Origin: Alphaproteobacteria bacterium
GTDB lineage: Bacteria > Pseudomonadota > Alphaproteobacteria > UBA2966
DNA: 64,000 nucleotides
NCBI GenBank assembly: GCA_964291395.2
Contig: OZ219856.1
Span: 448,001-512,000 of the forward strand
Reading direction: 5' to 3'
The position numbers and the translations under genes are program-made. Position 1 is the stretch's first letter. Each line of letters starts with the position of its first letter. The notes beneath the pieces were generated by a model. It was not told where the DNA came from. It searched no databases and saw only the letters and a program-made list of their open reading frames with translations. This document shows, one piece after another, positions 1-64,000 of this stretch.

Positions 1-1
1 C

Positions 2-787
2 GAGAGCTTCGGCAACCGGCACGACTTCTCCCATGCCGGACGGATAGGAAACGTCGCCCGGGCCTTGTTCTCTCGGAACACGGTGCGGCGCGGGGACCGG
101 ATCCGCCTGCGGCTGATCAACGCGGCCACCGCAAGGATGTTTCCCGTGAGGATCGACGGGGGAAACGGCAAGGTCGTGGCCCATGACGGGATGCCGCTCG
201 CCGTTCCGGCCCCTCTGGGCGACCTTTTCCTCGCCCCGGCGCAGCGGACCGACGTCATGCTGGACGTGACCGGCCCGGTCTCCTTCACCCTCCTGACACG
301 GCAGGGCTCCTACGGGCTCGGCACCATCGCCGTCAGTGGGTCGAACCCCGCGCCGACCGATGCTCCGATCCGGCCCCTGCCGCCGGCCCACGTGCCCGTG
401 CCCGACCCGAACGGGGCGGCCCGCCTCACCCTCGTCATGCAGGGCGGCGCCATGGGCGGGCGGCACGGGGGCAGCGACTTCTGGGCGTTCAACGACCGGT
501 CGGGCATGGCGGACGTGCCGTGGCACCGATTTGCCCGCGGCGAGACGGCCCGGATCACGCTGCGCAACGACACCGCGTTTCCGCACGGCATCCACCTGCA
601 TGGCCACCATTTCCACGAACTCGGGGAAGATGGCTCTCTCGGACACTACCGGGACACGACCCTGGTCGATCCGCGGCAAAGCCGGGACATCCTCTGCGTG
701 TTCGACAATCCCGGCAAATGGCTCCTGCACTGCCACACGCTGGCGCACCAGGCGTCCGGCATGAAGACCTGGGTGGAGGTCGCATGA
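2..787 (+). CDS. Multicopper oxidase, 5'-truncated by the window edge
   Basis: Frame is open from base 2; C-terminal Cu ligands HGIHLHGH and WLLHCHTLAHQASGM. Confidence 0.93.
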   Translation, partial: ESFGNRHDFSHAGRIGNVARALFSRNTVRRGDRIRLRLINAATARMFPVRIDGGNGKVVAHDGMPLAVPAPLGDLFLAPAQRTDVMLDVTGPVSFTLLTRQGSYGLGTIAVSGSNPAPTDAPIRPLPPAHVPVPDPNGAARLTLVMQGGAMGGRHGGSDFWAFNDRSGMADVPWHRFARGETARITLRNDTAFPHGIHLHGHHFHELGEDGSLGHYRDTTLVDPRQSRDILCVFDNPGKWLLHCHTLAHQASGMKTWVEVA

Positions 788-1218
788 CGCGCGTCCTGCC
801 GGTTCTCGCCCTGCTCTGGCCCGCGCTGGCCATTGCGGACCACGAGCTGGACAACCGCGACATCGGAAACGGGCGCGTCCTGTACAAGGAGCACTGCGCC
901 TCCTGCCACGGCGTCCGGCTCGAAGGGCAGCCGAACTGGCAGCAGCCCGGAAAGGACGGAATCCTGCCGGCTCCGCCGCACGATGCGACCGGTCATACCT
1001 GGCATCACGACAACCGGCTTCTGTTCGACTACACGAAGCTCGGCGGCCAGGCCCTCATGGAGGCCATGGGCATCACCGGGTTCAAGAGCGGCATGCAGGG
1101 CCTCGGAGACGTCATGAGCGATGACGAGATCTGGGACGTCCTCGCCTACATCCGCTCCACCTGGCCCGACCGCATCCGGAAAATCCAGGCCACGAGAAAT
1201 CCGGAGCACGGGCAATGA
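784..1218 (+). CDS. Periplasmic monoheme cytochrome c
   Basis: Signal peptide, CASCH heme motif, PAPPHD..GHTWHH; ATGA overlap with the oxidase stop. Confidence 0.9.
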   Translation: MTRVLPVLALLWPALAIADHELDNRDIGNGRVLYKEHCASCHGVRLEGQPNWQQPGKDGILPAPPHDATGHTWHHDNRLLFDYTKLGGQALMEAMGITGFKSGMQGLGDVMSDDEIWDVLAYIRSTWPDRIRKIQATRNPEHGQ

Positions 1219-1410
1219 CCGGTCCGGGATCCGCCCGTCGGGAAAACCCGCCTTGCATCGCATACACGAATGCGTGGTTCACCCGTCTGGAGACTTCTTC
1301 GGGCATCTGTAAACGGAGGCAGCATTGAAAACACCGACGAAGCGCGTCGAAGGATGCGGCTGTCCGGCCGCAAGGTTCGATCCCATGATTTCTGCCAAAG
1401 GACTACAGAT

Positions 1411-2211
1411 ATGAACAATCCGCAGGCACAGGCAAAACCGGGGGGTGGCGCCGCCAAAGCCGTGCGGCATGCCATCATCGCAATCGCCGCGGTGACTCTG
1501 GCCGCCACGTCCCCCGCAAGCGGCGGGCGGGCGGAGTCGGCCGCCGCGCCGCCGCCCGACAGGGACGCCGTCCGCAAGATCGTCAAGGAATACCTGCTCG
1601 AACATCCCGAGATCATCGAGGATGCCATCCGGGTTCTTCAGGCCAGGCGGGAGTCGCAGGAGCGGGACCGTGTCCAGGCCTCACTCCGCCAGCACGGGGA
1701 GGCGTTGCGGGCCCATCCGATGTCCCCGGTCTCCGGCAACCCGAACGGAGACGTCACCCTCGTCGAGTTCTTCGACTACCAGTGCGGCTTTTGCAAAAGG
1801 TCGCTGAAGCCGGTGATGGACCTTCTGGAGACCGACAAGCGGCTCCGTATCGTCTGGAAGGAGTTTCCCATCCTCGGTCCGGTCTCGCGGTTCGCGGCGC
1901 GCGCGGCGATGGCTTCCGTCAAGCAGGGCCTCTACCTCGAATTCCATGTCGCCGTCATGGGATCGCGGGGCCGACTGACGGAACAACGGGTCATGGACAT
2001 CGCCGGTGATGTCGGCCTCGACGTCCAGCGCCTTCGCCGCGACATGGAGGACCCCGACATCGAGGGGTATCTCGACGAAACGATCCGCTTGGCACGGATC
2101 CTCGGCATCAACGGCACGCCGGCCTTTGTAATTGGCGACACGCTGGTTCCGGGCGCCGTGGGTCACGCACGCCTGAAGGAGCTGATCGGCAAGGCCCGGT
2201 CCGGAGGCTAG
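1411..2211 (+). CDS. DsbA family thiol-disulfide oxidoreductase
   Basis: EFFDYQCGFCK CxxC motif, cis-Pro GTP motif, YLLEHPE N-terminal helix, signal peptide. Confidence 0.9.
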   Translation: MNNPQAQAKPGGGAAKAVRHAIIAIAAVTLAATSPASGGRAESAAAPPPDRDAVRKIVKEYLLEHPEIIEDAIRVLQARRESQERDRVQASLRQHGEALRAHPMSPVSGNPNGDVTLVEFFDYQCGFCKRSLKPVMDLLETDKRLRIVWKEFPILGPVSRFAARAAMASVKQGLYLEFHVAVMGSRGRLTEQRVMDIAGDVGLDVQRLRRDMEDPDIEGYLDETIRLARILGINGTPAFVIGDTLVPGAVGHARLKELIGKARSGG

Positions 2212-2312
2212 GAAGAATCCCGTCTGCCTCCACTGCAGATTGCAATCCGGCCTCGCAACACGATGTCTGCCATTACCGAGGTCGATACCAAGGTACGACC
2301 AACGAGGTAACT

Positions 2313-2915
2313 GTGATGTCAATCCGCCGGAAAGCGTGCTTTCTCCTGCTTCCCCTCCTTCTTGCCCTTACTCCGCCGCGTCCGGCCGGGGCGGCGGAGA
2401 ACTCGCCATCGCCCTACGCCGGTCAGGAAGCCCGGCCGATCAAGAGCCTGTCTGCAGACGACCTTGCCGAACTCCGGCGAGGCGGCGGCTGGGGACTCGC
2501 CAAGGCGGCCGAACTCAACGGCATGCCCGGCCCCGCCCACCTGCTGGGGTTGAAAGACCGGATTCCCCTGACCACAGGCCAGGTGAGTGCGATCACCGCC
2601 GTCTTCGACGACATGCGCACAACCGCAATTACCGAGGGCGAACGCCTCATTGCCCGCGAGGAGGCGCTGGAGATGGCGTTCAGGAACGGCAGCGTTACCG
2701 AGAGCTCGCTGCTCGCCATGCTGTCGGAGATCGGACAGGCGCGGACGGCGTTGCGCTATACGCATCTGGCCGCGCACTTGAAGACGCTTCCACTGCTCAC
2801 AGGCGACCAGATCGCGCGTTACAACGTTCTGCGCGGATATAGCGGCGACCCTTGCGCAAGCCCGCCCCAGGGACATGACCTTCGAATGTGGCGCAAACAC
2901 AACGACTGCGAATGA
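2313..2915 (+). CDS. Periplasmic Spy/CpxP-like or heavy-metal sensor-like helical protein
   Basis: Signal peptide; [19 protein letters not shown] and LT.DQ...YN.LRGY motifs. Confidence 0.7.
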
Positions 2916-3132
2916 CTCCAACCCCGGCTGCAGGGCCTTCGGGCAGGCCTCGAGGCTCTCCAAATCCCTTCCGTCGCCATCGCCGCGACCACATCGACCG
3001 CTTCGACGGCTATCCCGCCGAATCCGTCGAGGACCGGCGCAGGCCCCGGGGGCTCCGGGTGGATTGAATCCGATTCCGGACCCCGCGTTCACCATTGTTG
3101 CGTACCGACCGCCGAGGCCTATATTGCCCGCC

Positions 3133-4293
3133 ATGGCGGTGATCGACTCCATATCTGCGCCGGTGCCTGAAGCGGCATCGACCCCCCTGCCGGAGATTGA
3201 TGTCGCGGCCGGCTCGCGTGTGGTCGTGGCGATGTCGGGAGGGGTCGACTCCTCGGTGACGGCCGCCGTCTGCAAGGCCCGGGGTTACGAGGTCGTCGGA
3301 ATCACCCTGCAGCTCTACGACCAGGGGGCGGCCTCGAACCGCAAGGGCGCCTGCTGTGCCGGACAGGACATCCACGATGCACGCCGCGTGGCCGCTTCGC
3401 TCGGCATCCCCCACTACGTGCTCGACTACGAGGCCCGCTTTCGCGAAAGCGTCATCGACGACTTCGCCGATACCTACCTCGCCGGCGAGACACCGGTTCC
3501 CTGCGTCCGCTGCAACCAGACGGTGAAGTTCCGCGATCTGGTGGCCGTGGCACGGGATCTCGGCGCCGCGGCCCTGGCGACCGGGCACTACGTGCGGCGC
3601 ACTCTCGGGCCGGCCGGTCCCGAGATGCGCCGGCCGGCCGATCTCGCGCGGGACCAGAGCTATTTCCTGTTCGCAACCACGCGCGAACAACTCGCGTATC
3701 TGCGCTTTCCGCTCGGCGGTCTCGACAAGGCGCGGACTCGCGCACTGGCCGCCCGTTTCGACTTACCCGTCGCCGCCAAGCCCGACAGTCAGGACATCTG
3801 TTTCGTGCCCCGCGGTTCCTACGCCGATGTCGTCGCCAGGCTCCGCCCGGGAGCGATCGAGCCGGGCGACATCGTCCACGTCGATGGACGCGTGGTGGGC
3901 CGGCACGACGGCGTGATCGGGTTCACCGTCGGTCAGCGCCGTGGCCTTGGGGTGGGCGGCGAGGCCGCGCCGCTCTACGTGGTCCGTCTCGAACCGGAAT
4001 CGCGCCGGGTCGTCGTCGGACCCCGCGAGGCGCTGCTGGGGCGGGAGTTCAGGACCCGGGACGTCAATTGGCTCCGGGATGCGCCGGAGGCGGGCGACGG
4101 GATCCGTGTCGCGGTCAAGGTGCGGTCCACGCATGCGCCCGTGCCGGCGGCGGTCGTCCCCGACGAGGCCGGCGGTGCGTGCGTGGCGCTGGATCGTCCC
4201 GAGGCCGGGCTCGCGCCCGGACAGGCCGCCGTCTTCTACGACGGTGACCGCGTTCTGGGCGGCGGCTGGATCTGCCGTCTCCCCGGCCGCTGA
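3133..4293 (+). CDS. mnmA: tRNA 2-thiouridylase MnmA
   Basis: SGGVDS PP-loop, [32 protein letters not shown]. Confidence 0.96.
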
Positions 4294-4320
4294 CTCCGGC
4301 CGTCCCCGGTCCTCCAGCGG

Positions 4321-5529
4321 ATGAGCGCCGAGACGTCCCGGGTGGCGGCCCCGCCGCGCCCGCCGCCCATCGCCATCCTCATCGTCATCGCGGGTCTCGG
4401 ACCGACGTCGCTGAACATCTTTCTGCCGTCCATGCCGGGACTGATGCGCGCGTACGGCACCGGCTACGACACGGCGCAGCTCACGTTGTCGCTCTATCTC
4501 GTGGGTCTCGCCGTGGCGCAGCTCGGCTACGGCCCGCTCTCGGACCGCTTCGGCCGCCGCCCCGCGTTGCTCGGAGGTCTCGTCCTCTATCTGGTTGGAA
4601 GCGTCGCCTGCATCGCCGCACCGACCATCGACGCGTTGATCGCGGGCCGCGTCCTTCAAGCCGTAGGCGGATGCTCGGGAATCGTCATCAGCCGAGCCAT
4701 CATTCGCGACGTCTACGATCGCGGCCGCGCGGCCAGTGTTCTCGCCTACGTCACCATGGCCATGGTGGTCGCCCCGTTGATGGCGCCGACGGTCGGCGGA
4801 TTCCTCGACGACTGGTTTGGATGGCGGGCGGGTTTCATGCTCATGGCCGCCATCGGCGTGGTCACCCTCGCGGCATGCTTCCTGTTGCTGAACGAGACGC
4901 ATACGCCGCGGAAGGACCCCGCGCCCCAACGAGGCCTTTGGGAGGGCGCGACGGCTCTCCTCGGCCGTCGGCGCTTTCACGGCTATGCCCTCCAGGTCGC
5001 GTTCAACTCGGGCGTGTTCTACGCGTTCATCGCCGGTGCCCCTTACGTCATGATCGAGCTGTTGCAACGGTCCGCGGGCGAGTACGGCCTGTGGTTCGCC
5101 GTCGCCTCCGCCGTCTACATGTTGGGGAATTTCACCGCAGGGCGCATTTCCGAGCGGGTCGGCCCGGACCGCATGATCACCGTCGGCACGACGATCTCGC
5201 TGGTCGGCGTGGCCGCGCTGGGCGCCTTCTACCTCGGCGACGTGGTATCGCCGGCAACCCTGTTTGGCGGCATGTCGATCGTCGCCTTCGGAAACGGCAT
5301 GAGCATTCCCAACGGGATCTCGGGCGCCGTCAGCGTCGACCCCGCCCGGGCGGGCACCGCATCGGGGTTCTCGGGATTCTCGCAGATGGCGATCGGCGCG
5401 GGGACGTCCTGGGCCGTCGGGTCCCTGCTCATGGACACGGCAGGCCCGCTCGTCGCCGTCATGATCTTCAGTTCGGTCGCGGCGCGGTGTTGCTTCGAGT
5501 GGGGCGTGCGGCGCGTGCCTCTTGCTTGA
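4321..5529 (+). CDS. Bcr/CflA family MFS multidrug efflux transporter
   Basis: About 12 hydrophobic segments, GPLSDRFGRRP motif A, IFLPSMP motif. Confidence 0.9.
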   Translation: MSAETSRVAAPPRPPPIAILIVIAGLGPTSLNIFLPSMPGLMRAYGTGYDTAQLTLSLYLVGLAVAQLGYGPLSDRFGRRPALLGGLVLYLVGSVACIAAPTIDALIAGRVLQAVGGCSGIVISRAIIRDVYDRGRAASVLAYVTMAMVVAPLMAPTVGGFLDDWFGWRAGFMLMAAIGVVTLAACFLLLNETHTPRKDPAPQRGLWEGATALLGRRRFHGYALQVAFNSGVFYAFIAGAPYVMIELLQRSAGEYGLWFAVASAVYMLGNFTAGRISERVGPDRMITVGTTISLVGVAALGAFYLGDVVSPATLFGGMSIVAFGNGMSIPNGISGAVSVDPARAGTASGFSGFSQMAIGAGTSWAVGSLLMDTAGPLVAVMIFSSVAARCCFEWGVRRVPLA

Positions 5530-5554
5530 CAGGCGGCGGAGCCATAATTATAGG
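5526..5554 (+). promoter_or_regulatory. Sigma70 promoter of tRNA-Met
   Basis: TTGACA(5526)-N17-TATAGG(5549), ending 15 nt before the tRNA. Confidence 0.7.
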
Positions 5555-5569
5555 CCGGAGCCCTCGGGT

Positions 5570-5646
5570 GGCGGAGTAGCTCAGCCGGTTAGAGCAGCGG
5601 AATCATAATCCGCGTGTCGGGGGTTCGAGTCCCTCCTCCGCTACCA
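5570..5646 (+). tRNA. tRNA-Met(CAT), elongator
   Basis: 77-nt cloverleaf: GGCGGAG/CTCCGCT acceptor, GCGGA-ATCATAA-TCCGC anticodon arm, GGTTCGAGTCC T-arm, encoded CCA; lacks the initiator C1:A72 mismatch and GGG/CCC stem. Confidence 0.95.
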
Positions 5647-5789
5647 ACCTTTTACAGCAGATTCGGCCGATACCCGTACCGCCTGCGTGCCGGCGGCGAC
5701 ACGCAGCGGGGTCTCGCGATACTCGACAAGAGTTCCCACGAGACGACGCTGCAGAAAATGCCGATTGGGTTTCGGACACTTGACCGGTC

Positions 5790-5824
5790 AAGCGGGACAA
5801 GGCGGGACTAGCCGAGACTTGGCG
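5790..5824 (+). repeat. 10-bp-periodic CG(G/A)GAC triplet array, islet left end
   Basis: Motifs at 5793, 5803 and 5813; 32/35 identical to the reverse complement of about 63399-63433. Confidence 0.7.
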
Positions 5825-5901
5825 TTCCCTGGTCCGCGAAATACCGGCAGTCCCGGCGCCACAACCGGATGAGATCCTTCAACGGAACGCTCCACGCGAA
5901 T

Positions 5902-6187
5902 TGTCGATGGCGAACGAAAACTGGACATTTCTGGCAATCGAAAACTGAACACTTTGGGCGTGGGGGCGTACCCCCAAGCGGGTGTTAGACTCGGTGGAGC
6001 AACGCGACCGCCCACGAGTCTGGCGGCGACAAGCCAGTTATCCACAGCGGGCCGGCCGCACCGTCGCCTTTGTGCCCGGCGATCACTACGCGGCCCTCTT
6101 GCGGCGCCGATCCGAGCCGGATTGCAGCAGGTTCTGGTGATCCCGCATGCGGTATGAGTTCCCTCGGATGTTGACGATGTGGCAGTG
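5902..6187 (-). mobile_element. IS21-family remnant: right end plus istB 3' fragment
   Basis: TGT terminus with internal GAAAACTG repeats; minus strand 6187-6086 reads HCHIVNIRGNSYRMRDHQ...*, an IstB C-terminus. Confidence 0.8.
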
Positions 6188-6188
6188 G

Positions 6189-6295
6189 CTGGTCTCGACG
6201 GTGCAGCGCTATTTCTACCAGTGGCGCGACAACAGGCTGTGGCAGACGATCCGGTTCGATCTGGCCATGCAGGCGCGTCGAGCGCAGGACGCGCA
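6189..6295 (+). pseudogene. IS5-family transposase fragment
   Basis: STVQRYFYQWRDNRLWQTI..LAMQAR resembles the IS5 N-terminal motif. Confidence 0.65.
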
Positions 6296-6366
6296 AGAGC
6301 TCGTATTCGGTAGCGGTCAGCGCGACCGGGTTTCAGGCGACCGACACCCGGCGGCGCCCGTAGCGC

Positions 6367-7701
6367 TTACGGCATTCTCCATAATCGGGACATCGGCACT
6401 GCGTGAAAGCGATCGCCAAAGGGGACGGCGGTCTCGCCGTCATAGAGCACCACGCCGCGGACGAAGCGGTCACCGGCTGCTCTTTCGAGTTTGCGCAGTC
6501 CACGAAAGTCTCTCGAACTCACCGACGCGGCCGCCTTGATTTCCACGCCGGCGACGGCGCCGGACGCCTGCTCCATCACGATATCCGTTTCGGCGCCGTC
6601 CTTGTCCCGGAAATGGAAGAACCCGGTGGGTGTGTCTTGCCAACTCGCTTGTCTTCGCAATTCCTGAAACGCGAAGGTTTCCAGGAATTGCCCCAGAAGG
6701 GTTCGATCCGCCGCCAGCGCCTTGGCGTCGGCGCCGAGCAAGGCCGCGGCGAGGCCGGTATCGGTGAGATGCAACTTCGGACTCTTGACCAGCCGCCTCA
6801 GTCGATTGCCGTGCCAGGCAGGGAGCCGTTCCAGCAGGAAAAGCCTCTCGAGGAGCGTGACGTAATCCCCGATTGACGGCCGGCTGAGCTCGAAGGGAGA
6901 GGCCAGACTGCTGAGGTTGAACAACTGAGCCGTCCGGGCAGCCGCGGCGCGCAGAAGCCTTGGCAGGACGTCGAGCGAGCGGACCCGAGTTATGTCTCGC
7001 ACGTCGCGCTGGACGAGTGCCTCCACATAGTCGCGATACCAGTTTGCCGAACGCCTCAAGGTCGGTCGTTCCAATGCCGCAGGATAGCCGCCGGCAACGA
7101 CCGTCTCGACGAGCCGTGCTCCGAGACGCTCGCATTGGAACATCGGGAAGCCGTCACCGAACAGAGCGTTCAGGAAGCCCGCATCGGGACGAGCTGGATC
7201 TGACCGACCTGCAAGCTCAAACTGTGTCAAGGGATGCAAGGGCACGATCTGCAAGCGCCCCGCGAGCGAATCCGACAATTGGGGAACAAGAAAGACGTTG
7301 GTGGAGCCCGTAAGCAGGAAACGTCCCGCCCGCTGGCGGTCGACGGATATCTTGATCGCCTCAAACAGCTCGGGAACACGCTGGACCTCGTCGAGGATGA
7401 CGCGCTCCGGCAAGTCAGCAACGAAACCCGTCGGGTCCGCCCGGGCGCCGTCTCTCGTGACGGGATCGTCGAAGCTGAAATACTTGTAGTCCCGACCTTC
7501 CCGGGAGTATCCCCATGCAAGCCGATCGCCGCCCCAGGTCAGTCGCCGGCCCCCCAGGTGGTAGTTCGGCGTGCAGGTGATCTGGGCGAGCGTTGTCTTG
7601 CCGCACTGACGCGGGCCGTGAATCAGCACGACCGGCGAATCCTCGAGCGCTTCGACAAGCCGACGCTCGGCGGACCGGGGATAGAAGACCGGATTCGACA
7701 T
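6367..7701 (-). CDS. AAA+ ATPase with DUF4143/PD-(D/E)xK nuclease-like tail (AAA_14 type)
   Basis: GPRQCGKTT, DEVQ, LTGS, SLAGR, GGYP, KSPK, ETD..EIK; start MSNPVFYPR preferred over the longer ORF. Confidence 0.88.
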   Translation of the reverse strand: MSNPVFYPRSAERRLVEALEDSPVVLIHGPRQCGKTTLAQITCTPNYHLGGRRLTWGGDRLAWGYSREGRDYKYFSFDDPVTRDGARADPTGFVADLPERVILDEVQRVPELFEAIKISVDRQRAGRFLLTGSTNVFLVPQLSDSLAGRLQIVPLHPLTQFELAGRSDPARPDAGFLNALFGDGFPMFQCERLGARLVETVVAGGYPAALERPTLRRSANWYRDYVEALVQRDVRDITRVRSLDVLPRLLRAAAARTAQLFNLSSLASPFELSRPSIGDYVTLLERLFLLERLPAWHGNRLRRLVKSPKLHLTDTGLAAALLGADAKALAADRTLLGQFLETFAFQELRRQASWQDTPTGFFHFRDKDGAETDIVMEQASGAVAGVEIKAAASVSSRDFRGLRKLERAAGDRFVRGVVLYDGETAVPFGDRFHAVPMSRLWRMP

Positions 7702-7993
7702 CGGCCAATTGTAAGTTTGGACTTCGGCCGATTGCAAGATTGCGTCTCGGCCAATTGAAGACAAACCCATCGATTGCAGGTGAGTGAGCGCCCTCTCGTC
7801 AGGGGTGATCGAACATGGGCTGACCGGCCTGCGGGTGTGACAGCACAACGGCGTGAAGCCAACGTCAAATAACGCGGAATCGCCGTCAAATGTCGCCAGA
7901 ATCCCCGTCGTACGCCAGAATCCGCAAAGGGAAGGTGCTGCGCGCAGGCCGGATGGACGGTGCAACGAAATTAGGCAGGTTTGACAACAGACT

Positions 7994-8023
7994 TGTTGCC
8001 AACGATATTGATGCCAACAATAT
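7994..8023 (+). repeat. 15-bp tandem direct repeat near the islet right end
   Basis: TGTTGCCAACGATAT / TGATGCCAACAATAT. Confidence 0.6.
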
Positions 8024-8093
8024 CGAGTGTCGAAGACAGACTCGACCATGCGAAAGCGTGGGCCACCGCGCTCCCCGGCCGCAAGCTGGATTT

Positions 8094-8119
8094 GTCCCGG
8101 ATCGTCCCGTATGGTGCCG
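8094..8119 (-). repeat. 10-bp-periodic GTCCCG triplet array, islet right end, inverted relative to the left array
   Basis: GTCCCG at 8094, GTCCCG at 8104, GTGCCG at 8114. Confidence 0.55.
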
Positions 8120-8209
8120 GGAACCGTCATTCGGAACGTGTCCGGCAATGCGGGACGGATCATATGTCCCTATTGAAAAGACTCGTGAAAACAACATGAT
8201 ATGTCTTTG

Positions 8210-8264
8210 GAGCAGCGGAATCACAATCCGCGTGTCGGGGGTTCGAGTCCCTCCTCCGCTACCA
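8210..8264 (+). repeat. attR: duplicated 3' 55 bp of tRNA-Met
   Basis: Identical to 5592-5646 except anticodon CAT>CAC at 8224. Confidence 0.92.
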
Positions 8265-8350
8265 CTCGTTCCCTCCCCGGTCTATGCCGGAGACACGGGT
8301 AACGGAACGTACCCGGGACACGGGGTGACAACGCCGGTTCGAACGGATTC

Positions 8351-9235
8351 ATGCTGACGCCGACCCAGATAGGGGAGTACGAGGAACGGGGTTTCACGCT
8401 CGTCGAGGGCGCGGTCCCCCCCGATCTGCTCGCCGAGCTGCGCGCCGGCACGGACGAGATCGTCGAGGCCGCCCGCGGCCTGACCGAAAGCGACGAACGC
8501 TACGACTTGGAGGCGTTGCACACGCCGGAGGCGCCGAGGGTTCGCCGGCTCAAGTCGCCCTATCTGTTCTGGCCGCTGTTCGCGAAGCTCGTCCGGGAAG
8601 CGTGCATCCTGGATGCCGTGGAAGATCTGCTCGGGCACGACCTCAGGCTCTACAACCACAAGGTGAACATCAAGGCGCCGGAATACGGGGCTGCCGTCGA
8701 ATGGCATCAGGATTGGGCCTTTTATCCCCACACGAATGACGACGGTCTCGCCGCCGGGATCTACCTGGACGACGTGACGGAGGAGAACGGACCGATGATG
8801 ATCGTGCCGGGCTCGCACAGGGGAGAGGTCTACGATCATCATGCCGGCGGCTACTTTTGCGGCGCCATCGACCCGACGGCCTGCGACCTGGATTTCGGCG
8901 GCGCGGTACCGCTCACGGGTCCGGCCGGCACCATGACCCTCCACCATGTCAGGGCCGTACACGGGTCGGACCTCAACCGGTCCTCGCGTCCGCGCCGGTT
9001 CGTGATCCAGGGCTATTTCGCGGCCGACGCCTGGCCGCTGCAAGGGTATATCAAGAACTTCGACCTCGAGACGTTCGACGCCAAGATCGTGCGGGGCAGC
9101 CCGACGGGCGCACCGCGCATGGCCGATGTGCCGGTGCGCATACCGCTGCCCGAGGCGCTCAATCAGGGTTCCATCTACGAAAATCAGAACACCCTGGAGC
9201 ACCGCTACTTCGCCGCCTACGAAGAGGTCGCGTAG
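8351..9235 (+). CDS. Phytanoyl-CoA dioxygenase (PhyH) family Fe/2-oxoglutarate oxygenase
   Basis: WHQD, ENGP...PGSH and HGS.....R motifs. Confidence 0.92.
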   Translation: MLTPTQIGEYEERGFTLVEGAVPPDLLAELRAGTDEIVEAARGLTESDERYDLEALHTPEAPRVRRLKSPYLFWPLFAKLVREACILDAVEDLLGHDLRLYNHKVNIKAPEYGAAVEWHQDWAFYPHTNDDGLAAGIYLDDVTEENGPMMIVPGSHRGEVYDHHAGGYFCGAIDPTACDLDFGGAVPLTGPAGTMTLHHVRAVHGSDLNRSSRPRRFVIQGYFAADAWPLQGYIKNFDLETFDAKIVRGSPTGAPRMADVPVRIPLPEALNQGSIYENQNTLEHRYFAAYEEVA

Positions 9236-9312
9236 TCCGCCGAAGAGGGGATTCGGTCAAGCGTCCCGGATCCGGAAACCCCGGGGCCCGGCCTCCCGGG
9301 GCCGGGGCGTAT

Positions 9313-9501
9313 TCAGGAATTCTCCACTTCGCGACGGGCCGCGTCGATGGCCTCGGAGACCGCCTCGAGATCGCCGACCCGATACCCGAGCTTGAGGGCG
9401 AGCTTCGCCAGAAACAGGGTCCGGTTCTCCTCGCCGAGAGAGTCGAGCGCCAGCGCGATCTCGCGCGACACGTCCTCTCGGTCGGCGTCCGGGTCGTTCA
9501 T
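9313..9501 (-). CDS. Small DUF2783-like protein
   Basis: LFLAKLALKL...GD...V.EAI..A pattern; divergent from an FAD monooxygenase. Confidence 0.6.
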   Translation of the reverse strand: MNDPDADREDVSREIALALDSLGEENRTLFLAKLALKLGYRVGDLEAVSEAIDAARREVENS

Positions 9502-9630
9502 CGGGGTGGTCTAGCAAACTTGCCGGGTCCGCGCGAGCGGCCCCGTGTCGGCCGCCTGCCGAGCCGGTGACGGCCATCGACGTGTCCGTCCATTCACGGT
9601 ATCTGAGATACCCACGGAGGAACCTGGCAC

Positions 9631-11619
9631 ATGGGTGAGCCCCGGACGCCTGTCTTCATGTCCGCCAAGGAGGTCCTTGGCTATGACCTTCCCCGGTATC
9701 CCTATCGCATGCCGGAGGAGCAGCGGACGGGACGTGCCGCGCGACATCCCGTGATCGTTGTCGGCGCGGGCCTCGTTGGTTTGACGGCCGCGGTCGATCT
9801 CTCGGTTCGCGGCATCCCCGTCGTCCTCCTCGACGACTCCGACACGGTGGGAGCGCGCGGGCTCTCGTCACGGGGCGTGAACTTCGCCCGGCGCTCGCTC
9901 GAGATCTGGGACCGACTCGGGATGGGGGACCGGGTGGTGGAGAAAGGTGTCGTCTGGAACGTGCACCGCACCTACCTGGGGCCCGACACCATCTACGCCT
10001 ACGAGATGAACCCCGATCCGGATCAGAAGCATCCCGCGATTCTGGCGTTGCAGCAGTATCACGTGGAGCAGTACCTGATTGACCGGCTGAGGGAGCTCGG
10101 CATGGCCGACCTGCGCTGGCGGAACGAAGTCGTGTCCGTAAACGTGAAACCGGACCATGCCTCGGTCGAGGTTCGCACTCCGGACGGGCTGTACGGCATC
10201 GAGGCCGAATATCTGCTCGCCTGCGACGGTGCTCACAGCGCGGTCCGGAAATCGCTGGGCCTGGACTCGGCGGAAATGGCGTTCGATCGCTGGTTCATTT
10301 CAGACGTCAAAATCGAAACGGAGATCGCCCGCGAACGGCATCTGTGGATCGATCCGCCGTTCCATGAGGGGCGGTGCGCACTTCTCATCGAGATGGCGGA
10401 CGGCGTTTGGCGGACCGACATGCAACTCGGCGAAGACGCCGATATGGCCGACGCGGTAACCCCGGAACGTGCGATGGAGCGCCTCGACCGCATGTTCGGC
10501 GTCGACACGTCGTACGGGATCGTGTGGGCGGGCGCCTACAGTTTCCAGTTCCGGGTCCTGGACGAATTCCGGCACGGACGGGTCTTTTTCCTGGGCGACG
10601 CCGCGCACGAAAACCCACCCTTCGGCGGCCGTGGCGGAAACGGCGGCATCCAGGACGCGGACAACCTGGTTTGGAAGCTGGATCTCGTACTGAGGGGGCG
10701 GGCTCCGAGCACGTTGCTCGATACCTATCATCGGGAACGACATCCGGCGGCAGTGGAGAACATCGCGCAGACCGCGCGCAGTTGCTGGTTCCTGTCACCG
10801 CAATCCCGGGGAAGGCGCCTCTTGCGGGACGCCGTGCTGTCGTTCGCCAAAACGGATCCCGAGATCCGCCCGCTGGTCAACACGGGGCGCATGTCCGTGC
10901 CGTTCTCCTACGACTCGTCCGACCTGATCACGGCGGATTCCGACGAATGGGAAGGTGGCCCGCCTCCCGGCGCCGCCGTGCCCAACTGCAGGGTCGAGAC
11001 GATGGACGGCTCCTCCGCGCTGGCAGGCCACCTGTTGGACGATTGGGGCGGCGAGTTCGTTTGCCTCTGTTTCGCGGGCGCGGTAGCCGACATGCCGGAG
11101 GATGCGCGGCGGTACCTGCGAGGGAAGCTCCAGGCGGACCTTCCCGTGGAAACCCGGTTGCTGGTGACGGGGGGCGAGGCGGACGCGGAGTTCCGTACGA
11201 TCCGCGATTCCCGGAACGCCGCGTTCCGCGCTTATGCCGCGGAGCCGGGCTGTGTCTATCTGGTCCGCCCCGACGGGCACGCGGCGGCGCGGTGGCGCAC
11301 GTTCGATCCGGAACGGGTGGAAACCGCGATTTCGCGGGCCGCGGGACGGCACGCACCTGCCGGCGCGACCGGACCACGGACCCCGTCGTCCGCCGGAGAC
11401 CTGCGATTGCCCGATCCCGAGCGGCTGGACGAGCGCCTGTTCGAGAGGCTGGTCGATTCGGTGGATGCGGCCGAGCCCGACGCCGTTCCCGTTTTCCTGG
11501 AGCGTCTGGTACTGCACCTGAGCCGGCGTATCGAGGACCCCGACGTCGTCCGCGGCGCGATTTCGGCTTCTCTCCAGGATGTCGCCGCGGACGTCCACGG
11601 GGATTCAAGTCCGGCTTGA
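9631..11619 (+). CDS. FAD-dependent monooxygenase (MhpA/PheA-like) with extra C-terminal helical domain
   Basis: GAGLVG, ACDGAHS, GDAAH..PFGGRGGNGGIQDA.NL.WKL, LVRPDGH; GGAGG RBS. Confidence 0.9.
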   Translation: MGEPRTPVFMSAKEVLGYDLPRYPYRMPEEQRTGRAARHPVIVVGAGLVGLTAAVDLSVRGIPVVLLDDSDTVGARGLSSRGVNFARRSLEIWDRLGMGDRVVEKGVVWNVHRTYLGPDTIYAYEMNPDPDQKHPAILALQQYHVEQYLIDRLRELGMADLRWRNEVVSVNVKPDHASVEVRTPDGLYGIEAEYLLACDGAHSAVRKSLGLDSAEMAFDRWFISDVKIETEIARERHLWIDPPFHEGRCALLIEMADGVWRTDMQLGEDADMADAVTPERAMERLDRMFGVDTSYGIVWAGAYSFQFRVLDEFRHGRVFFLGDAAHENPPFGGRGGNGGIQDADNLVWKLDLVLRGRAPSTLLDTYHRERHPAAVENIAQTARSCWFLSPQSRGRRLLRDAVLSFAKTDPEIRPLVNTGRMSVPFSYDSSDLITADSDEWEGGPPPGAAVPNCRVETMDGSSALAGHLLDDWGGEFVCLCFAGAVADMPEDARRYLRGKLQADLPVETRLLVTGGEADAEFRTIRDSRNAAFRAYAAEPGCVYLVRPDGHAAARWRTFDPERVETAISRAAGRHAPAGATGPRTPSSAGDLRLPDPERLDERLFERLVDSVDAAEPDAVPVFLERLVLHLSRRIEDPDVVRGAISASLQDVAADVHGDSSPA

Positions 11620-12849
11620 ACCCCCGTGCCGATTGCCGGCGCCGGCCGCCGCGCGCGCCGCGCGCGCGGGATCGAAGGCCAGGTCGTCGTCGCCGAAGAG
11701 ATCCGGGGGGTCCGCCTGATCCGCGCCGACCAGATTGCTCGCGCCGATGCCGATGAGGCGGAACCGCTGACCGCCGGAGAGGCGTGCCAGGGGCTGAAGG
11801 GCGGTCTCATACAGGGTTCGTGCGCGCCGGGTGGGCTCGGCTATGGTGCAGCTCCGCGTGAGGTTCCTGAAGCCGGAGGTCTTCAGCTTCAGGACGACCG
11901 TCCCGGCCGCAAAGCCGGAGGACTCGAGACGGCCGGCCACGCTTTCCGCCAGCGGCCACAAGGCCGAGGCGAGCACTTCCAGATCGGAAGTGTCGTGATC
12001 GAACGTGGTCTCGGACGAGATGCTCTTGGTCCGGCGAACGGGCGATACCCTGCGAGCGTCTTCGCCGCGGGCAAACCGCGCCAGCCGGCGGCCGACGGCG
12101 CCGTACCTGTCGAGCAGGACGGGCTCGTCGACGGCCCGCAGGTCGGAAATCGTCTCGACGCCGTCGCCGGCGAGACGCTTTTCGAGCGCCGGACCGACCC
12201 CCGGCAGCAGTCGAACCGGCTTGTCCGACAGGAATTCCTGGGCCTCTCGCCGGCCGATCACCGAGAAGCCGCGGGGCTTGTCCAGGTCGGAGGCGATCTT
12301 GGCGAGGAACTTGTTGTAGCTCAGACCGACCGACGCCGTGATCCGGACGTCTCGCTCGATCTTTCCGACCAGTCTCGCGACGCGCCGGGCGGGCGACGCC
12401 GTGCCGGACGACCTTCCCTCGCCGAGGTCCAGGAAGGCCTCGTCGATCGAGAGGGGCTCGACCAGGGGCGTCACGCCGCGCATGAGTTCACGGACTTGCC
12501 GCCCGACGGCGGAATATTTGGCCCGGTCCGGCGGCAGCACGACGGCTTCCGGGCATCTCTCCAGCGCCTGGAACATGGGCATCGCGGAGCGGATGCCGAA
12601 ACGGCGCGCGACGTAGCACGCCGCCATGACGACGCCCCGATGCCGACCGCCGACGACGACGGGCCGGTCGGTCAGACGGGGATCGTCGCGTTTCTCGATC
12701 GTGGCATAGAAGGCGTCGCAGTCGACGTGAACGATGGAGAGCTCGTTCAGTTCGGGGTGGGCGATCGTTCGTTCGGAACCGCAGGACGGGCACCGAACCG
12801 CTCGACCGGCGTCGAAGACCGAGGTGCAGTCGCGGCACAGTCCAGGCAT
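11605..12849 (-). CDS. dinB: DNA polymerase IV
   Basis: HVDCDAFYA, YVARRFGIRSAMP, SIDEAFLD, AKIASDLDKP; N-terminal CxxC..CxxC. Confidence 0.95.
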   Translation of the reverse strand: MPGLCRDCTSVFDAGRAVRCPSCGSERTIAHPELNELSIVHVDCDAFYATIEKRDDPRLTDRPVVVGGRHRGVVMAACYVARRFGIRSAMPMFQALERCPEAVVLPPDRAKYSAVGRQVRELMRGVTPLVEPLSIDEAFLDLGEGRSSGTASPARRVARLVGKIERDVRITASVGLSYNKFLAKIASDLDKPRGFSVIGRREAQEFLSDKPVRLLPGVGPALEKRLAGDGVETISDLRAVDEPVLLDRYGAVGRRLARFARGEDARRVSPVRRTKSISSETTFDHDTSDLEVLASALWPLAESVAGRLESSGFAAGTVVLKLKTSGFRNLTRSCTIAEPTRRARTLYETALQPLARLSGGQRFRLIGIGASNLVGADQADPPDLFGDDDLAFDPARAARAAAGAGNRHGGSSRT

Positions 12850-13158
12850 GCCCTCAACCGTAGATGGATCTCACCGGCCGCGGTCGCCGCCAGCGCGCCG
12901 TGCAACCCGTTCGCTCGGGAGCGATGGCTGGCCGGATTCCGTACCCGGCCTCACGGCGATCGTGCCTCGTTCGGCGTGAGGATCTCGGTGCGGTGATCCT
13001 CGATCCATGGATCTGTCACGGCCCTCTCGTGTTTCGGGTGCCAGCGTAGCCAGGCACGCGTCGCTTCGCCACGGGTTTGACTCGGACCGTTACAGCATTC
13101 CGCAACGTTTGGGATGGGATTCGACCCGGACAACTCCGGAAATGGCTGCCATCTTTTC

Positions 13159-13187
13159 TTGATTCCGGTGCTGCTCGCAGCTACGTT
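13159..13187 (+). promoter_or_regulatory. Putative sigma70 promoter of the leader-NYN unit
   Basis: TTGATT-N17-TACGTT. Confidence 0.5.
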
Positions 13188-13192
13188 GTCGT

Positions 13193-13253
13193 GGACACCC
13201 CCTGTGGTTTCGACTGCAGGGCGCGAGGCCTCTTCGGGGGCCTCTGCTTTTTT
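13193..13253 (+). ncRNA. Putative structured leader or small RNA with two UUCG hairpins and a U-tract
   Basis: CCCTGTGGT-TTCG-ACTGCAGGG (13200-13221); GAGGCCTC-TTCG-GGGGCCTC (13225-13244); T6 at 13248-13253. Confidence 0.6.
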
Positions 13254-13264
13254 GGCAGGTACCG

Positions 13265-13888
13265 ATGCGCACGGTCGTGTATGTAGACGGGTTCAATCTC
13301 TACTATGGAGCCCTGAAGGATACACGCTGGAAGTGGTTGGACTTGGTAGCACTGTTCGAGGAAGTGCTCCAACCACATCACCAGATCCTCGCGGTGAAGT
13401 ATTTCACGGCCAGGGTTTCGGATACGGCCCGTGACCCAGCCAAGAGCCAACGACAAGATGTTTATCTACGAGCGCTGCGGCATCATCGGCCAGAAGTAGA
13501 GGTGTACTTTGGGCATTTCCTAACCAATAGGACGCGAATGCCGCTCGTGCGGCCGATCGGAGGTCGGCGTACAGTGGAGGTGATCAAGACCGAGGAAAAG
13601 GGTTCGGATGTCAATCTCGCTGTACATCTCCTGAACGACGCTTGGCTGGGCGCCTACGATTGCGCGGTTGTGGTGAGCAACGATGGCGATGTTGCAGAGG
13701 CGATGCGCTTGGTTAGAGAGTACCACAACAAGCGGCTCGGCTTACTGACGCCGGGTACCCGACTATCGTCCAAGCAACTCAGGACAAACGCAGACTTCAC
13801 GCGCCGCATCCGACAGACCGCCCTGCGGCGTTCTCAATTGCCAGATCCGATCCCTGGTACAAACATCCGGAAACCTCGGAGTTGGTAG
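13265..13888 (+). CDS. NYN domain (LabA/DUF88, PIN-like) ribonuclease
   Basis: YVDGFNLYY, EEKGSDVNLA and VSNDGD acidic catalytic motifs; lower GC than neighbours. Confidence 0.9.
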   Translation: MRTVVYVDGFNLYYGALKDTRWKWLDLVALFEEVLQPHHQILAVKYFTARVSDTARDPAKSQRQDVYLRALRHHRPEVEVYFGHFLTNRTRMPLVRPIGGRRTVEVIKTEEKGSDVNLAVHLLNDAWLGAYDCAVVVSNDGDVAEAMRLVREYHNKRLGLLTPGTRLSSKQLRTNADFTRRIRQTALRRSQLPDPIPGTNIRKPRSW

Positions 13889-13895
13889 TGCGTGG

Positions 13896-13976
13896 CGTGG
13901 GCTACAACCTCCAGATCGCGGTGGACACCAAACACAACCCGATCGCCGAGCAGCAGGTTCACAACAAGGTCTCGGC
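13896..13976 (+). pseudogene. IS1182-family transposase fragment
   Basis: VGYNLQIAVDTKHNPIAEQQVHN resembles the GYNxQxAVD motif. Confidence 0.65.
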
Positions 13977-13991
13977 CCGGCCCGGCCACCT

Positions 13992-15239
13992 TCACTGGGG
14001 CATGTGCCAGCGGGGTCGTGACGGGCGCGCCAGACCGCGCGCTTCGAGAATCGTACGCGGCACGAGGGAATGCTCCGCCACTGACTTCAGGCCGGCGTGG
14101 GTTCCTTCCAGGAACCGCCGGTGAAGGGCCAGGAGAACGTGACCCAGCGTGGTCTCTTTCCACAGCCACCGCTGAACGTCCCGGGCCGCCGCTCCCGGCC
14201 GCGCCGTCGCTGCCTCGCAGTACAGGGCCTTGAGATCTTCCACGCAGTGCTTGAAGACCTCTTCGATCGACGATTCCGGGACCGGGTTGTCAGGGTGATC
14301 GTCCAGGAAGCCGCCGATGAAGGCAGCCGCGGATTCGGGATCGAGGCTGCAGGCGCCCACCGTGGTCCGGTTGCGCCGTTCGCGGGAGAGCCCATACCAG
14401 GGCAACAGGGACCGGAGTTCGCGAACCAGAGCCGCGGCGAGGTCATCCTCGGCCACCGGAGGCGGCGCAAGGGTCACCGGACAGGCCCAACCGTCCGCAT
14501 CGATGTCGGCCTGATCCGGCAGGTCCCGGTCGTATTCCGTCAGCAGCGGCCCGTTTGCCGCGTCAAACAGGTCGAGTGCCGCCCGCAGGACACGCCGTTG
14601 AAACGGCGCGTCGCCGGGGAGACCGAAGGGGCGTCCCAACGGGAAGCTGACCCAGAGCGCCCGTGGCGGTGAGATCGCCGCGGTGTGTTCCCGGACCAGG
14701 CTGATCTGCGTCGTCGGAATCCCCGAGCCTTCCAGGTAGTGGGCGAGCGCGCCGACGGCGCGCGTGCAGCTCGGTCACACGGGAACGAGGAGCACGGCGT
14801 TCACACGGTCTTCGCGAAGAAGCGCCGCCACGGTCGCGGCGTTCTCCCGCATCCACGCGGGATGGGTACCGCCGCCCATGAACGAGTAGTGATAGTCGGC
14901 AATCGAGCCGATCAGACGGTCGCGGGCCAGCTCCCGGAGGCGGTCGATGGGAAAGACGGCATTGAGATCTTCCTGGAATCCCGTCCGATCGAAGTTGACC
15001 GATACGTGGCTCATGACGAGGTCGTCACCCGTGCTCGTGCCGGGGATGACTCGATAATCTCCGGCCCCCGGCAGAAAGGGGCGATCGCCGCGCCGATGCA
15101 GTCCGGCCGTCGTGACGATGGCGACGCGCCGTTCCGTGGCCGCCGCCGCCGCCGCCCACGGCCGACCCTCGAAGGAGGGTACGTCGGCGTTCAAGATGTG
15201 CCGGCGATCCCAATCCGCGAGATCGCTGAGTCGTACCAT
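13992..15239 (-). CDS. GrdB/PrdB-like reductase selenoprotein, paralog B (415 aa, Sec at TGA 14775-14777)
   Basis: ORFs 14775-15239 and 13992-14639 are in frame; readthrough gives LVPV-U-PSCTRAVGALAHYLEGSGIPT..PPRALWVSFPLGRPFG; TTAG, FPIDRL and HYSFMG motifs. Confidence 0.9.
14747..14774 (-). promoter_or_regulatory. Bacterial SECIS element of paralog B
   Basis: UGA, 11 nt, then GCGCGCC-GUC-GGCGCGC; loop starts with G. Confidence 0.75.
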
Positions 15240-15243
15240 CGGA

Positions 15244-16473
15244 TCAGTTTAGCGGAGACCAGTGTTGCTGCAGGCGCGGAATCAGATATTGCTTGCCGAT
15301 AAGCTGGAACGTCTCATCCGCGTTTCTCAGCAGAATCTTCTGCAGGTCGAAGAACACGGAGCCCGCCGTCGTCTCGCCAAAGAACCAGGCGTCCAGATCG
15401 CCGCTGGTGGGCGCGCCGGGTTGGGCGAGCATCGCCTCGTAGTAATAAGCCTTGATGTCGTCGCAGGCCCATTTCAGAGCGCGGTCCACGCGGGCGCCGC
15501 CGATGGGGCTTTCCGGAATCTCGCCCGACAGGAAAGAAAGCACGAACGCGGCCGCGTCCGGCATCTCGAGACCGCTCGACCCGACGGTTGATCGTTCCGT
15601 CTTGCGGACGGCCAAGTCATGCCAAGGCGCGAGCCGGGCCATTTCCCTTGATAGCTTGGCATCCATCGACTCGTCGCCGGGGGTAGCCGAGGGGGAGGCG
15701 AGGCCAATCGGGCAGACCCACGGCTCCTCGTCGTCGCCTCGGTCGCGGGCGGCAGGCGCGTCTTCGGAGTAGTCCGCAATTATGGGACCGTCTGTGGATT
15801 CCAGCAGTTTCAACGCCGCTTTGACGACGCGCCGCTGAAAATCGGCGTCGTTCGGGACGCCGAGCGGCCGACCGAGCTCAAACGTCACCCAGAGCGTTCG
15901 GGGCGTGCGGTTCTTCTCGCTGTGTTCCCGAATCAAGCTGATATGCACCGTCGGGATGCCTTCGCGTTCGAGATGCTTTGCCAGCGCGCCCCCGGCGCGC
16001 GTGCAGGCCGGTCACACGGGGGTGAGAAGGACAGCGTCCACGGCGTCCTTCTTGAGAAGTCCCGCGAGCTGGGCCGCGGCCGGCTCCAGGGTGACCGGGT
16101 CGCTGGCGCCCATGAACGAGTAGTGAAAATCCGCGACCGATCCGATGACCCCGTCGTCGGCGAGCTCCCGCAGCCGGTCGATGGGAAAGACCACGTTGAC
16201 GTCCCGCTGGAAACCGCTCCGGTCATAATTGATGGACGCGTGGCTCATGACCAGCCGACTGGCATCCACATCGGCCGGGATCACACGATAGTCGCTCGAT
16301 CCCATGGCGAACCGCGGGTCCTCACGTGCGGTCAGGCCCGCGGTCGTTACGATCGCCACCCGGCGCTCCTTCAGGGGAGGGCCTGCAACGCAGGGCGCGT
16401 CCTCGATTTCCGGGATGGGCATGTTCTCGAGGAAGGTTCGTTCGGGCACGGGGACATCGGCCAGTCGTACCAT
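15244..16473 (-). CDS. GrdB/PrdB-like reductase selenoprotein, paralog A (409 aa, Sec at TGA 16012-16014)
   Basis: ORFs 16012-16551 and 15244-15948 are in frame; readthrough gives LTPV-U-PACTRAGGALAKHLEREGIPT..TPRTLWVTFELGRPLG; start MVRLAD matches paralog MVRLSD. Confidence 0.9.
15984..16011 (-). promoter_or_regulatory. Bacterial SECIS element of paralog A
   Basis: UGA, 11 nt, then GCGCGCC-GGG-GGCGCGC. Confidence 0.72.
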
Positions 16474-16648
16474 GATCGGGCCTTTCGGAGTTTTCGGTGC
16501 CGCCGGAGCACCGTGCGCAAATTCAGGCCGCGTAGTTATGCCCCGAGGCAAGGCATGTCAACCCGGCCGGCCCCCAGCCGGCCCCGGGATGGCCGTCCTC
16601 ATTCCCCGGTCAGGTGCTTGGACAACCCGACGACGCCCAGCTTGCCGC

Positions 16649-17380
16649 TCAGGGCAGCAACGCGTTGCCCAGGCCGCTGCCGCCGTCCACGAACAGCGTC
16701 TGTCCGGTTATGAATTCGGAAGAATCCTGCATCAGGAACCCGACCGCGTTGGCAATATCGGCAGGCTCCGCAAAGCGCCCAACCGCAATGCGATGCAGCT
16801 TGCGCTCTCGCTGCGGGCTTCCGATCGGATTGTTCCTGAGGAAGAATTCGGTGTTCGTCGGGCCCGGTGCAACGGCGTTGACGGTGATGCCGTGACTCGC
16901 CAACTCGAGCGCCCAGGTGCGGGTAAAGCTGATGAGCATGGATTTCGTACCCGAGTACGCCGTGCGCTTCGGGATACCGAGAACCAAATCGCTCGAGATG
17001 TTGACGATTCGCCCGAACTTCTGCCTCTTCATGGCCGGAAGGCACGCCTGGGCACACTGAATGGAGGTTATTACGTTGATCTCCATTACATGGTCGAACA
17101 CCTCGAGCTCGATTTCCTCGAGACTTTGTTCTCCCGTGGTTCCGACATTGTTCAGCAGCCCGTTGAACTCGTAACGCTCGGCCAATTCGGCCAATAATAT
17201 TCGGGTTGCGGTCCTGTCGCTGAAATCGCAGGCGAAGTGATCTCCGGGAAACTCGTCGTCGGGTGCGTCCAAATCCAGATTGACGATGTGATGGCCGGAA
17301 GCGGCGAGTTGCTCGGCGCAGCGTCGTCCGATGCCTCGGCTGGCACCGGTTATGAGAGTTGTTTTTGTCGAGTCCGTCAT
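16649..17380 (-). CDS. SDR family NAD(P)-dependent oxidoreductase
   Basis: TGASRGIG, NNVG, YSGTK, NAVAPG, GQTLFVDGG. Confidence 0.92.
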   Translation of the reverse strand: MTDSTKTTLITGASRGIGRRCAEQLAASGHHIVNLDLDAPDDEFPGDHFACDFSDRTATRILLAELAERYEFNGLLNNVGTTGEQSLEEIELEVFDHVMEINVITSIQCAQACLPAMKRQKFGRIVNISSDLVLGIPKRTAYSGTKSMLISFTRTWALELASHGITVNAVAPGPTNTEFFLRNNPIGSPQRERKLHRIAVGRFAEPADIANAVGFLMQDSSEFITGQTLFVDGGSGLGNALLP

Positions 17381-17856
17381 GGTGCGGCTCCGCGTAGTGG
17401 TAGGTCCAGCAATGGCCACAGAAGCATTGTCAGGCCGGTCTGAGCGTCTGTCCGGCAAGGAATTCCGAGTGGTCGATCCAGAACGTCTGAAGGCGGAGAC
17501 GTCCATTCCGTGCCGACCCGGCAGCCGTGGACATTGGCCTGGATGGGAAATTCTCCATTCAAAACCAGCAATAATCCGGGCGTATCCCCGGGTCCTTCGG
17601 TTCAATCGGCATTGAGGAACAGCCACGCATCGATATCGATTTCCGAAGAAGGAACAACACTCCGGGAATTGGCCGATACTATTCAGAAGTGCATCCAGCT
17701 CGCAATTGCCGGACGCTCGGACCGGTGCCGTCACCCTCACGTTCGACGGAACCGCGCGCCTCGGCGAGATGGATGCGGAGGCTTACCGGGCGCGGGCGCC
17801 GGCATGGTCGACGAACTCGCCGAACTCGAGCGTGACGCGGTTCGCGAGGGCTGCCG

Positions 17857-20193
17857 TCAGCTTCGGGCCTTCGCTTCTCCGATGAGTTCGATAAGACGCG
17901 GCGGGCTGACGGGCGCTTCTCGAATGCGCACGTCGAAAGGCGTCAGCGCGTTTTCGATCGCGGATATCACGGCCGCGACGGCGGGGATGACGCCGGCTTC
18001 CCCCACGCCCTTGACGCCCAGGGGATTGACTGTCGAGGGCGTCTCGTGATGGATGATCTCGACGTTCGGCACGACGGGAGCCGTGGGCAGGAGGTACTCC
18101 GCGAACGTCGTGGTCACGGGCTGTCCGGTGTCGTCGTAGCCCATCCACTCGAACAGCGCGTTCCCGATGCCGTGCGCGACACCGCCAATGATCTGTCCCT
18201 CGACGATCATCGGGTTGATCAGGCGGCCGGAGTCGTTGACCACGAGGTAACGGGTGATCCGGACTCCGCCGGTGCCGATATCCACATCGACCTCGACGAC
18301 ATGCACGCTGTTGCCGTAGGTGAGGCCCGTGGGCAGGAAGTTGACGGTGGCTTCCAATCCCGGAGGCATGTCCTTCGGCCGCGCGTAGCCTGCGGCGCCG
18401 GACAGAGCCCTGGCGACGTCGGCCAACGACACCGAAAGGTCCGGGACGCCTGCGACGGAAATCTCGCCGTTCGTCAGCTCGAGATCCTGATCTGAAACCT
18501 CCAGCATGTGAGCCGCCGTTTTCAGCGCCTTCTCGCGCACTTCGATGGACGCCAGATGTATGGACGAACCGGCCGTGACGGTCTGGCGGCTGCCGAACCC
18601 GCCGATGCCCATCGGAACGGTGCCGGTGTCCCCCGCGATTACTTTGATGTCCTCGGGCTCCACCCCCAGTTGATCGGCGCAGATCTGCGCGTACGAGGTC
18701 TTGATGCCTTGCCCCATCGGCATCGCACCGGTGTGGACCGTGATCCGGCCGGACGGGCCGATGCGAACGATTCCCGTCTCGAAGGGGCCGCGGCCGGTGA
18801 TCTTCGTGCAGTTTGCGACGCCCACCCCGATGTAGCGGCCTTGGTCGCGGGCCGCTGCCTGCCTCTCCGCGAACCGGTCGTAGTCCGAGCCCTTCAGCGC
18901 CTTCTCCAGGCAGCTCGGGAAATCACCGCTTTCATAGTGCGTGGTAGAGCCGTCCCGTGCCTTCAAGGGCAATTCGTAGGGAATGCTGTCGGCGGGAATG
19001 AGGTTTCGGCGGCGGATTTCGGCACGATCGACGTCGAGTTCCTCGGCGATGGCATCCATCGCCCGTTCCATGGTGAATGTGCCTTCGGGGTAACCGGCGC
19101 CTCGAACGGGAATGGTGCCGACACGGTTGGTCGCTGCGATCGTCACGTCGAGCTGGTAGTTGGGCAGCAGATACGGTCCGGGAACGGCGATGGACGCGTT
19201 GTGGGGAACGTTGAAGCCGAGCAGCGTGTAAGCGCCCTGGTCGTGAATCATGGAACCGCGTAAGCCGAGCAGGCGGCCTTCCGCGTCCGTGGCCACTTCG
19301 ACATCCCAATATTGGTCGCGTTCCTGGATGGCGGCGAGAAAATGCTCGCGACGGTCTTCGATCCATTTGACGGGGCGCTTACACAGAAGCGCGGCTCCAG
19401 CCACGACGACCTCTTCCGGATAGACGACGTGCTTGGATCCGAATCCGCCTCCGACGTCCGGCGTTATGGTGCGTACCAGAGTTTCATCGAGGCCGTAGAT
19501 GTCCACGAGCGTGTTGCGCACGCGATGCGCGCCTTGTGTCGACGACCAGACCGTCAATCCCCCGGTGGAGGAGTCGAACTGGGCGACGATCCCCCGTCCC
19601 TCGAGGGGGTGTCCGCTGCCGCGATGCTGCTTGAGCGAAAGCGCGAGAACGTGGGCGGCAGCTGCGAAGGCAGGTCGGCAGTCGCCGTATTCCGTGCGAA
19701 ACCTCGCCACGACGTTGTCCGGAGCGTCCCGGTGGACTCGGGGGGCGTCGGGCGCCAATGCGTCTCTGCAGTCCGAGACCGAAGGAAGAACTTCGTACGT
19801 CACATCGATCAGAGCAACCGCATCCTCCGCGACATAGCGAGAGTCCGCGAGCACGATCGCCACGATTTCGCCGACGTAGCAGACTTCTTCCTCCGCCAAT
19901 ACGATGGCCTTCGTGGACTCGGCGAATTTCAGCGTCGGGTTGTCCGGCGGGATCAGATTCTTGGTCAGAAGTGGCGCAAGGTCCGCATAACTGAACACGG
20001 CATGGACGCCGCGCAGGTTTCGGGCTGCGGTCGAATCGACGGAGCGTATCAGCGCGTGCGGATGCGGACTCCGCACGAAGGCGGCCTCCACCGTCCCGGG
20101 CAACTCGATATCGTCCGCGAACCGGGCCGTGCCGGTGAGCAGGGCCGCGTCCTCGAGGCGACGTGTGGGCGAGCCGATGAAATCCCCTGTCAC
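17857..20193 (-). CDS. Xanthine dehydrogenase family Mo-binding large subunit (CoxL-like)
   Basis: GGGFGSK, RGAG, GQG, GSR, EGQIIGG and KGVGE motifs. Confidence 0.93.
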   Translation of the reverse strand: MTGDFIGSPTRRLEDAALLTGTARFADDIELPGTVEAAFVRSPHPHALIRSVDSTAARNLRGVHAVFSYADLAPLLTKNLIPPDNPTLKFAESTKAIVLAEEEVCYVGEIVAIVLADSRYVAEDAVALIDVTYEVLPSVSDCRDALAPDAPRVHRDAPDNVVARFRTEYGDCRPAFAAAAHVLALSLKQHRGSGHPLEGRGIVAQFDSSTGGLTVWSSTQGAHRVRNTLVDIYGLDETLVRTITPDVGGGFGSKHVVYPEEVVVAGAALLCKRPVKWIEDRREHFLAAIQERDQYWDVEVATDAEGRLLGLRGSMIHDQGAYTLLGFNVPHNASIAVPGPYLLPNYQLDVTIAATNRVGTIPVRGAGYPEGTFTMERAMDAIAEELDVDRAEIRRRNLIPADSIPYELPLKARDGSTTHYESGDFPSCLEKALKGSDYDRFAERQAAARDQGRYIGVGVANCTKITGRGPFETGIVRIGPSGRITVHTGAMPMGQGIKTSYAQICADQLGVEPEDIKVIAGDTGTVPMGIGGFGSRQTVTAGSSIHLASIEVREKALKTAAHMLEVSDQDLELTNGEISVAGVPDLSVSLADVARALSGAAGYARPKDMPPGLEATVNFLPTGLTYGNSVHVVEVDVDIGTGGVRITRYLVVNDSGRLINPMIVEGQIIGGVAHGIGNALFEWMGYDDTGQPVTTTFAEYLLPTAPVVPNVEIIHHETPSTVNPLGVKGVGEAGVIPAVAAVISAIENALTPFDVRIREAPVSPPRLIELIGEAKARS

Positions 20194-20708
20194 GGCGAGA
20201 TGGCCCCATTTCGGGCGCGGAGTCGGCCCGCCGCGTCGAGCACCGCCCTCACGATCCCTTGATAGCCCGTGCAGCGGCAGATGTTGCCCGAAAGCGCCTC
20301 GCGAACCTCATCCTCGGCGGGGTCCGGATTCTCTCCCAGGAACTCGACCATCGAGGTGAGAATACCCGCGGTGCAGAAACCGCACTGCAGCGCATGGTGT
20401 TCATGAAAAGCCTGCTGCAGGGGATGCCATTCCCCGTCGCGGGAGGCGATTCCCTCGACGGTCGTGATCTCGGCGTCATTCGCCTGCACGGCGAGCATCA
20501 GGCAACTACGCGCGCTGCGACCATCGACCAGCACCGTGCAGGCGCCGCAGACGCCGTGTTCGCATCCGAGATGAGTGCCGGTCTTTCCGAGCTTGTGCCG
20601 CAGGCAATCCGCGAGGGTCATCCGCGTTTCGACGTCGATCTCGCGGCGTTCGCCGTTCACCACCAGGACGACGGACCTCGTCTCCGGAAGTTCGTGGCTG
20701 TCAGTCAT
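20190..20708 (-). CDS. (2Fe-2S)-binding small subunit (CoxS-like)
   Basis: GCEHGVCGACT, QCGFCT, CRCTGY. Confidence 0.93.
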   Translation of the reverse strand: MTDSHELPETRSVVLVVNGERREIDVETRMTLADCLRHKLGKTGTHLGCEHGVCGACTVLVDGRSARSCLMLAVQANDAEITTVEGIASRDGEWHPLQQAFHEHHALQCGFCTAGILTSMVEFLGENPDPAEDEVREALSGNICRCTGYQGIVRAVLDAAGRLRARNGAISP

Positions 20709-21580
20709 GCCGACGAGCCTGCCCCGGGCTCTGCCAGGGCCGAGCGGAGAGCGCGCGACGTCAACTCCACCGCCAGGTGCCGTCGGTACGAAGGCGACGC
20801 GTGGACGTCTTCCATCGCCTCGAGGTCCGCGCATGTCAGGGCCGCCGAGCGGATGCCGTCGGGATCAGGCGCGCGGCCGGTCAGCTGTTCTTCCGCGGCC
20901 GTACAGCGCACCGGTGCCGGGCCGACGCCTGCCAGCACGATGCCCGCACGGCTGAGGGTTCCGTCGGTTCCGAACTCCAACAGGGCCGCTACGCCGACGA
21001 TCGCGAAATCGCCGGGACGGCGGGCAAACTCGACGAACGCCGACTTGTGTCCGGCGGGCCAGGGGGTGAAGCTCACGGCGCTGACGATTTCGTCGTGTCC
21101 GATGGCCGGTGTCATGTAGAACGCGGGGAAGCCGGTCATCGGGATGTCGCGCGCGCCTTCGGGACCGACTACGTGAACGGTCGCATCGAGGGCGGCGAGG
21201 ACGGCGGGCAGTTCGGCCGCGGGGTCGAGGTGGCAGAGGCTGCCGCCGATGGTGCCACGGTTTCGGGTTTGCGGGTGTCCGACCTGCAGCAGGGCCTTCC
21301 GCATCAAGGGGCAATGCCGGTGGAGGAGGTCGGAGCGCTCGATGTCCCGTTGGCGCGTCATGGCGCCGATCACCAGCCGGCCGCCGGCTTCGCCGATATG
21401 CGACAAGTCCGGTATCCGGTTGAGATCGATGACGTGGTCGGGCAGCACGTAGCGCATGTTCAGCATGGGCATCAGGGATTGCCCGCCCGCCAGGAACTTT
21501 GCGTTGTCGAGCGAGGCGCCAAGGGCGACCGCCTCCTCGAGGGTACCGGGGTCGTGATAGCGAAAGGGCGGCGGTTTCAC
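20705..21580 (-). CDS. FAD-binding medium subunit (CoxM-like)
   Basis: GTG start KPPPFRY; AGGQSLMP, RNRGTIGGS, RRPGDFA. Confidence 0.92.
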   Translation of the reverse strand: MKPPPFRYHDPGTLEEAVALGASLDNAKFLAGGQSLMPMLNMRYVLPDHVIDLNRIPDLSHIGEAGGRLVIGAMTRQRDIERSDLLHRHCPLMRKALLQVGHPQTRNRGTIGGSLCHLDPAAELPAVLAALDATVHVVGPEGARDIPMTGFPAFYMTPAIGHDEIVSAVSFTPWPAGHKSAFVEFARRPGDFAIVGVAALLEFGTDGTLSRAGIVLAGVGPAPVRCTAAEEQLTGRAPDPDGIRSAALTCADLEAMEDVHASPSYRRHLAVELTSRALRSALAEPGAGSSA

Positions 21581-23142
21581 GGCCCGGGGCGGTCCCACGG
21601 GTCCAGCCGCGCGGCGTGGCGCGCCGCCGTCCAGCCGCCGACGAAACATTCGGCCATGTTGCCGCCGCCGAGGTACAGGTGTCCGAACACGCCGCCGAGT
21701 TCCCCGGCCGCGTAGAGGCGCGGAATGGGCTCGTCGAACGCGTTCAGGACTTGTTGATGCACGTTGTGCACCGGTCCGCCGTGCGTGTTGGAGCAGACCG
21801 GCCAGACTTCCGCGCAATAGAACGGGGGCGTCTCGATCTTCATCATCGAGGGCGGCGGCCGGCCGAAATCGTCGTCGTGCCCGACATCGCACATCGCGTT
21901 CCAGCGCTCGATCGTTTCGCTCAGGACCCGCTCCTCGAGGCCCATGTGCGACGCCAGCTCCGACAGGCTGTCCGCCTTGGTGACGATACGATCTTCCAGC
22001 GCGCGCAAGGAGTCTTCGCTGTACTCGAACGAGAAACGCCGATCGTTGAACGTCGGCGAGCACAGGGGCCACGTCCGGCGGGCGGGATCGTCCAGGACGG
22101 CATAGGAGGGTATGCGCGGATAGCTCTGCGTGTGCGTGTCGTACAGGGACATGGGCCGTGCCGAGGTGTCCTGCATGTAGGGCGGATACTCGTTCATGTA
22201 TCGGCGCCCCTGCCGATCGACGACGATCCACGGCATTTTCACATCGTTGCGGGGCGGCTTTCCCGGAACCCAATCAGGCAGACGCTTGGGCCTGAGGCCA
22301 TAGGGATAGTCCGGATCCGGATGCCGGAATCCATAAACTCCGTGGTAGTTCCACATGTGCCACAACGCCGCGCCGGCGTCCTGGGCCATGCGGATGCCAT
22401 CGCCCGTGCTGCCGCGGAAGGCCGCCAACAACACCGGTTGTTCCGGCCAGTGCTGCAACTGCAGGTCGGGGTCGGCTTCGAATCCGCCACAGGCGAGGAC
22501 GACCCCCTTCCGGGCCTTGATGTCCTTGGCGCCATCTCTCGTATCCACGGTCAGACCGCGGACTTCGCCCGTCGGACCCGTGATCAGGCGCTTGGCCGCC
22601 GACTCCAGCCAGACCGTCACGTCCCGCTGCGCAATGTTGTCCTCCAGGACCTTGAACAGACGGGCGCCGGCGGCGCGGTGAATCGGAACGTAGCTGTTGA
22701 CGTGCGGGTATCGGGCCGCGGCGTCATAGTCGGGGACGCTGGCGATGCTGGCGTAGCCGAAGGTCTCGGCGCCCGGAAACGGATAGTTGCCCGGATTGGC
22801 GCGATACCCAACCTCGGCGCCGCTGGCCTCGGCAAGCCATTCGAAATAGCCGACGACTTCCGTCATGCCGACGGCCAGGGCCTTCAGGACATCGTCGGGC
22901 GTCGTGCCGGCGCAGGTTTCCTTGAGATACGCGAACGCCTCATCGGCATTCTCCGCGGCACGCACGTTGCCGCCCGAGCAAATCGAAATGCCCCCGGGGT
23001 CCGACATCTTTTCCAGAAGAAGAACCGAGCAGCCGGCTTCGCTCGCCTCAATGGCCGCAACACCGCCAGCGTACCCGTAGCCAACAACAACTATGTCAAA
23101 ACACCCGTCCCAGGACCGGGTGCCTGCCTGGTCACCTGCCAC
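21577..23142 (-). CDS. FAD-dependent oxidoreductase (fumarate reductase/KstD/TcuA flavoprotein family)
   Basis: VVVGYGYAG, SGG, LACGGF, TGDG, THGGP, LYAAGE. Confidence 0.88.
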   Translation of the reverse strand: MAGDQAGTRSWDGCFDIVVVGYGYAGGVAAIEASEAGCSVLLLEKMSDPGGISICSGGNVRAAENADEAFAYLKETCAGTTPDDVLKALAVGMTEVVGYFEWLAEASGAEVGYRANPGNYPFPGAETFGYASIASVPDYDAAARYPHVNSYVPIHRAAGARLFKVLEDNIAQRDVTVWLESAAKRLITGPTGEVRGLTVDTRDGAKDIKARKGVVLACGGFEADPDLQLQHWPEQPVLLAAFRGSTGDGIRMAQDAGAALWHMWNYHGVYGFRHPDPDYPYGLRPKRLPDWVPGKPPRNDVKMPWIVVDRQGRRYMNEYPPYMQDTSARPMSLYDTHTQSYPRIPSYAVLDDPARRTWPLCSPTFNDRRFSFEYSEDSLRALEDRIVTKADSLSELASHMGLEERVLSETIERWNAMCDVGHDDDFGRPPPSMMKIETPPFYCAEVWPVCSNTHGGPVHNVHQQVLNAFDEPIPRLYAAGELGGVFGHLYLGGGNMAECFVGGWTAARHAARLDPWDRPGP

Positions 23143-23411
23143 GTTTTCTCTCGGTTTCCTTGGCGAGGGATCGATCCCGCCCAAATCTGTCGTGCTTCCT
23201 TTTCGCCAATAAAGGGGCTGCCCGGGGCATTGTCAAGCTATCGGGGGGAGCCCTGTCGCCAGCACATGATTTGTCCGGTCAGGTGTCTCGGTGAGGAGGC
23301 AGCGGGATGAACCGCAGGGAGCGGTGGACGCGACCGGCGCTTTATTTTCTCTGCACCGATAGTAAGATTGTCCGCCACATCGTCCAGCGCTGCCGCCGGA
23401 TTCGCAGGGCC

Positions 23412-24269
23412 ATGCCGAAGTATCAAAAATTGGAAGTGACACCCTGTTCGGGCGCGTTGGGCGCAGAAATATCCGGCGTCGACCTGTCGTGTGAACTTTC
23501 CGATGACACCTTCGAAGAGATCCGTCGCGCGTTCCTCGAATATCAGGTGATCTTCTTCCGCGGTCAGAACCTGACGCCCGGACAGCACAAGGCTTTCAGC
23601 GCACGCTTCGGCCCACTGATCGCGCATCCATATCTGGAAGGCGTCAAGGGGCATCCTGAAATCATGCTCGTCAAGAAGGAGAAGCACGAGCTCCACAACT
23701 TCGCCAACGCCTGGCACACGGACTCGAGCTACCACGCCACTCCGTCCCTCGGCTCGGTGCTCTATGCGATAGACGTGCCGGAAACGGGTGGCGATACCCT
23801 GTTCACCAACATGTACCTCGCCTACGAGACATTGTCGGAGGGGATGCGGAGGCTTCTCGAATCGTTGAGCGCACGGCACAGCTTCCATGGAAGCCAAGGA
23901 CTTAGAGGGTACGGCCGCGAGCAGGATCTCAAGTACGCGCCGAGCAATCTGGAAGACGATCCTTCGATTCATGAAGCCGTGACCCACCCGGTGGTGCGCA
24001 CGCACCCGGAAACCGGCCGGAAGGCGCTTTACGTCAACGGCATGTTCACGATCGGTTTCGAGGGCCTGACCGAGGAAGAAAGCGCGCCCCTGCTGCAGTT
24101 TCTCTACCGTCACGCGACCACGCCCGAGTTCACCTGCCGCTTTCGGTGGCAGCAGGGATCCCTCGCCTTTTGGGACAACCGGTGCACCATGCACTATCCC
24201 GTGAATGACTATCCCGGGAAGTTCCGGCTGATGCACCGCACCACCATCCGCGGCGAGCGGCCCCGTTGA
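23412..24269 (+). CDS. TauD/TfdA family Fe/2-oxoglutarate dioxygenase
   Basis: WHTD, GGDT, HPVVRTHPETGRK, WDNRCTMH, MHRTT. Confidence 0.93.
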   Translation: MPKYQKLEVTPCSGALGAEISGVDLSCELSDDTFEEIRRAFLEYQVIFFRGQNLTPGQHKAFSARFGPLIAHPYLEGVKGHPEIMLVKKEKHELHNFANAWHTDSSYHATPSLGSVLYAIDVPETGGDTLFTNMYLAYETLSEGMRRLLESLSARHSFHGSQGLRGYGREQDLKYAPSNLEDDPSIHEAVTHPVVRTHPETGRKALYVNGMFTIGFEGLTEEESAPLLQFLYRHATTPEFTCRFRWQQGSLAFWDNRCTMHYPVNDYPGKFRLMHRTTIRGERPR

Positions 24270-24513
24270 GGGGCTTTCACGGTCTCCCGAGCGCCGACGC
24301 ATGCTCGCGGTCCGCTGCATGGGTCGCGGTTTGCAATCGGGTCAACCCGGAGGATAAGCTGACGACGAGTCGCGGGCGCACCACTCCACATACCAGAACA
24401 CGAAGGTGCCCAGCCGATCGCCGCGATTTGGTGCATCGGTTTTTTTACCGGTACGCGTAAGGACACGAACTCGTCCGAGACTGAGCAACATCAATCGACG
24501 GGAGGGAGAAGCG

Positions 24514-25509
24514 ATGGGAATCCCGAGCCAAAAAAGAAGCACAGCCGAATGGCTGCGAGCGGCGCTGGTGGGCGTCATGGCCTTTGCGGTGGGAAGCTGG
24601 GCCACGGGCGCGACCGCCCAGGAGAAACTTACGATCTTGTCCGGCTACGACATCCAGTTCATGCATGGCTATATCGCCGACAAGGAGGGCCTGTTCAAGG
24701 AGGAAGGCCTGGACGTCACCGTGAAATACTCGGTATCGGGCAAGGTCGCGGTGGATGGAGTCGTCGCCGGCGCCGGGGTGTTGGGAATCAGCGGGTCGCT
24801 GGTATCGGTGACCGCGGCGACGCAGGCACCGATCTACGTGGTCGCCCCTCTCGCGCGAAGCGAGCATCTGATGGAGATGGTGGCCCTTTCGGGAATCGAT
24901 GAAGCGGCCGACCTCAAAGGAAAGCGCATCGCATTTCAGTTCGGCACCGAGGGGCACAAATTCGTGCTTCTCTATCTGCAGAAGAACGGACTGTCGGTCG
25001 ACGACGTGACTCTCATGAACATTCCGGCCCAGGCCCTGCCGCCGGCTTTGTCCCGCGGCGATGTGGATGTGGTCGCCGTCTGGCCGCCGCACTCCACCAA
25101 GGCTTTGGAGGCGACGGACGGCGCCAAGGTCCTGACGACGTCCCATGGCGTATCGGCGGTATACGGCGTGGTGATCATGCGCAAGGATTTCGTCGAGTCC
25201 AATCCCGAAGGCGCCCGCAAGCTGTTGCGCGGCCTGTTGCGGGCGGACAAGTTCATCAAGGAGAATCCGGAACGCACCCTCGAGTATTTCGCCGAGCAGG
25301 GCAAGATCGACATGGCGACGGCCAAGACGATCAACGCCAGAGCGAAACCGGAATACGGAATGGCGCTGGACAAGGCGTTCTTCGACGAAAATCAGGCGAG
25401 TGCCGACTTTCTGGCCGATCACGGGTTCACCCCGAGTCGAGCGGATGCCAACGACTTCATGCACGAAGAGCTCATGCGAGACATAGACCCGGAACTCGTG
25501 ACGTTCTAA
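24514..25509 (+). CDS. ABC substrate-binding protein, SsuA/TauA/NMT1 class
   Basis: Signal peptide, GLFKEEGLDV, DLKGKRIA, GDVD...WPP. Confidence 0.88.
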   Translation: MGIPSQKRSTAEWLRAALVGVMAFAVGSWATGATAQEKLTILSGYDIQFMHGYIADKEGLFKEEGLDVTVKYSVSGKVAVDGVVAGAGVLGISGSLVSVTAATQAPIYVVAPLARSEHLMEMVALSGIDEAADLKGKRIAFQFGTEGHKFVLLYLQKNGLSVDDVTLMNIPAQALPPALSRGDVDVVAVWPPHSTKALEATDGAKVLTTSHGVSAVYGVVIMRKDFVESNPEGARKLLRGLLRADKFIKENPERTLEYFAEQGKIDMATAKTINARAKPEYGMALDKAFFDENQASADFLADHGFTPSRADANDFMHEELMRDIDPELVTF

Positions 25510-25739
25510 GTCCACTGATCGTGTGGGAGCTCGAGCGGCGGCGCAACAACAGGGCGGCGTCCCTCGGGCGCTGCGAGGAGTCTGGAACGGGGAGCGGTGC
25601 GCCGCTCCTCGTTCTCTCGATTTTTCGCCGACAATATCTTCATCTTCGGCAATGCGAACCCACGCGGCGACACCGGGAACGAACCGCGTGTCGCAAAGGA
25701 TCCGAATCGAGAACTCGGTTTCGATAGGTCGTTTGAACA

Positions 25740-26465
25740 GTGTCTGACCTGATTCGCCTGGAAAGCGTAAGCCACTACTACGGCAATCAATGCACGCTTC
25801 GGGAAATTGATTTCAGCGTCGCCGACGGGGAGTTCGTCTGTATCCTCGGACCGAGCGGCTGCGGGAAATCCACCCTGTTGAATATCCTGGCGGGTTTCCT
25901 CGCCCCGAGCAGCGGACAGATCGTCCTCTCGGCCAGAGAGGACGGCGTCGTGGGCCACGACATCAAGGTGGTCATGCAGAATGCTCACCTGTTTCCCTGG
26001 CTGACCGTGCACCGGAACGTGGACTTCGGCATGCGCATGCGCGGCGACGCGAGGGAAACGCGGGATGCCCGCGTCAAGGAACTTCTGCACCTGGTAGGTC
26101 TTTCCGGAGTCGAGAGCAAGTATCCGGCGCAACTCTCAGGCGGCATGCAGCAGCGGGTGGCCATCGCCCGCGCCCTGGCACCGGATCCGAGCATTCTGCT
26201 CATGGACGAGCCCTTCGGCGCCCTGGACGCGCAACTGCGGCGACGCATGCAGGCCGAGCTGGTCCAGATCCGGGCCGTCACCGGCAAGACCATCATCTTC
26301 GTGACCCACGATATCGTCGAGAGCGTGCTGCTCGCCGATCGAATCGTCGTGCTCACCACCGCCCCTGGCCAGATCAAGAAAATCGTGTCCGTCGATCTCG
26401 AGCACCCGCGCGAGCGCAATCGCGCGGTCTACGACTGGGTATTCGAATTGGAGCAATTGCTATGA
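25740..26465 (+). CDS. ABC ATP-binding protein, SsuB/TauB-like
   Basis: GPSGCGKST, LSGGMQQR, DEPFGALD. Confidence 0.93.
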   Translation: MSDLIRLESVSHYYGNQCTLREIDFSVADGEFVCILGPSGCGKSTLLNILAGFLAPSSGQIVLSAREDGVVGHDIKVVMQNAHLFPWLTVHRNVDFGMRMRGDARETRDARVKELLHLVGLSGVESKYPAQLSGGMQQRVAIARALAPDPSILLMDEPFGALDAQLRRRMQAELVQIRAVTGKTIIFVTHDIVESVLLADRIVVLTTAPGQIKKIVSVDLEHPRERNRAVYDWVFELEQLL

Positions 26466-27328
26466 GTCCTGCAACACCTGCCGACACGGGCCGTGAGTCG
26501 GAATACGTCTTGCTGGCCTCCGGGGAGGACGAATCGGCTCCGGGAAAGAAGACGGAAAGCCGTCTCGCCCACTACCTGTACGGCACGTCCACCATTCTCC
26601 TGTTCATTGCCGTGTGGTATGCGGCAGCCGAGCTGGACATGATCAACCGCACCCTGCTGCCGTCGCCGGGAGAGGTGTGGAGTGCCTTCATCAGCATGAG
26701 CGTGTCCGGTGAGCTCACCGAACACGTAGCCATCAGCATGTATCGAATCGGCTCGGGCTTCGCGTTGGGGATGGTGACCGCGATTCCGCTGGGGCTGATG
26801 ATCGCGAGGATCCGATTGGTAAGGGCGTTCCTGGAACCGATACTGGAGCTGATTCGCCCGATTCCGGCGCTCGCCTTCCTGCCCTTGGCGATTCTGTGGT
26901 TCGGGGTGGGCGAGGCGAACAAGCTCTTCATCATGTGGTTCGGCACCTTCTTCGTCATCATCGTGAGCGTCATCGAGGGCGTGTACAACTTCGACGCGGT
27001 CTACTTGAGAGTCGCGAAGAATCTCAATGCCAACCAGATGCAGATGTTCGTGCACGTGCTTCTTCCCGGTGTCGTGCCGTTCGTTCTGGAGGGGATGCGC
27101 CAGGCGGTCGCGACCGCGTTCCGAATCATCGTGTCGGCGGAGATGATCGCGGCCCAGGCGGGAATCGGGTTCCTGATCCTGAACTCGGCGCTTTTCTACC
27201 AGACCAATCGCGTGATCGTGGGCATCATCGTGCTCGGCTTTCTCGGGATGACTCTCGACAGGTTGTTGATCTACATCACTCGAAATGTGTTTCTTCGGTA
27301 CAAGCGGACCGACGAGATCACGATTTGA
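26462..27328 (+). CDS. ABC permease, SsuC/TauC-like
   Basis: LPSP, RPIP.LA..PL..LWFG.GE, AEMI motifs. Confidence 0.92.
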   Translation: MSPATPADTGRESEYVLLASGEDESAPGKKTESRLAHYLYGTSTILLFIAVWYAAAELDMINRTLLPSPGEVWSAFISMSVSGELTEHVAISMYRIGSGFALGMVTAIPLGLMIARIRLVRAFLEPILELIRPIPALAFLPLAILWFGVGEANKLFIMWFGTFFVIIVSVIEGVYNFDAVYLRVAKNLNANQMQMFVHVLLPGVVPFVLEGMRQAVATAFRIIVSAEMIAAQAGIGFLILNSALFYQTNRVIVGIIVLGFLGMTLDRLLIYITRNVFLRYKRTDEITI

Positions 27329-27505
27329 GCGCACGAGCGTTCGCCTTGGCTCGAGGAACCGTCGGTTGATTGCCGTCCCATGAGCGGCGCGGGCGCATGG
27401 AGCCCTCCATGGGGCGCGCCGACGCCGCGACCAGGCGGCCTGCCCCATCATTTCTTTGCAGTTCTTCGGTGAGTCCACGTTGGGACCCACGGCGGCCTCG
27501 CAGCG

Positions 27506-28261
27506 TCAGGTATGAGGCCGCCCGTTGGCGAGCAGATCTATGTCAAGCTTGATGCAATCGCCCCGATAAACAATCTCACCGATGTAGATCGCCGTGCCCT
27601 GGTCATCCACGACCACGCAGTGCGCCTCGGCGGTCGGCGAGCTGAGCGCGATATTCAGGTGGCTGGCCGCCACGGTATCGGCGCCGCCAATGACCAGCGT
27701 CTGATGGGCCCGTGCGATGGTGATGCCCTCGAGTCTGGACAACACCGACAACGCCGCTTGCACCTGAAATGCCTGGGGCGCCAAATCATAGACATGCCTG
27801 GCCAGGTGCACTCCGACCAGGGCGTACGGTTCGTCGTCGCGTGACTGGATGCTCCGGATATACTCGTAGTCCGCGGCAGGTTCACCTTCGCCGGCGGCCA
27901 GGCGGGGGCAGGGCGTCGGTATCTCTGCCGGGATCATGCGTGGGACGTTGTCCTCTATGGTCGCGACGAGCGAGGCCCAGTCGGTCTTCAGTCTGAGCCA
28001 ACGCCTGTCCGTGATCTCCTGCGAGACGAAAGTCCCCTTGCCTTGTTGGCGCCGGACCAACCCTTCTTTCTGAAGCACATCCAGAGCCTGTCTGACGGTG
28101 ACCCTGGCTACCTGAAACTCGGCCTGGAGCTGCTCGAGGGTCGAGATCTTCTGGCCCCGCGACCAATGCGCTTCTTCTATGCGCCTGCGCAGAGTTGCCG
28201 CGACCTGGAGATAGAGCGGTATGCGGCTACGCTGGTAGGTCTTGGCGAGTTGCACGACCAT
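27506..28261 (-). CDS. GntR family (HutC/UTRA) transcriptional regulator
   Basis: PLYLQVA..VARVTVRQAL..L..EGL..QGKGTFV plus UTRA-length C-terminal domain. Confidence 0.9.
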   Translation of the reverse strand: MVVQLAKTYQRSRIPLYLQVAATLRRRIEEAHWSRGQKISTLEQLQAEFQVARVTVRQALDVLQKEGLVRRQQGKGTFVSQEITDRRWLRLKTDWASLVATIEDNVPRMIPAEIPTPCPRLAAGEGEPAADYEYIRSIQSRDDEPYALVGVHLARHVYDLAPQAFQVQAALSVLSRLEGITIARAHQTLVIGGADTVAASHLNIALSSPTAEAHCVVVDDQGTAIYIGEIVYRGDCIKLDIDLLANGRPHT

Positions 28262-28551
28262 GGGAATGTTCCGTACGTGCTACCAATCTACCCGATAAGA
28301 GCACACTCGACCGTTCTTGCCTATCATGCCGCCGACGCGGGTATTCGCCCCCGGGTGGCGTGGGGCTGTCCGATGGCCGCCGACCGCAGGGCACGAGTAT
28401 TTCCATAAGTTAGATTATTGTATGGTCTTTCCAAACTTAATACCATTGCAATTCACCAGCGGCATCTCGACCGTCGGCTGGACATTCGCCCGTTCAGACG
28501 CCAAACGGCTTTCGGAAGACCGCATTTCGAGCGAGATCAGCGGGGCATGAA

Positions 28552-31500
28552 GTGAGCACGACGATTGGCAATTCCGGGCACTGGCAGTTCTGGATCGACC
28601 GGGGCGGCACTTTCACCGACCTCGTGGCCCGCCGACCCGACGGCACGCTGGTGACGCACAAGTTGCTGTCCGAAAATCCGGAGCGCTACGAAGACGCTGC
28701 GCTGCAGGGCATCCGCGACATGCTGGAGCTCTCCCCCGATGCGACGCTCCCCACGAAGTCCATCGAGGCGATCAAGATGGGCACGACCGTCGCCACCAAC
28801 GCGCTGCTCGAGCGCAAGGGCGACCGCACGGTGCTGCTCGTCACCAAGGGGTTCGGGGATGCGCTGAGGATCGGCTATCAAAACCGGCCCCACCTCTTCG
28901 CACGTCGGATCGTGCTCCCCGAGCTGCTTTACGAGCGGGTCGTGGAGGTCGACGAACGTTACACGGCGGACGGCGAGGTTCTGGCCGCGATCGACCTCGA
29001 GGGTACCCGTTCCGCGCTCCAGGATGCCTACGACGACGGCATTCGCTCCGCGGCCATCGTGTTTCTGCACGGGTATCGTTATCACGATCACGAGGAGGCC
29101 GCGGCAGCGCTCGCCCGTGAAATCGGCTTCACCCAGGTCTCGCTTTCACACGAGGTGAGCCCGTTGATGAAGCTCGTCGGGCGCGGCGATACCACAGTGG
29201 TTGATGCCTACGTGACGCCGATTCTGCATCGTTACGTAGGCCGGATCGCCGCCGAGTTGGGCGGCGCACGGCTCATGTTCATGCAGTCGAATGGCGGGCT
29301 GACTGACGCCCGGTTTTTCCAGGGCAAGGACAGCATTCTGTCAGGACCGGCCGGGGGCATCGTGGGCGCGGCGCGTACCGCCGAGATGGCCGGGTGTCAC
29401 AAGATCATCAGTTTCGACATGGGCGGCACCTCTACCGATGTCGCCCATTTTGCCGGCGAGTACGAACGTGCCTTCGAAACGCTGGTTGCCGGTGTGCGCA
29501 TGCGTGCGCCGATGATGCGCATTCACACGGTCGCGGCGGGCGGCGGCTCGATCCTGCATTTCGACGGCGCGCGCTACCGGGTCGGGCCGGATTCCGCGGG
29601 CGCCGATCCGGGTCCCGCCTGCTACCGTCGCGGCGGGCCTCTGACCGTGACCGACGCCAACGTCATGGTGGGAAAGATCCAGCCTGGGTTCTTTCCCAGA
29701 CTGTTCGGCCCGAACGGCGACGAGGCACTGGATGTCGAAATCGTCCATGCCAAGTTCGAGGCATTGGCCGCCGAGATCGAAGCCGCCACCGGCGACCGGC
29801 GTACGCCCGTGCAGGTGGCCGACGGCTTCCTGCAGATCGCCGTCGAGAACATGGCCCGCGCCATCAAGCAGATCTCGATCCAACGCGGCTATGACGTCAC
29901 CAAATATACCCTCAACTGCTTCGGCGGCGCGGGCGGTCAGCACGCCTGTCTGGTTGCCGATGCGCTCGGTATGACTCGGGTGTTCATCCATCCCTTTGCC
30001 GGCGTGCTGTCCGCCTACGGTATGGGCCTGGCGGATCTCAGGGTGATGCGCGAGCAGGCGGTGGAGGCGATATTGAGCGACGAGCTGATCGGGGATCTCA
30101 GCAAAACCCTCGACACGCTCGAGGCGAAGAGCCACGCCGAGTTGGTCCGCCAAGGGGTCGAAGCCTCGCGCATCAGCGGGCTTCGCAAGGTGCATCTGCG
30201 TTACGAAGGCACCGACTCACCCCTCGTGGTGAGCCTGAGCGACCGGGCCCGCATGATCGCCGAGTTCGAGGATGCTCACCAACAGCAGTATGGCTTTATC
30301 GCGCCGGAAAAGCGGCACATCGTCGAGGCGATTACGGTCGAGGTCGTCGGTGGTGCGCCCGAGGTGGCCGACCCGGAGCTCGAAGAGGCTGCCGGCGGCG
30401 CGCCCAGGGCCCTGTCCGAGGTCGAGACCCATATGGCCGGCAGTTCGCGGCACACGGCGGTTTACGACCGCGCTCAATTGAAGTCCGGCGCGCGGGTCCC
30501 CGGTCCCGCCATAGTCATCGAGGCCAACGCGACCACCGTCGTCGAACCGGGCTGGGCGGCTGAGGTCACCCGACGCGACCATCTGATGCTGAACCGCGTC
30601 GAGCCGCGTCCCGGCCAACCCACGCTCGGCACTGAAGCCGATCCCGTCATGCTCGAGGTGTTCAACAACCTGTTCATGTCGATCGCCGAGCAGACCGGAG
30701 TCGTGCTGCGCAACACATCTCATTCGGTCAACATAAAGGAGCGGCTCGACTTCTCCTGCGCCATATTCGGACCGGACGGCAATCTGGTGGCCAACGCGCC
30801 GCACATCCCGGTGCATCTCGGCTCCATGAGCGAGAGCGTCAAGACCGTCGGCGAACAGCGTCGGGGGACGATCAAACCGGGCGACGTGTTCATGCTCAAT
30901 ACGCCTTATAACGGCGGCACGCATCTGCCCGACATCACGGTCATCACGCCGGTGTTCGACCGGGCCGACAAGGACATTCTCTTTTATGTCGCCTCGCGCG
31001 GGCACCACGCCGAGATCGGCGGCATCACGCCGGGTTCGGTCCCGCCCGACAGCAGGCACATCGACGAGGAAGGGGTCCTGATCGACAACTTCCGTCTGGT
31101 TTCCGGCGGCAGGCTGATGGAGGACCAGACGAATGAGCTTTTCACCACGGCGCCCTATCCGACTCGCAACTTCCATCACAATCTGGCGGACCTCAAGGCC
31201 CAGATCGCAGCCAACGAGAAGGGTGTGCAGGAGTTGCGCAAGATGGTCGACCACTTCGGGCTGGATGTGGTGCATGCCTACATGAAGCACGTGCAGGACA
31301 ACGCGGAGGAGTCCGTGCGCCGGGTCCTGGGAGTGCTCAAGGACGGCAGTTTTGTCTACGAGATGGATTCCGGCGCCAAGATTTGTGTCGCCATAGAGGT
31401 CGACCAACGCGCGCGCGAGGCGGTCATCGATTTCACCGGAACCGCGAGCCAGCAGGACAGCAACTTCAACGCGCCGTCGGCGGTCTGCATGGCGGCGGTG

Positions 31501-32169
31501 CTTTACGTGTTCCGCCTCTTGGTGGACAGCGACATTCCGCTGAACCACGGCTGCCTCAAGCCGCTCAAGATGATCATTCCGGAACGCTCGATGCTGAGCC
31601 CGGAGTACCCTGCGGCGGTCGTCGCCGGCAATGTCGAGACCTCGCAGGCGGTCACCAACGCGGTGTTGGGCGCGTTGGGGATCATGGGGGCCGGCCAGGG
31701 CACGATGAACAACTTCACCTTCGGCAACGATGCCGGATACCAGAACTATGAGACCATCTGCGGTGGAGCCGGAGCGGGACCGGATTTTGACGGCGCTGAC
31801 GCGGTGCATACCCACATGACCAACACTCTGGCCACCGATCCGGAGATTCTTGAGTGGCGCTTTCCAGTGATCCTGGAGTCCTTCTCGATCCGCCACGGCT
31901 CTGGCGGGGCCGGGCGCCACCGGGGCGGTGATGGGATAATCCGGCGGGTCCGCTTCCGCGAGCCCATGACCGCGGCGATCGTCTCGGGTCACCGCCGGGT
32001 CCCGCCCTATGGCATGGCCGGCGGCGAGCCCGGTAAGACCGGGCACAACTATGTGGAGCGCGCTGACGGCACGGTGGACGAGCTGTCCGGCACCGACAAG
32101 GCCGACATGTACCCGGGGGACGTCTTCGTCATCGAGACTCCCGGGGGCGGAGGCTACGGCAGGACGTGA
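28552..32169 (+). CDS. Fused ATP-dependent 5-oxoprolinase / hydantoinase A+B
   Basis: [60 protein letters not shown]. Confidence 0.94.
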
Positions 32170-32211
32170 CCGCGATGCCGATGCAGGACCACGAACGACG
32201 TTCCGGCCGGC

Positions 32212-33165
32212 TCAGGATTTCTTCAGTCGCGGGATGATCTCCTTGGCGATGATCTCGACCTGCTCGATCTCATACCGGTAGGGCACGAAGATAATCCTCT
32301 GCACGCCGACGTCGATATGGGCCTGTAACTGTTCGACGCATTCTTCGACCGAACCCATGATTGCACTTTCCGGGGTCGAGTCGCTCCACGAGGCGAAGTC
32401 CCACTCGGTGCGTAGCCACTGGTCCATCGGCCCCGCCACCTCTTCGCGCTTGCCGATCATGATCGGCAGCTGGTTGCAGTTCTCGAGCGAATCCGGGTCC
32501 TTGCCGGCCTCTTCGGCAAAGGCGCGGACCTTGTTCCAGGATTCGGTGAAGCCTTCCGGCGTGTAGAAGTAGGTGAGCCAGCCATCCCCGGCCACAGCGG
32601 CGCGCTTGAGGACGCGGTCGACGTAGCCGCCGATCAAGATGGTCGGCCGGGGGGTTTGCACCGGTTTGGGAAACATCACGGAGTTGCGCAGGTTGTGCGG
32701 CGGGTATTCCCCCCTGACCATGTCCTCCTGCCACAGCCGGGTCATGATCTCGAGGTTCCGATCCATGATCTTGCCGCGCTTCGTGAAATCGATGCCGACG
32801 GCGTCGAACTCCCGCTTGTACCAGCCCGAGGCCATGCCCAGGACGAGGCGGCCGTTCGAGATTTGATCGATGCTCGAGAGCTGCTTGGCGAGCACGAGGG
32901 GATTGCGCAACGGCAGCACCAGGATGCCCGTGCCCAGCTTGATGGTCGAGGTGCGCGCGGCCACGGCGGTCAGCAGGGACAACGATTCGATTATCGGGAA
33001 GTGGGGATCGACGCCCAGCAGGATGTGGTCCCAGACCCAGACCGATTCGTAGCCCAACTCCTCCATGCGGACGCCGTACTCGATCAACGCCCCGGCATCG
33101 GGAAGCTCGGGGTAAGCTTGAAAGTTCCGCATGGCGATGCCGAAGGTCGTCGCATGTTCCGCCAT
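32212..33165 (-). CDS. LLM class flavin/F420-dependent oxidoreductase
   Basis: VWVWDH, KLGTGILVLPLRNP, SNGRLVLG..GW, PKPVQ. Confidence 0.9.
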   Translation of the reverse strand: MAEHATTFGIAMRNFQAYPELPDAGALIEYGVRMEELGYESVWVWDHILLGVDPHFPIIESLSLLTAVAARTSTIKLGTGILVLPLRNPLVLAKQLSSIDQISNGRLVLGMASGWYKREFDAVGIDFTKRGKIMDRNLEIMTRLWQEDMVRGEYPPHNLRNSVMFPKPVQTPRPTILIGGYVDRVLKRAAVAGDGWLTYFYTPEGFTESWNKVRAFAEEAGKDPDSLENCNQLPIMIGKREEVAGPMDQWLRTEWDFASWSDSTPESAIMGSVEECVEQLQAHIDVGVQRIIFVPYRYEIEQVEIIAKEIIPRLKKS

Positions 33166-33223
33166 CTGCGCCTCCTGTTGATCTGGAAATATTGAACCAG
33201 TACCGGAAACCGGCCGGACCTAT

Positions 33224-33997
33224 TCAGGCCGTATAGAGGCGGTCGGGATCAAGCTCGTTCAGAACCGCCAGCTCGCTTGCGCTCGGCGGCTCGGTGGTTT
33301 TCGCTTCGGGATCGATCCAGATGTCGAAACCGGTGTTGTCCCGCACCTGCTCGGCCGTCACGCCGGGGTGCAGGGTCTCGACCTTCATGCGTTTGGTCAC
33401 CCCATCGAATGCCAGTATCGCCAAGTCCGTGACGACGCGGTACATGCCGCCGCTCACCAAGCCCGAGTCCCGGCGATGGGTCGTACCTTCGAGATAGCCC
33501 GGGCTGGTCACGAAATCGACCTTTTCCACGAAGCGGCGCTTCTCGTGCTTCATGGCGACGATCATCTGCGTCAGGCTGGAAATGTCGTTGCCGCCTCCGG
33601 TTCCGGGCAGTCGGATCGCCGGCGCGTCGGGATCGCCGATGAACGAGCTGTTGAGGTTGCCGTACTGGTCGATCTGCGCGCCGCCCATGAAGCCGACGTC
33701 GACGTAGCCGCGCTGCAACAGCAGGAGCACGTCGGTGATGCTGAGCAGCATGTTGGCGCGCTTGGTGCAGCGCTGCTCGTTGGTCGAGGGGGGCAGTTCG
33801 CCGGGAACCACGAAGGGGCCCAGGACGCCGCCTTCGAAGAGTATCGTCAGTCCGGGTCCGTGCAGCCGCTGGGCCAGGGTCGCGGCCAGGAGCGGGATAC
33901 CGACGCCGGCGAAGACGCACTGCCCGTCCACCAAAAGCCGTGCACTCATGACCGCGAGTAGCTCGGACGCCGTATAGCCGTTCCGTTCAATCATCAT
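33224..33997 (-). CDS. CoA-transferase beta subunit (GctB/PcaJ-like)
   Basis: GVGIP, catalytic Glu in LFEGG, GAQID.YGNLNS, RLPGTGG.ND. Confidence 0.9.
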   Translation of the reverse strand: MMIERNGYTASELLAVMSARLLVDGQCVFAGVGIPLLAATLAQRLHGPGLTILFEGGVLGPFVVPGELPPSTNEQRCTKRANMLLSITDVLLLLQRGYVDVGFMGGAQIDQYGNLNSSFIGDPDAPAIRLPGTGGGNDISSLTQMIVAMKHEKRRFVEKVDFVTSPGYLEGTTHRRDSGLVSGGMYRVVTDLAILAFDGVTKRMKVETLHPGVTAEQVRDNTGFDIWIDPEAKTTEPPSASELAVLNELDPDRLYTA

Positions 33998-34940
33998 AGA
34001 TGCTCCTGCCTCGCCGCGTGGCGTCGAGCATGTTGGAGATGCCCAGCAGGCCGAGATACTCGGACCAGCTTTCGGGGCCGTAATAGTAGCGCTCGAGGTA
34101 TTCCTTGGCGCCGGTCACCGGGTCCTCGCGAATCGACTCCGCGTACTGGTCCAGGTGCACGAAGAACGGCTCGTACATGCCATAGCATTCGTGCGGCGCG
34201 GAGCCATAGGGCACCTCGACGACCGCGTCGACGGTGAAAAAGGGAATCTTCGTCTGATCGGGCGCCCGGCGGATCTGATCGTTCGAGACGATCCGCTCGG
34301 TGGTCAGGATGACGCGGTTCGCCGCCATCGCGATGTCGGCATCCATGAACTGCAGGCCGTCGATCTGGGCGTTGCCGTAAGCATCGCAGCGCTGGACATG
34401 GATCAGGGCGACGTCCGGGTTGAGCGCCGGAAGCAGCATCAAGCGCTCGCCCGTGTAGGGACAGTCCAACTCCTCGACGTCCGGGAGTTGGCCCGCCACA
34501 CCCGAGCCCAGCATCGAGCGGGTCGGCATGAAGGGTATGCCCATGGCGCCGGCACGGAAGCGCAGGCCGATGGACATGTGGCTCCACTCCTCGAAACGGG
34601 CCTGTTTCGTTTCGGTGTAATGGCGCATGACCTTTGAAATGCCCCAGACGATGCCCTGGCTGAACCAGCTCGTCATGATGTGCTGGCTGACGCCGGAGAC
34701 GTACAGCAGGTCGCCCTCGGTGGAAACGATACTGCGGGAGATTTTGAGATTCTTCTTCTTCTCCCGGATCAGGGTCCGGATCATCGCCGTCGGCGTGCGC
34801 GAGAGGGTGCAACCGCCGAGTGCGACGTGATTTCCGTCGCTGACGAGAGATGCCGCCGCCTCCAGGGACATGACCTTCTCGCGCAGGCTGCGGTCCCGTG
34901 CGGCCGTTTTTTCTCTTAGGTTGAGGTAGGGTTGCACCAT
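33987..34940 (-). CDS. CoA-transferase alpha subunit (GctA/PcaI-like)
   Basis: EEWSH, RAGAMGIPF, CPYTGE, PDVALIHVQRCD.YGN. Confidence 0.9.
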   Translation of the reverse strand: MVQPYLNLREKTAARDRSLREKVMSLEAAASLVSDGNHVALGGCTLSRTPTAMIRTLIREKKKNLKISRSIVSTEGDLLYVSGVSQHIMTSWFSQGIVWGISKVMRHYTETKQARFEEWSHMSIGLRFRAGAMGIPFMPTRSMLGSGVAGQLPDVEELDCPYTGERLMLLPALNPDVALIHVQRCDAYGNAQIDGLQFMDADIAMAANRVILTTERIVSNDQIRRAPDQTKIPFFTVDAVVEVPYGSAPHECYGMYEPFFVHLDQYAESIREDPVTGAKEYLERYYYGPESWSEYLGLLGISNMLDATRRGRSIYDD

Positions 34941-34969
34941 CCACGTCGCTCCAGCTTGATGGGCCAAAC

Positions 34970-36484
34970 TCAGGTGGGCAGGTTGACTCCGGCCCTGCCG
35001 TTGAAATCCTCGATCAGCTGATCCCACAGCGAAAGAGCCGCGCGAAGGTCCTGCCAGGTCCGCTGATCTTTCCGTCTATCGAAGTCTTCGAGCGCGACGC
35101 CCTGCTGTTCGACCCAGGTATAGTAACCGAGGTTGAAGATACGGCTGCGGTCCTGGTGATCGAGCTCCAGGAAATGGTCGCCGCCGATGCCGGCAAGGTG
35201 CCGGCCGTAAACCTCGGCAGCAGTGACCTGGTCGAAGCCGTCGGGAAAGTGGTGCTGCGCCCATTTGTCGCGTTCCGAGGCGTAGAGCGCGGCGCTGTCC
35301 GTGGCGACCGTGACGATGACGTCCTTTTCCGAGAGATCCAGACGTCGCGCCAGCTTTATGGCCGCCAGCACGTTGGCGATGCTCGACAGGCCGAGGCTGC
35401 TCAGGCTGGCGACGAAGCCCGGGTCGAAGCCCTTCCGCCGTATCAGGAATTCGCGTCCCTCCGCGCTGTTGAACAGGACGTTCAGGGAATCGCAGCTCTC
35501 GCCCGAGACACCAACCACGAAATCGCAATTCATGACGTTCTGGATAAGCGGGATATGCTTGTCGCCGATCCCCTGAATGTTGTGCTCGCCATAACCGTTG
35601 TAGAGCATGGTCGGGCACTCCACCGGCTCGACCGCCGCTATCCGCGCGCCGCAGCGCTCCTTCAGGTAATCCCCGGCGCCCAGGGTCCCGGCAGAGCCGG
35701 TGCCGGCGACGAAGGCTGCCAGATCCAGATCCGGTTCCGTTTTGCGGAGATCCTCGAAGATCCGCTCGAGCGCTTGTCCGGTGCACAGATAATGGACCAG
35801 ATAGTTACCGAACTCCGAGAACTGATTGAGGATGACGTTCGCCTTGTCGCCCGCCAGTTCCCAGCACTTGTCGTAGATCTCCTTGACGTTGCTCTCGGAG
35901 CCGGGCGTACGCACGATGTCGTCCGGATGCATGACCCAGTTTTGAAGCCATTCGAAGCGCTCTCGGCTCATGCCCTCGGGCAGTACCGCGACCCCATGAC
36001 AGCCCAGGATGCGCGAGATGGCGATGCCGCCCCTGCAATAGTTGCCGGTCGAGGGCCAGACCGCGCGTTGGGTCGTGGGATCAAACTGGCCGGTGACGAT
36101 GCGCGGCGCCAGGGAGCCATAGGCGGCGAGCACTTTGTGTGCGCCAATCATGGGAAAGCGCTCGCCCAGTGCCACTGCGATCCGCGCTTTTACTCCGGTC
36201 AGTGATTCGGGAAGCAGCAGAAAGCCCGGCACCTCCGTCCGGCCCCGGCCGCCGGCGTCGTTGAACCAGTGAACGCGAAACAGGTTTGCCGCACTGGGTG
36301 CCAGCGGATCGACTGCCTCCAGCTGACACTTGATGGCGTCGGGGATTTTCGCAGGATCGGCCAGTTCGGCGAACCGGGGCAGCATCACCCCCCTTCCGCG
36401 AAGGTGTTTGACGGCCCGGTCGCGGACCGTTGCGTCGACAATCTCTGTTGAAAGGCCCAAGGTGGTCGTCACTTCAGCCCCCAA
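34970..36484 (-). CDS. Fold-type II PLP-dependent enzyme (cysteine synthase-like, uncharacterised)
   Basis: HKV PLP-lysine, PSTGNY, NQF, GTGSAGT, IQGIG; start may be GTG at 36472. Confidence 0.85.
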
Positions 36485-36792
36485 CGCCCGATGACAACGA
36501 ACACCTCGGCTATCGCCCGAAAAAACGGAATCTGTTTATCATCCTATCTTTAGTATCATACGCACTTTATATGGGTGATACAAGCGTTGGCCCTGGTCAT
36601 CTACGATTCCGGCTTTCGGTTGAGGCGGGTCGGCGGTGACGGGAGTACCGCCTGAATACGATGAGGTGTTGCTCGATCTCGCGCCCAGGCTGTGGAACAA
36701 GGCTGGAGATCGATTGCATGGGATATGGTAAACGGCAGGAAGACAGCTCTTGCAGCCGGTTTGGGAACAGATAGTCAGGAGGGAACACCAGC

Positions 36793-37444
36793 ATGCTTCT
36801 CGTCGGTCGATACACGTCGCCGTTCTCCAGGCGAGTTGCGGTGAGTCTTTGTTATCTGGGGTTCGAGTACGAGCACAAGCCGATCAACGCCTGGAGCAAC
36901 CTGACCGAGATGCGCAGCTACAACCCGGTAGGGCGGGTCCCGGCGCTGGTGCTCGACGACGGCGAGGTGCTGTTCGACAGCGGCGCCATCCTGGATTACC
37001 TCGACTTCCTGGTGGGTCCGGAACGGGCGCTGACCCCGCTCACGGAGCCCGAACGGCACGGCGTCATGCGCGTCATCGTCTGCGCCATGGGCGCGCTTGA
37101 GAAGATGGTGCACTCGGTCTACGAGGTCGCGATGCATCCGGAAGAAAAGGTGCACGAGCCCTGGATCGACCACAACCTGAGCCAGACCGAGTTGGCCCTT
37201 ACTCTGGCTCGATCAGATCGGCCAGACACCCTGGATGGCGGGGGAGCGCCTCACCCAGGCCGACATAACCACCACGGTCGTCGCCCAGTTCGCACTGGCG
37301 CGCTATCCCGAGCGCTTTCCGCCCGGCACCTTTGCCAGTCTGGACGCGCTCTGCGCCCGCGTCATGGAGCTGCCGGCCTGGCAGGAGACCATTCCCTCGC
37401 CGGAAGATGCCAACGTGAAGGTGAGCATTCCCACCGAGGGGTAG
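36793..37444 (+). pseudogene. Glutathione S-transferase with a +1 frameshift near 37201 (pseudogene or sequencing error)
   Basis: SPF, NPVGRVPAL and DSGAI in the first frame; C-terminus LWLDQ..WMAGERLTQADI continues in another frame; span is 652 nt = 3n+1. Confidence 0.8.
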
Positions 37445-37928
37445 CGTTCCGGTTGCCTCGGGCCGGACGGTGCTCGAGCTCTACCTCGACGAAACGGAAC
37501 TCGCCGTCCTTGCCGGTGATCACGTCTTCTCGACGCCCGCCTCGAAGAGCGTGCCCTTACCGTTTGCAGCTCGGCACCGTTTGCAGCTTGGCGCGGGACT
37601 TTGCCTCACTCCGTCATCCCGGATGCGTGATCGCCGGTGCAATACGCGTTACTCTTCTCGGTGGATGCCGTCGCGCGTTTTTTCGCCCTGGGTACCGAGG
37701 AGATAAAATCTCTGTTCGATCAAACCGGATACGGCGGCAATTTGCGGCCCCGTCCGGCCGAAGCGGCGTAGAAGATTCGCGGTCACCTCGCGTCCTCCAC
37801 CGGGGAGACGGTTGGCGTCCGACCGGGGCGCAGGTCGCGTCTGCGATCGAAGCGCCGGCTTCGGCGAGGTCGCTCCGTCGCGGATGTACCGGGCGCCGGG
37901 CGGTCTGTTGCAGCGGAGGGCCGACGAT

Positions 37929-38966
37929 ATGATTTCCAGGTTGCTTGGACTTTTCTCTTCCGACATGGCGATCGATCTCGGCACCGCCAATACTCTCGTC
38001 TACGCCCGCGGCCGGGGTGTCGTCCTGAATGAACCGTCAGTGGTCGCTGTCGCCGATGAAAAAGGCAAGTCGCGAATCATTGCCGTTGGCGAACAGGCGA
38101 AACGCATGATCGGACGCACGCACGGAAATATCCGTGCCGTCCGGCCCATGCGAGGCGGCGTCATCGCGGACTTCGCGGTCGCCGGGGAATTGATCAAGCA
38201 TCTGATCCGCGAAATCCACAACAGAGGCCGCTTCACCAGCCCGCGGGTCGTTTTCACGGTACCCTCCGGCTCCACGGCCGTGGAACGCCGCTCGGTGCGC
38301 GAAGCCGCCGAGGCGGCCGGTGCCCGGCGCGTTTACCTGATCGAAGAGGCCATCGCTTCGGCGATCGGCGCCGGCCTGCCGGTCACGGAGGCGCGGGGCT
38401 CGATGATCGTGGACATCGGGGGCGGCACCACGGAAGTCGCCGTCCTGTCGCTCGGCAGCATCGTCAGCGCGCGGTCGGTGGACGTCGGCGGTCGTGTCAT
38501 GGACGAGGCGATCGTGGCGTGCGTCCGCCGCGCGCACAATGTGCTGATCGGCGATGCGAACGCCGAGGAGATCAAGCATGAAATCGGCGCGGCGAAAGCG
38601 CCGGGCCAGGGCGAAGGGCGTTCTCACGAGGTGCGTGGCCGCGATCTGATGAGCGGCGTGCCGTGCGCCCTGACGGTCAGCGAGCGGCAGATTGCGTCGG
38701 GCCTGGCGGAGCCCGTTGGAACCGTCGTCGAAACCGTGAAGACCGTGCTCGAACGCACGGCTCCGGAACTTGCCGCCGATATCGTGGACACGGGGATCGC
38801 GCTCACCGGAGGCGGCGCGCTCCTCGGAAGGATGGCCGATGTTCTGGAAGAGGCGACCGGTTTGTCGGTTGCGGTTGCCGAGGAGCCCCTTCTGTGCGGG
38901 GTCAGAGGTGCGGGCCGGGCCCTCGACGAGATGAGACGATTGAAGTCGGTGGTGGTGGGCACCTGA
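37929..38966 (+). CDS. mreB: MreB family actin-like protein, divergent orphan copy
   Basis: IDLGTANT, NEPSVVA, RPMRGGVIADF, VDIGGGTTE, LTGGGALL. Confidence 0.88.
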   Translation: MISRLLGLFSSDMAIDLGTANTLVYARGRGVVLNEPSVVAVADEKGKSRIIAVGEQAKRMIGRTHGNIRAVRPMRGGVIADFAVAGELIKHLIREIHNRGRFTSPRVVFTVPSGSTAVERRSVREAAEAAGARRVYLIEEAIASAIGAGLPVTEARGSMIVDIGGGTTEVAVLSLGSIVSARSVDVGGRVMDEAIVACVRRAHNVLIGDANAEEIKHEIGAAKAPGQGEGRSHEVRGRDLMSGVPCALTVSERQIASGLAEPVGTVVETVKTVLERTAPELAADIVDTGIALTGGGALLGRMADVLEEATGLSVAVAEEPLLCGVRGAGRALDEMRRLKSVVVGT

Positions 38967-39044
38967 CGGCGAATCCCGAACGGCGGGGGCTACGCCGGGT
39001 CCGACGACGACGCGTATGATGGCGCCGAGCGCGGGAAGGTGCGG

Positions 39045-40394
39045 ATGAATCTGTTCAGCATGTTGGAAGACCGGGGGAAGGCGGGCCGTCCTGTTCGCGT
39101 GGGCCTCGTTGGCGCCGGAAAGTTCGGGACGATGTTTCTCGCGCAATTGCGGCGCATGGCTGGCGTTCACCTCATGGGTATCGCGGACCTGGAGGTGGAC
39201 CGCGCACGAGGCTCGCTGCGGCGGGCGGGGTGGACGGAACCCCAATACGCCGCGACCTCTGCCGGTGACGCATATCGAAACGGCACGACCTGGCTGACCG
39301 AGGACGCGAAAGACCTGATCGCGTCGGACGGGATCGAAGTCGTCGTCGAGGCGACCGGCAATCCCGCGGCGGGCGTGCGCCACGCGCGTTCCTGTTTTCG
39401 AAACGGTCGCCACGTCGTGATGGTCAACGTCGAGGCGGATGCGCTCGTCGGTGCCATGCTGGCGAGGGAGGCGAAGCGATCGGGAGTCGTGTATTCGCTC
39501 GCTTATGGCGATCAGCCCGCGCTGATATGCGAGATGGTCGACTGGGCGCGCGCCAGCGGATTCGAGGTCGTCGCCGCCGGCAAGGGAACCAAGTATCTAC
39601 CGGCCTATCACGAATCCACGCCACAAACCGTATGGGAGCATTACGGGTTTTCGCAGGAGCAGCTCCGAACGGGCGACTTCAACCCGCGGATGTTCAACTC
39701 GTTCCTGGACGGCACCAAGTCGGCCATCGAAATGGCGGCCGTGGCCAACGCGACGGGTCTCACCCCGCCGCGGGACGGCCTGGGCTTCCCACCGGCGGGC
39801 GTTGACGACCTCGCCAATGTCTGCCGCCCGGCGCGGGATGGCGGTGCGCTGCATGACCGTGGTGTCGTGGAGGTCGTTTCCTGTCTGAACCGTGACGGCA
39901 GCCCGGTAGCGCGGGATATCAGGATGGGGGTCTACGTGACGATCGAAGCGACATCGGAATACGTCCGGTCCTGTTTCTCGGAGTACGGCTTGGCGGTGGA
40001 CGATTCGGGTGCGTTCGCGGCGATGTACAAGCCGTTTCATCTCATCGGCCTGGAGTTGGGAATCTCGATCGCCTCCGTCGCGTTGCGCAACGAGCCCACC
40101 GGTCGGCCGTCGGCGTGGCGCGGAGACGTCGTGGCGGTGGCCAAGCGCGATCTCGCGTCGGCGGAAGTGCTCGATGCCGAAGGCGGATACACCGTATGGG
40201 GCAAGCTCGTGCCGACCGATGCGTCCCTGGCCCTGGGGGCGCTTCCCATCGGGCTTGCCGAAGGTGCCCGACTCGCGTCGCCGGTTTCGCGGGGCGACGT
40301 CGTTCGCTGGCAGGACGTCTCGTTGCGTTCCGAGTCCGAAGCATTGACGCTGCGACGCGAGATGGAGGCGGAGTTTCGACGGGGCGCCGCCTGA
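39045..40394 (+). CDS. Homoserine-dehydrogenase-like NAD(P)-dependent oxidoreductase with C-terminal SAF domain
   Basis: GAGKFG, EATG, NVEAD, GDQP, DGTK, AKRDL..LD.EGG, LPIGL. Confidence 0.85.
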   Translation: MNLFSMLEDRGKAGRPVRVGLVGAGKFGTMFLAQLRRMAGVHLMGIADLEVDRARGSLRRAGWTEPQYAATSAGDAYRNGTTWLTEDAKDLIASDGIEVVVEATGNPAAGVRHARSCFRNGRHVVMVNVEADALVGAMLAREAKRSGVVYSLAYGDQPALICEMVDWARASGFEVVAAGKGTKYLPAYHESTPQTVWEHYGFSQEQLRTGDFNPRMFNSFLDGTKSAIEMAAVANATGLTPPRDGLGFPPAGVDDLANVCRPARDGGALHDRGVVEVVSCLNRDGSPVARDIRMGVYVTIEATSEYVRSCFSEYGLAVDDSGAFAAMYKPFHLIGLELGISIASVALRNEPTGRPSAWRGDVVAVAKRDLASAEVLDAEGGYTVWGKLVPTDASLALGALPIGLAEGARLASPVSRGDVVRWQDVSLRSESEALTLRREMEAEFRRGAA

Positions 40395-40447
40395 GGTCGG
40401 GAGCCGGCAAGACGGGCCGCCGCGACGCCGCTTCCCGGCCACGGCCT

Positions 40448-41128
40448 TCATGTCGCGCAGGTGAGACCCATTTCCCAAAAGCCCGCTTCCAGTCGGGTGG
40501 CCAGGCGAAAGGTCCTGGCCAGCTTCGGATATCGCGCGTCTGTCAGCCGCTCCCGCCCCAGCTTGTCGAGGTGGTCGCAGGCATCCTGTGCGACGCTCTG
40601 GTAGGCCTCTCCGGCGTATTCCTCGATCCACGGCCTGTACGGGTTTCCCTCCAGGATCGTTTCGGGATCGCCCATGATCTGCCGGGCGATCTCGGCGTAT
40701 CCGACGACACACGGCGACAGCGCAGTGTGCAAGTCGAGGGCGTCGCCCGCCGTTCCCGCCTCGAGAACGAATCGGGTGTAGGCCAGGTTGGCCGGGGCTT
40801 CGGGCGTGCTCTCGAGGTCCTGTGGCGAGAGGCCCCACCCCTCGCAGAACTTCACGTGCAGCGCCATCTCCGTGTCGAGTATGGCCGAGACCGCCGCCGA
40901 GGAATGTCGCATGTCCTCCAGCGTGTCCGCTTTGTACACGCCGAGGGCATAGGCGCGCGCAAAGTCGATCAGGAACAGATAGTCCTGAGCGAGATAGTGA
41001 CGAAAGGACGCTTCGGGCAGCGAGCCGATGGCCAGTTGCCGGACGAACTGATGCCGCGTATAGGCCTCCCATTCGTCCTGAGCGGACTGCTTCAGCCGCT
41101 GAAAAAGTGGTATCTGCGTTTCGGACAT
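40448..41128 (-). CDS. tenA: TenA thiaminase II / aminopyrimidine aminohydrolase
   Basis: YLAQDYLFL, YTRF, PC catalytic Cys, NPYRPWIEEY, LEAGFW. Confidence 0.9.
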   Translation of the reverse strand: MSETQIPLFQRLKQSAQDEWEAYTRHQFVRQLAIGSLPEASFRHYLAQDYLFLIDFARAYALGVYKADTLEDMRHSSAAVSAILDTEMALHVKFCEGWGLSPQDLESTPEAPANLAYTRFVLEAGTAGDALDLHTALSPCVVGYAEIARQIMGDPETILEGNPYRPWIEEYAGEAYQSVAQDACDHLDKLGRERLTDARYPKLARTFRLATRLEAGFWEMGLTCAT

Positions 41129-41310
41129 CTCGCGCTCTCTCGGCTTCCTTTCCTGTCCGGAGGTGCGTCGACGGGGCCGGTTGACCCGCGCCGGTGCCAC
41201 GTCGCGGCGCCGCCGGTCAGTGTCCTTCAATACAGAGGGACTCGCCAGCCTGCCACCAATTTGTTGTAGGCTCCCGTCTGGATTGGAGCGAGGGGTTGGG
41301 AGAGGGAACC

Positions 41311-41739
41311 ATGTCGTATCGAGTCGCAGTCCTGTTGGTGGCTGGATTGTTTCTTTTTTTCGGGAACCAGAACCGCGTGTCGGCGGAGCCCGGGGGTATC
41401 GCCATTGAGCTGAACAAGGCCGAGACCGTACCCTCGGGATGCCGTCTCCATTTCGACGTGCATAACGCCACGGCCTTGGAATTCAAAGTCGTGAGTGCCG
41501 ATCTCGTGTTCTTTGATGCGGAAGGGGTCATGTCCGTGCGGTCGCTGGTCAGCTTCGGCCGGCTACACCCGAACAAGCGTCATTTCTACAGCTGGGAATT
41601 TCCCGACGTGGACTGCGGCAAGGTGAGTCGAATCCTCGTGAACGGCCTTCAGGAATGCCAGCACAACGGCGGTGAGTCGTTCGACTGCGTCACGGCTCTT
41701 TCCACGTCGCACAGGGGCGCAATCGAGCTTGTGAAGTAG
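41311..41739 (+). CDS. Secreted hypothetical protein (IELNK motif, four Cys)
   Basis: RBS, signal peptide, DLVFFD motif. Confidence 0.7.
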   Translation: MSYRVAVLLVAGLFLFFGNQNRVSAEPGGIAIELNKAETVPSGCRLHFDVHNATALEFKVVSADLVFFDAEGVMSVRSLVSFGRLHPNKRHFYSWEFPDVDCGKVSRILVNGLQECQHNGGESFDCVTALSTSHRGAIELVK

Positions 41740-41769
41740 GTTCGCGGCGCCGGCCGCCTCCCGGTTCGG

Positions 41770-42711
41770 CTAATCGATCCCGGCGAACGCCGGGACGTGC
41801 CCGAGATCTTCATCCGCAGCCTGAAGGTTCTTGGCTGCGAAGGCGCGTGGATCGCGCGCCGACCACCTGCCCAGTTCGATGTCGGTGTAGAAGTCGTTCA
41901 GGACCCGATTGAACAACGCCGGTTCTTCGAGGTTGATGCCGTGGCCGCTGTTGGGAATGACGCAGAGAGAGCAGGTGGGGCTCGTCTTTTTCATGAACAC
42001 GCCCGGTGACAGGCACTGCCAGTCCTCGTCGCCCGTCATGACCATCATGGGCACGGACATGTTCCTGAGGTCTTCTTCGTGGTCGATCATGGACGGCCGG
42101 GGGGCGATTACTTCCCGCAGGCTGTGAGCGGAGCCGGTCGGATCGTGCTCGCGGAACTGGCGGTCGAATTCGATCCAGCCGCGGGGATCCTTGTTTGCCT
42201 GTTGGACGCGCGTTGCGCCGATGGTGTAGCGGGTGGCGGCCAGGGAATCCATGCCGTCCCGTTCATAGTCCGTGGCCATGCGGGTGACGTTGTCACGGTG
42301 AATCCGGCCCCATTCGCCTTCGGCGCCATAGCCGCAGCCGACGACCGTGATGGATCTGGCCCGGTTCGGGTGGCGGAGGGCGAAGAACAATGCCGTAAAG
42401 GAGCCCATCGAATAGCCGACGAGGTGCGCCTTCTCGATTCGCAGGTGGTCGAGCACCCTGCCGATGTCCTCCACCGAAATATCGAAGCCGTAGTACTCCG
42501 CTTCCTTGGGGCAGTCGGACGGCGGGAACCCCCGGGCGTTGAAGGTGACGATCCTGAAGCGTCGCGAGAGATAACGGGCCTGATGCTCCCAGCTTCGATA
42601 GTCGCCGCCAAACTCGTGCACAAAGACGATCGGCGCCCCCTCTCCCGTGTCCTCGTAGTAAAGCCTGACGTCCTCCGCCACGGGGACGAATCCGGTTCTG
42701 ATGTCCGACAT
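41770..42711 (-). CDS. Alpha/beta fold hydrolase
   Basis: VHEFGG, GYSMG nucleophile elbow, GDED, SGH. Confidence 0.9.
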   Translation of the reverse strand: MSDIRTGFVPVAEDVRLYYEDTGEGAPIVFVHEFGGDYRSWEHQARYLSRRFRIVTFNARGFPPSDCPKEAEYYGFDISVEDIGRVLDHLRIEKAHLVGYSMGSFTALFFALRHPNRARSITVVGCGYGAEGEWGRIHRDNVTRMATDYERDGMDSLAATRYTIGATRVQQANKDPRGWIEFDRQFREHDPTGSAHSLREVIAPRPSMIDHEEDLRNMSVPMMVMTGDEDWQCLSPGVFMKKTSPTCSLCVIPNSGHGINLEEPALFNRVLNDFYTDIELGRWSARDPRAFAAKNLQAADEDLGHVPAFAGID

Positions 42712-42756
42712 GACTGATCCTCCTGCTCGCGCGGCTTGACTTGGCCGCGCTGGTTC

Positions 42757-43194
42757 CTAATCCGCTCCGGCGAGGAGCCGGTTCAGGGCGATCTTTTCCG
42801 GCTCCGCCATCAGCACGCTTTCAAGCGCCTGTCGCGGGTCCTTGAACGTGAGGGCCAGCGGTTCGTGGGCGGGAACCTTGATTTCGCCCGAACCGGAGAC
42901 CTGAAAGTAGATCGGCGTGTAGTTTCCGCCCGTCCAGGGGCTGAGCAAGGTGCCCGGCGAATGCAAAAGGCGCTCCACCCGCACCTCGAGCGTGGCTTCC
43001 TCCTTGAATTCCCTGATCACGGCATCCTCGGCCGCCTCGCCGTCCTCGACGCGTCCTCCTGGAAACTTCCAGCAGAAGACGTCGCCCACGCATTCGGCCG
43101 CGACGAGCACGAGGCCTTCCCGCATGAGAATTCCGTAAGCGCGGAAATTCTCGGGCTTCCGCCGCCCGGCCGTTTCCGGGTTGGTTTGCTCCAA
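42757..43194 (-). CDS. NUDIX hydrolase (start uncertain)
   Basis: Nudix box GGRVEDGEAAEDAVIREFKEEA. Confidence 0.85.
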   Translation of the reverse strand: MEQTNPETAGRRKPENFRAYGILMREGLVLVAAECVGDVFCWKFPGGRVEDGEAAEDAVIREFKEEATLEVRVERLLHSPGTLLSPWTGGNYTPIYFQVSGSGEIKVPAHEPLALTFKDPRQALESVLMAEPEKIALNRLLAGAD

Positions 43195-43223
43195 GGGAGC
43201 CGAGCCGCGACGGGACGTTGGCC

Positions 43224-43511
43224 CTACTCCAGCCCCTCGACGATGCAAAGGTTGCGGACCGAAGACTTCGCCGAATGCTCGAGAGCCTTCTTGTATTCCG
43301 GCGAGTCGTAGCAGGCGACGGCCTGCTCCAGACTGTCGAACTCAATGACGACGTTGCGTGCGTACTCTTCTCCCTCCAGAGAGACCGTCTTGCCTCCGCG
43401 GGCAAGGAATGTGCCCCCGTATTTCTCGATCGCCGGGCCCGCCAACTCCGCATACTTGCCGTATTCGTCCGGGTCCGTGACGTTGACGCGCGTCATCCAG
43501 TAGGCCGTCAT
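43224..43511 (-). CDS. DUF1330 family protein
   Basis: YGG.FLARGG..LEG..VVIEF.S..A..YDSPEY. Confidence 0.88.
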   Translation of the reverse strand: MTAYWMTRVNVTDPDEYGKYAELAGPAIEKYGGTFLARGGKTVSLEGEEYARNVVIEFDSLEQAVACYDSPEYKKALEHSAKSSVRNLCIVEGLE

Positions 43512-43541
43512 TGTGGATCCTCCCTTTGCCGAGTGCCTGTG

Positions 43542-43961
43542 CTAGACGCCGACGAGATGCAACAGCACCTCGCGGTCTCGAGGCGCCCGGCGGTGTTCGA
43601 ACAAGAACACGCCTTGATACCGGCCGAGCGCCAGCCGTCCGTCGAGAATAGGCACGTTGAGGTGGGTTTGTGTCAACGCGCCCTTGATATGAGCGGGCAT
43701 GTCGTCCGGACCCTCCTCGATATGGCGGTAAAGGTCCTCGTTCTCCGGGACCAGTTGCATCAGAAATCGTTCCAGGTCGTGAAGCACATCCGGGCTCACG
43801 TTCTCCTGGATGACGAGGGATGCCGACGTGTGGCGGATGAAGAGCGTGAGCAGGCCCGAGTCTATGGGCTGGTCGGTCAGCCAGTCTTCGACCTCGTTCG
43901 TGATTTCGAGCAGGCCCTGTTTTTCTGCGCGCAGGATCAGCTGGTGCTGGGACTGTCTCAT
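43542..43961 (-). CDS. yjbQ: YjbQ/UPF0047 secondary thiamine-phosphate synthase family
   Basis: HTSASL..EN..PDV, EGPDDMPAHIK, LGRYQG..EHR. Confidence 0.88.
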   Translation of the reverse strand: MRQSQHQLILRAEKQGLLEITNEVEDWLTDQPIDSGLLTLFIRHTSASLVIQENVSPDVLHDLERFLMQLVPENEDLYRHIEEGPDDMPAHIKGALTQTHLNVPILDGRLALGRYQGVFLFEHRRAPRDREVLLHLVGV

Positions 43962-44103
43962 GTTCACCGTGTGGGGGGTCGAAACGCCCCTCGGCCGCGG
44001 CGTGAGCCCTCGCGGAGAGGGATCGGTGCGCGGCCTCGACCCGCCATCATAAAGACGCGGCTGCCGTTTGGCGACGAAAGGTCAACAAATTCTCCGGCAT
44101 CCT

Positions 44104-44132
44104 CTTGAATGCCGGGAAGGCAAGGTCTATCT
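44104..44132 (+). promoter_or_regulatory. RpoH (sigma32)-type promoter of groESL
   Basis: CTTGAA-N16-TCTATCT. Confidence 0.65.
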
Positions 44133-44134
44133 CT

Positions 44135-44161
44135 CTGGCACTCTCAGAACATGAGTGCTAA
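44135..44161. promoter_or_regulatory. CIRCE element 1 (HrcA operator)
   Basis: CTGGCACTC-N9-GAGTGCTAA. Confidence 0.88.
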
Positions 44162-44166
44162 AAGCT

Positions 44167-44193
44167 TTGGCACTCGATCCTCGAGAGTGCTAA
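44167..44193. promoter_or_regulatory. CIRCE element 2 (HrcA operator)
   Basis: TTGGCACTC-N9-GAGTGCTAA. Confidence 0.9.
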
Positions 44194-44242
44194 GTTCTCG
44201 GGGATTGCACCTGCAGATTTCCGTTAAGTAGGGAGAAAACAC

Positions 44243-44563
44243 ATGAGCTTCAGACCATTGCACGACCGTGTGCTCGTGCGGCGGATAGAGGAAGAGGAAA
44301 AGACCGCCGGCGGCATCATCATCCCGGACACCGCCAAGGAGAAACCGATGGAAGGAGAGATTCTCGCCGTCGGTCCGGGCGCCCGCAACGAGCAGGGCTC
44401 GCTGACCCCGCTCGACGTCAAGACGGGCGACCGCATCCTGTTCGGGAAATGGTCCGGCACCGAAGTCACCATGGACGGCGAGGAACTCATCATCATGAAG
44501 GAATCCGACGTCATGGGCATCATCGAGGACACCAAGTCCAAGTCCAAGAAGAAGGCCGCCTAG
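44243..44563 (+). CDS. groES: Co-chaperonin GroES
   Basis: [23 protein letters not shown]. Confidence 0.98.
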
Positions 44564-46216
<1,653 letters not shown>

Positions 46217-46250
46217 CCCCTCTCCACGACGGCAACACGAATTCCTTCAT

Positions 46251-46276
46251 GGGGCGCCTTCGGGCGCCCCTTTTTT
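46251..46276 (+). terminator. Rho-independent terminator of groESL
   Basis: GGGGCGCC-TTCG-GGCGCCCC followed by T6. Confidence 0.92.
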
Positions 46277-46313
46277 GTGTGCCGAGCAGGGCCGGCGAGG
46301 CCATTCGGTTGAG

Positions 46314-47573
46314 TTACTTGCGTGTCGTGCGTGCACAGAGCCGCGCCCGTGCTGTGACCAGGCTCGCCAACCGCGAGAGCGCGCGGTGATCCAGGCCGGG
46401 CTGCATCAGTGCGGCTGCGGCTTCTTCCGCCTTTGCCGCGACACTCTCGGTCATCTCGGCGACCCGGCGTCGGACCAGTGGCAGTCCCAGGGTCGCGCCG
46501 GATGCGAATGTCGCCCAGGTTTCGGGGTCCAGTTCCTCGAGCGTTGCGCGCTTGCCTATGCGCATGGCGAGCCTGGGCGAAAGTTCGGGATAGGACACGG
46601 TCGAGAGCAGATCGTAGAGCGGCGCGAGGCGAGGTCCGCTGTCGTGGTACAGGACGGAAAAGTTCTTTCCGTGAGCATCGGCGTTGCCCACGATCAGATT
46701 GAAAATGACGGCATCGAGCAGCTTGAGGACGTCGAGTGCGGGTCGAAGGGAGACGGAGCGGAGAAAGCCGAAGCAGTCCTCCAACGTCGGGCCTCCCTCG
46801 TCCGCGTATTTGAGCTCTGGAGGCACGGCGAGCGCTTGACAGAAGTCTTCCTGGTGGACGCGCCGGATGCCGCCATCGGCGCCGGCCGAGCGGTCGTACC
46901 GCTCGACGAGAAGAAACTCCCGGTTTCCGGTCACGCGGGGTGCGGCCGATGCGGCATCGAGACCGATCTCCGCCGCGAGGCGCATCACGAAGGCTTCGTT
47001 CTCGGTCGTTCCGGGGAACCTTGCGATGGGCGGCTTGAGAATGTGCGTGGTCGGCTGCCCGGACACGGGCAACGCGATCTCGCCGTCGACGAGCACCACG
47101 GGGAGTTTCGATTGGGCGCCGGCGAGCGAGAGCCTGAGCCCCTCGCTGCCGGCAAGCAGCGGGCGCGACGGCAGCGCGTCGAGCACGCCGATCAGGCCTG
47201 CCTCGTCGAGCGCGGTCGGCGGTCGATCGAAGCGGGGAGCTTTCGGAGCTTCTCCAGGGGCCAGGAGCTGAAGCGCGCCCGCGACATCGCCGCCAAGCCG
47301 GTCGAGAAGCGCGAAGTCGTTGCCCCTGGACACGCCGAGAGCGCGCGCCGCCGCGTCGCGCTGGCTGTCTTCCGGCAGCAGGCCCCCGAAGAAGGGGCGG
47401 CACTCGCGTCGGGAGAACGGCTCTGCGCGCTTGGGCAGCGAAGCGGAAAGGGGCCGTGTACTCTGATCGAGGAGCCACTCGTCGGAGTACGCGAAGCCGA
47501 GTTCGCCGTGGCGGTCCTGGGTAAGCCGTCCGACGAGCTTGCCGTCCCACCAGACATGGAGGACACGGTTCAT
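46314..47573 (-). CDS. hipA: HipA family toxin kinase
   Basis: LLPE, SLAGAQSK, HILK, ERYDR, HQEDFCQA, GNADAHGKN, PLYD. Confidence 0.93.
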   Translation of the reverse strand: MNRVLHVWWDGKLVGRLTQDRHGELGFAYSDEWLLDQSTRPLSASLPKRAEPFSRRECRPFFGGLLPEDSQRDAAARALGVSRGNDFALLDRLGGDVAGALQLLAPGEAPKAPRFDRPPTALDEAGLIGVLDALPSRPLLAGSEGLRLSLAGAQSKLPVVLVDGEIALPVSGQPTTHILKPPIARFPGTTENEAFVMRLAAEIGLDAASAAPRVTGNREFLLVERYDRSAGADGGIRRVHQEDFCQALAVPPELKYADEGGPTLEDCFGFLRSVSLRPALDVLKLLDAVIFNLIVGNADAHGKNFSVLYHDSGPRLAPLYDLLSTVSYPELSPRLAMRIGKRATLEELDPETWATFASGATLGLPLVRRRVAEMTESVAAKAEEAAAALMQPGLDHRALSRLASLVTARARLCARTTRK

Positions 47574-47809
47574 CCGTTCTCCGTGACCTCGGGCCGCGGC
47601 GGCAGGATTTCAAAGGAGCAGCCGAGCGCGTGCAGGACTTGAAGCGTCTTACCGATCTGGGCGGTCGCCTTTCCCCGTTCGAGTTCGACGAGGAAGCGCA
47701 GGCCGACGCCGGCGGCGCCGGCGAGTTCGTCCTGCCGCAGCCCGGCAGCCTTGCGGGTGGCGCGGACGATGCGGCCGATTTCGGTGGGTGTGAGTGTTCG
47801 GGCGCGCAT
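47570..47809 (-). CDS. hipB: HipB-like HTH antitoxin
   Basis: GLRQDELA..AGVG.RF..ELERGK.T; overlaps the hipA start. Confidence 0.88.
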   Translation of the reverse strand: MRARTLTPTEIGRIVRATRKAAGLRQDELAGAAGVGLRFLVELERGKATAQIGKTLQVLHALGCSFEILPPRPEVTENG

Positions 47810-47814
47810 GACAT

Positions 47815-47925
47815 TTACCGATCGGGAACATATGTTGGTTTGTCGGTCTTGTCCATCCGAAATTTCCCGAACGGGTAAACTGTCGCGCAGACGTCCTAAT
47901 GCATCGAAACTATCCCGTTCGGGAA
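47815..47925. promoter_or_regulatory. Three palindromic HipB operators
   Basis: TTACCG-AT-CGGGAA (47815), TTCCCG-AA-CGGGTA (47864), ATCCCG-TT-CGGGAA (47912). Confidence 0.75.
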
Positions 47926-48118
47926 AAATCGGGATGCAGCGTTCGTGCGTGGAATTTACCTTGGGGGGGATGGATCGGTGCCGTTGCGGCCGGACGACGG
48001 TACATCGGCCGGGTTCTCGGCCGCAGGGCGGCCGGATGCGCGCGGGAATGGAGGTGGCCGTGACGTCGCGGCGAGGGCGGTTTTGACAGCCTCCGGGCGA
48101 TCTGGCAATAGACCCCAT

Positions 48119-48580
48119 ATGCCTCGGTTCGACTCACGCATTCGCATCGATGCGTCCGCGGCGCGGGTATGGGATGTCTTGTCGGATTTCGGTCGATACG
48201 CCGAATGGAATCCGCTGTTTCCGTCCGCCGAGGGGTCCCTGGCCAACGGGTCCCACCTGAAATTGACGTTGAAGCCGCCCTTCGGACGGCGCGTCGAACT
48301 GCGAGGCCGAATCGTCCGTATGGAGACCGAACGGGAACTCGTCCTCCAAACGCGGGCTCCCGTGCCGGGCCTCTGTCATTGTCGGTCCGAATTCAGGATC
48401 GAGTCCGGGACGGAGGCCGTGCGCCTTTACCACAGCGAGGTCTATGGCGGCGGTCTGCTGTTTTTCATCGCCGGAGAGCGGGGCATGAAAATGCGCGAGG
48501 GATGCTTCGCGCTGAACCTCGCGGTCAAGCGGCGCGCAGAGGACCGGGACTGGAAAATATGGCCGCGGGCGCGCGGCTGA
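48119..48580 (+). CDS. SRPBCC (polyketide cyclase-like) domain protein
   Basis: IDASAARVWDVLSDF..Y.EWNP, N.AVKRRAE. Confidence 0.85.
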   Translation: MPRFDSRIRIDASAARVWDVLSDFGRYAEWNPLFPSAEGSLANGSHLKLTLKPPFGRRVELRGRIVRMETERELVLQTRAPVPGLCHCRSEFRIESGTEAVRLYHSEVYGGGLLFFIAGERGMKMREGCFALNLAVKRRAEDRDWKIWPRARG

Positions 48581-48621
48581 GAGCCGATGAGGGCGTTCCG
48601 CGCGACGGACGACGTCACGGC

Positions 48622-48960
48622 TCAGAACCCCCATTGGGTGAACGTGAGCAATATGAACGCCGATGTGCCGGCGCCGACACCGAGCAGGAGATTTCGCCGT
48701 CCGACGAAGAAAGCCGCCAGCCCGATGCCGACGGCGATGATGCGGTCGTGGAGGGGCGTGGCGGCAAGGTCCCCGAACGGCAGGACGATCATCCGTGACA
48801 TCAGGCCGGCGAGCAGGGCGTAGGTGACGCACGTCATCCACTCGAATACCCGACTTTCAGGGTCGATTCTCGAGGAAAGGGGGACAGCCAGACCCCGCCA
48901 GAAATAGGTGGCGCCGACTGCCGCCAGCAGGAGCATCCATGTGTCGGGGGCGGGCGTCAT
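48622..48960 (-). CDS. AzlD-like membrane protein
   Basis: TYFWR, YALLAGL motifs; ATGA overlap with azlC. Confidence 0.8.
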   Translation of the reverse strand: MTPAPDTWMLLLAAVGATYFWRGLAVPLSSRIDPESRVFEWMTCVTYALLAGLMSRMIVLPFGDLAATPLHDRIIAVGIGLAAFFVGRRNLLLGVGAGTSAFILLTFTQWGF

Positions 48961-49688
48961 GACGACCGCCGCTTCGTCAGCCATCTGTCCGCGATAAAGC
49001 CTGCGCTGCCCGCGACGACGCCGGTGAACAGCATGCCCCAGCCGGGCGCATAGGGATGCACCAGGGGTCCGACGACCGCGCCCGCGATGAGCGCCAGGAT
49101 CACGGCGCGGTTTCGGGAGTCGGCCAGAAGAAGCAACATGAAAAGCGGGTTGACGAGAACCAGCGCCACTGCGAGCGGCCGAGGCAGGGCGCCGGTCAGG
49201 ATGTATCCGAGAGCGGTGCCGGCCAGCGAGATGACGAGAATGGAAAGCGTGAACGCGAGGAAATAGGAGCGGCGCCTGTCAGCGGGGAAGCGGGGGAATA
49301 CGCGGCGGCAATACGCCCAGGACTGCGCCGACAGAAGGTGCGCATAGAGATAAAGCCATCCCGCGCGTTTCAGATCGACGCGCAACAGGGGAAGAAGTGA
49401 CATCACCATCGGCAGAAATCGGGCGTTGGCGAGAGACACGGCGAGGACCAGGGCGGCCACCTCGCTCCCCGTCGCATGCAGCTCGACGAAGACGATTTGC
49501 CCCGGCAAGGCCCAGACACCGATCGTGGAGGCGAGAGCGATGTCCAGTGTGAGCCCGCCTTCACGGGCGAGCGAGCCGAAGGCCGTCATGCTGCAAAGCA
49601 ACACCAACAGCGGCATCCCGATGGCGTCCCGAATGCCGCGCTGAACGGCTTCGAACGTCGAGAGGTTTTCATACGGCACGGTCGACAT
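48957..49688 (-). CDS. AzlC family branched-chain amino acid exporter permease
   Basis: WALPGQ and NARFLPM motifs, hydrophobic; start may be 49712. Confidence 0.82.
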   Translation of the reverse strand: MSTVPYENLSTFEAVQRGIRDAIGMPLLVLLCSMTAFGSLAREGGLTLDIALASTIGVWALPGQIVFVELHATGSEVAALVLAVSLANARFLPMVMSLLPLLRVDLKRAGWLYLYAHLLSAQSWAYCRRVFPRFPADRRRSYFLAFTLSILVISLAGTALGYILTGALPRPLAVALVLVNPLFMLLLLADSRNRAVILALIAGAVVGPLVHPYAPGWGMLFTGVVAGSAGFIADRWLTKRRSS

Positions 49689-49750
49689 CGGCGAGGGTCC
49701 CAACAGCGTCACGCGGCGGTGCTATTCTTGGCGATGAGGAGGGAGAGTAT

Positions 49751-50854
49751 TTGGCCGTCGCCGGACATGCCACCGCCGAGGGAACGTCGCGCTACCGGGC
49801 GCGTCATGGCGAACGGTGCTCCGCCGGGCACTTCACGGAAGCGGACCGGCTCTGGTGGTCCTCGGTCGGGCTCGGGTCCTATCTCGGCGGTGTCGACGAT
49901 CCCACGGACGACCTCGTCATGCGCGCCTTTGCCCGCTGTGTCGCGGGCGGCGTCAACGTCATCGACACGGCGATCAACTATCGCCATCAGCGCGCGGAAC
50001 GGTGCCTCGGCCAGGCGCTGTCGGCGCAGATCGACGCCGGCGTCGTGGCGCGGGACGAAATCATTCTATGCACCAAAGGGGGCTATCTGCCGCATCCCGA
50101 CCGCGCCGACTGGTTTGTAGCGGAGATCGTGAGACCATCTCGAGGCAGGGTTTCGTTGGATGATCTGGTGGGAGGATCGCACTGCATGCACCCCGACTAT
50201 ATCGATGATCAAATCGAGCGGAGCCGTGCGAACCTGGGAGTGGAGACGATCGATCTCTATTACCTGCACAATCCGGAATCCCAGGTCGGTGCGGTTGACG
50301 AGCAGACCTTGCACGAGCGGCTGTCGGCGGCGTTCGAAATCCTCGAGCGTGCGGCGGACGAGGGGCGGATACGCATGTACGGACTCGCGACATGGAGTGC
50401 CTTTCGCGTCCCGGCCGGTCAGCGCGGCCACATGTCGCTCGAGCTGGCGAAGCGGCTGGCGGCGCGGGTGGCGCCGGGCGGGACCGATCGGCTGAGGTTC
50501 GTTCAGCTTCCCCTCAATCCCACCATGCCGGAGGCGTTGACGACCGCTTCGCAGACGGTCGGCGGACATGAGCTGCCTGCGCTTGCCGCCTGCCGGTCCC
50601 TGGGCGTTCACGCGATTGCCAGCCGGTCGGTCGCCAAGGGAGAGATTCGCCTGCCGCCGAAGGTCGTCCGCACGTTGGGTGAAAGTTTGAAGAGTGACGC
50701 ACAACGCTCGCTGCAGTTCGCGCGCAGTGCGCCGGCCGTGGTCTCGGCCCTCGCCGGCATGAAATCCCCGAACTTCGTCGCCGAGAACCTCGGTCTTTGC
50801 GCTGTCGATCCTCTGTCCCCGGCGACGTACGCGAGCCTTCCGGACTACGACTGA
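49751..50854 (+). CDS. Aldo/keto reductase
   Basis: GLGSY, IDTAINY, TKGG, IDLYYLHNP. Confidence 0.88.
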   Translation: MAVAGHATAEGTSRYRARHGERCSAGHFTEADRLWWSSVGLGSYLGGVDDPTDDLVMRAFARCVAGGVNVIDTAINYRHQRAERCLGQALSAQIDAGVVARDEIILCTKGGYLPHPDRADWFVAEIVRPSRGRVSLDDLVGGSHCMHPDYIDDQIERSRANLGVETIDLYYLHNPESQVGAVDEQTLHERLSAAFEILERAADEGRIRMYGLATWSAFRVPAGQRGHMSLELAKRLAARVAPGGTDRLRFVQLPLNPTMPEALTTASQTVGGHELPALAACRSLGVHAIASRSVAKGEIRLPPKVVRTLGESLKSDAQRSLQFARSAPAVVSALAGMKSPNFVAENLGLCAVDPLSPATYASLPDYD

Positions 50855-51235
50855 ACGTCCGCTCGCGGCCGGGGCGCGGCAGTCGGACCGTGCCGCCGAC
50901 GGTGCGTCCCGCACCCGGGGAGGAAAGCACGGGCTGCCTGCGTTCCCTGGCGATTGCTCGCCGTGCATTTTCTCGATACCTTGTGGTCGGCCTGACGAGG
51001 TGGACGGATGGCACGTCGACATACGTGCGCAGTGGAGCCAAAGAAGGCGGAGCTGCCGGAGCCGGTACGCCGGTTGGGGCCGTTCATGTATCGCTGGGCA
51101 CGCTTCGGTTTTACCCCGCCGGATCGTGGCGGTCTCCCCTTTGTCCGGTTGGCGCGGCGACCGGGGCCACCCGCGGGTGTCCCGCGGTCCCTCCAGCGTC
51201 CGATCATCCAGCGCCCAATGAGGAGGTAAGACATC

Positions 51236-52894
51236 GTGTCGGAAAAAGCTTCGCAGCATGTTGCCAAGGAAGGGATCTGGAAGGGGCTTCATCCGGGGAT
51301 GGGTCTTGCCTCCAAGGGTATGGTCGCGGCGTTCGTCATCTTCACGGCCCTCAACGTCGATTTCGCCAACTCGGTCTACTCGGCGGTGCGCGGATGGATC
51401 GAATCGGCATTGAACTGGTACTACATCAGCGCCCTCATCATCATATTCTTCGTCTGCATCTATCTGATGCTCAGCCGTTTCGGCAGCATCAGGCTGGGCG
51501 ACGACGACAGCCGGCCCGAGTTCAGTAAATTCTCCTGGTTCGCCATGCTGTTCTCGGCAGGCGTGGGGATCGGACTGCTGTTCTTCGGCATCGCCGAGCC
51601 GGTGTTCTACTTCGACAACACGGCGCCCTGGGGCTATCCCAACAATCCCTTCGCGGATCACGCGCACGTAACCGAGATGAACGAGAGTCGCGCCATCCTC
51701 GCCATGCGCGTGACCTATTTCCATTGGGGGTTTCACGGCTGGGCGGTCTACGTGATGGTCGGCCTGTGCCTCGCTTATTTCGGCTTCCGCAAGAAGCTGC
51801 CGCTGACCCTGCGCTCGGCGCTCTATCCGGTCATCGGCGATCGAATCTACGGCCCCATCGGTCACGCGGTGGACCTGCTGGCGGTGTTCGGGACGGTGTT
51901 CGGCGTGGCCACGTCGCTGGGGCTCGGCGTCAGCCAGATGGCGGCGGGGCTCAACCACCTGTTCGGGGTCGACCCGGGGACGACCACCCAGATCATTCTG
52001 ATCGTGATCATCTCCGTGGTGGCGACCTTCTCTGCCGTGTCGGGCGTCGGCAATGGCATCCGCATCATTTCCGAATGGAATATCTGGCTCAGCGTCGTGC
52101 TGCTCGCCTTCTTCCTGTTCGGCGGTCCGGCCAAGTGGCTGTTGGGCTTCTTCGTCACCACCGTCGGCGACTATCTCTGGAACGTCGTCCCCATGGGCTT
52201 TCAGACCTTCAACAGCGAGGGCGATTCCGCCTGGCAGGGCGGGTGGACGATCTTCTACTGGGGCTGGTGGATATCCTGGGCGCCGTTCGTCGGCATGTTC
52301 ATCGCGCGGATCAGCCGCGGGCGCACCATCCGCGAGTTCATGGTGGGCGTGATGTTCGTGCCGACGACCCTCGCCTTCTTCTGGCTCTGCATCTTCGGCG
52401 GCAACGCCATCCACGCGGAGCTGAACGCCGTCGGCGGCGTGGGAACGGCCGGAATCGCGCAACTCGTCAGGGATTGGAACCTGCCGGCGGCGCTCTACGG
52501 CACCATCGACCTGGTCACCGGCGTCGCCTGGCTGAACTGGGCCATGGCGGCCCTGGCCACGTTCCTGCTGGCGACCTGGTTCATCACGTCGTCGGACTCG
52601 GGCACCCTGGTCATCACCACCATGCTCAGCATGGGCGATGACGACCCGCCGCAGAAGTTCCGCATCGTCTGGGGTCTCGGCGAGGGCTTCGTGGCCGCGG
52701 TCCTGCTGTTCGCCGGGGGGTTGAAGGCCTTGCAGACGGCCTCGATCGCGGCGGCGATGCCGGTCAGCGTGATCCTGCTCCTGATGACCTACGGGATCGT
52801 CAAGTCGCTGAACGAGGATCCCAGTGCGGTGCCCGCGCCCGAGGACAGCAAGGCGCCGGACGGCACCAGCCTCTCCGGTGAGCTGCACGCCTGA
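51236..52894 (+). CDS. BCCT family (betaine/carnitine/choline) transporter
   Basis: SWFAMLFSAGVGIG, HWGFHGW, WTIFYWGWWISWAPFVGMFIARIS. Confidence 0.95.
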   Translation: MSEKASQHVAKEGIWKGLHPGMGLASKGMVAAFVIFTALNVDFANSVYSAVRGWIESALNWYYISALIIIFFVCIYLMLSRFGSIRLGDDDSRPEFSKFSWFAMLFSAGVGIGLLFFGIAEPVFYFDNTAPWGYPNNPFADHAHVTEMNESRAILAMRVTYFHWGFHGWAVYVMVGLCLAYFGFRKKLPLTLRSALYPVIGDRIYGPIGHAVDLLAVFGTVFGVATSLGLGVSQMAAGLNHLFGVDPGTTTQIILIVIISVVATFSAVSGVGNGIRIISEWNIWLSVVLLAFFLFGGPAKWLLGFFVTTVGDYLWNVVPMGFQTFNSEGDSAWQGGWTIFYWGWWISWAPFVGMFIARISRGRTIREFMVGVMFVPTTLAFFWLCIFGGNAIHAELNAVGGVGTAGIAQLVRDWNLPAALYGTIDLVTGVAWLNWAMAALATFLLATWFITSSDSGTLVITTMLSMGDDDPPQKFRIVWGLGEGFVAAVLLFAGGLKALQTASIAAAMPVSVILLLMTYGIVKSLNEDPSAVPAPEDSKAPDGTSLSGELHA

Positions 52895-52943
52895 TCCGGG
52901 GGGATCTGCGCGGAGTTCCGGTTCGAATAGGGAGGGAGTAGAG

Positions 52944-54053
52944 ATGAATGCGCGTTATTTGGTTGCGACTCTCGGTTCGGCGGTCGCGCTGCTGGCCTCC
53001 GGCCCGTCCGTGTCGCACGGGCCCCAGAAGGAACTGACGGTTGTCTCGTGGGGCGGCGACTACACCAGGAGTCAGATGCTGGCCTACGTGAAACCCTACC
53101 GCCGGCACAGCGGCGAATGGGTGGCGATGGAGACCTACGGCGGGGGGCTCGACGAGATTCGCGAGCAGGTCGAAACCGAGAACGTCGTGTGGGACGTCGT
53201 GGATTTCGAGCAATCGGATCTGATTCAGGGCTGCCGCGAGGGTCTGCTCGAAGAGATCGACCACGGCAGCTTGCCGCCCGGCGACGACGGCACGCCCGCG
53301 ATGGAAGATTTTATCCCCGGTTCGTTCACCGAATGCGGCGTCGGCCAGATGGTCTGGGCGACGGTGGTCGCCTATGACGACGAAGCCGTCGGCGGCAACC
53401 CGCCCGGGGGGCTGGCGGATTTCTTCGACGTGAAGAAATATCCCGGTAAGCGGGGGCTGCGCCGCGACCCGCGGGTGATCATGGAATGGGCCCTGATGGC
53501 TGACGGCGTCGCCCCCGACAAGGTGTACGAGACGCTGGCGACCGAGGAGGGGCAACGGCGCGCGTTCTCCGTACTGGACGGGATCAAGGCCCATATCGTC
53601 TGGTGGAAGTCCGGCGACGAGCCGGTCGCGCTCCTGGAGTCCGGGACGGTGGTCATGACTTCGGTGTGGAACGGGCGGATGTACCGTCCCATCGCCGAGG
53701 AGGGAAAGCCCTTCACCATCCTCTGGGACGGACAGATCTGGGACATCGATTCCTGGGGCGTTCCGAAGGGCAGCCCCAACTTGGCCAAGGCCCTGGATTT
53801 CATCCGCTTTTCTACCGGTTCGGGCCCGCTCGCCGAGCAGACCAGGTTCATTTCCTACGGCCCCGCGAGGAGATCGGCGATGGCGCTGGTCGCCGAGGCC
53901 ACCGAGCCCCATCTCCCTACCGCGGGGAAGAACATGGCGAATGCGCTGCAAACCGATGCGGAGTGGTGGGCGAGTCGTCTCACCAGGCTCTCGGCAAGGT
54001 TCGAGGAATGGCTCGCCGCGGGCGGTCGCGGGCCGTCGGGCACGGCGCGCTGA
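52944..54053 (+). CDS. ABC substrate-binding protein, PotD/SBP_bac_8 class, orphan
   Basis: Signal peptide, VSWGG.Y, WDVVD, FFD.KKYPGKR, WNGR. Confidence 0.88.
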   Translation: MNARYLVATLGSAVALLASGPSVSHGPQKELTVVSWGGDYTRSQMLAYVKPYRRHSGEWVAMETYGGGLDEIREQVETENVVWDVVDFEQSDLIQGCREGLLEEIDHGSLPPGDDGTPAMEDFIPGSFTECGVGQMVWATVVAYDDEAVGGNPPGGLADFFDVKKYPGKRGLRRDPRVIMEWALMADGVAPDKVYETLATEEGQRRAFSVLDGIKAHIVWWKSGDEPVALLESGTVVMTSVWNGRMYRPIAEEGKPFTILWDGQIWDIDSWGVPKGSPNLAKALDFIRFSTGSGPLAEQTRFISYGPARRSAMALVAEATEPHLPTAGKNMANALQTDAEWWASRLTRLSARFEEWLAAGGRGPSGTAR

Positions 54054-54228
54054 GCCGGTCCGACATACGCCGTGGTTTGTGAGCGCCGTGAAGAGTCGAG
54101 TTTACCCGGGGCTTTCCGTTCGCTACATTTCACGAAGTGAAGCGCGTGCCCGCCGGTCGCGACGGTCGTCGGCGAACGGTTCGCGTGGCGTGTGACGGGA
54201 GGCGACAAAAGCAGGAGAGGCGACCACG

Positions 54229-55620
54229 ATGGCCGTTCAGGAGCTCGATACCGATACCTCGCGTCGGGACTACGAAAAGCTCGCGTTCAACGGATACTAC
54301 ACGCGGGATATCCCGCCGCCGGATCCGCTGATCACCGAAACGGGACCTGGCACGCCCATGGGCGAGTATTTCCGCCGGTTTTGGATCCCCGTTTGTCTGT
54401 CCGAGGAACTCACGGACCTGCCCAAGGCGATCAGGATCCTGAGCGAAGACCTTGTCGCCTTCCGCGACAAGTCCGGCCGGGTCGGTGTGCTGCACCGGCA
54501 TTGCAGCCATCGCGGCACGTCTCTCGAGTACGGGATCGTCTCCGAGCGCGGCATCCGCTGCTGCTACCACGGCTGGCTGTTCGACGTCGACGGCACCATC
54601 CTCGAGACCCCCGGCGAGCCGCCGGACTCGAAACTCAAGGACAGCTTCTATCACGGTGCCTATCCCGCCTTCGAAATGCACGGGCTGGTGCACGCCTACA
54701 TGGGGCCGCCGGAGTTGAAACCGGACAAGCCGCATCTCGACTTCTTCGAGATGCCCGGCGTCCAGTTCGCGCCGTTTGCGATTCCATACGAGAACAACTG
54801 GCTGAACTCCCACGAGAACAACGTGGACCCGGTGCACTCGGTGTTCCTGCACGAACGCTATGCGCTCCACTTCGAGCACCGGGCCTTCGCGGTCCTGCCG
54901 AATCTCAAATGGCGGCTCACCGGCGGCGGCGACGGCATGATGTACATGTCGGTGCGGCGCCTGGACGAGGAATGGATCTGGGCGCGCATCCTTCACTGCC
55001 GGATGCCTTTCGAGAGCTACGTGCCGTCCGTGTGGGATCTGCCGAGGCCGACGTACTATCAGCCCGGCTTCTATCTGCGCCGGATGGTGCCCGTCGATGA
55101 TCGCAATTCCATCTTCTTCGGTTGGCGCGCCCACGGCACGGACCGCTTCGAGGGCGGCGATCCAAAAGAAAACGGCTGGAACCTGATCGACATGGGCGGT
55201 CAGGTCGAAAAGCCGACGTACGAGGAGAAGCAGCGCGAAGCGGGCGACTGGGAAGCCCAGGGAAGCGTCTGGTACGGGGTCCCGCGTCCCGATATCGAGC
55301 ATCCCGGGTCGACGGACGGTGGCGTGATGATGATGCGCCGGGCGCTGCGCAACATCGTCGAGGGCAACGTGCCCGCCGCATGGCCCAAGCCGGAAGGCAG
55401 CGATGGCGACAAGCCGGCGCCTACGAAGATCCTGTCCCAGGATTCCGTGCTCAACATCAGGGAGCGCCCGGATCCCGACGAGGACTGGGAGTTGCTCGGC
55501 ACGATCGGCGAAGAGATCACCGAAGTCGTGATCGAGGGCAGCGGGAAGTTCGTTGGCCCGGAGCGCGACGACTGGATCATCGAGCGGATCAGGAAGATCG
55601 AGGCCGAGTATCGCGGCTGA
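54229..55620 (+). CDS. Rieske non-heme iron oxygenase alpha subunit (phthalate 4,5-dioxygenase/LigX-like group)
   Basis: GPGTPMG..RRFW.P, CSHR..CCYHGW, ENNVDPVH..LH, distal Asp. Confidence 0.9.
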   Translation: MAVQELDTDTSRRDYEKLAFNGYYTRDIPPPDPLITETGPGTPMGEYFRRFWIPVCLSEELTDLPKAIRILSEDLVAFRDKSGRVGVLHRHCSHRGTSLEYGIVSERGIRCCYHGWLFDVDGTILETPGEPPDSKLKDSFYHGAYPAFEMHGLVHAYMGPPELKPDKPHLDFFEMPGVQFAPFAIPYENNWLNSHENNVDPVHSVFLHERYALHFEHRAFAVLPNLKWRLTGGGDGMMYMSVRRLDEEWIWARILHCRMPFESYVPSVWDLPRPTYYQPGFYLRRMVPVDDRNSIFFGWRAHGTDRFEGGDPKENGWNLIDMGGQVEKPTYEEKQREAGDWEAQGSVWYGVPRPDIEHPGSTDGGVMMMRRALRNIVEGNVPAAWPKPEGSDGDKPAPTKILSQDSVLNIRERPDPDEDWELLGTIGEEITEVVIEGSGKFVGPERDDWIIERIRKIEAEYRG

Positions 55621-55727
55621 CGGCACGCGGGCCGTTCCCGTCGCCCTCTCCGGCAAGTCCGGTCAGGAGGGGAGGGCCGCATGATCGGAACGGCGACATG
55701 GCGAACGTCGGGGACGGAGAGAACGAC

Positions 55728-56453
55728 ATGGCCAAGGCACCAGCGAAATCGAAAGCCGAGCGTGTACCCATCCCGGTCAAGCGGGGCCGCAAGCTGAAGC
55801 AGATCAAGGGCTATGGCGTGCAGAGCAAGAGAACGCCGAGCCGGCGTTTGCAGAAGCTGGAAACCACGCCGTGGCAGACGTTGGGTCCGTTCTATCCGTA
55901 CGAGTTCCTCATCGAGCCGGGCGAGAACGACATGACGCGGATCGCCAAGGGCAAGCGACGCGCCAAGGGCGAAGTCATCGACGTCGTGGGGCGCGTGCTG
56001 GACGAGGACGGCCGGCCGGTGCGGGGCTGCCTGATCGAGGCCTGGCAATGCAACGCGGCCGGCCGCTACCTGCATGCGGTGGATCAGTCCGACGTGCCTC
56101 TCGATCCCAACTTCACGGGCGTTGGCCGGGTGGTGACGGATGAGGACGGGCGGTACGGATTCCACACGATCAAGCCGGCGCCCTATGCGGTGCCCGGGTA
56201 CGACAGCTGGAAGCGACCCAGGCATATTCACTTCTCCCTTTATGCGGCCGGCATTCTCGATCGTCTGATCACCCAGATGTATTTCCCGGGCGAGCGCTTG
56301 AACCGGCAGGATTTCATGTACAACGCGCTCCCCGACGACAAGGCGCGGCGGGCCCTGACGGGCAAGGCGTCCAAGGGCCCGCGCGGCACGACGACGTACA
56401 CCTTCAACATGGTGCTGCGGGGCTCCCAGGAGACGCCGTTCTTCGAGGTCTGA
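55728..56453 (+). CDS. Protocatechuate 3,4-dioxygenase-like intradiol dioxygenase
   Basis: WQCNAAGRY, DPNF.G.GR, TIKPAPY, RPRHIHF (Tyr/Tyr/His/His iron ligands), TQMYFPG. Confidence 0.88.
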   Translation: MAKAPAKSKAERVPIPVKRGRKLKQIKGYGVQSKRTPSRRLQKLETTPWQTLGPFYPYEFLIEPGENDMTRIAKGKRRAKGEVIDVVGRVLDEDGRPVRGCLIEAWQCNAAGRYLHAVDQSDVPLDPNFTGVGRVVTDEDGRYGFHTIKPAPYAVPGYDSWKRPRHIHFSLYAAGILDRLITQMYFPGERLNRQDFMYNALPDDKARRALTGKASKGPRGTTTYTFNMVLRGSQETPFFEV

Positions 56454-56518
56454 TCCTCCGTTCGCCGAAGGCTCGGGCTCCAGCCGCTTCACGACGACTC
56501 CGGAGCCGGTAAGGGCCG

Positions 56519-57843
56519 ATGTCGGGCGCTTCCCTGGCCAACCCTCTCGCGGGGATTTTTTCCGAAGAGGGACGCCTCGAACGGTATCTGGCCTTCGAAA
56601 TCGCGCTCGCCGAGGTGGAGGCCGGGCTCGGCCTGATACCCGAGGAAGCCGCCAGGGAGATCGCGCGCGTCGCGACGCTGGAGACGATCGACACGGAAAG
56701 GCTCGACGCCGATACGGAGCGTACCGGGTATCCCGTCGCGCCGATGGTGCGTCAGCTCACGGCGGCTTGCCGCGACGGCTTGGGGCAGTTCGTCCATTGG
56801 GGCAGCACCACGCAGGACGTCATGGATACGGCGATGGTGATGCAGATTCGGGACGCCCTGGTACACGTCGAGAGTGAATTGAAACTTCTGGCGCGGGATC
56901 TCGGCGATCTGGCGGAACGGCACCGGGACACGCTGATGGTCGCGCGCACCTTCGGCGGGTACGCTTTGCCGTTCACCTTCGGTGCGAAGGCCGCCCGGTG
57001 GCTCGCGTCGGTTTGCCGCCACATCGAACGCCTGGAACAGCTTCGTCCCCGTGTTCTCGTGGGCGAGTTCGGCGGCGCCGTGGGGACTCTCGCGTCCTTC
57101 GGCGGACACGGCGCGGAGGTGCGCAAAAGGCTGCTGGCGCGTCTCGAGCTGGCGGAGCCGATCGCCGTTTGGCACGCGGCGAGGGATACGGTTTCGGAGA
57201 CGGCCTGTTTTCTGGGCTTGGTGACGGCGACTCTCGGGAAGATCGGGCACGACGTGGCCGCCTTGTGCGCGAGCGACGTCGGAGAGGTGTTCGAGCCTGT
57301 TTCCGGTGGCCGGGACGCGAGCAGCACGTTGCCGCAGAAGCGGAATCCGGTTTATTCGGGGCGGGTGGTCGCCAACGCGCGAGTCGTCGCGAATCACGTG
57401 TCTCTCGTGCTCGACGCGGCCCGGCAGGACCACGAACGGGGACCGCAGGGGTTCGTCGAGAAGATGATCGTCCGGAGATCTTCATCCTTGCGGGCGAGAC
57501 TCTCGCCACCACGCGCCACGTCGCCGCGGGCCTGCGCGTCGACGAGGAGCGCATGCGCGCCAATCTCGAGGCCTCCGGCGGAGTCGTCATGGCCGAGGCC
57601 GCGACCATGGCGCTCTCGCCGTATCTCGGTCGCCTGAAAGCGAAGGATCTCGTTCACGATGCGTGCGAACGGGTGGATGCGGAGAAAGCGGATCTGGCGT
57701 CCGTTCTCGCGTCGATCCCGCAAGTCGCCGAGCACCTCGGCGGCGAGGCGCTCGCCCGGACCATGGATCCCTCGAACTACCTGGGCACGGTGGGCGAGGA
57801 GGTGGACCGGGTGGTGGCCCGGGCGCGGGAGATCGCCGGATGA
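56519..57843 (+). pseudogene. pcaB: 3-carboxy-cis,cis-muconate cycloisomerase-like (PcaB) with a 1-nt deletion near 57471
   Basis: HWGSTTQD.MDT, SSTLPQKRNP, QDHER; continuation PEIFIL..RMRANL..GVVMAEA..DPSNYLG lies in another frame; span is 1325 nt = 3n+2. Confidence 0.8.
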
Positions 57844-58724
57844 CGACCGGCATTCCCCGCTGCGAGGGGCCGGACCCCCACCCGGACCCGCCCGGGTTTA
57901 CGCCGCCACCCGGTACTTGCGACACGCACTTCCACGTATTCGGCCCGTCGGACAGGTTTCCCTACGCGGCGGGCCGCAAGTACACGCCGCCCGATTCTCC
58001 GCTGGAAGATTACTTCGTCCTCATGGAAAGGCTCGGTATCGAGCGCGGCGTCGTGGTTCATCCCAACCTGCACGGAAGCGACAACGCGGTTACGCTCGAC
58101 GCCGTCGCCCGGAGCGACGGTCGGTTCCTCGGCATCGTGAAGCTCGACGCCTCCTCCACCTTCGAGGACCTGAGGCATCTGAACGCCCTCGGCGTGCGTG
58201 GTGTCCGGTTCGCCTTCAATCCGCAGCACGGGGGCACCTTCGACTCGGAACTCTTCGATCGAACGGCCGGCTGGTGCGCACGGCTGGGATGGCAGATCGA
58301 GCTGCATTCCGCGCCCGAAGATCTGGTCGGTCTGGCCGAGCGCCTGGCGCGCGCGGACAACCCCATCGTCATCGACCATTTCGGCCGGGTCGACGTTTCC
58401 CTCGGCCTCCGCCAGGAGCCGTTCCGCACGCTGCTCGACCTTGCGAAAGAACCGCACGTCTGGGTGAAGCTCACGGGCGCCGACCGCATCACCAGGGCGG
58501 GTCCGCCCTACGACGACATCGTTCCGTTCGCCCGCGCGCTCATCGAGGTGGCGCCGGATCGAATGGTCTGGGGAACCGATTGGCCCCACTCCGCCTATTT
58601 CGACCGGGCGCGGATGCCGAACGACGGTGCGCTCATGAACCTGATGCCGGCGTTCGCCCCGGATTCCGAGGTGCGCGACCGGATTCTCGCGGACAATGCG
58701 GCGCGCCTGTTCGGGTTTTCTTGA
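57840..58724 (+). CDS. Amidohydrolase-2 family lactonase (LigI / sulfomuconolactone hydrolase-like)
   Basis: CDTHFHVFGP, GVRF, IDHFG, WVKL, WGTDWPH. Confidence 0.88.
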   Translation: MTTGIPRCEGPDPHPDPPGFTPPPGTCDTHFHVFGPSDRFPYAAGRKYTPPDSPLEDYFVLMERLGIERGVVVHPNLHGSDNAVTLDAVARSDGRFLGIVKLDASSTFEDLRHLNALGVRGVRFAFNPQHGGTFDSELFDRTAGWCARLGWQIELHSAPEDLVGLAERLARADNPIVIDHFGRVDVSLGLRQEPFRTLLDLAKEPHVWVKLTGADRITRAGPPYDDIVPFARALIEVAPDRMVWGTDWPHSAYFDRARMPNDGALMNLMPAFAPDSEVRDRILADNAARLFGFS

Positions 58725-58748
58725 GCACGGGAATCGGGGGGGACGGCC

Positions 58749-59624
58749 ATGAGCGTCGAGATCGAAAAGGTCGATACGGAACGGGACCGGCTGGGCGAGG
58801 GGCCGCTTTGGGACCCGCGGGACCGGGTCCTGTATTGGGTCGACTCGAACGGCTGCCGCATCCGTCGTCTCGACCCGGCCAGCGGCGACGTTCGGAACTG
58901 GCCGGTCTCCGAGCAGATCGGCTCCATGGCCCTGCGCGAGTCCGGCGGTGCGGTGATCGCGCTGAAGTCGGGCTTCCACTTCTTCGACTTCGAGAGCGGG
59001 ACCGCCACGCCGATAATCGATCCCGAGCAGGGCGAGGGGCGTACGCGCTTCAACGACGGCAAGGTCGACAGGCAGGGCCGGTTCCTCGCCGGCTCGATGG
59101 ACATGCCCGGCATGAACGCCTTCCGGGGTTCCCTGTATCGGCTGGACCCGGATCTGAAGCTGACCCGGCTCCGGGAGAACGTCGGGGTCTCCAACGGGCC
59201 TTGCTTCAGCCCCGACGGGAACACGTTCTATTTCGCCGACAGTCCGCGAAGGACGATCTGGGCTTATGACTACGACGGCGCGACCGGCGGCCTGTCCAAC
59301 ATGCGCACTTTCATCGATCTGGAGCCGCTCGACGCCATCCCCGACGGCGCGACGGTGGACGCCGACGGCTGTCTGTGGAGCGCTCTCGTCTCGCGCGGCC
59401 GGATCGGGTGCTTTTCACCGGATGGAGAGCTCGTGCGCACGATCGAAGTGCCCACCGATCACCCGTCCAGCGTCATGTTCGGAGGTCCCGGTCTCGACGT
59501 CCTCTATGTGACGTCCATCTGGGAATGGCAGCAGGTGAAGACCGGAAACGACGCGGACGGTCATCTGTTCGCCGTTCACGGTCTCGGAACCGCCGGTCTT
59601 CCCGAGCCGCGGTTCGCGGGATAG
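58749..59624 (+). CDS. SMP-30/gluconolactonase family protein
   Basis: LGEGP.W, RFNDG, SNG, PDG, FGG..LYVTS. Confidence 0.92.
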   Translation: MSVEIEKVDTERDRLGEGPLWDPRDRVLYWVDSNGCRIRRLDPASGDVRNWPVSEQIGSMALRESGGAVIALKSGFHFFDFESGTATPIIDPEQGEGRTRFNDGKVDRQGRFLAGSMDMPGMNAFRGSLYRLDPDLKLTRLRENVGVSNGPCFSPDGNTFYFADSPRRTIWAYDYDGATGGLSNMRTFIDLEPLDAIPDGATVDADGCLWSALVSRGRIGCFSPDGELVRTIEVPTDHPSSVMFGGPGLDVLYVTSIWEWQQVKTGNDADGHLFAVHGLGTAGLPEPRFAG

Positions 59625-59776
59625 GGCAGCCTTTCGACGGGTTGTCCACCCGGTCCCGACGGGGGAAGCCGGCGTTTGCCGGTTCATCCGTCTCCAGGGA
59701 GCCGGCCGGCCGGACGCATCGCGCCGAGGCCGGAGAGTCCGGCCACGCCCGTGCCGGACATGGCGGTTCCCGGCTC

Positions 59777-61213
59777 TCAGGTGGCCAGGTAGATCGCCTT
59801 GGGTTCGGTGTAGAGCCTGACGCCGTCTATGCCCTTCTCCCGTCCGATGCCGCTCTCCTTCATGCCGCCGAACGGCGTGCTGATGGAGACCTGCTTGTAC
59901 GCGTTGATCCAGACGCTGCCGGCCTCGATCCGCTGGCAGACCCGCCAGGCTTTCGCGAAATCGGACGTCCAGATGCCGCAGGCGAGGCCGTAGACCGTAT
60001 CGTTGGCCTGGGCGACCACGTCGTCCTCGTCGGTGAAGGGCAGGGCGCACAGGACCGGGCCGAAGATCTCCTCCTGGCACGCCCGGGCGCCGTGATGCAG
60101 GCCGCCCACGATCGTCGGCAGGTAGTAGGCGCCCCGTTCGAACCCGGGGCCGTCGGGCGCGCCGCCGCCGGAGATGATCTCGCCGCCTTCGTCGACGGCG
60201 GACGTCACGTATCCGGCGATGCGGTCGCGGTGCTGGAACGAGGCCATCGGCCCCATCTGGGCATTCTCGTCTTCCGGATGTCCGATCCGCCATGCGGCGG
60301 CGAGGGCGGCGAGCTTGTCGATGAATTCGTCCCGGATCGACGCCTCGACGAAGAGACGGGAGCCCGCGATGCACGACTGGCCGTGCGATCCGAAGATTCC
60401 GGAAGCCACGCCGACCGCGGCCTTGTCGAGGTCGCAGTCCGCGAACACCAGGTTGGGCGACTTGCCGCCGAGTTCCAGGGCGGCCGGCACCAGCCGCTCG
60501 CCGGCCGCTCTCGCGATCGCGCGGCCGGATCGGGTGCCGCCCGTGAACGAAACCATGCGCACGTCCGGATGGCGGACGAGCCGGTCGCCCACGTCCGCGC
60601 CGGTGCCGGAAAGGACGTTGACGACACCGGGCGGAATGCCGATGTCCTGGCAGATTCGTCCCATCTCCAGTCCGATCCCCGGTGTCACCTCGGAGGGCTT
60701 CAGTACGACGGAATTGCCGGCCGCCAGAGCGGGAGCGAGTTTCTGGGCGTTGAGCGTGATCGGTGAATTCCAGGGCGTGATCAGGGAGACCACGCCGTAG
60801 GGCTCGTACGAGACCATCGAGACGTAGTCTCCCCGGGGCGGGGTCACTTCCGCTTCCATGGTCTCGCACACGGCGGCGAAGTAGCGGACGATCCCCGCGG
60901 CTTGCTCCACTTGGCCCCGACACTCCGTAATGGTCTTGCCGTTCTCGCGCATCTGAAGGCGGGCGATATCCTCTTTTCGGTCGAGCAGGGTTTGACGGAA
61001 GGCGTAGAGATAATCGGCGCGCTGGTGCGGCTTGAGCGCGCGCCATTCGCCGGAGTAGTAGCTCTCTTTCGCGGCGGCCACCGCGTCGTCGACTTCGGTC
61101 TCCGTGGCGGTGCTGAACTCCGCGTTGAGGGACCCGTCCGCCGGGTTTATGGAGGCGAGGGCGGGTCCGGTCCCTTCGATCCAGTCGCCGCCGATCAACA
61201 TCCGTTCCGACAT
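59777..61213 (-). CDS. NAD-dependent aldehyde dehydrogenase
   Basis: PWN, KPSE, FTGG, ELGGKSP, GQSCIAG, EEIFGP. Confidence 0.94.
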   Translation of the reverse strand: MSERMLIGGDWIEGTGPALASINPADGSLNAEFSTATETEVDDAVAAAKESYYSGEWRALKPHQRADYLYAFRQTLLDRKEDIARLQMRENGKTITECRGQVEQAAGIVRYFAAVCETMEAEVTPPRGDYVSMVSYEPYGVVSLITPWNSPITLNAQKLAPALAAGNSVVLKPSEVTPGIGLEMGRICQDIGIPPGVVNVLSGTGADVGDRLVRHPDVRMVSFTGGTRSGRAIARAAGERLVPAALELGGKSPNLVFADCDLDKAAVGVASGIFGSHGQSCIAGSRLFVEASIRDEFIDKLAALAAAWRIGHPEDENAQMGPMASFQHRDRIAGYVTSAVDEGGEIISGGGAPDGPGFERGAYYLPTIVGGLHHGARACQEEIFGPVLCALPFTDEDDVVAQANDTVYGLACGIWTSDFAKAWRVCQRIEAGSVWINAYKQVSISTPFGGMKESGIGREKGIDGVRLYTEPKAIYLAT

Positions 61214-61235
61214 CGAGCCCTCCCTGCCGTCCGGC

Positions 61236-61303
61236 GCCAAGGTTCGCGGCCGGCCAAGATTTGTGACCGGCCAAGGTTCGCGGCCGGCCAAGATTCGCGA
61301 CAG
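61236..61303. repeat. 4 x 17-bp tandem repeat upstream of the ALDH gene
   Basis: GCCAAGGTTCGCGGCCG / GCCAAGATTTGTGACCG / GCCAAGGTTCGCGGCCG / GCCAAGATTCGCGACAG. Confidence 0.85.
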
Positions 61304-61387
61304 GGAAGCGATACTACCATGATCTCCGGTGGCCGGACCGCCGTCGGGAACTCGCGAACGAGGAACGCTTCCCGGCTTCCGGAGCGG

Positions 61388-62047
61388 TCACGCGTGCTCG
61401 ACCGATCCGACGATCCGGTGAATGGCGGTGACCTCCTCTGGAGGGATCTGGATCTCGGCGCGGGGATTCAGCTGTTCCAGCACGACGGAGCGGTCGTTGC
61501 GGCGCGTGAACCGCCTGACCAGGGCCTCGCCGTTCGCTTTCTGGACCACGACATAGCAGCCGCCGGTGACGGGCCGGGCCGGATTGACGTAGAGCAGTTC
61601 CAGCGCCTGATACCTGGGCTCCATGGAACCGCCGGTCATGTAGACCGCATAGGCCTGGGTGGCGCCGGCCAGCAGGGACGGCCGCGCGACGCGTTCCACG
61701 ACTTCGCCGTCGTTGAGGAGCAGGGCCTCGCTCCCGCCCCTCGCGGTACCGAGCACGGGCAGGTCGATGTCGCCGTGGACGGGGCTCTCCCGCACGCGCA
61801 TGCCGGGATCGCCGGAAGCCGCGGGCGATCCCGCGCCTGAGCGCATTGCGAGGTCGGCCTCGTCCGCGATCAGTTCGGTGGGATGGACGCCGAGGCCCGA
61901 AGCGACCCGTTCCATCCATTCCGTGGTCAGCCGGCGATCACCCCGTTCCAGCCGATGGATCTGCTGTGGCGTGGTGCCGATCCGGTCCGCGAGTCTTTGC
62001 AGTGTCAGGCCCTGGCCGCGGCGGAGTTCCTTGATCCTGTTTTTCAT
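61388..62047 (-). CDS. XRE-HTH plus S24 peptidase-domain (CI/LexA-like) repressor
   Basis: NRIKELR..LA..G..QI.RLE.G HTH; GGSMEP Ser motif; EQLNP. Confidence 0.88.
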   Translation of the reverse strand: MKNRIKELRRGQGLTLQRLADRIGTTPQQIHRLERGDRRLTTEWMERVASGLGVHPTELIADEADLAMRSGAGSPAASGDPGMRVRESPVHGDIDLPVLGTARGGSEALLLNDGEVVERVARPSLLAGATQAYAVYMTGGSMEPRYQALELLYVNPARPVTGGCYVVVQKANGEALVRRFTRRNDRSVVLEQLNPRAEIQIPPEEVTAIHRIVGSVEHA

Positions 62048-62054
62048 GATGGCG

Positions 62055-62140
62055 ATATCACCACCAATTTTTACGAGTTTCAACAAAATAATTAACAATA
62101 TACATATTTAATCACCATATTAGACATAATCACCGCTTCG
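62055..62140. promoter_or_regulatory. AT-rich promoter/operator region of the repressor
   Basis: Sharp AT enrichment; ATCACC at 62057, 62111 and 62129. Confidence 0.55.
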
Positions 62141-62260
62141 TTGCCGAACGGAACGTCAGGTGCCGGATGCCCCCGGAACGGGCCGGTCCTGTCTCTGCCG
62201 TCGGGCGGGCAGATGACTCCCTCGATCCACCGGGAGCAACGATTCGGTCGGCCGCGGCCC

Positions 62261-62495
62261 CTACCAGCGCACGGCGCTGCGCAGCATCACGCCGTGCTCG
62301 GGCGCATTGTCGTTGGCGCTCTCGCTCAGCGTGCCTTCGAGGCCCAGGGCCGCGTCGGGCGCGATGCTCCAGCGGGCGCCCGCGCGCCACGTCCGCGCGT
62401 CGTCCCCGGCGAGCCCGAGCGCCGCGTAGGGCGTCAGCGTGCCGAGGCCCGCCGGGCCGCCGAGCCCGTAGCCGATCTCGAGGCGGAGTCGCCGA
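62261..62495 (-). pseudogene. C-terminal fragment of an autotransporter-like beta-barrel
   Basis: LEIGYG..LTPY..WRAGARW..LGLEG..HGVMLRSAVRW*; amphipathic strands ending in Trp; no upstream body. Confidence 0.65.
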
Positions 62496-62699
62496 AATAG
62501 TCCGGGTATCCCAGCATGTGATCCAGCATCCTGTTTCGGTAGAGTGATGCGAGACCCCGACACGCTGAGTGCATGTGCCGGGCCACGAATGCGGTGAGGA
62601 AAGATGCGATTTGCTCGGTAAGCGGCGGAGGACCGCACCGACATTTGGCCATCGTCGCGGCCGCGCTGCTAACAGAAAATGGATCTGGCACGACTGTTG

Positions 62700-63005
62700 C
62701 TACGCAGACTGATAACGTTCGACGTCGATCTCATCGGCGCGACGTCGCATCGAATGGCTGTCGTACCAAGCTCCCATGCGCAGCAGCGTATCCATGGAAA
62801 CCCCGAAGGCCTTCTCGATCCTGAGCGCCATTTCCGGGGAGAGGCCGGCTTTCTCGTTGACGAGATCGGACAGCGTTGCCCGTCGTACTCCGAGTATGTC
62901 GGCAGCGCGGGAGACCGAGAGACCCAGTTCATCCAGAATCTCGGTACGGATGAAGCTGCCGGGGTGCGGCGGCGTCATGCCGATGTTCACTTGTTCATCG
63001 CTCAT
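62700..63005 (-). CDS. higA: HigA/VapI family antitoxin
   Basis: PPHPG, LGVRRATLS.L.N, SPEMALR. Confidence 0.9.
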   Translation of the reverse strand: MSDEQVNIGMTPPHPGSFIRTEILDELGLSVSRAADILGVRRATLSDLVNEKAGLSPEMALRIEKAFGVSMDTLLRMGAWYDSHSMRRRADEIDVERYQSA

Positions 63006-63067
63006 CGGTGGTAGTCCTTCGCATTCAGGTCGTGATTCGTGCCGTCGGTGGGACGAGCACTCGCCAG

Positions 63068-63232
63068 TCAGCGATAGTCTTCCAGATTCAGGTTCGCAAT
63101 CGTCCCATCCTCAATGTCGAAGGTGATCCGCCAGTTGCCGGAGGCGCTGATGCTCCAGGTTCCGGCCCGGTCGCCGGACAACCGATGGATGCGCCAGCCC
63201 GGAGGATCCTCAATGCCGTCCATGTCGGCAAT
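63068..63232 (-). pseudogene. 5'-truncated HigB (RelE/ParE superfamily) toxin
   Basis: PGWRIHRLSGDRAGTWSISASGNWRITF..LEDYR*; N-terminal part absent. Confidence 0.8.
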
Positions 63233-63398
63233 GTACGGTAGTGCCGTACGGTCGTCAACCGCAAGGTCGGCAGGTTGGCGCTCAGGTCAACGCCGCGAGT
63301 TTTCCGGATTCCGTTCCGAGGGCATTCCGAAGCCCATTTCGGAAGGGGTTTCTCGAAGAAGCGGGTGGACGGCGCCCTGCGGTGGCCGGTTCTCGATT

Positions 63399-63433
63399 CG
63401 CCAAGTCTCGCCTAGTCTCGCCTTGTCTCGCTT
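63399..63433 (-). repeat. 10-bp-periodic GTCTCG triplet array
   Basis: GTCTCG at 63405, 63415 and 63425; matches 5790-5824 in inverted orientation. Confidence 0.7.
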
Positions 63434-63663
63434 CACCCCCCGCACGGACGGTGCCTCGGGCGAGCCGCGGCGGACGCGGATGCCGGTGGTTCAGCCGCCC
63501 CCGTTCATGAACCGCCGGCAACCGCAGCCCAGGCAGGCTCGCGCGGTTGGGCCGCGCACGGCAGGCTCGCTTCACCGCCCGCGCGCCTCGACATGGCGCT
63601 GACCGTCCTGACCCCGGAAAGGCCGTGGCGTACCTGCAGGACCGCGCCGCCCGGCGCGTCGCG

Positions 63664-63924
63664 TCACGCAGCCTGCCGAAGCCGTTCCTGGGCTAGTTCG
63701 TAGGCCGCCTGAAGGCGCATCCAGAAGCCCGCGTCGCTCCAGCCAAGGCGCTCCAGCGCCAGCGCCATCGCCGGCGAGATCCCCGCCTTGCCGTTGAGCA
63801 GCCGCGACAGCGCCTGCCGGGTGCAGCCCAGGCGCAACGCCGCGTCCGTCACCGACAGTTCGGCCGCCTCCAAATTGTCCCGCAGTATCTCGCCCGGGTG
63901 GCAGGGGTTCAGCATCGCCATCAT
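63664..63924 (-). CDS. higA: Second HigA family antitoxin
   Basis: NPCHPGEIL, RQALSRLLNG..ISPAMAL, FWMRLQAAY. Confidence 0.9.
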   Translation of the reverse strand: MMAMLNPCHPGEILRDNLEAAELSVTDAALRLGCTRQALSRLLNGKAGISPAMALALERLGWSDAGFWMRLQAAYELAQERLRQAA

Positions 63925-63939
63925 CCGTTCCTCGTCGTA

Positions 63940-63978
63940 TCAGTGGTAGTCCACCAGGTCCACGTCGACCGCCTCGCT
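63940..63978 (-). pseudogene. HigB C-terminal stub
   Basis: EAVDVDLVDYH* just upstream of higA; the preceding codons lack the NWR.TF motif. Confidence 0.6.
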
Positions 63979-64000
63979 CGTCCCGACCCCGCATCCCGAC

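Follow-up and report, generated by a model that had tools for sequence, protein, structure and literature searches.

On the minus strand of the window (the whole 64-kb stretch of DNA analyzed here), gene calling with translation table 11 gives four ORFs, at 16012..16551, 15244..15948, 14775..15239 and 13992..14639. When TGA is read as U, these four ORFs join into two genes, A and B (Table 1). This agrees with the sequence-only reading of the locus, which had proposed two genes of about 410 aa, 4 nt apart, each with one in-frame TGA at the same aligned position (PV-U-PAC in A and PV-U-PSC in B). The two products share 47% identity over 402 residues (E 2e-116), and their alignment crosses the recoded column with TPVUPACTR opposite VPVUPSCTR and U154 aligned to U155. 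It also contains the post-stop stretch that the earlier reading had quoted as homology continuing past the TGA. Translation of A and B is likely to be coupled across the short spacer.

Table 1. Features of the tandem gene pair (positions are those of the window).
Feature	Position	Strand	Details
Gene A, putative long-form PrdB-like selenoprotein	15247-16473 (15244..16473 including stop)	-	409 aa, U154
Gene A terminal stop TGA	15244-15246	-	
Probable Sec codon (UGA) of gene A	16012..16014	-	U154 in TPV-U-PAC
SECIS-like hairpin of gene A	15980..16004	-	7-bp stem GCGCGCC / GGCGCGC, GGG loop, two outer pairs
Spacer TCCG, A stop to B ATG	15240..15243	-	4 nt; junction TGA-TCCG-ATG
Gene B, putative long-form PrdB-like selenoprotein	13995-15239 (13992..15239 including stop)	-	415 aa, U155
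Gene B terminal stop TGA	13992-13994	-	
Probable Sec codon (UGA) of gene B	14775..14777	-	U155 in VPV-U-PSC
SECIS-like hairpin of gene B	14743..14767	-	GCGCGCC-GUC-GGCGCGC plus outer pairs

It had also been expected that standard gene calling would split such genes, and of the best 150 representatives, 120 consist of a C-terminal fragment and 4 of an N-terminal one. The four N-terminal fragments end one residue before the Sec position. Public databases carry the halves of the family as separate 'hypothetical proteins'.

Each of the two TGAs very probably encodes selenocysteine. The genes that the sequence-only reading had named for a search of the Sec machinery are all present in the genome (98% complete, contamination estimate 9%): profile searches found selA (573.6 bits), selB (425.6 bits) and selD (309.6 bits), all above their cut-offs, and a tRNA-SeC (tca) gene, selC, adjoins selB. 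The sel genes lie on the same contig as the window (C1). The column itself behaves as a Sec position in homologs, where either TGA or Cys had been looked for. It holds a stop in 80/80 of the best related genome loci, a TGA in all 76 loci examined codon by codon, and Cys in 21/21 full-length homologs and in 31/32 uninterrupted homologs of a second set. In a codon-level check, 66/67 homologous loci had a single in-frame stop in ~400 codons, in each case a TGA, so the recoding pattern of A and B is far beyond chance. That the TGAs are true stops, leaving four small genes or two pseudogenes killed by nonsense mutations, would account for the four table-11 ORFs and for the separately held database halves, but is extremely improbable given a stop at the same codon in every one of the 80 loci, which span many phyla, a frame otherwise open in all but one of the 67, a peptide stretch among the best conserved in the family encoded by the 21 codons that separate the TGA of A from the next possible start (GTG at 15948), Cys at the column in uninterrupted homologs, and the presence of the Sec machinery.

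Each UGA is followed by a SECIS-like hairpin in the same register, the stem beginning 11 nt past the UGA and the apical loop lying at +18. Bacterial SECIS elements usually have a UGA-to-apical-loop spacing of 16-37 nt and a G early in the loop. In a set of 69 distinct sequences drawn from several phyla, pairing covered 88.6% of the hairpin cells (26-58% in slid controls), and the observed paired percentage, covariation score and double-change count were each reached by 0/500 shuffles. Pair 16-30 is C-G in 57 sequences, U-A in 9 and U-G in 2. Third-codon-position entropy was 0.11-0.76 in the stem but 1.58-1.93 in the loop and at flanking four-fold sites, and in five Cys-form genes the stem is reduced to 4-6 of 7 pairs. 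Across phyla a GC-rich hairpin is kept, in which synonymous sites are constrained and C-G covaries to U-A; this conservation is partly coding-driven, as the hairpin overlaps the conserved peptide CTRAVGALA. Folding of the 71 nt that follow each UGA gave no advantage over shuffles (z = 1.12 and -0.08), which is unsurprising for DNA of 64% GC, and an Rfam search at the locus returned no match at E <= 10.

Profile searches place both proteins in Pfam family PF07355, with 46.7 bits for A (residues 12-151) and 39.3 bits for B against a gathering cut-off of 22. Their best NCBIfam match is the proline reductase protein PrdB (TIGR04483), with 124.4 bits for A and 108.3 bits for B, well below the equivalog cut-off of 300; this match lies on residues 33-227 and covers model positions 26-221 of 238. 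For the TIGR01918 subfamily (cut-off 65.45), A scores above the cut-off with 81 bits and B below it with 54.6. The GrdB model (TIGR01917) gives 76 bits for A and 50 for B against a cut-off of 602, and over GrdB, GrdF (NF040794) and GrdH (NF040795), which share PF07355 with A and B, scores are 50-78 bits vs cut-offs of 602-800. The earlier label 'GrdB/PrdB-like' holds for the superfamily (PF07355 with UxxC), but not for either named enzyme, both proteins falling far under the PrdB and GrdB cut-offs. Judged from sequence, A and B are members of a long-form PrdB-like branch of the GrdB/PrdB superfamily and are neither canonical PrdB nor canonical GrdB.

The AF2 model of the gene A product (pLDDT 90.6, pTM 0.90) predicts an alpha/beta domain (residues 32-240) joined by a low-confidence linker (241-270) to a helical domain (270-405). 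The predicted extra C-terminal helical domain of the long form, ~180 aa, appears specific to the family and is not known to have relatives. Residues R63, H78, D84, R85, D91 and N93 are invariant polar positions in the family, and the linker Cys C254 is nearly invariant. For the C-terminal domain, Pfam gave nothing at E <= 10, and the C-terminal part of a Cys homolog (P0011) matched unnamed clusters alone in the ESM Atlas, with scores < 0.9. A PDB sequence search gave 0 matches at E <= 1 and Foldseek against the PDB 0 matches at E <= 0.001, whilst a wide VIA-align search gave generic Rossmann-like matches alone, over residues 32-240 (best Z 8.6, rmsd 3.0, 133 aligned).

Clostridial PrdB (26 kDa) shares with A and B the homologous alpha/beta core and the Sec of UxxC at the equivalent place, but is a single domain of ~238 aa, to which A and B add the C-terminal domain. 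In comparison with GrdB, GrdF and GrdH (~435 aa), the core of A and B matches the C-terminal half (model positions ~200-422), so that the extra domain is N-terminal in GrdB and C-terminal in A and B. According to a 2026 review (PMC13188914), GrdB has a UxxCxxC motif, the third Cys of which is absent in A and B (UPACTRA, UPSCTRA). Similar in build are the Cys-containing long-form homologs of alphaproteobacteria, which have equal length and domains and a CPxC motif at 34-46% identity; unlike A and B, they carry Cys for Sec, CTRATCAIA after the motif and the reduced SECIS stem. Examples are a gene row of TetR / FMO-like / GST / PrdB-like / TauD (G251) and a TauD fusion (P0021).

The sequence-only reading had called the pair hidden, implying a new family, and in this respect it does not stand: the family is not new, having been listed since 2005. 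An environmental 'PrdB' selenoprotein family was described by Zhang, Fomenko & Gladyshev 2005 (PMC1088965) and Zhang & Gladyshev 2008 (PMC2398784), with 42 genes in the Sargasso Sea and 235 Sec plus 110 Cys forms in GOS, where it is among the most abundant selenoprotein families. The 2005 Sargasso Sea supplement lists long-form members as 'Proline reductase PrdB'. As relatives of A and B, it includes TGA-containing ORFs with PVuPxCTRAVG, WVPFELGRP, WACP, RGRTTVG and UxxC; comparison by motif and by eye finds uPxCTRAV 8 times and FELGRP twice in the supplement passages compared, where long C-terminal extensions are also seen. One entry closely resembles a paralog from the present genome (C1:680227). 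By sequence resemblance, A and B belong to this environmental family. Both surveys use the clostridial enzyme's name for long and short forms alike, and the passages compared discuss neither the extra domain nor the missing PrdA. Two features set the present case apart, the tandem arrangement and the presence of six copies within a single genome. Among the publications searched, none was found that separates the long form from PrdB or addresses the missing PrdA.

The absence of canonical reductase partners, originally stated for the 64 kb, extends to the whole genome. There, PF09338 (PrdA/GrdE) and PF04723 (GrdA) had no match, the PF04723 search being one without a positive control, and the best score for PrdC was 46.4 bits vs a cut-off of 490. 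Across 401 sampled genomes of the class, the long-form/PrdB-like family occurs in 54 and PF09338 in 1 (G223, 468.7 bits), a match showing that the search was able to find PF09338; 53 of the 54 family-positive genomes lack it. The G223 genome was considered as a source of a true GrdB N-terminal domain for comparison and was ruled out, as it holds, on another contig, a short-form relative that is not GrdB. The host looks aerobic from its gene content: the window holds several oxygenases, in line with the earlier reading, and the genome encodes a heme-copper oxidase (COX1, 557 bits).

These data bear on whether A and B are simply canonical PrdB, or protein B of glycine/betaine reductase, with PrdA/GrdE, GrdA and PrdC encoded elsewhere. 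The best NCBIfam match, the UxxC motif and the survey label 'Proline reductase PrdB' (PMC1088965, PMC2398784) point that way. The scores far below both cut-offs, the added C-terminal domain, a 98%-complete genome with no PF09338 or PF04723 match and no true PrdC, the rarity of PF09338 among family-positive genomes and the heme-copper oxidase of the host all speak against it, and we regard it as very improbable.

A search for the family yields 2454 protein clusters at E <= 1e-10. When 1002 neighboring ORFs from 85 loci were clustered, no universal partner gene emerged; SDR was the commonest true neighbor (10/85 loci). Cluster 2 of this clustering is an antisense ORF artefact. Neighbors are lineage-specific and include TauD, FMO-like, GST, SDR, Ldh_2, CoA-transferase III and Pyr_redox_2 proteins, and selB lies inside the locus in 4/85. 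No fused forms longer than 716 aa were found, which is weak evidence. The present genome has six family members, A and B plus four elsewhere, each of the six in a different catabolic neighborhood; the other three long-form paralogs are solitary.

A second possibility is a role as plain thiol/selenol-disulfide oxidoreductases or as redox sensors, acting on disulfides (of proteins or of low-molecular-weight compounds) or on peroxides without PrdB-like C-X cleavage. UxxC is a generic thioredoxin-type redox motif (tables of PMC1088965), a conserved metabolic partner is lacking, 4 loci have CMD/AhpD-like genes near the family gene and 3 have Pyr_redox_2 next to it. However, the predicted fold is not thioredoxin-like, and the large conserved C-terminal domain together with the invariant polar residues suggests a small-molecule site. 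With six paralogs in different catabolic neighborhoods, substrate diversification fits better than housekeeping redox, and we consider a plain oxidoreductase role rather unlikely.

The sequence-only reading had further inferred that the pair might work as a heterodimer. The A-type and B-type tandem is kept in all five related alphaproteobacterial MAGs, and the two types form separate well-supported clades of 6 each, indicating that the pair is old and that both copies have been retained. This and the 4-nt spacing, which suggests co-translation, would suit an obligate heterodimer, as would a further pair of divergent paralogs at another locus (L049). Against this, the gene is single in most loci and tandem in 7/80 (L015-L019, L049, L067), the pair at L067 looks like a recent duplication, and the solitary long-form paralogs of the same genome have no such partner beside them. 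An obligate A/B heterodimer is therefore possible, though doubtful.

Taken together, we think it highly probable that A and B are genuine Sec-containing long-form PrdB-like proteins. They would exercise PrdB/GrdB-like chemistry without the usual partners in an aerobic catabolic setting. SelB with Sec-tRNA(Sec) would bind the hairpin and insert Sec, so that A and B would be made at their full lengths of 409 and 415 aa. The N-terminal alpha/beta domain would correspond to the whole of the 238-aa PrdB and carry the redox pair (U154/C157 in A, U155/C158 in B), followed by a flexible linker with C254 and then the family-specific all-helical domain. The chemistry is taken wholly by analogy with PrdB/GrdB: the selenolate would attack a small-molecule substrate at an electrophilic atom, the adduct would be resolved by the neighboring Cys to a Se-S bond, and re-reduction of this bond would fall to a thiol system, be it thioredoxin, glutathione or a flavoprotein disulfide reductase. 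The protein would work without PrdA, GrdE, GrdA or PrdC, the C-terminal domain presumably giving the substrate site, and would act in aerobic catabolic gene neighborhoods instead of Stickland fermentation.

A further proposal would make the long-form PrdB-like proteins self-sufficient selenoenzymes independent of PrdA/GrdA. Here the helical domain, perhaps with Cys254, would replace the pyruvoyl subunit, A and B would form a heterodimer, and a reductive step driven by thiols would take place in the aerobic breakdown of dissolved organics, downstream of FMO/TauD oxygenases and GSTs. In this full form we judge the proposal unlikely.

For the genome itself, the result is a correction of annotation in which four fragments become two selenoproteins and the family count becomes six. 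The family is common, being found in 54/401 genomes of the class and placed among the top families by ocean surveys, and it is routinely halved by gene callers. Its name, proline reductase, is unsupported by its defining features. The Cys-containing homologs and the recurrent TauD, FMO and GST neighbors may offer routes to the substrate. If the self-sufficient reading were true, a selenoprotein family among the most abundant of ocean and soil would be an aerobic catabolic reductase and not a Stickland enzyme.

Four ORFs were called with translation table 11 on the minus strand of the window (16012..16551, 15244..15948, 14775..15239 and 13992..14639). When TGA was read as U, these merged into two genes, A and B, each of which has TGA as its terminal stop codon, with the junction between them reading TGA-TCCG-ATG (a spacer of 4 nt). 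The two products aligned with 47% identity over 402 residues (E 2e-116), their recoded codons sharing one alignment column (TPVUPACTR vs VPVUPSCTR) with homology extending to both sides. The sequence-only reading had described such a tandem UGA-interrupted pair, and was right in all details (ORFs, spacing, aligned TGA column and flanking homology).

Features of the window, the host genome and related loci (window positions unless a contig or locus is named)
Feature	Position	Strand	Remarks
Gene A	15247-16473	-	409 aa; U154 at 16012-16014
Gene B	13995-15239	-	415 aa; U155 at 14775-14777
SDR gene	16649-17380	-	upstream of A, same strand; SDR stop to A start 175 nt
Molybdenum hydroxylase large subunit	17857-20193	-	xanthine dehydrogenase family; upstream of A, same strand
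dinB	11605-12849		downstream of pair
NYN-domain gene	13265-13888	+	PF01936, 38.5 bits; between gene B and dinB, local GC 58%
tRNA-Met (cat)	5570-5646	+
AAA_14/DUF4143 ATPase gene	6367-8163	-	598 aa
HipA-like kinase toxin gene	46314-47573	-	HipA_C + Couple_hipA
BCCT transporter near Rieske-domain oxygenase	51236-55620	+	about 35 kb from pair
Further long forms, host genome	G000:C1:804125 (-), 680227 (-), 2343715 (+)		Sec codon positions; 410-432 aa; outside window
Short form, host genome	about C1:550300-551270	+	PMUPVCHQT; outside window
PF09338 gene, locus L123 (G223:C38)	1761-3002	+
Cys-form row, locus L124 (G251:C2:1632000-1641000)	2869-8372	-	TetR / FMO-like (~615 aa) / GST / PrdB-like
Cys-form row, locus L125 (G085)	3697-8238	-	same gene row; FMO-like and GST upstream

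The search for selA, selB, selC and selD which that reading had called for was carried out on the host assembly (3 contigs totalling 4.16 Mb; completeness 98.1%, estimated contamination 9%). All were found on C1, the contig bearing the window: selA (573.6 bits), selB adjoining it (425.6 bits), tRNA-SeC (tca) directly beside selB, and selD (309.6 bits). It had likewise proposed looking for TGA or Cys in homologues. Scanning a single genome for each species gave 158 relatives; the best 80 of these were retained, and a stop was seen at the Sec column in 80/80. This was TGA in all 76 codon-checked loci (61 and 15 more), and in L057, L070, L078 and L083 the stop is known from the tblastn asterisk alone. 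Where the whole match was checked, 66/67 loci had exactly one in-frame stop, the column TGA, the exception (L037) having an additional TAA. Uninterrupted homologues carried Cys at this column, in 21/21 cases in the homologue alignment A1 and in 31/32 of a second, partly overlapping set (exception P0149).

Database entries carried a matching signature. The 120 word-index matches listed comprised 21 full-length proteins and 99 C-terminal pieces of 226-264 aa. An exhaustive profile search gave, among its best 150 representatives, 120 C-terminal fragments that begin at profile positions 156-197 and 4 N-terminal ones whose last residue falls precisely at position 153; full-length Cys forms are among the remaining 26. 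Gene callers thus routinely cut the PrdB-like family at the Sec codon.

A candidate SECIS hairpin (GCGCGCC-NNN-GGCGCGC) starts 11 nt after the UGA in both genes. Its alignment covered 71 sequences, 69 of them distinct, whose sources include Alpha-, Beta- and Gammaproteobacteria, Thermodesulfobacteriota, Chloroflexota, Bacteroidota and Nitrospinota. In this alignment 88.6% of cells of the nine-pair structure were paired vs 26-58% with the 3' partners slid, and the paired percentage, covariation score and number of double changes observed were each reached by 0/500 shuffles. At pair 16-30, 57 sequences had C-G, 9 had U-A and 2 had U-G. Synonymous third positions within the stem were almost invariant (Thr G 64/69, Gly C 68/69, Ala C 59/69; entropy 0.11-0.76) and were free in the loop (Val entropy 1.88) and in the codons immediately flanking the hairpin (Pro 1.58, Leu 1.73, next codon 1.93). 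The Burkholderiales clade whose genes adjoin an Ldh_2-family dehydrogenase gene, and its sister betaproteobacterial clades, have a UPNCTC motif (Arg to Cys), and in 9/11 UPNCTC sequences the opposing SECIS base switches in step (C-G to U-A). Cys-form genes of the same class (n = 5, few in number and in part from a single clade) retained 4-6/7 stem pairs, with a differing peptide there. Counting against a SECIS, the hairpin sits over conserved peptide, local minimum free energy after the UGAs was not better than in shuffles (z = 1.12 and -0.08), and no Rfam model matched the hairpin. Machinery, column, database signature and SECIS concur, and the assignment of both TGAs as selenocysteine codons is well supported by these sequence comparisons.

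The Pfam GRDB match (PF07355) stops at the residue before Sec (A 46.7, B 39.3 bits; cut-off 22). The top NCBIfam match for both proteins was D-proline reductase PrdB, at 124.4 bits for A and 108.3 for B, below the equivalog cut-off of 300. Residues 33-227 matched model positions 26-221 of 238, and the core therefore corresponds to the whole of PrdB; with respect to GrdB it corresponds to the C-terminal half. GrdB, GrdF and GrdH scored 50-78 bits against cut-offs of 602-800. For the broad glycine/betaine/sarcosine/D-proline reductase subfamily TIGR01918 (cut-off 65.45), A was above at 81 bits and B below at 54.6. The roughly 180 residues beyond the core matched nothing in Pfam, even with the threshold relaxed to E <= 10. 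AlphaFold2, given an alignment of 81 rows, produced a confident model (pLDDT 90.6, pTM 0.90) in which residues from about 32 to 240 form an alpha/beta domain and residues 270-405 an all-helical one; the linker between them (241-270) is of low confidence and includes Cys254, which is almost invariant in the family. No solved structure specifically resembled the model.

In the host genome (98.1% complete) there was no match to PF09338 (PrdA/GrdE) or PF04723 (GrdA), and the top PrdC-like match was 46 bits vs a cut-off of 490. PF09338 was also unmatched in 14 control genomes, and had one clear match in 401 class genomes (G223, 468.7 bits); as this was found by the same search, the search works. 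The PrdB-like family was present at E <= 1e-20 in 54/401 class genomes (44/308 genera), with PF09338 in 1/54 of these; most long-form matches in this sample had one TGA and five had none. The G223 assembly is 71% complete, and its short-form Sec relative is on a different contig from its PF09338 gene. The host encodes the haem-copper oxidase COX1 (557.5 bits), and the window PhyH, TauD, flavin, luciferase-like and Rieske oxygenases. Absence of the canonical partners from an aerobic host thus has support across the whole genome.

No universal neighbour emerged among 1002 clustered neighbouring ORFs from 85 loci. The SDR and molybdenum hydroxylase arrangement upstream of A is not kept in close relatives, and synteny in the five closest MAGs is limited to the pair and dinB. 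Because the pair directly precedes dinB in these MAGs, the NYN-domain gene looks like a local insertion. Elsewhere in the window, the tRNA-Met and the following ATPase gene, which has a third-position GC below that of its neighbours, may form a small integrated element; a HipA-like toxin gene was also seen, and the BCCT betaine/carnitine/choline transporter and Rieske region suggests quaternary-amine catabolism.

Recurrent neighbours were lineage-bound. The Ldh_2-family dehydrogenase adjoins the selenoprotein gene at 40-170 nt on the same strand in Burkholderiales MAGs (L070, L082, L084, L085 and L093). TauD lies 64-66 nt from the gene in L075 and L092, is divergent from the host paralogue at C1:804125, is downstream of the Cys-form gene in G251, and in P0021 (G364:C20) forms a fusion with the PrdB-like protein. 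An FMO-like gene adjoins the PrdB-like gene in G183 and is also near the 804125 paralogue. In three Thermodesulfobacteriota loci the neighbouring gene was Pyr_redox_2; CoA-transferase III lay within 1.7-6.5 kb in 7 loci, and selB was inside 4 loci. As leads rather than proof, these neighbours point to oxygenase-based catabolism that includes a thiol-linked step, the Cys-form TetR / FMO-like / GST / PrdB-like row with TauD being the most consistent functional lead.

PF07355 had six matches in the host genome, each ending at a TGA. The four members outside the window all have different catabolic neighbourhoods (TauD/FMO/AtuA; GMC oxidoreductase/aldehyde dehydrogenase/tautomerase; SDR/TRAP binding protein; GntR/binding protein). 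In a FastTree phylogeny of 94 sequences, A-type and B-type proteins each grouped with the corresponding copies from five related MAGs in a six-member clade with strong support. The two clades were not sisters; the tandem pair must therefore be old, with both copies retained, which is compatible with a heterodimer. Most loci have a single copy; L049 has two divergent copies and L067 two sister copies.

"Proline reductase PrdB" (UxxC), with 42 genes, ranks third in abundance among the selenoprotein families reported from the Sargasso Sea, and the supplement holds long-form members with matching motifs and C-terminal extension as well as short forms (Zhang, Fomenko, Gladyshev 2005, PMC1088965). 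For GOS, 235 Sec and 110 Cys forms are reported (Zhang and Gladyshev 2008, PMC2398784), and "proline reductase" is tabulated as one of the bacterial selenoproteins with a wide distribution, Anaeromyxobacter and Geobacter being among the genera that have it (PMC1794560, PMC5029168, PMC9312934, PMC13188914). Our literature search found no paper splitting the long form from PrdB or treating the absent PrdA. Sequence evidence thus gives good support to A and B both being genuine selenoprotein genes, from a family that is already catalogued but under an unsuitable name, without PrdA, GrdA or PrdC. New here are a tandem pair that is conserved, a six-fold expansion within a single aerobic alphaproteobacterium, and the clear placement of both proteins outside PrdB and GrdB by the membership cut-offs.
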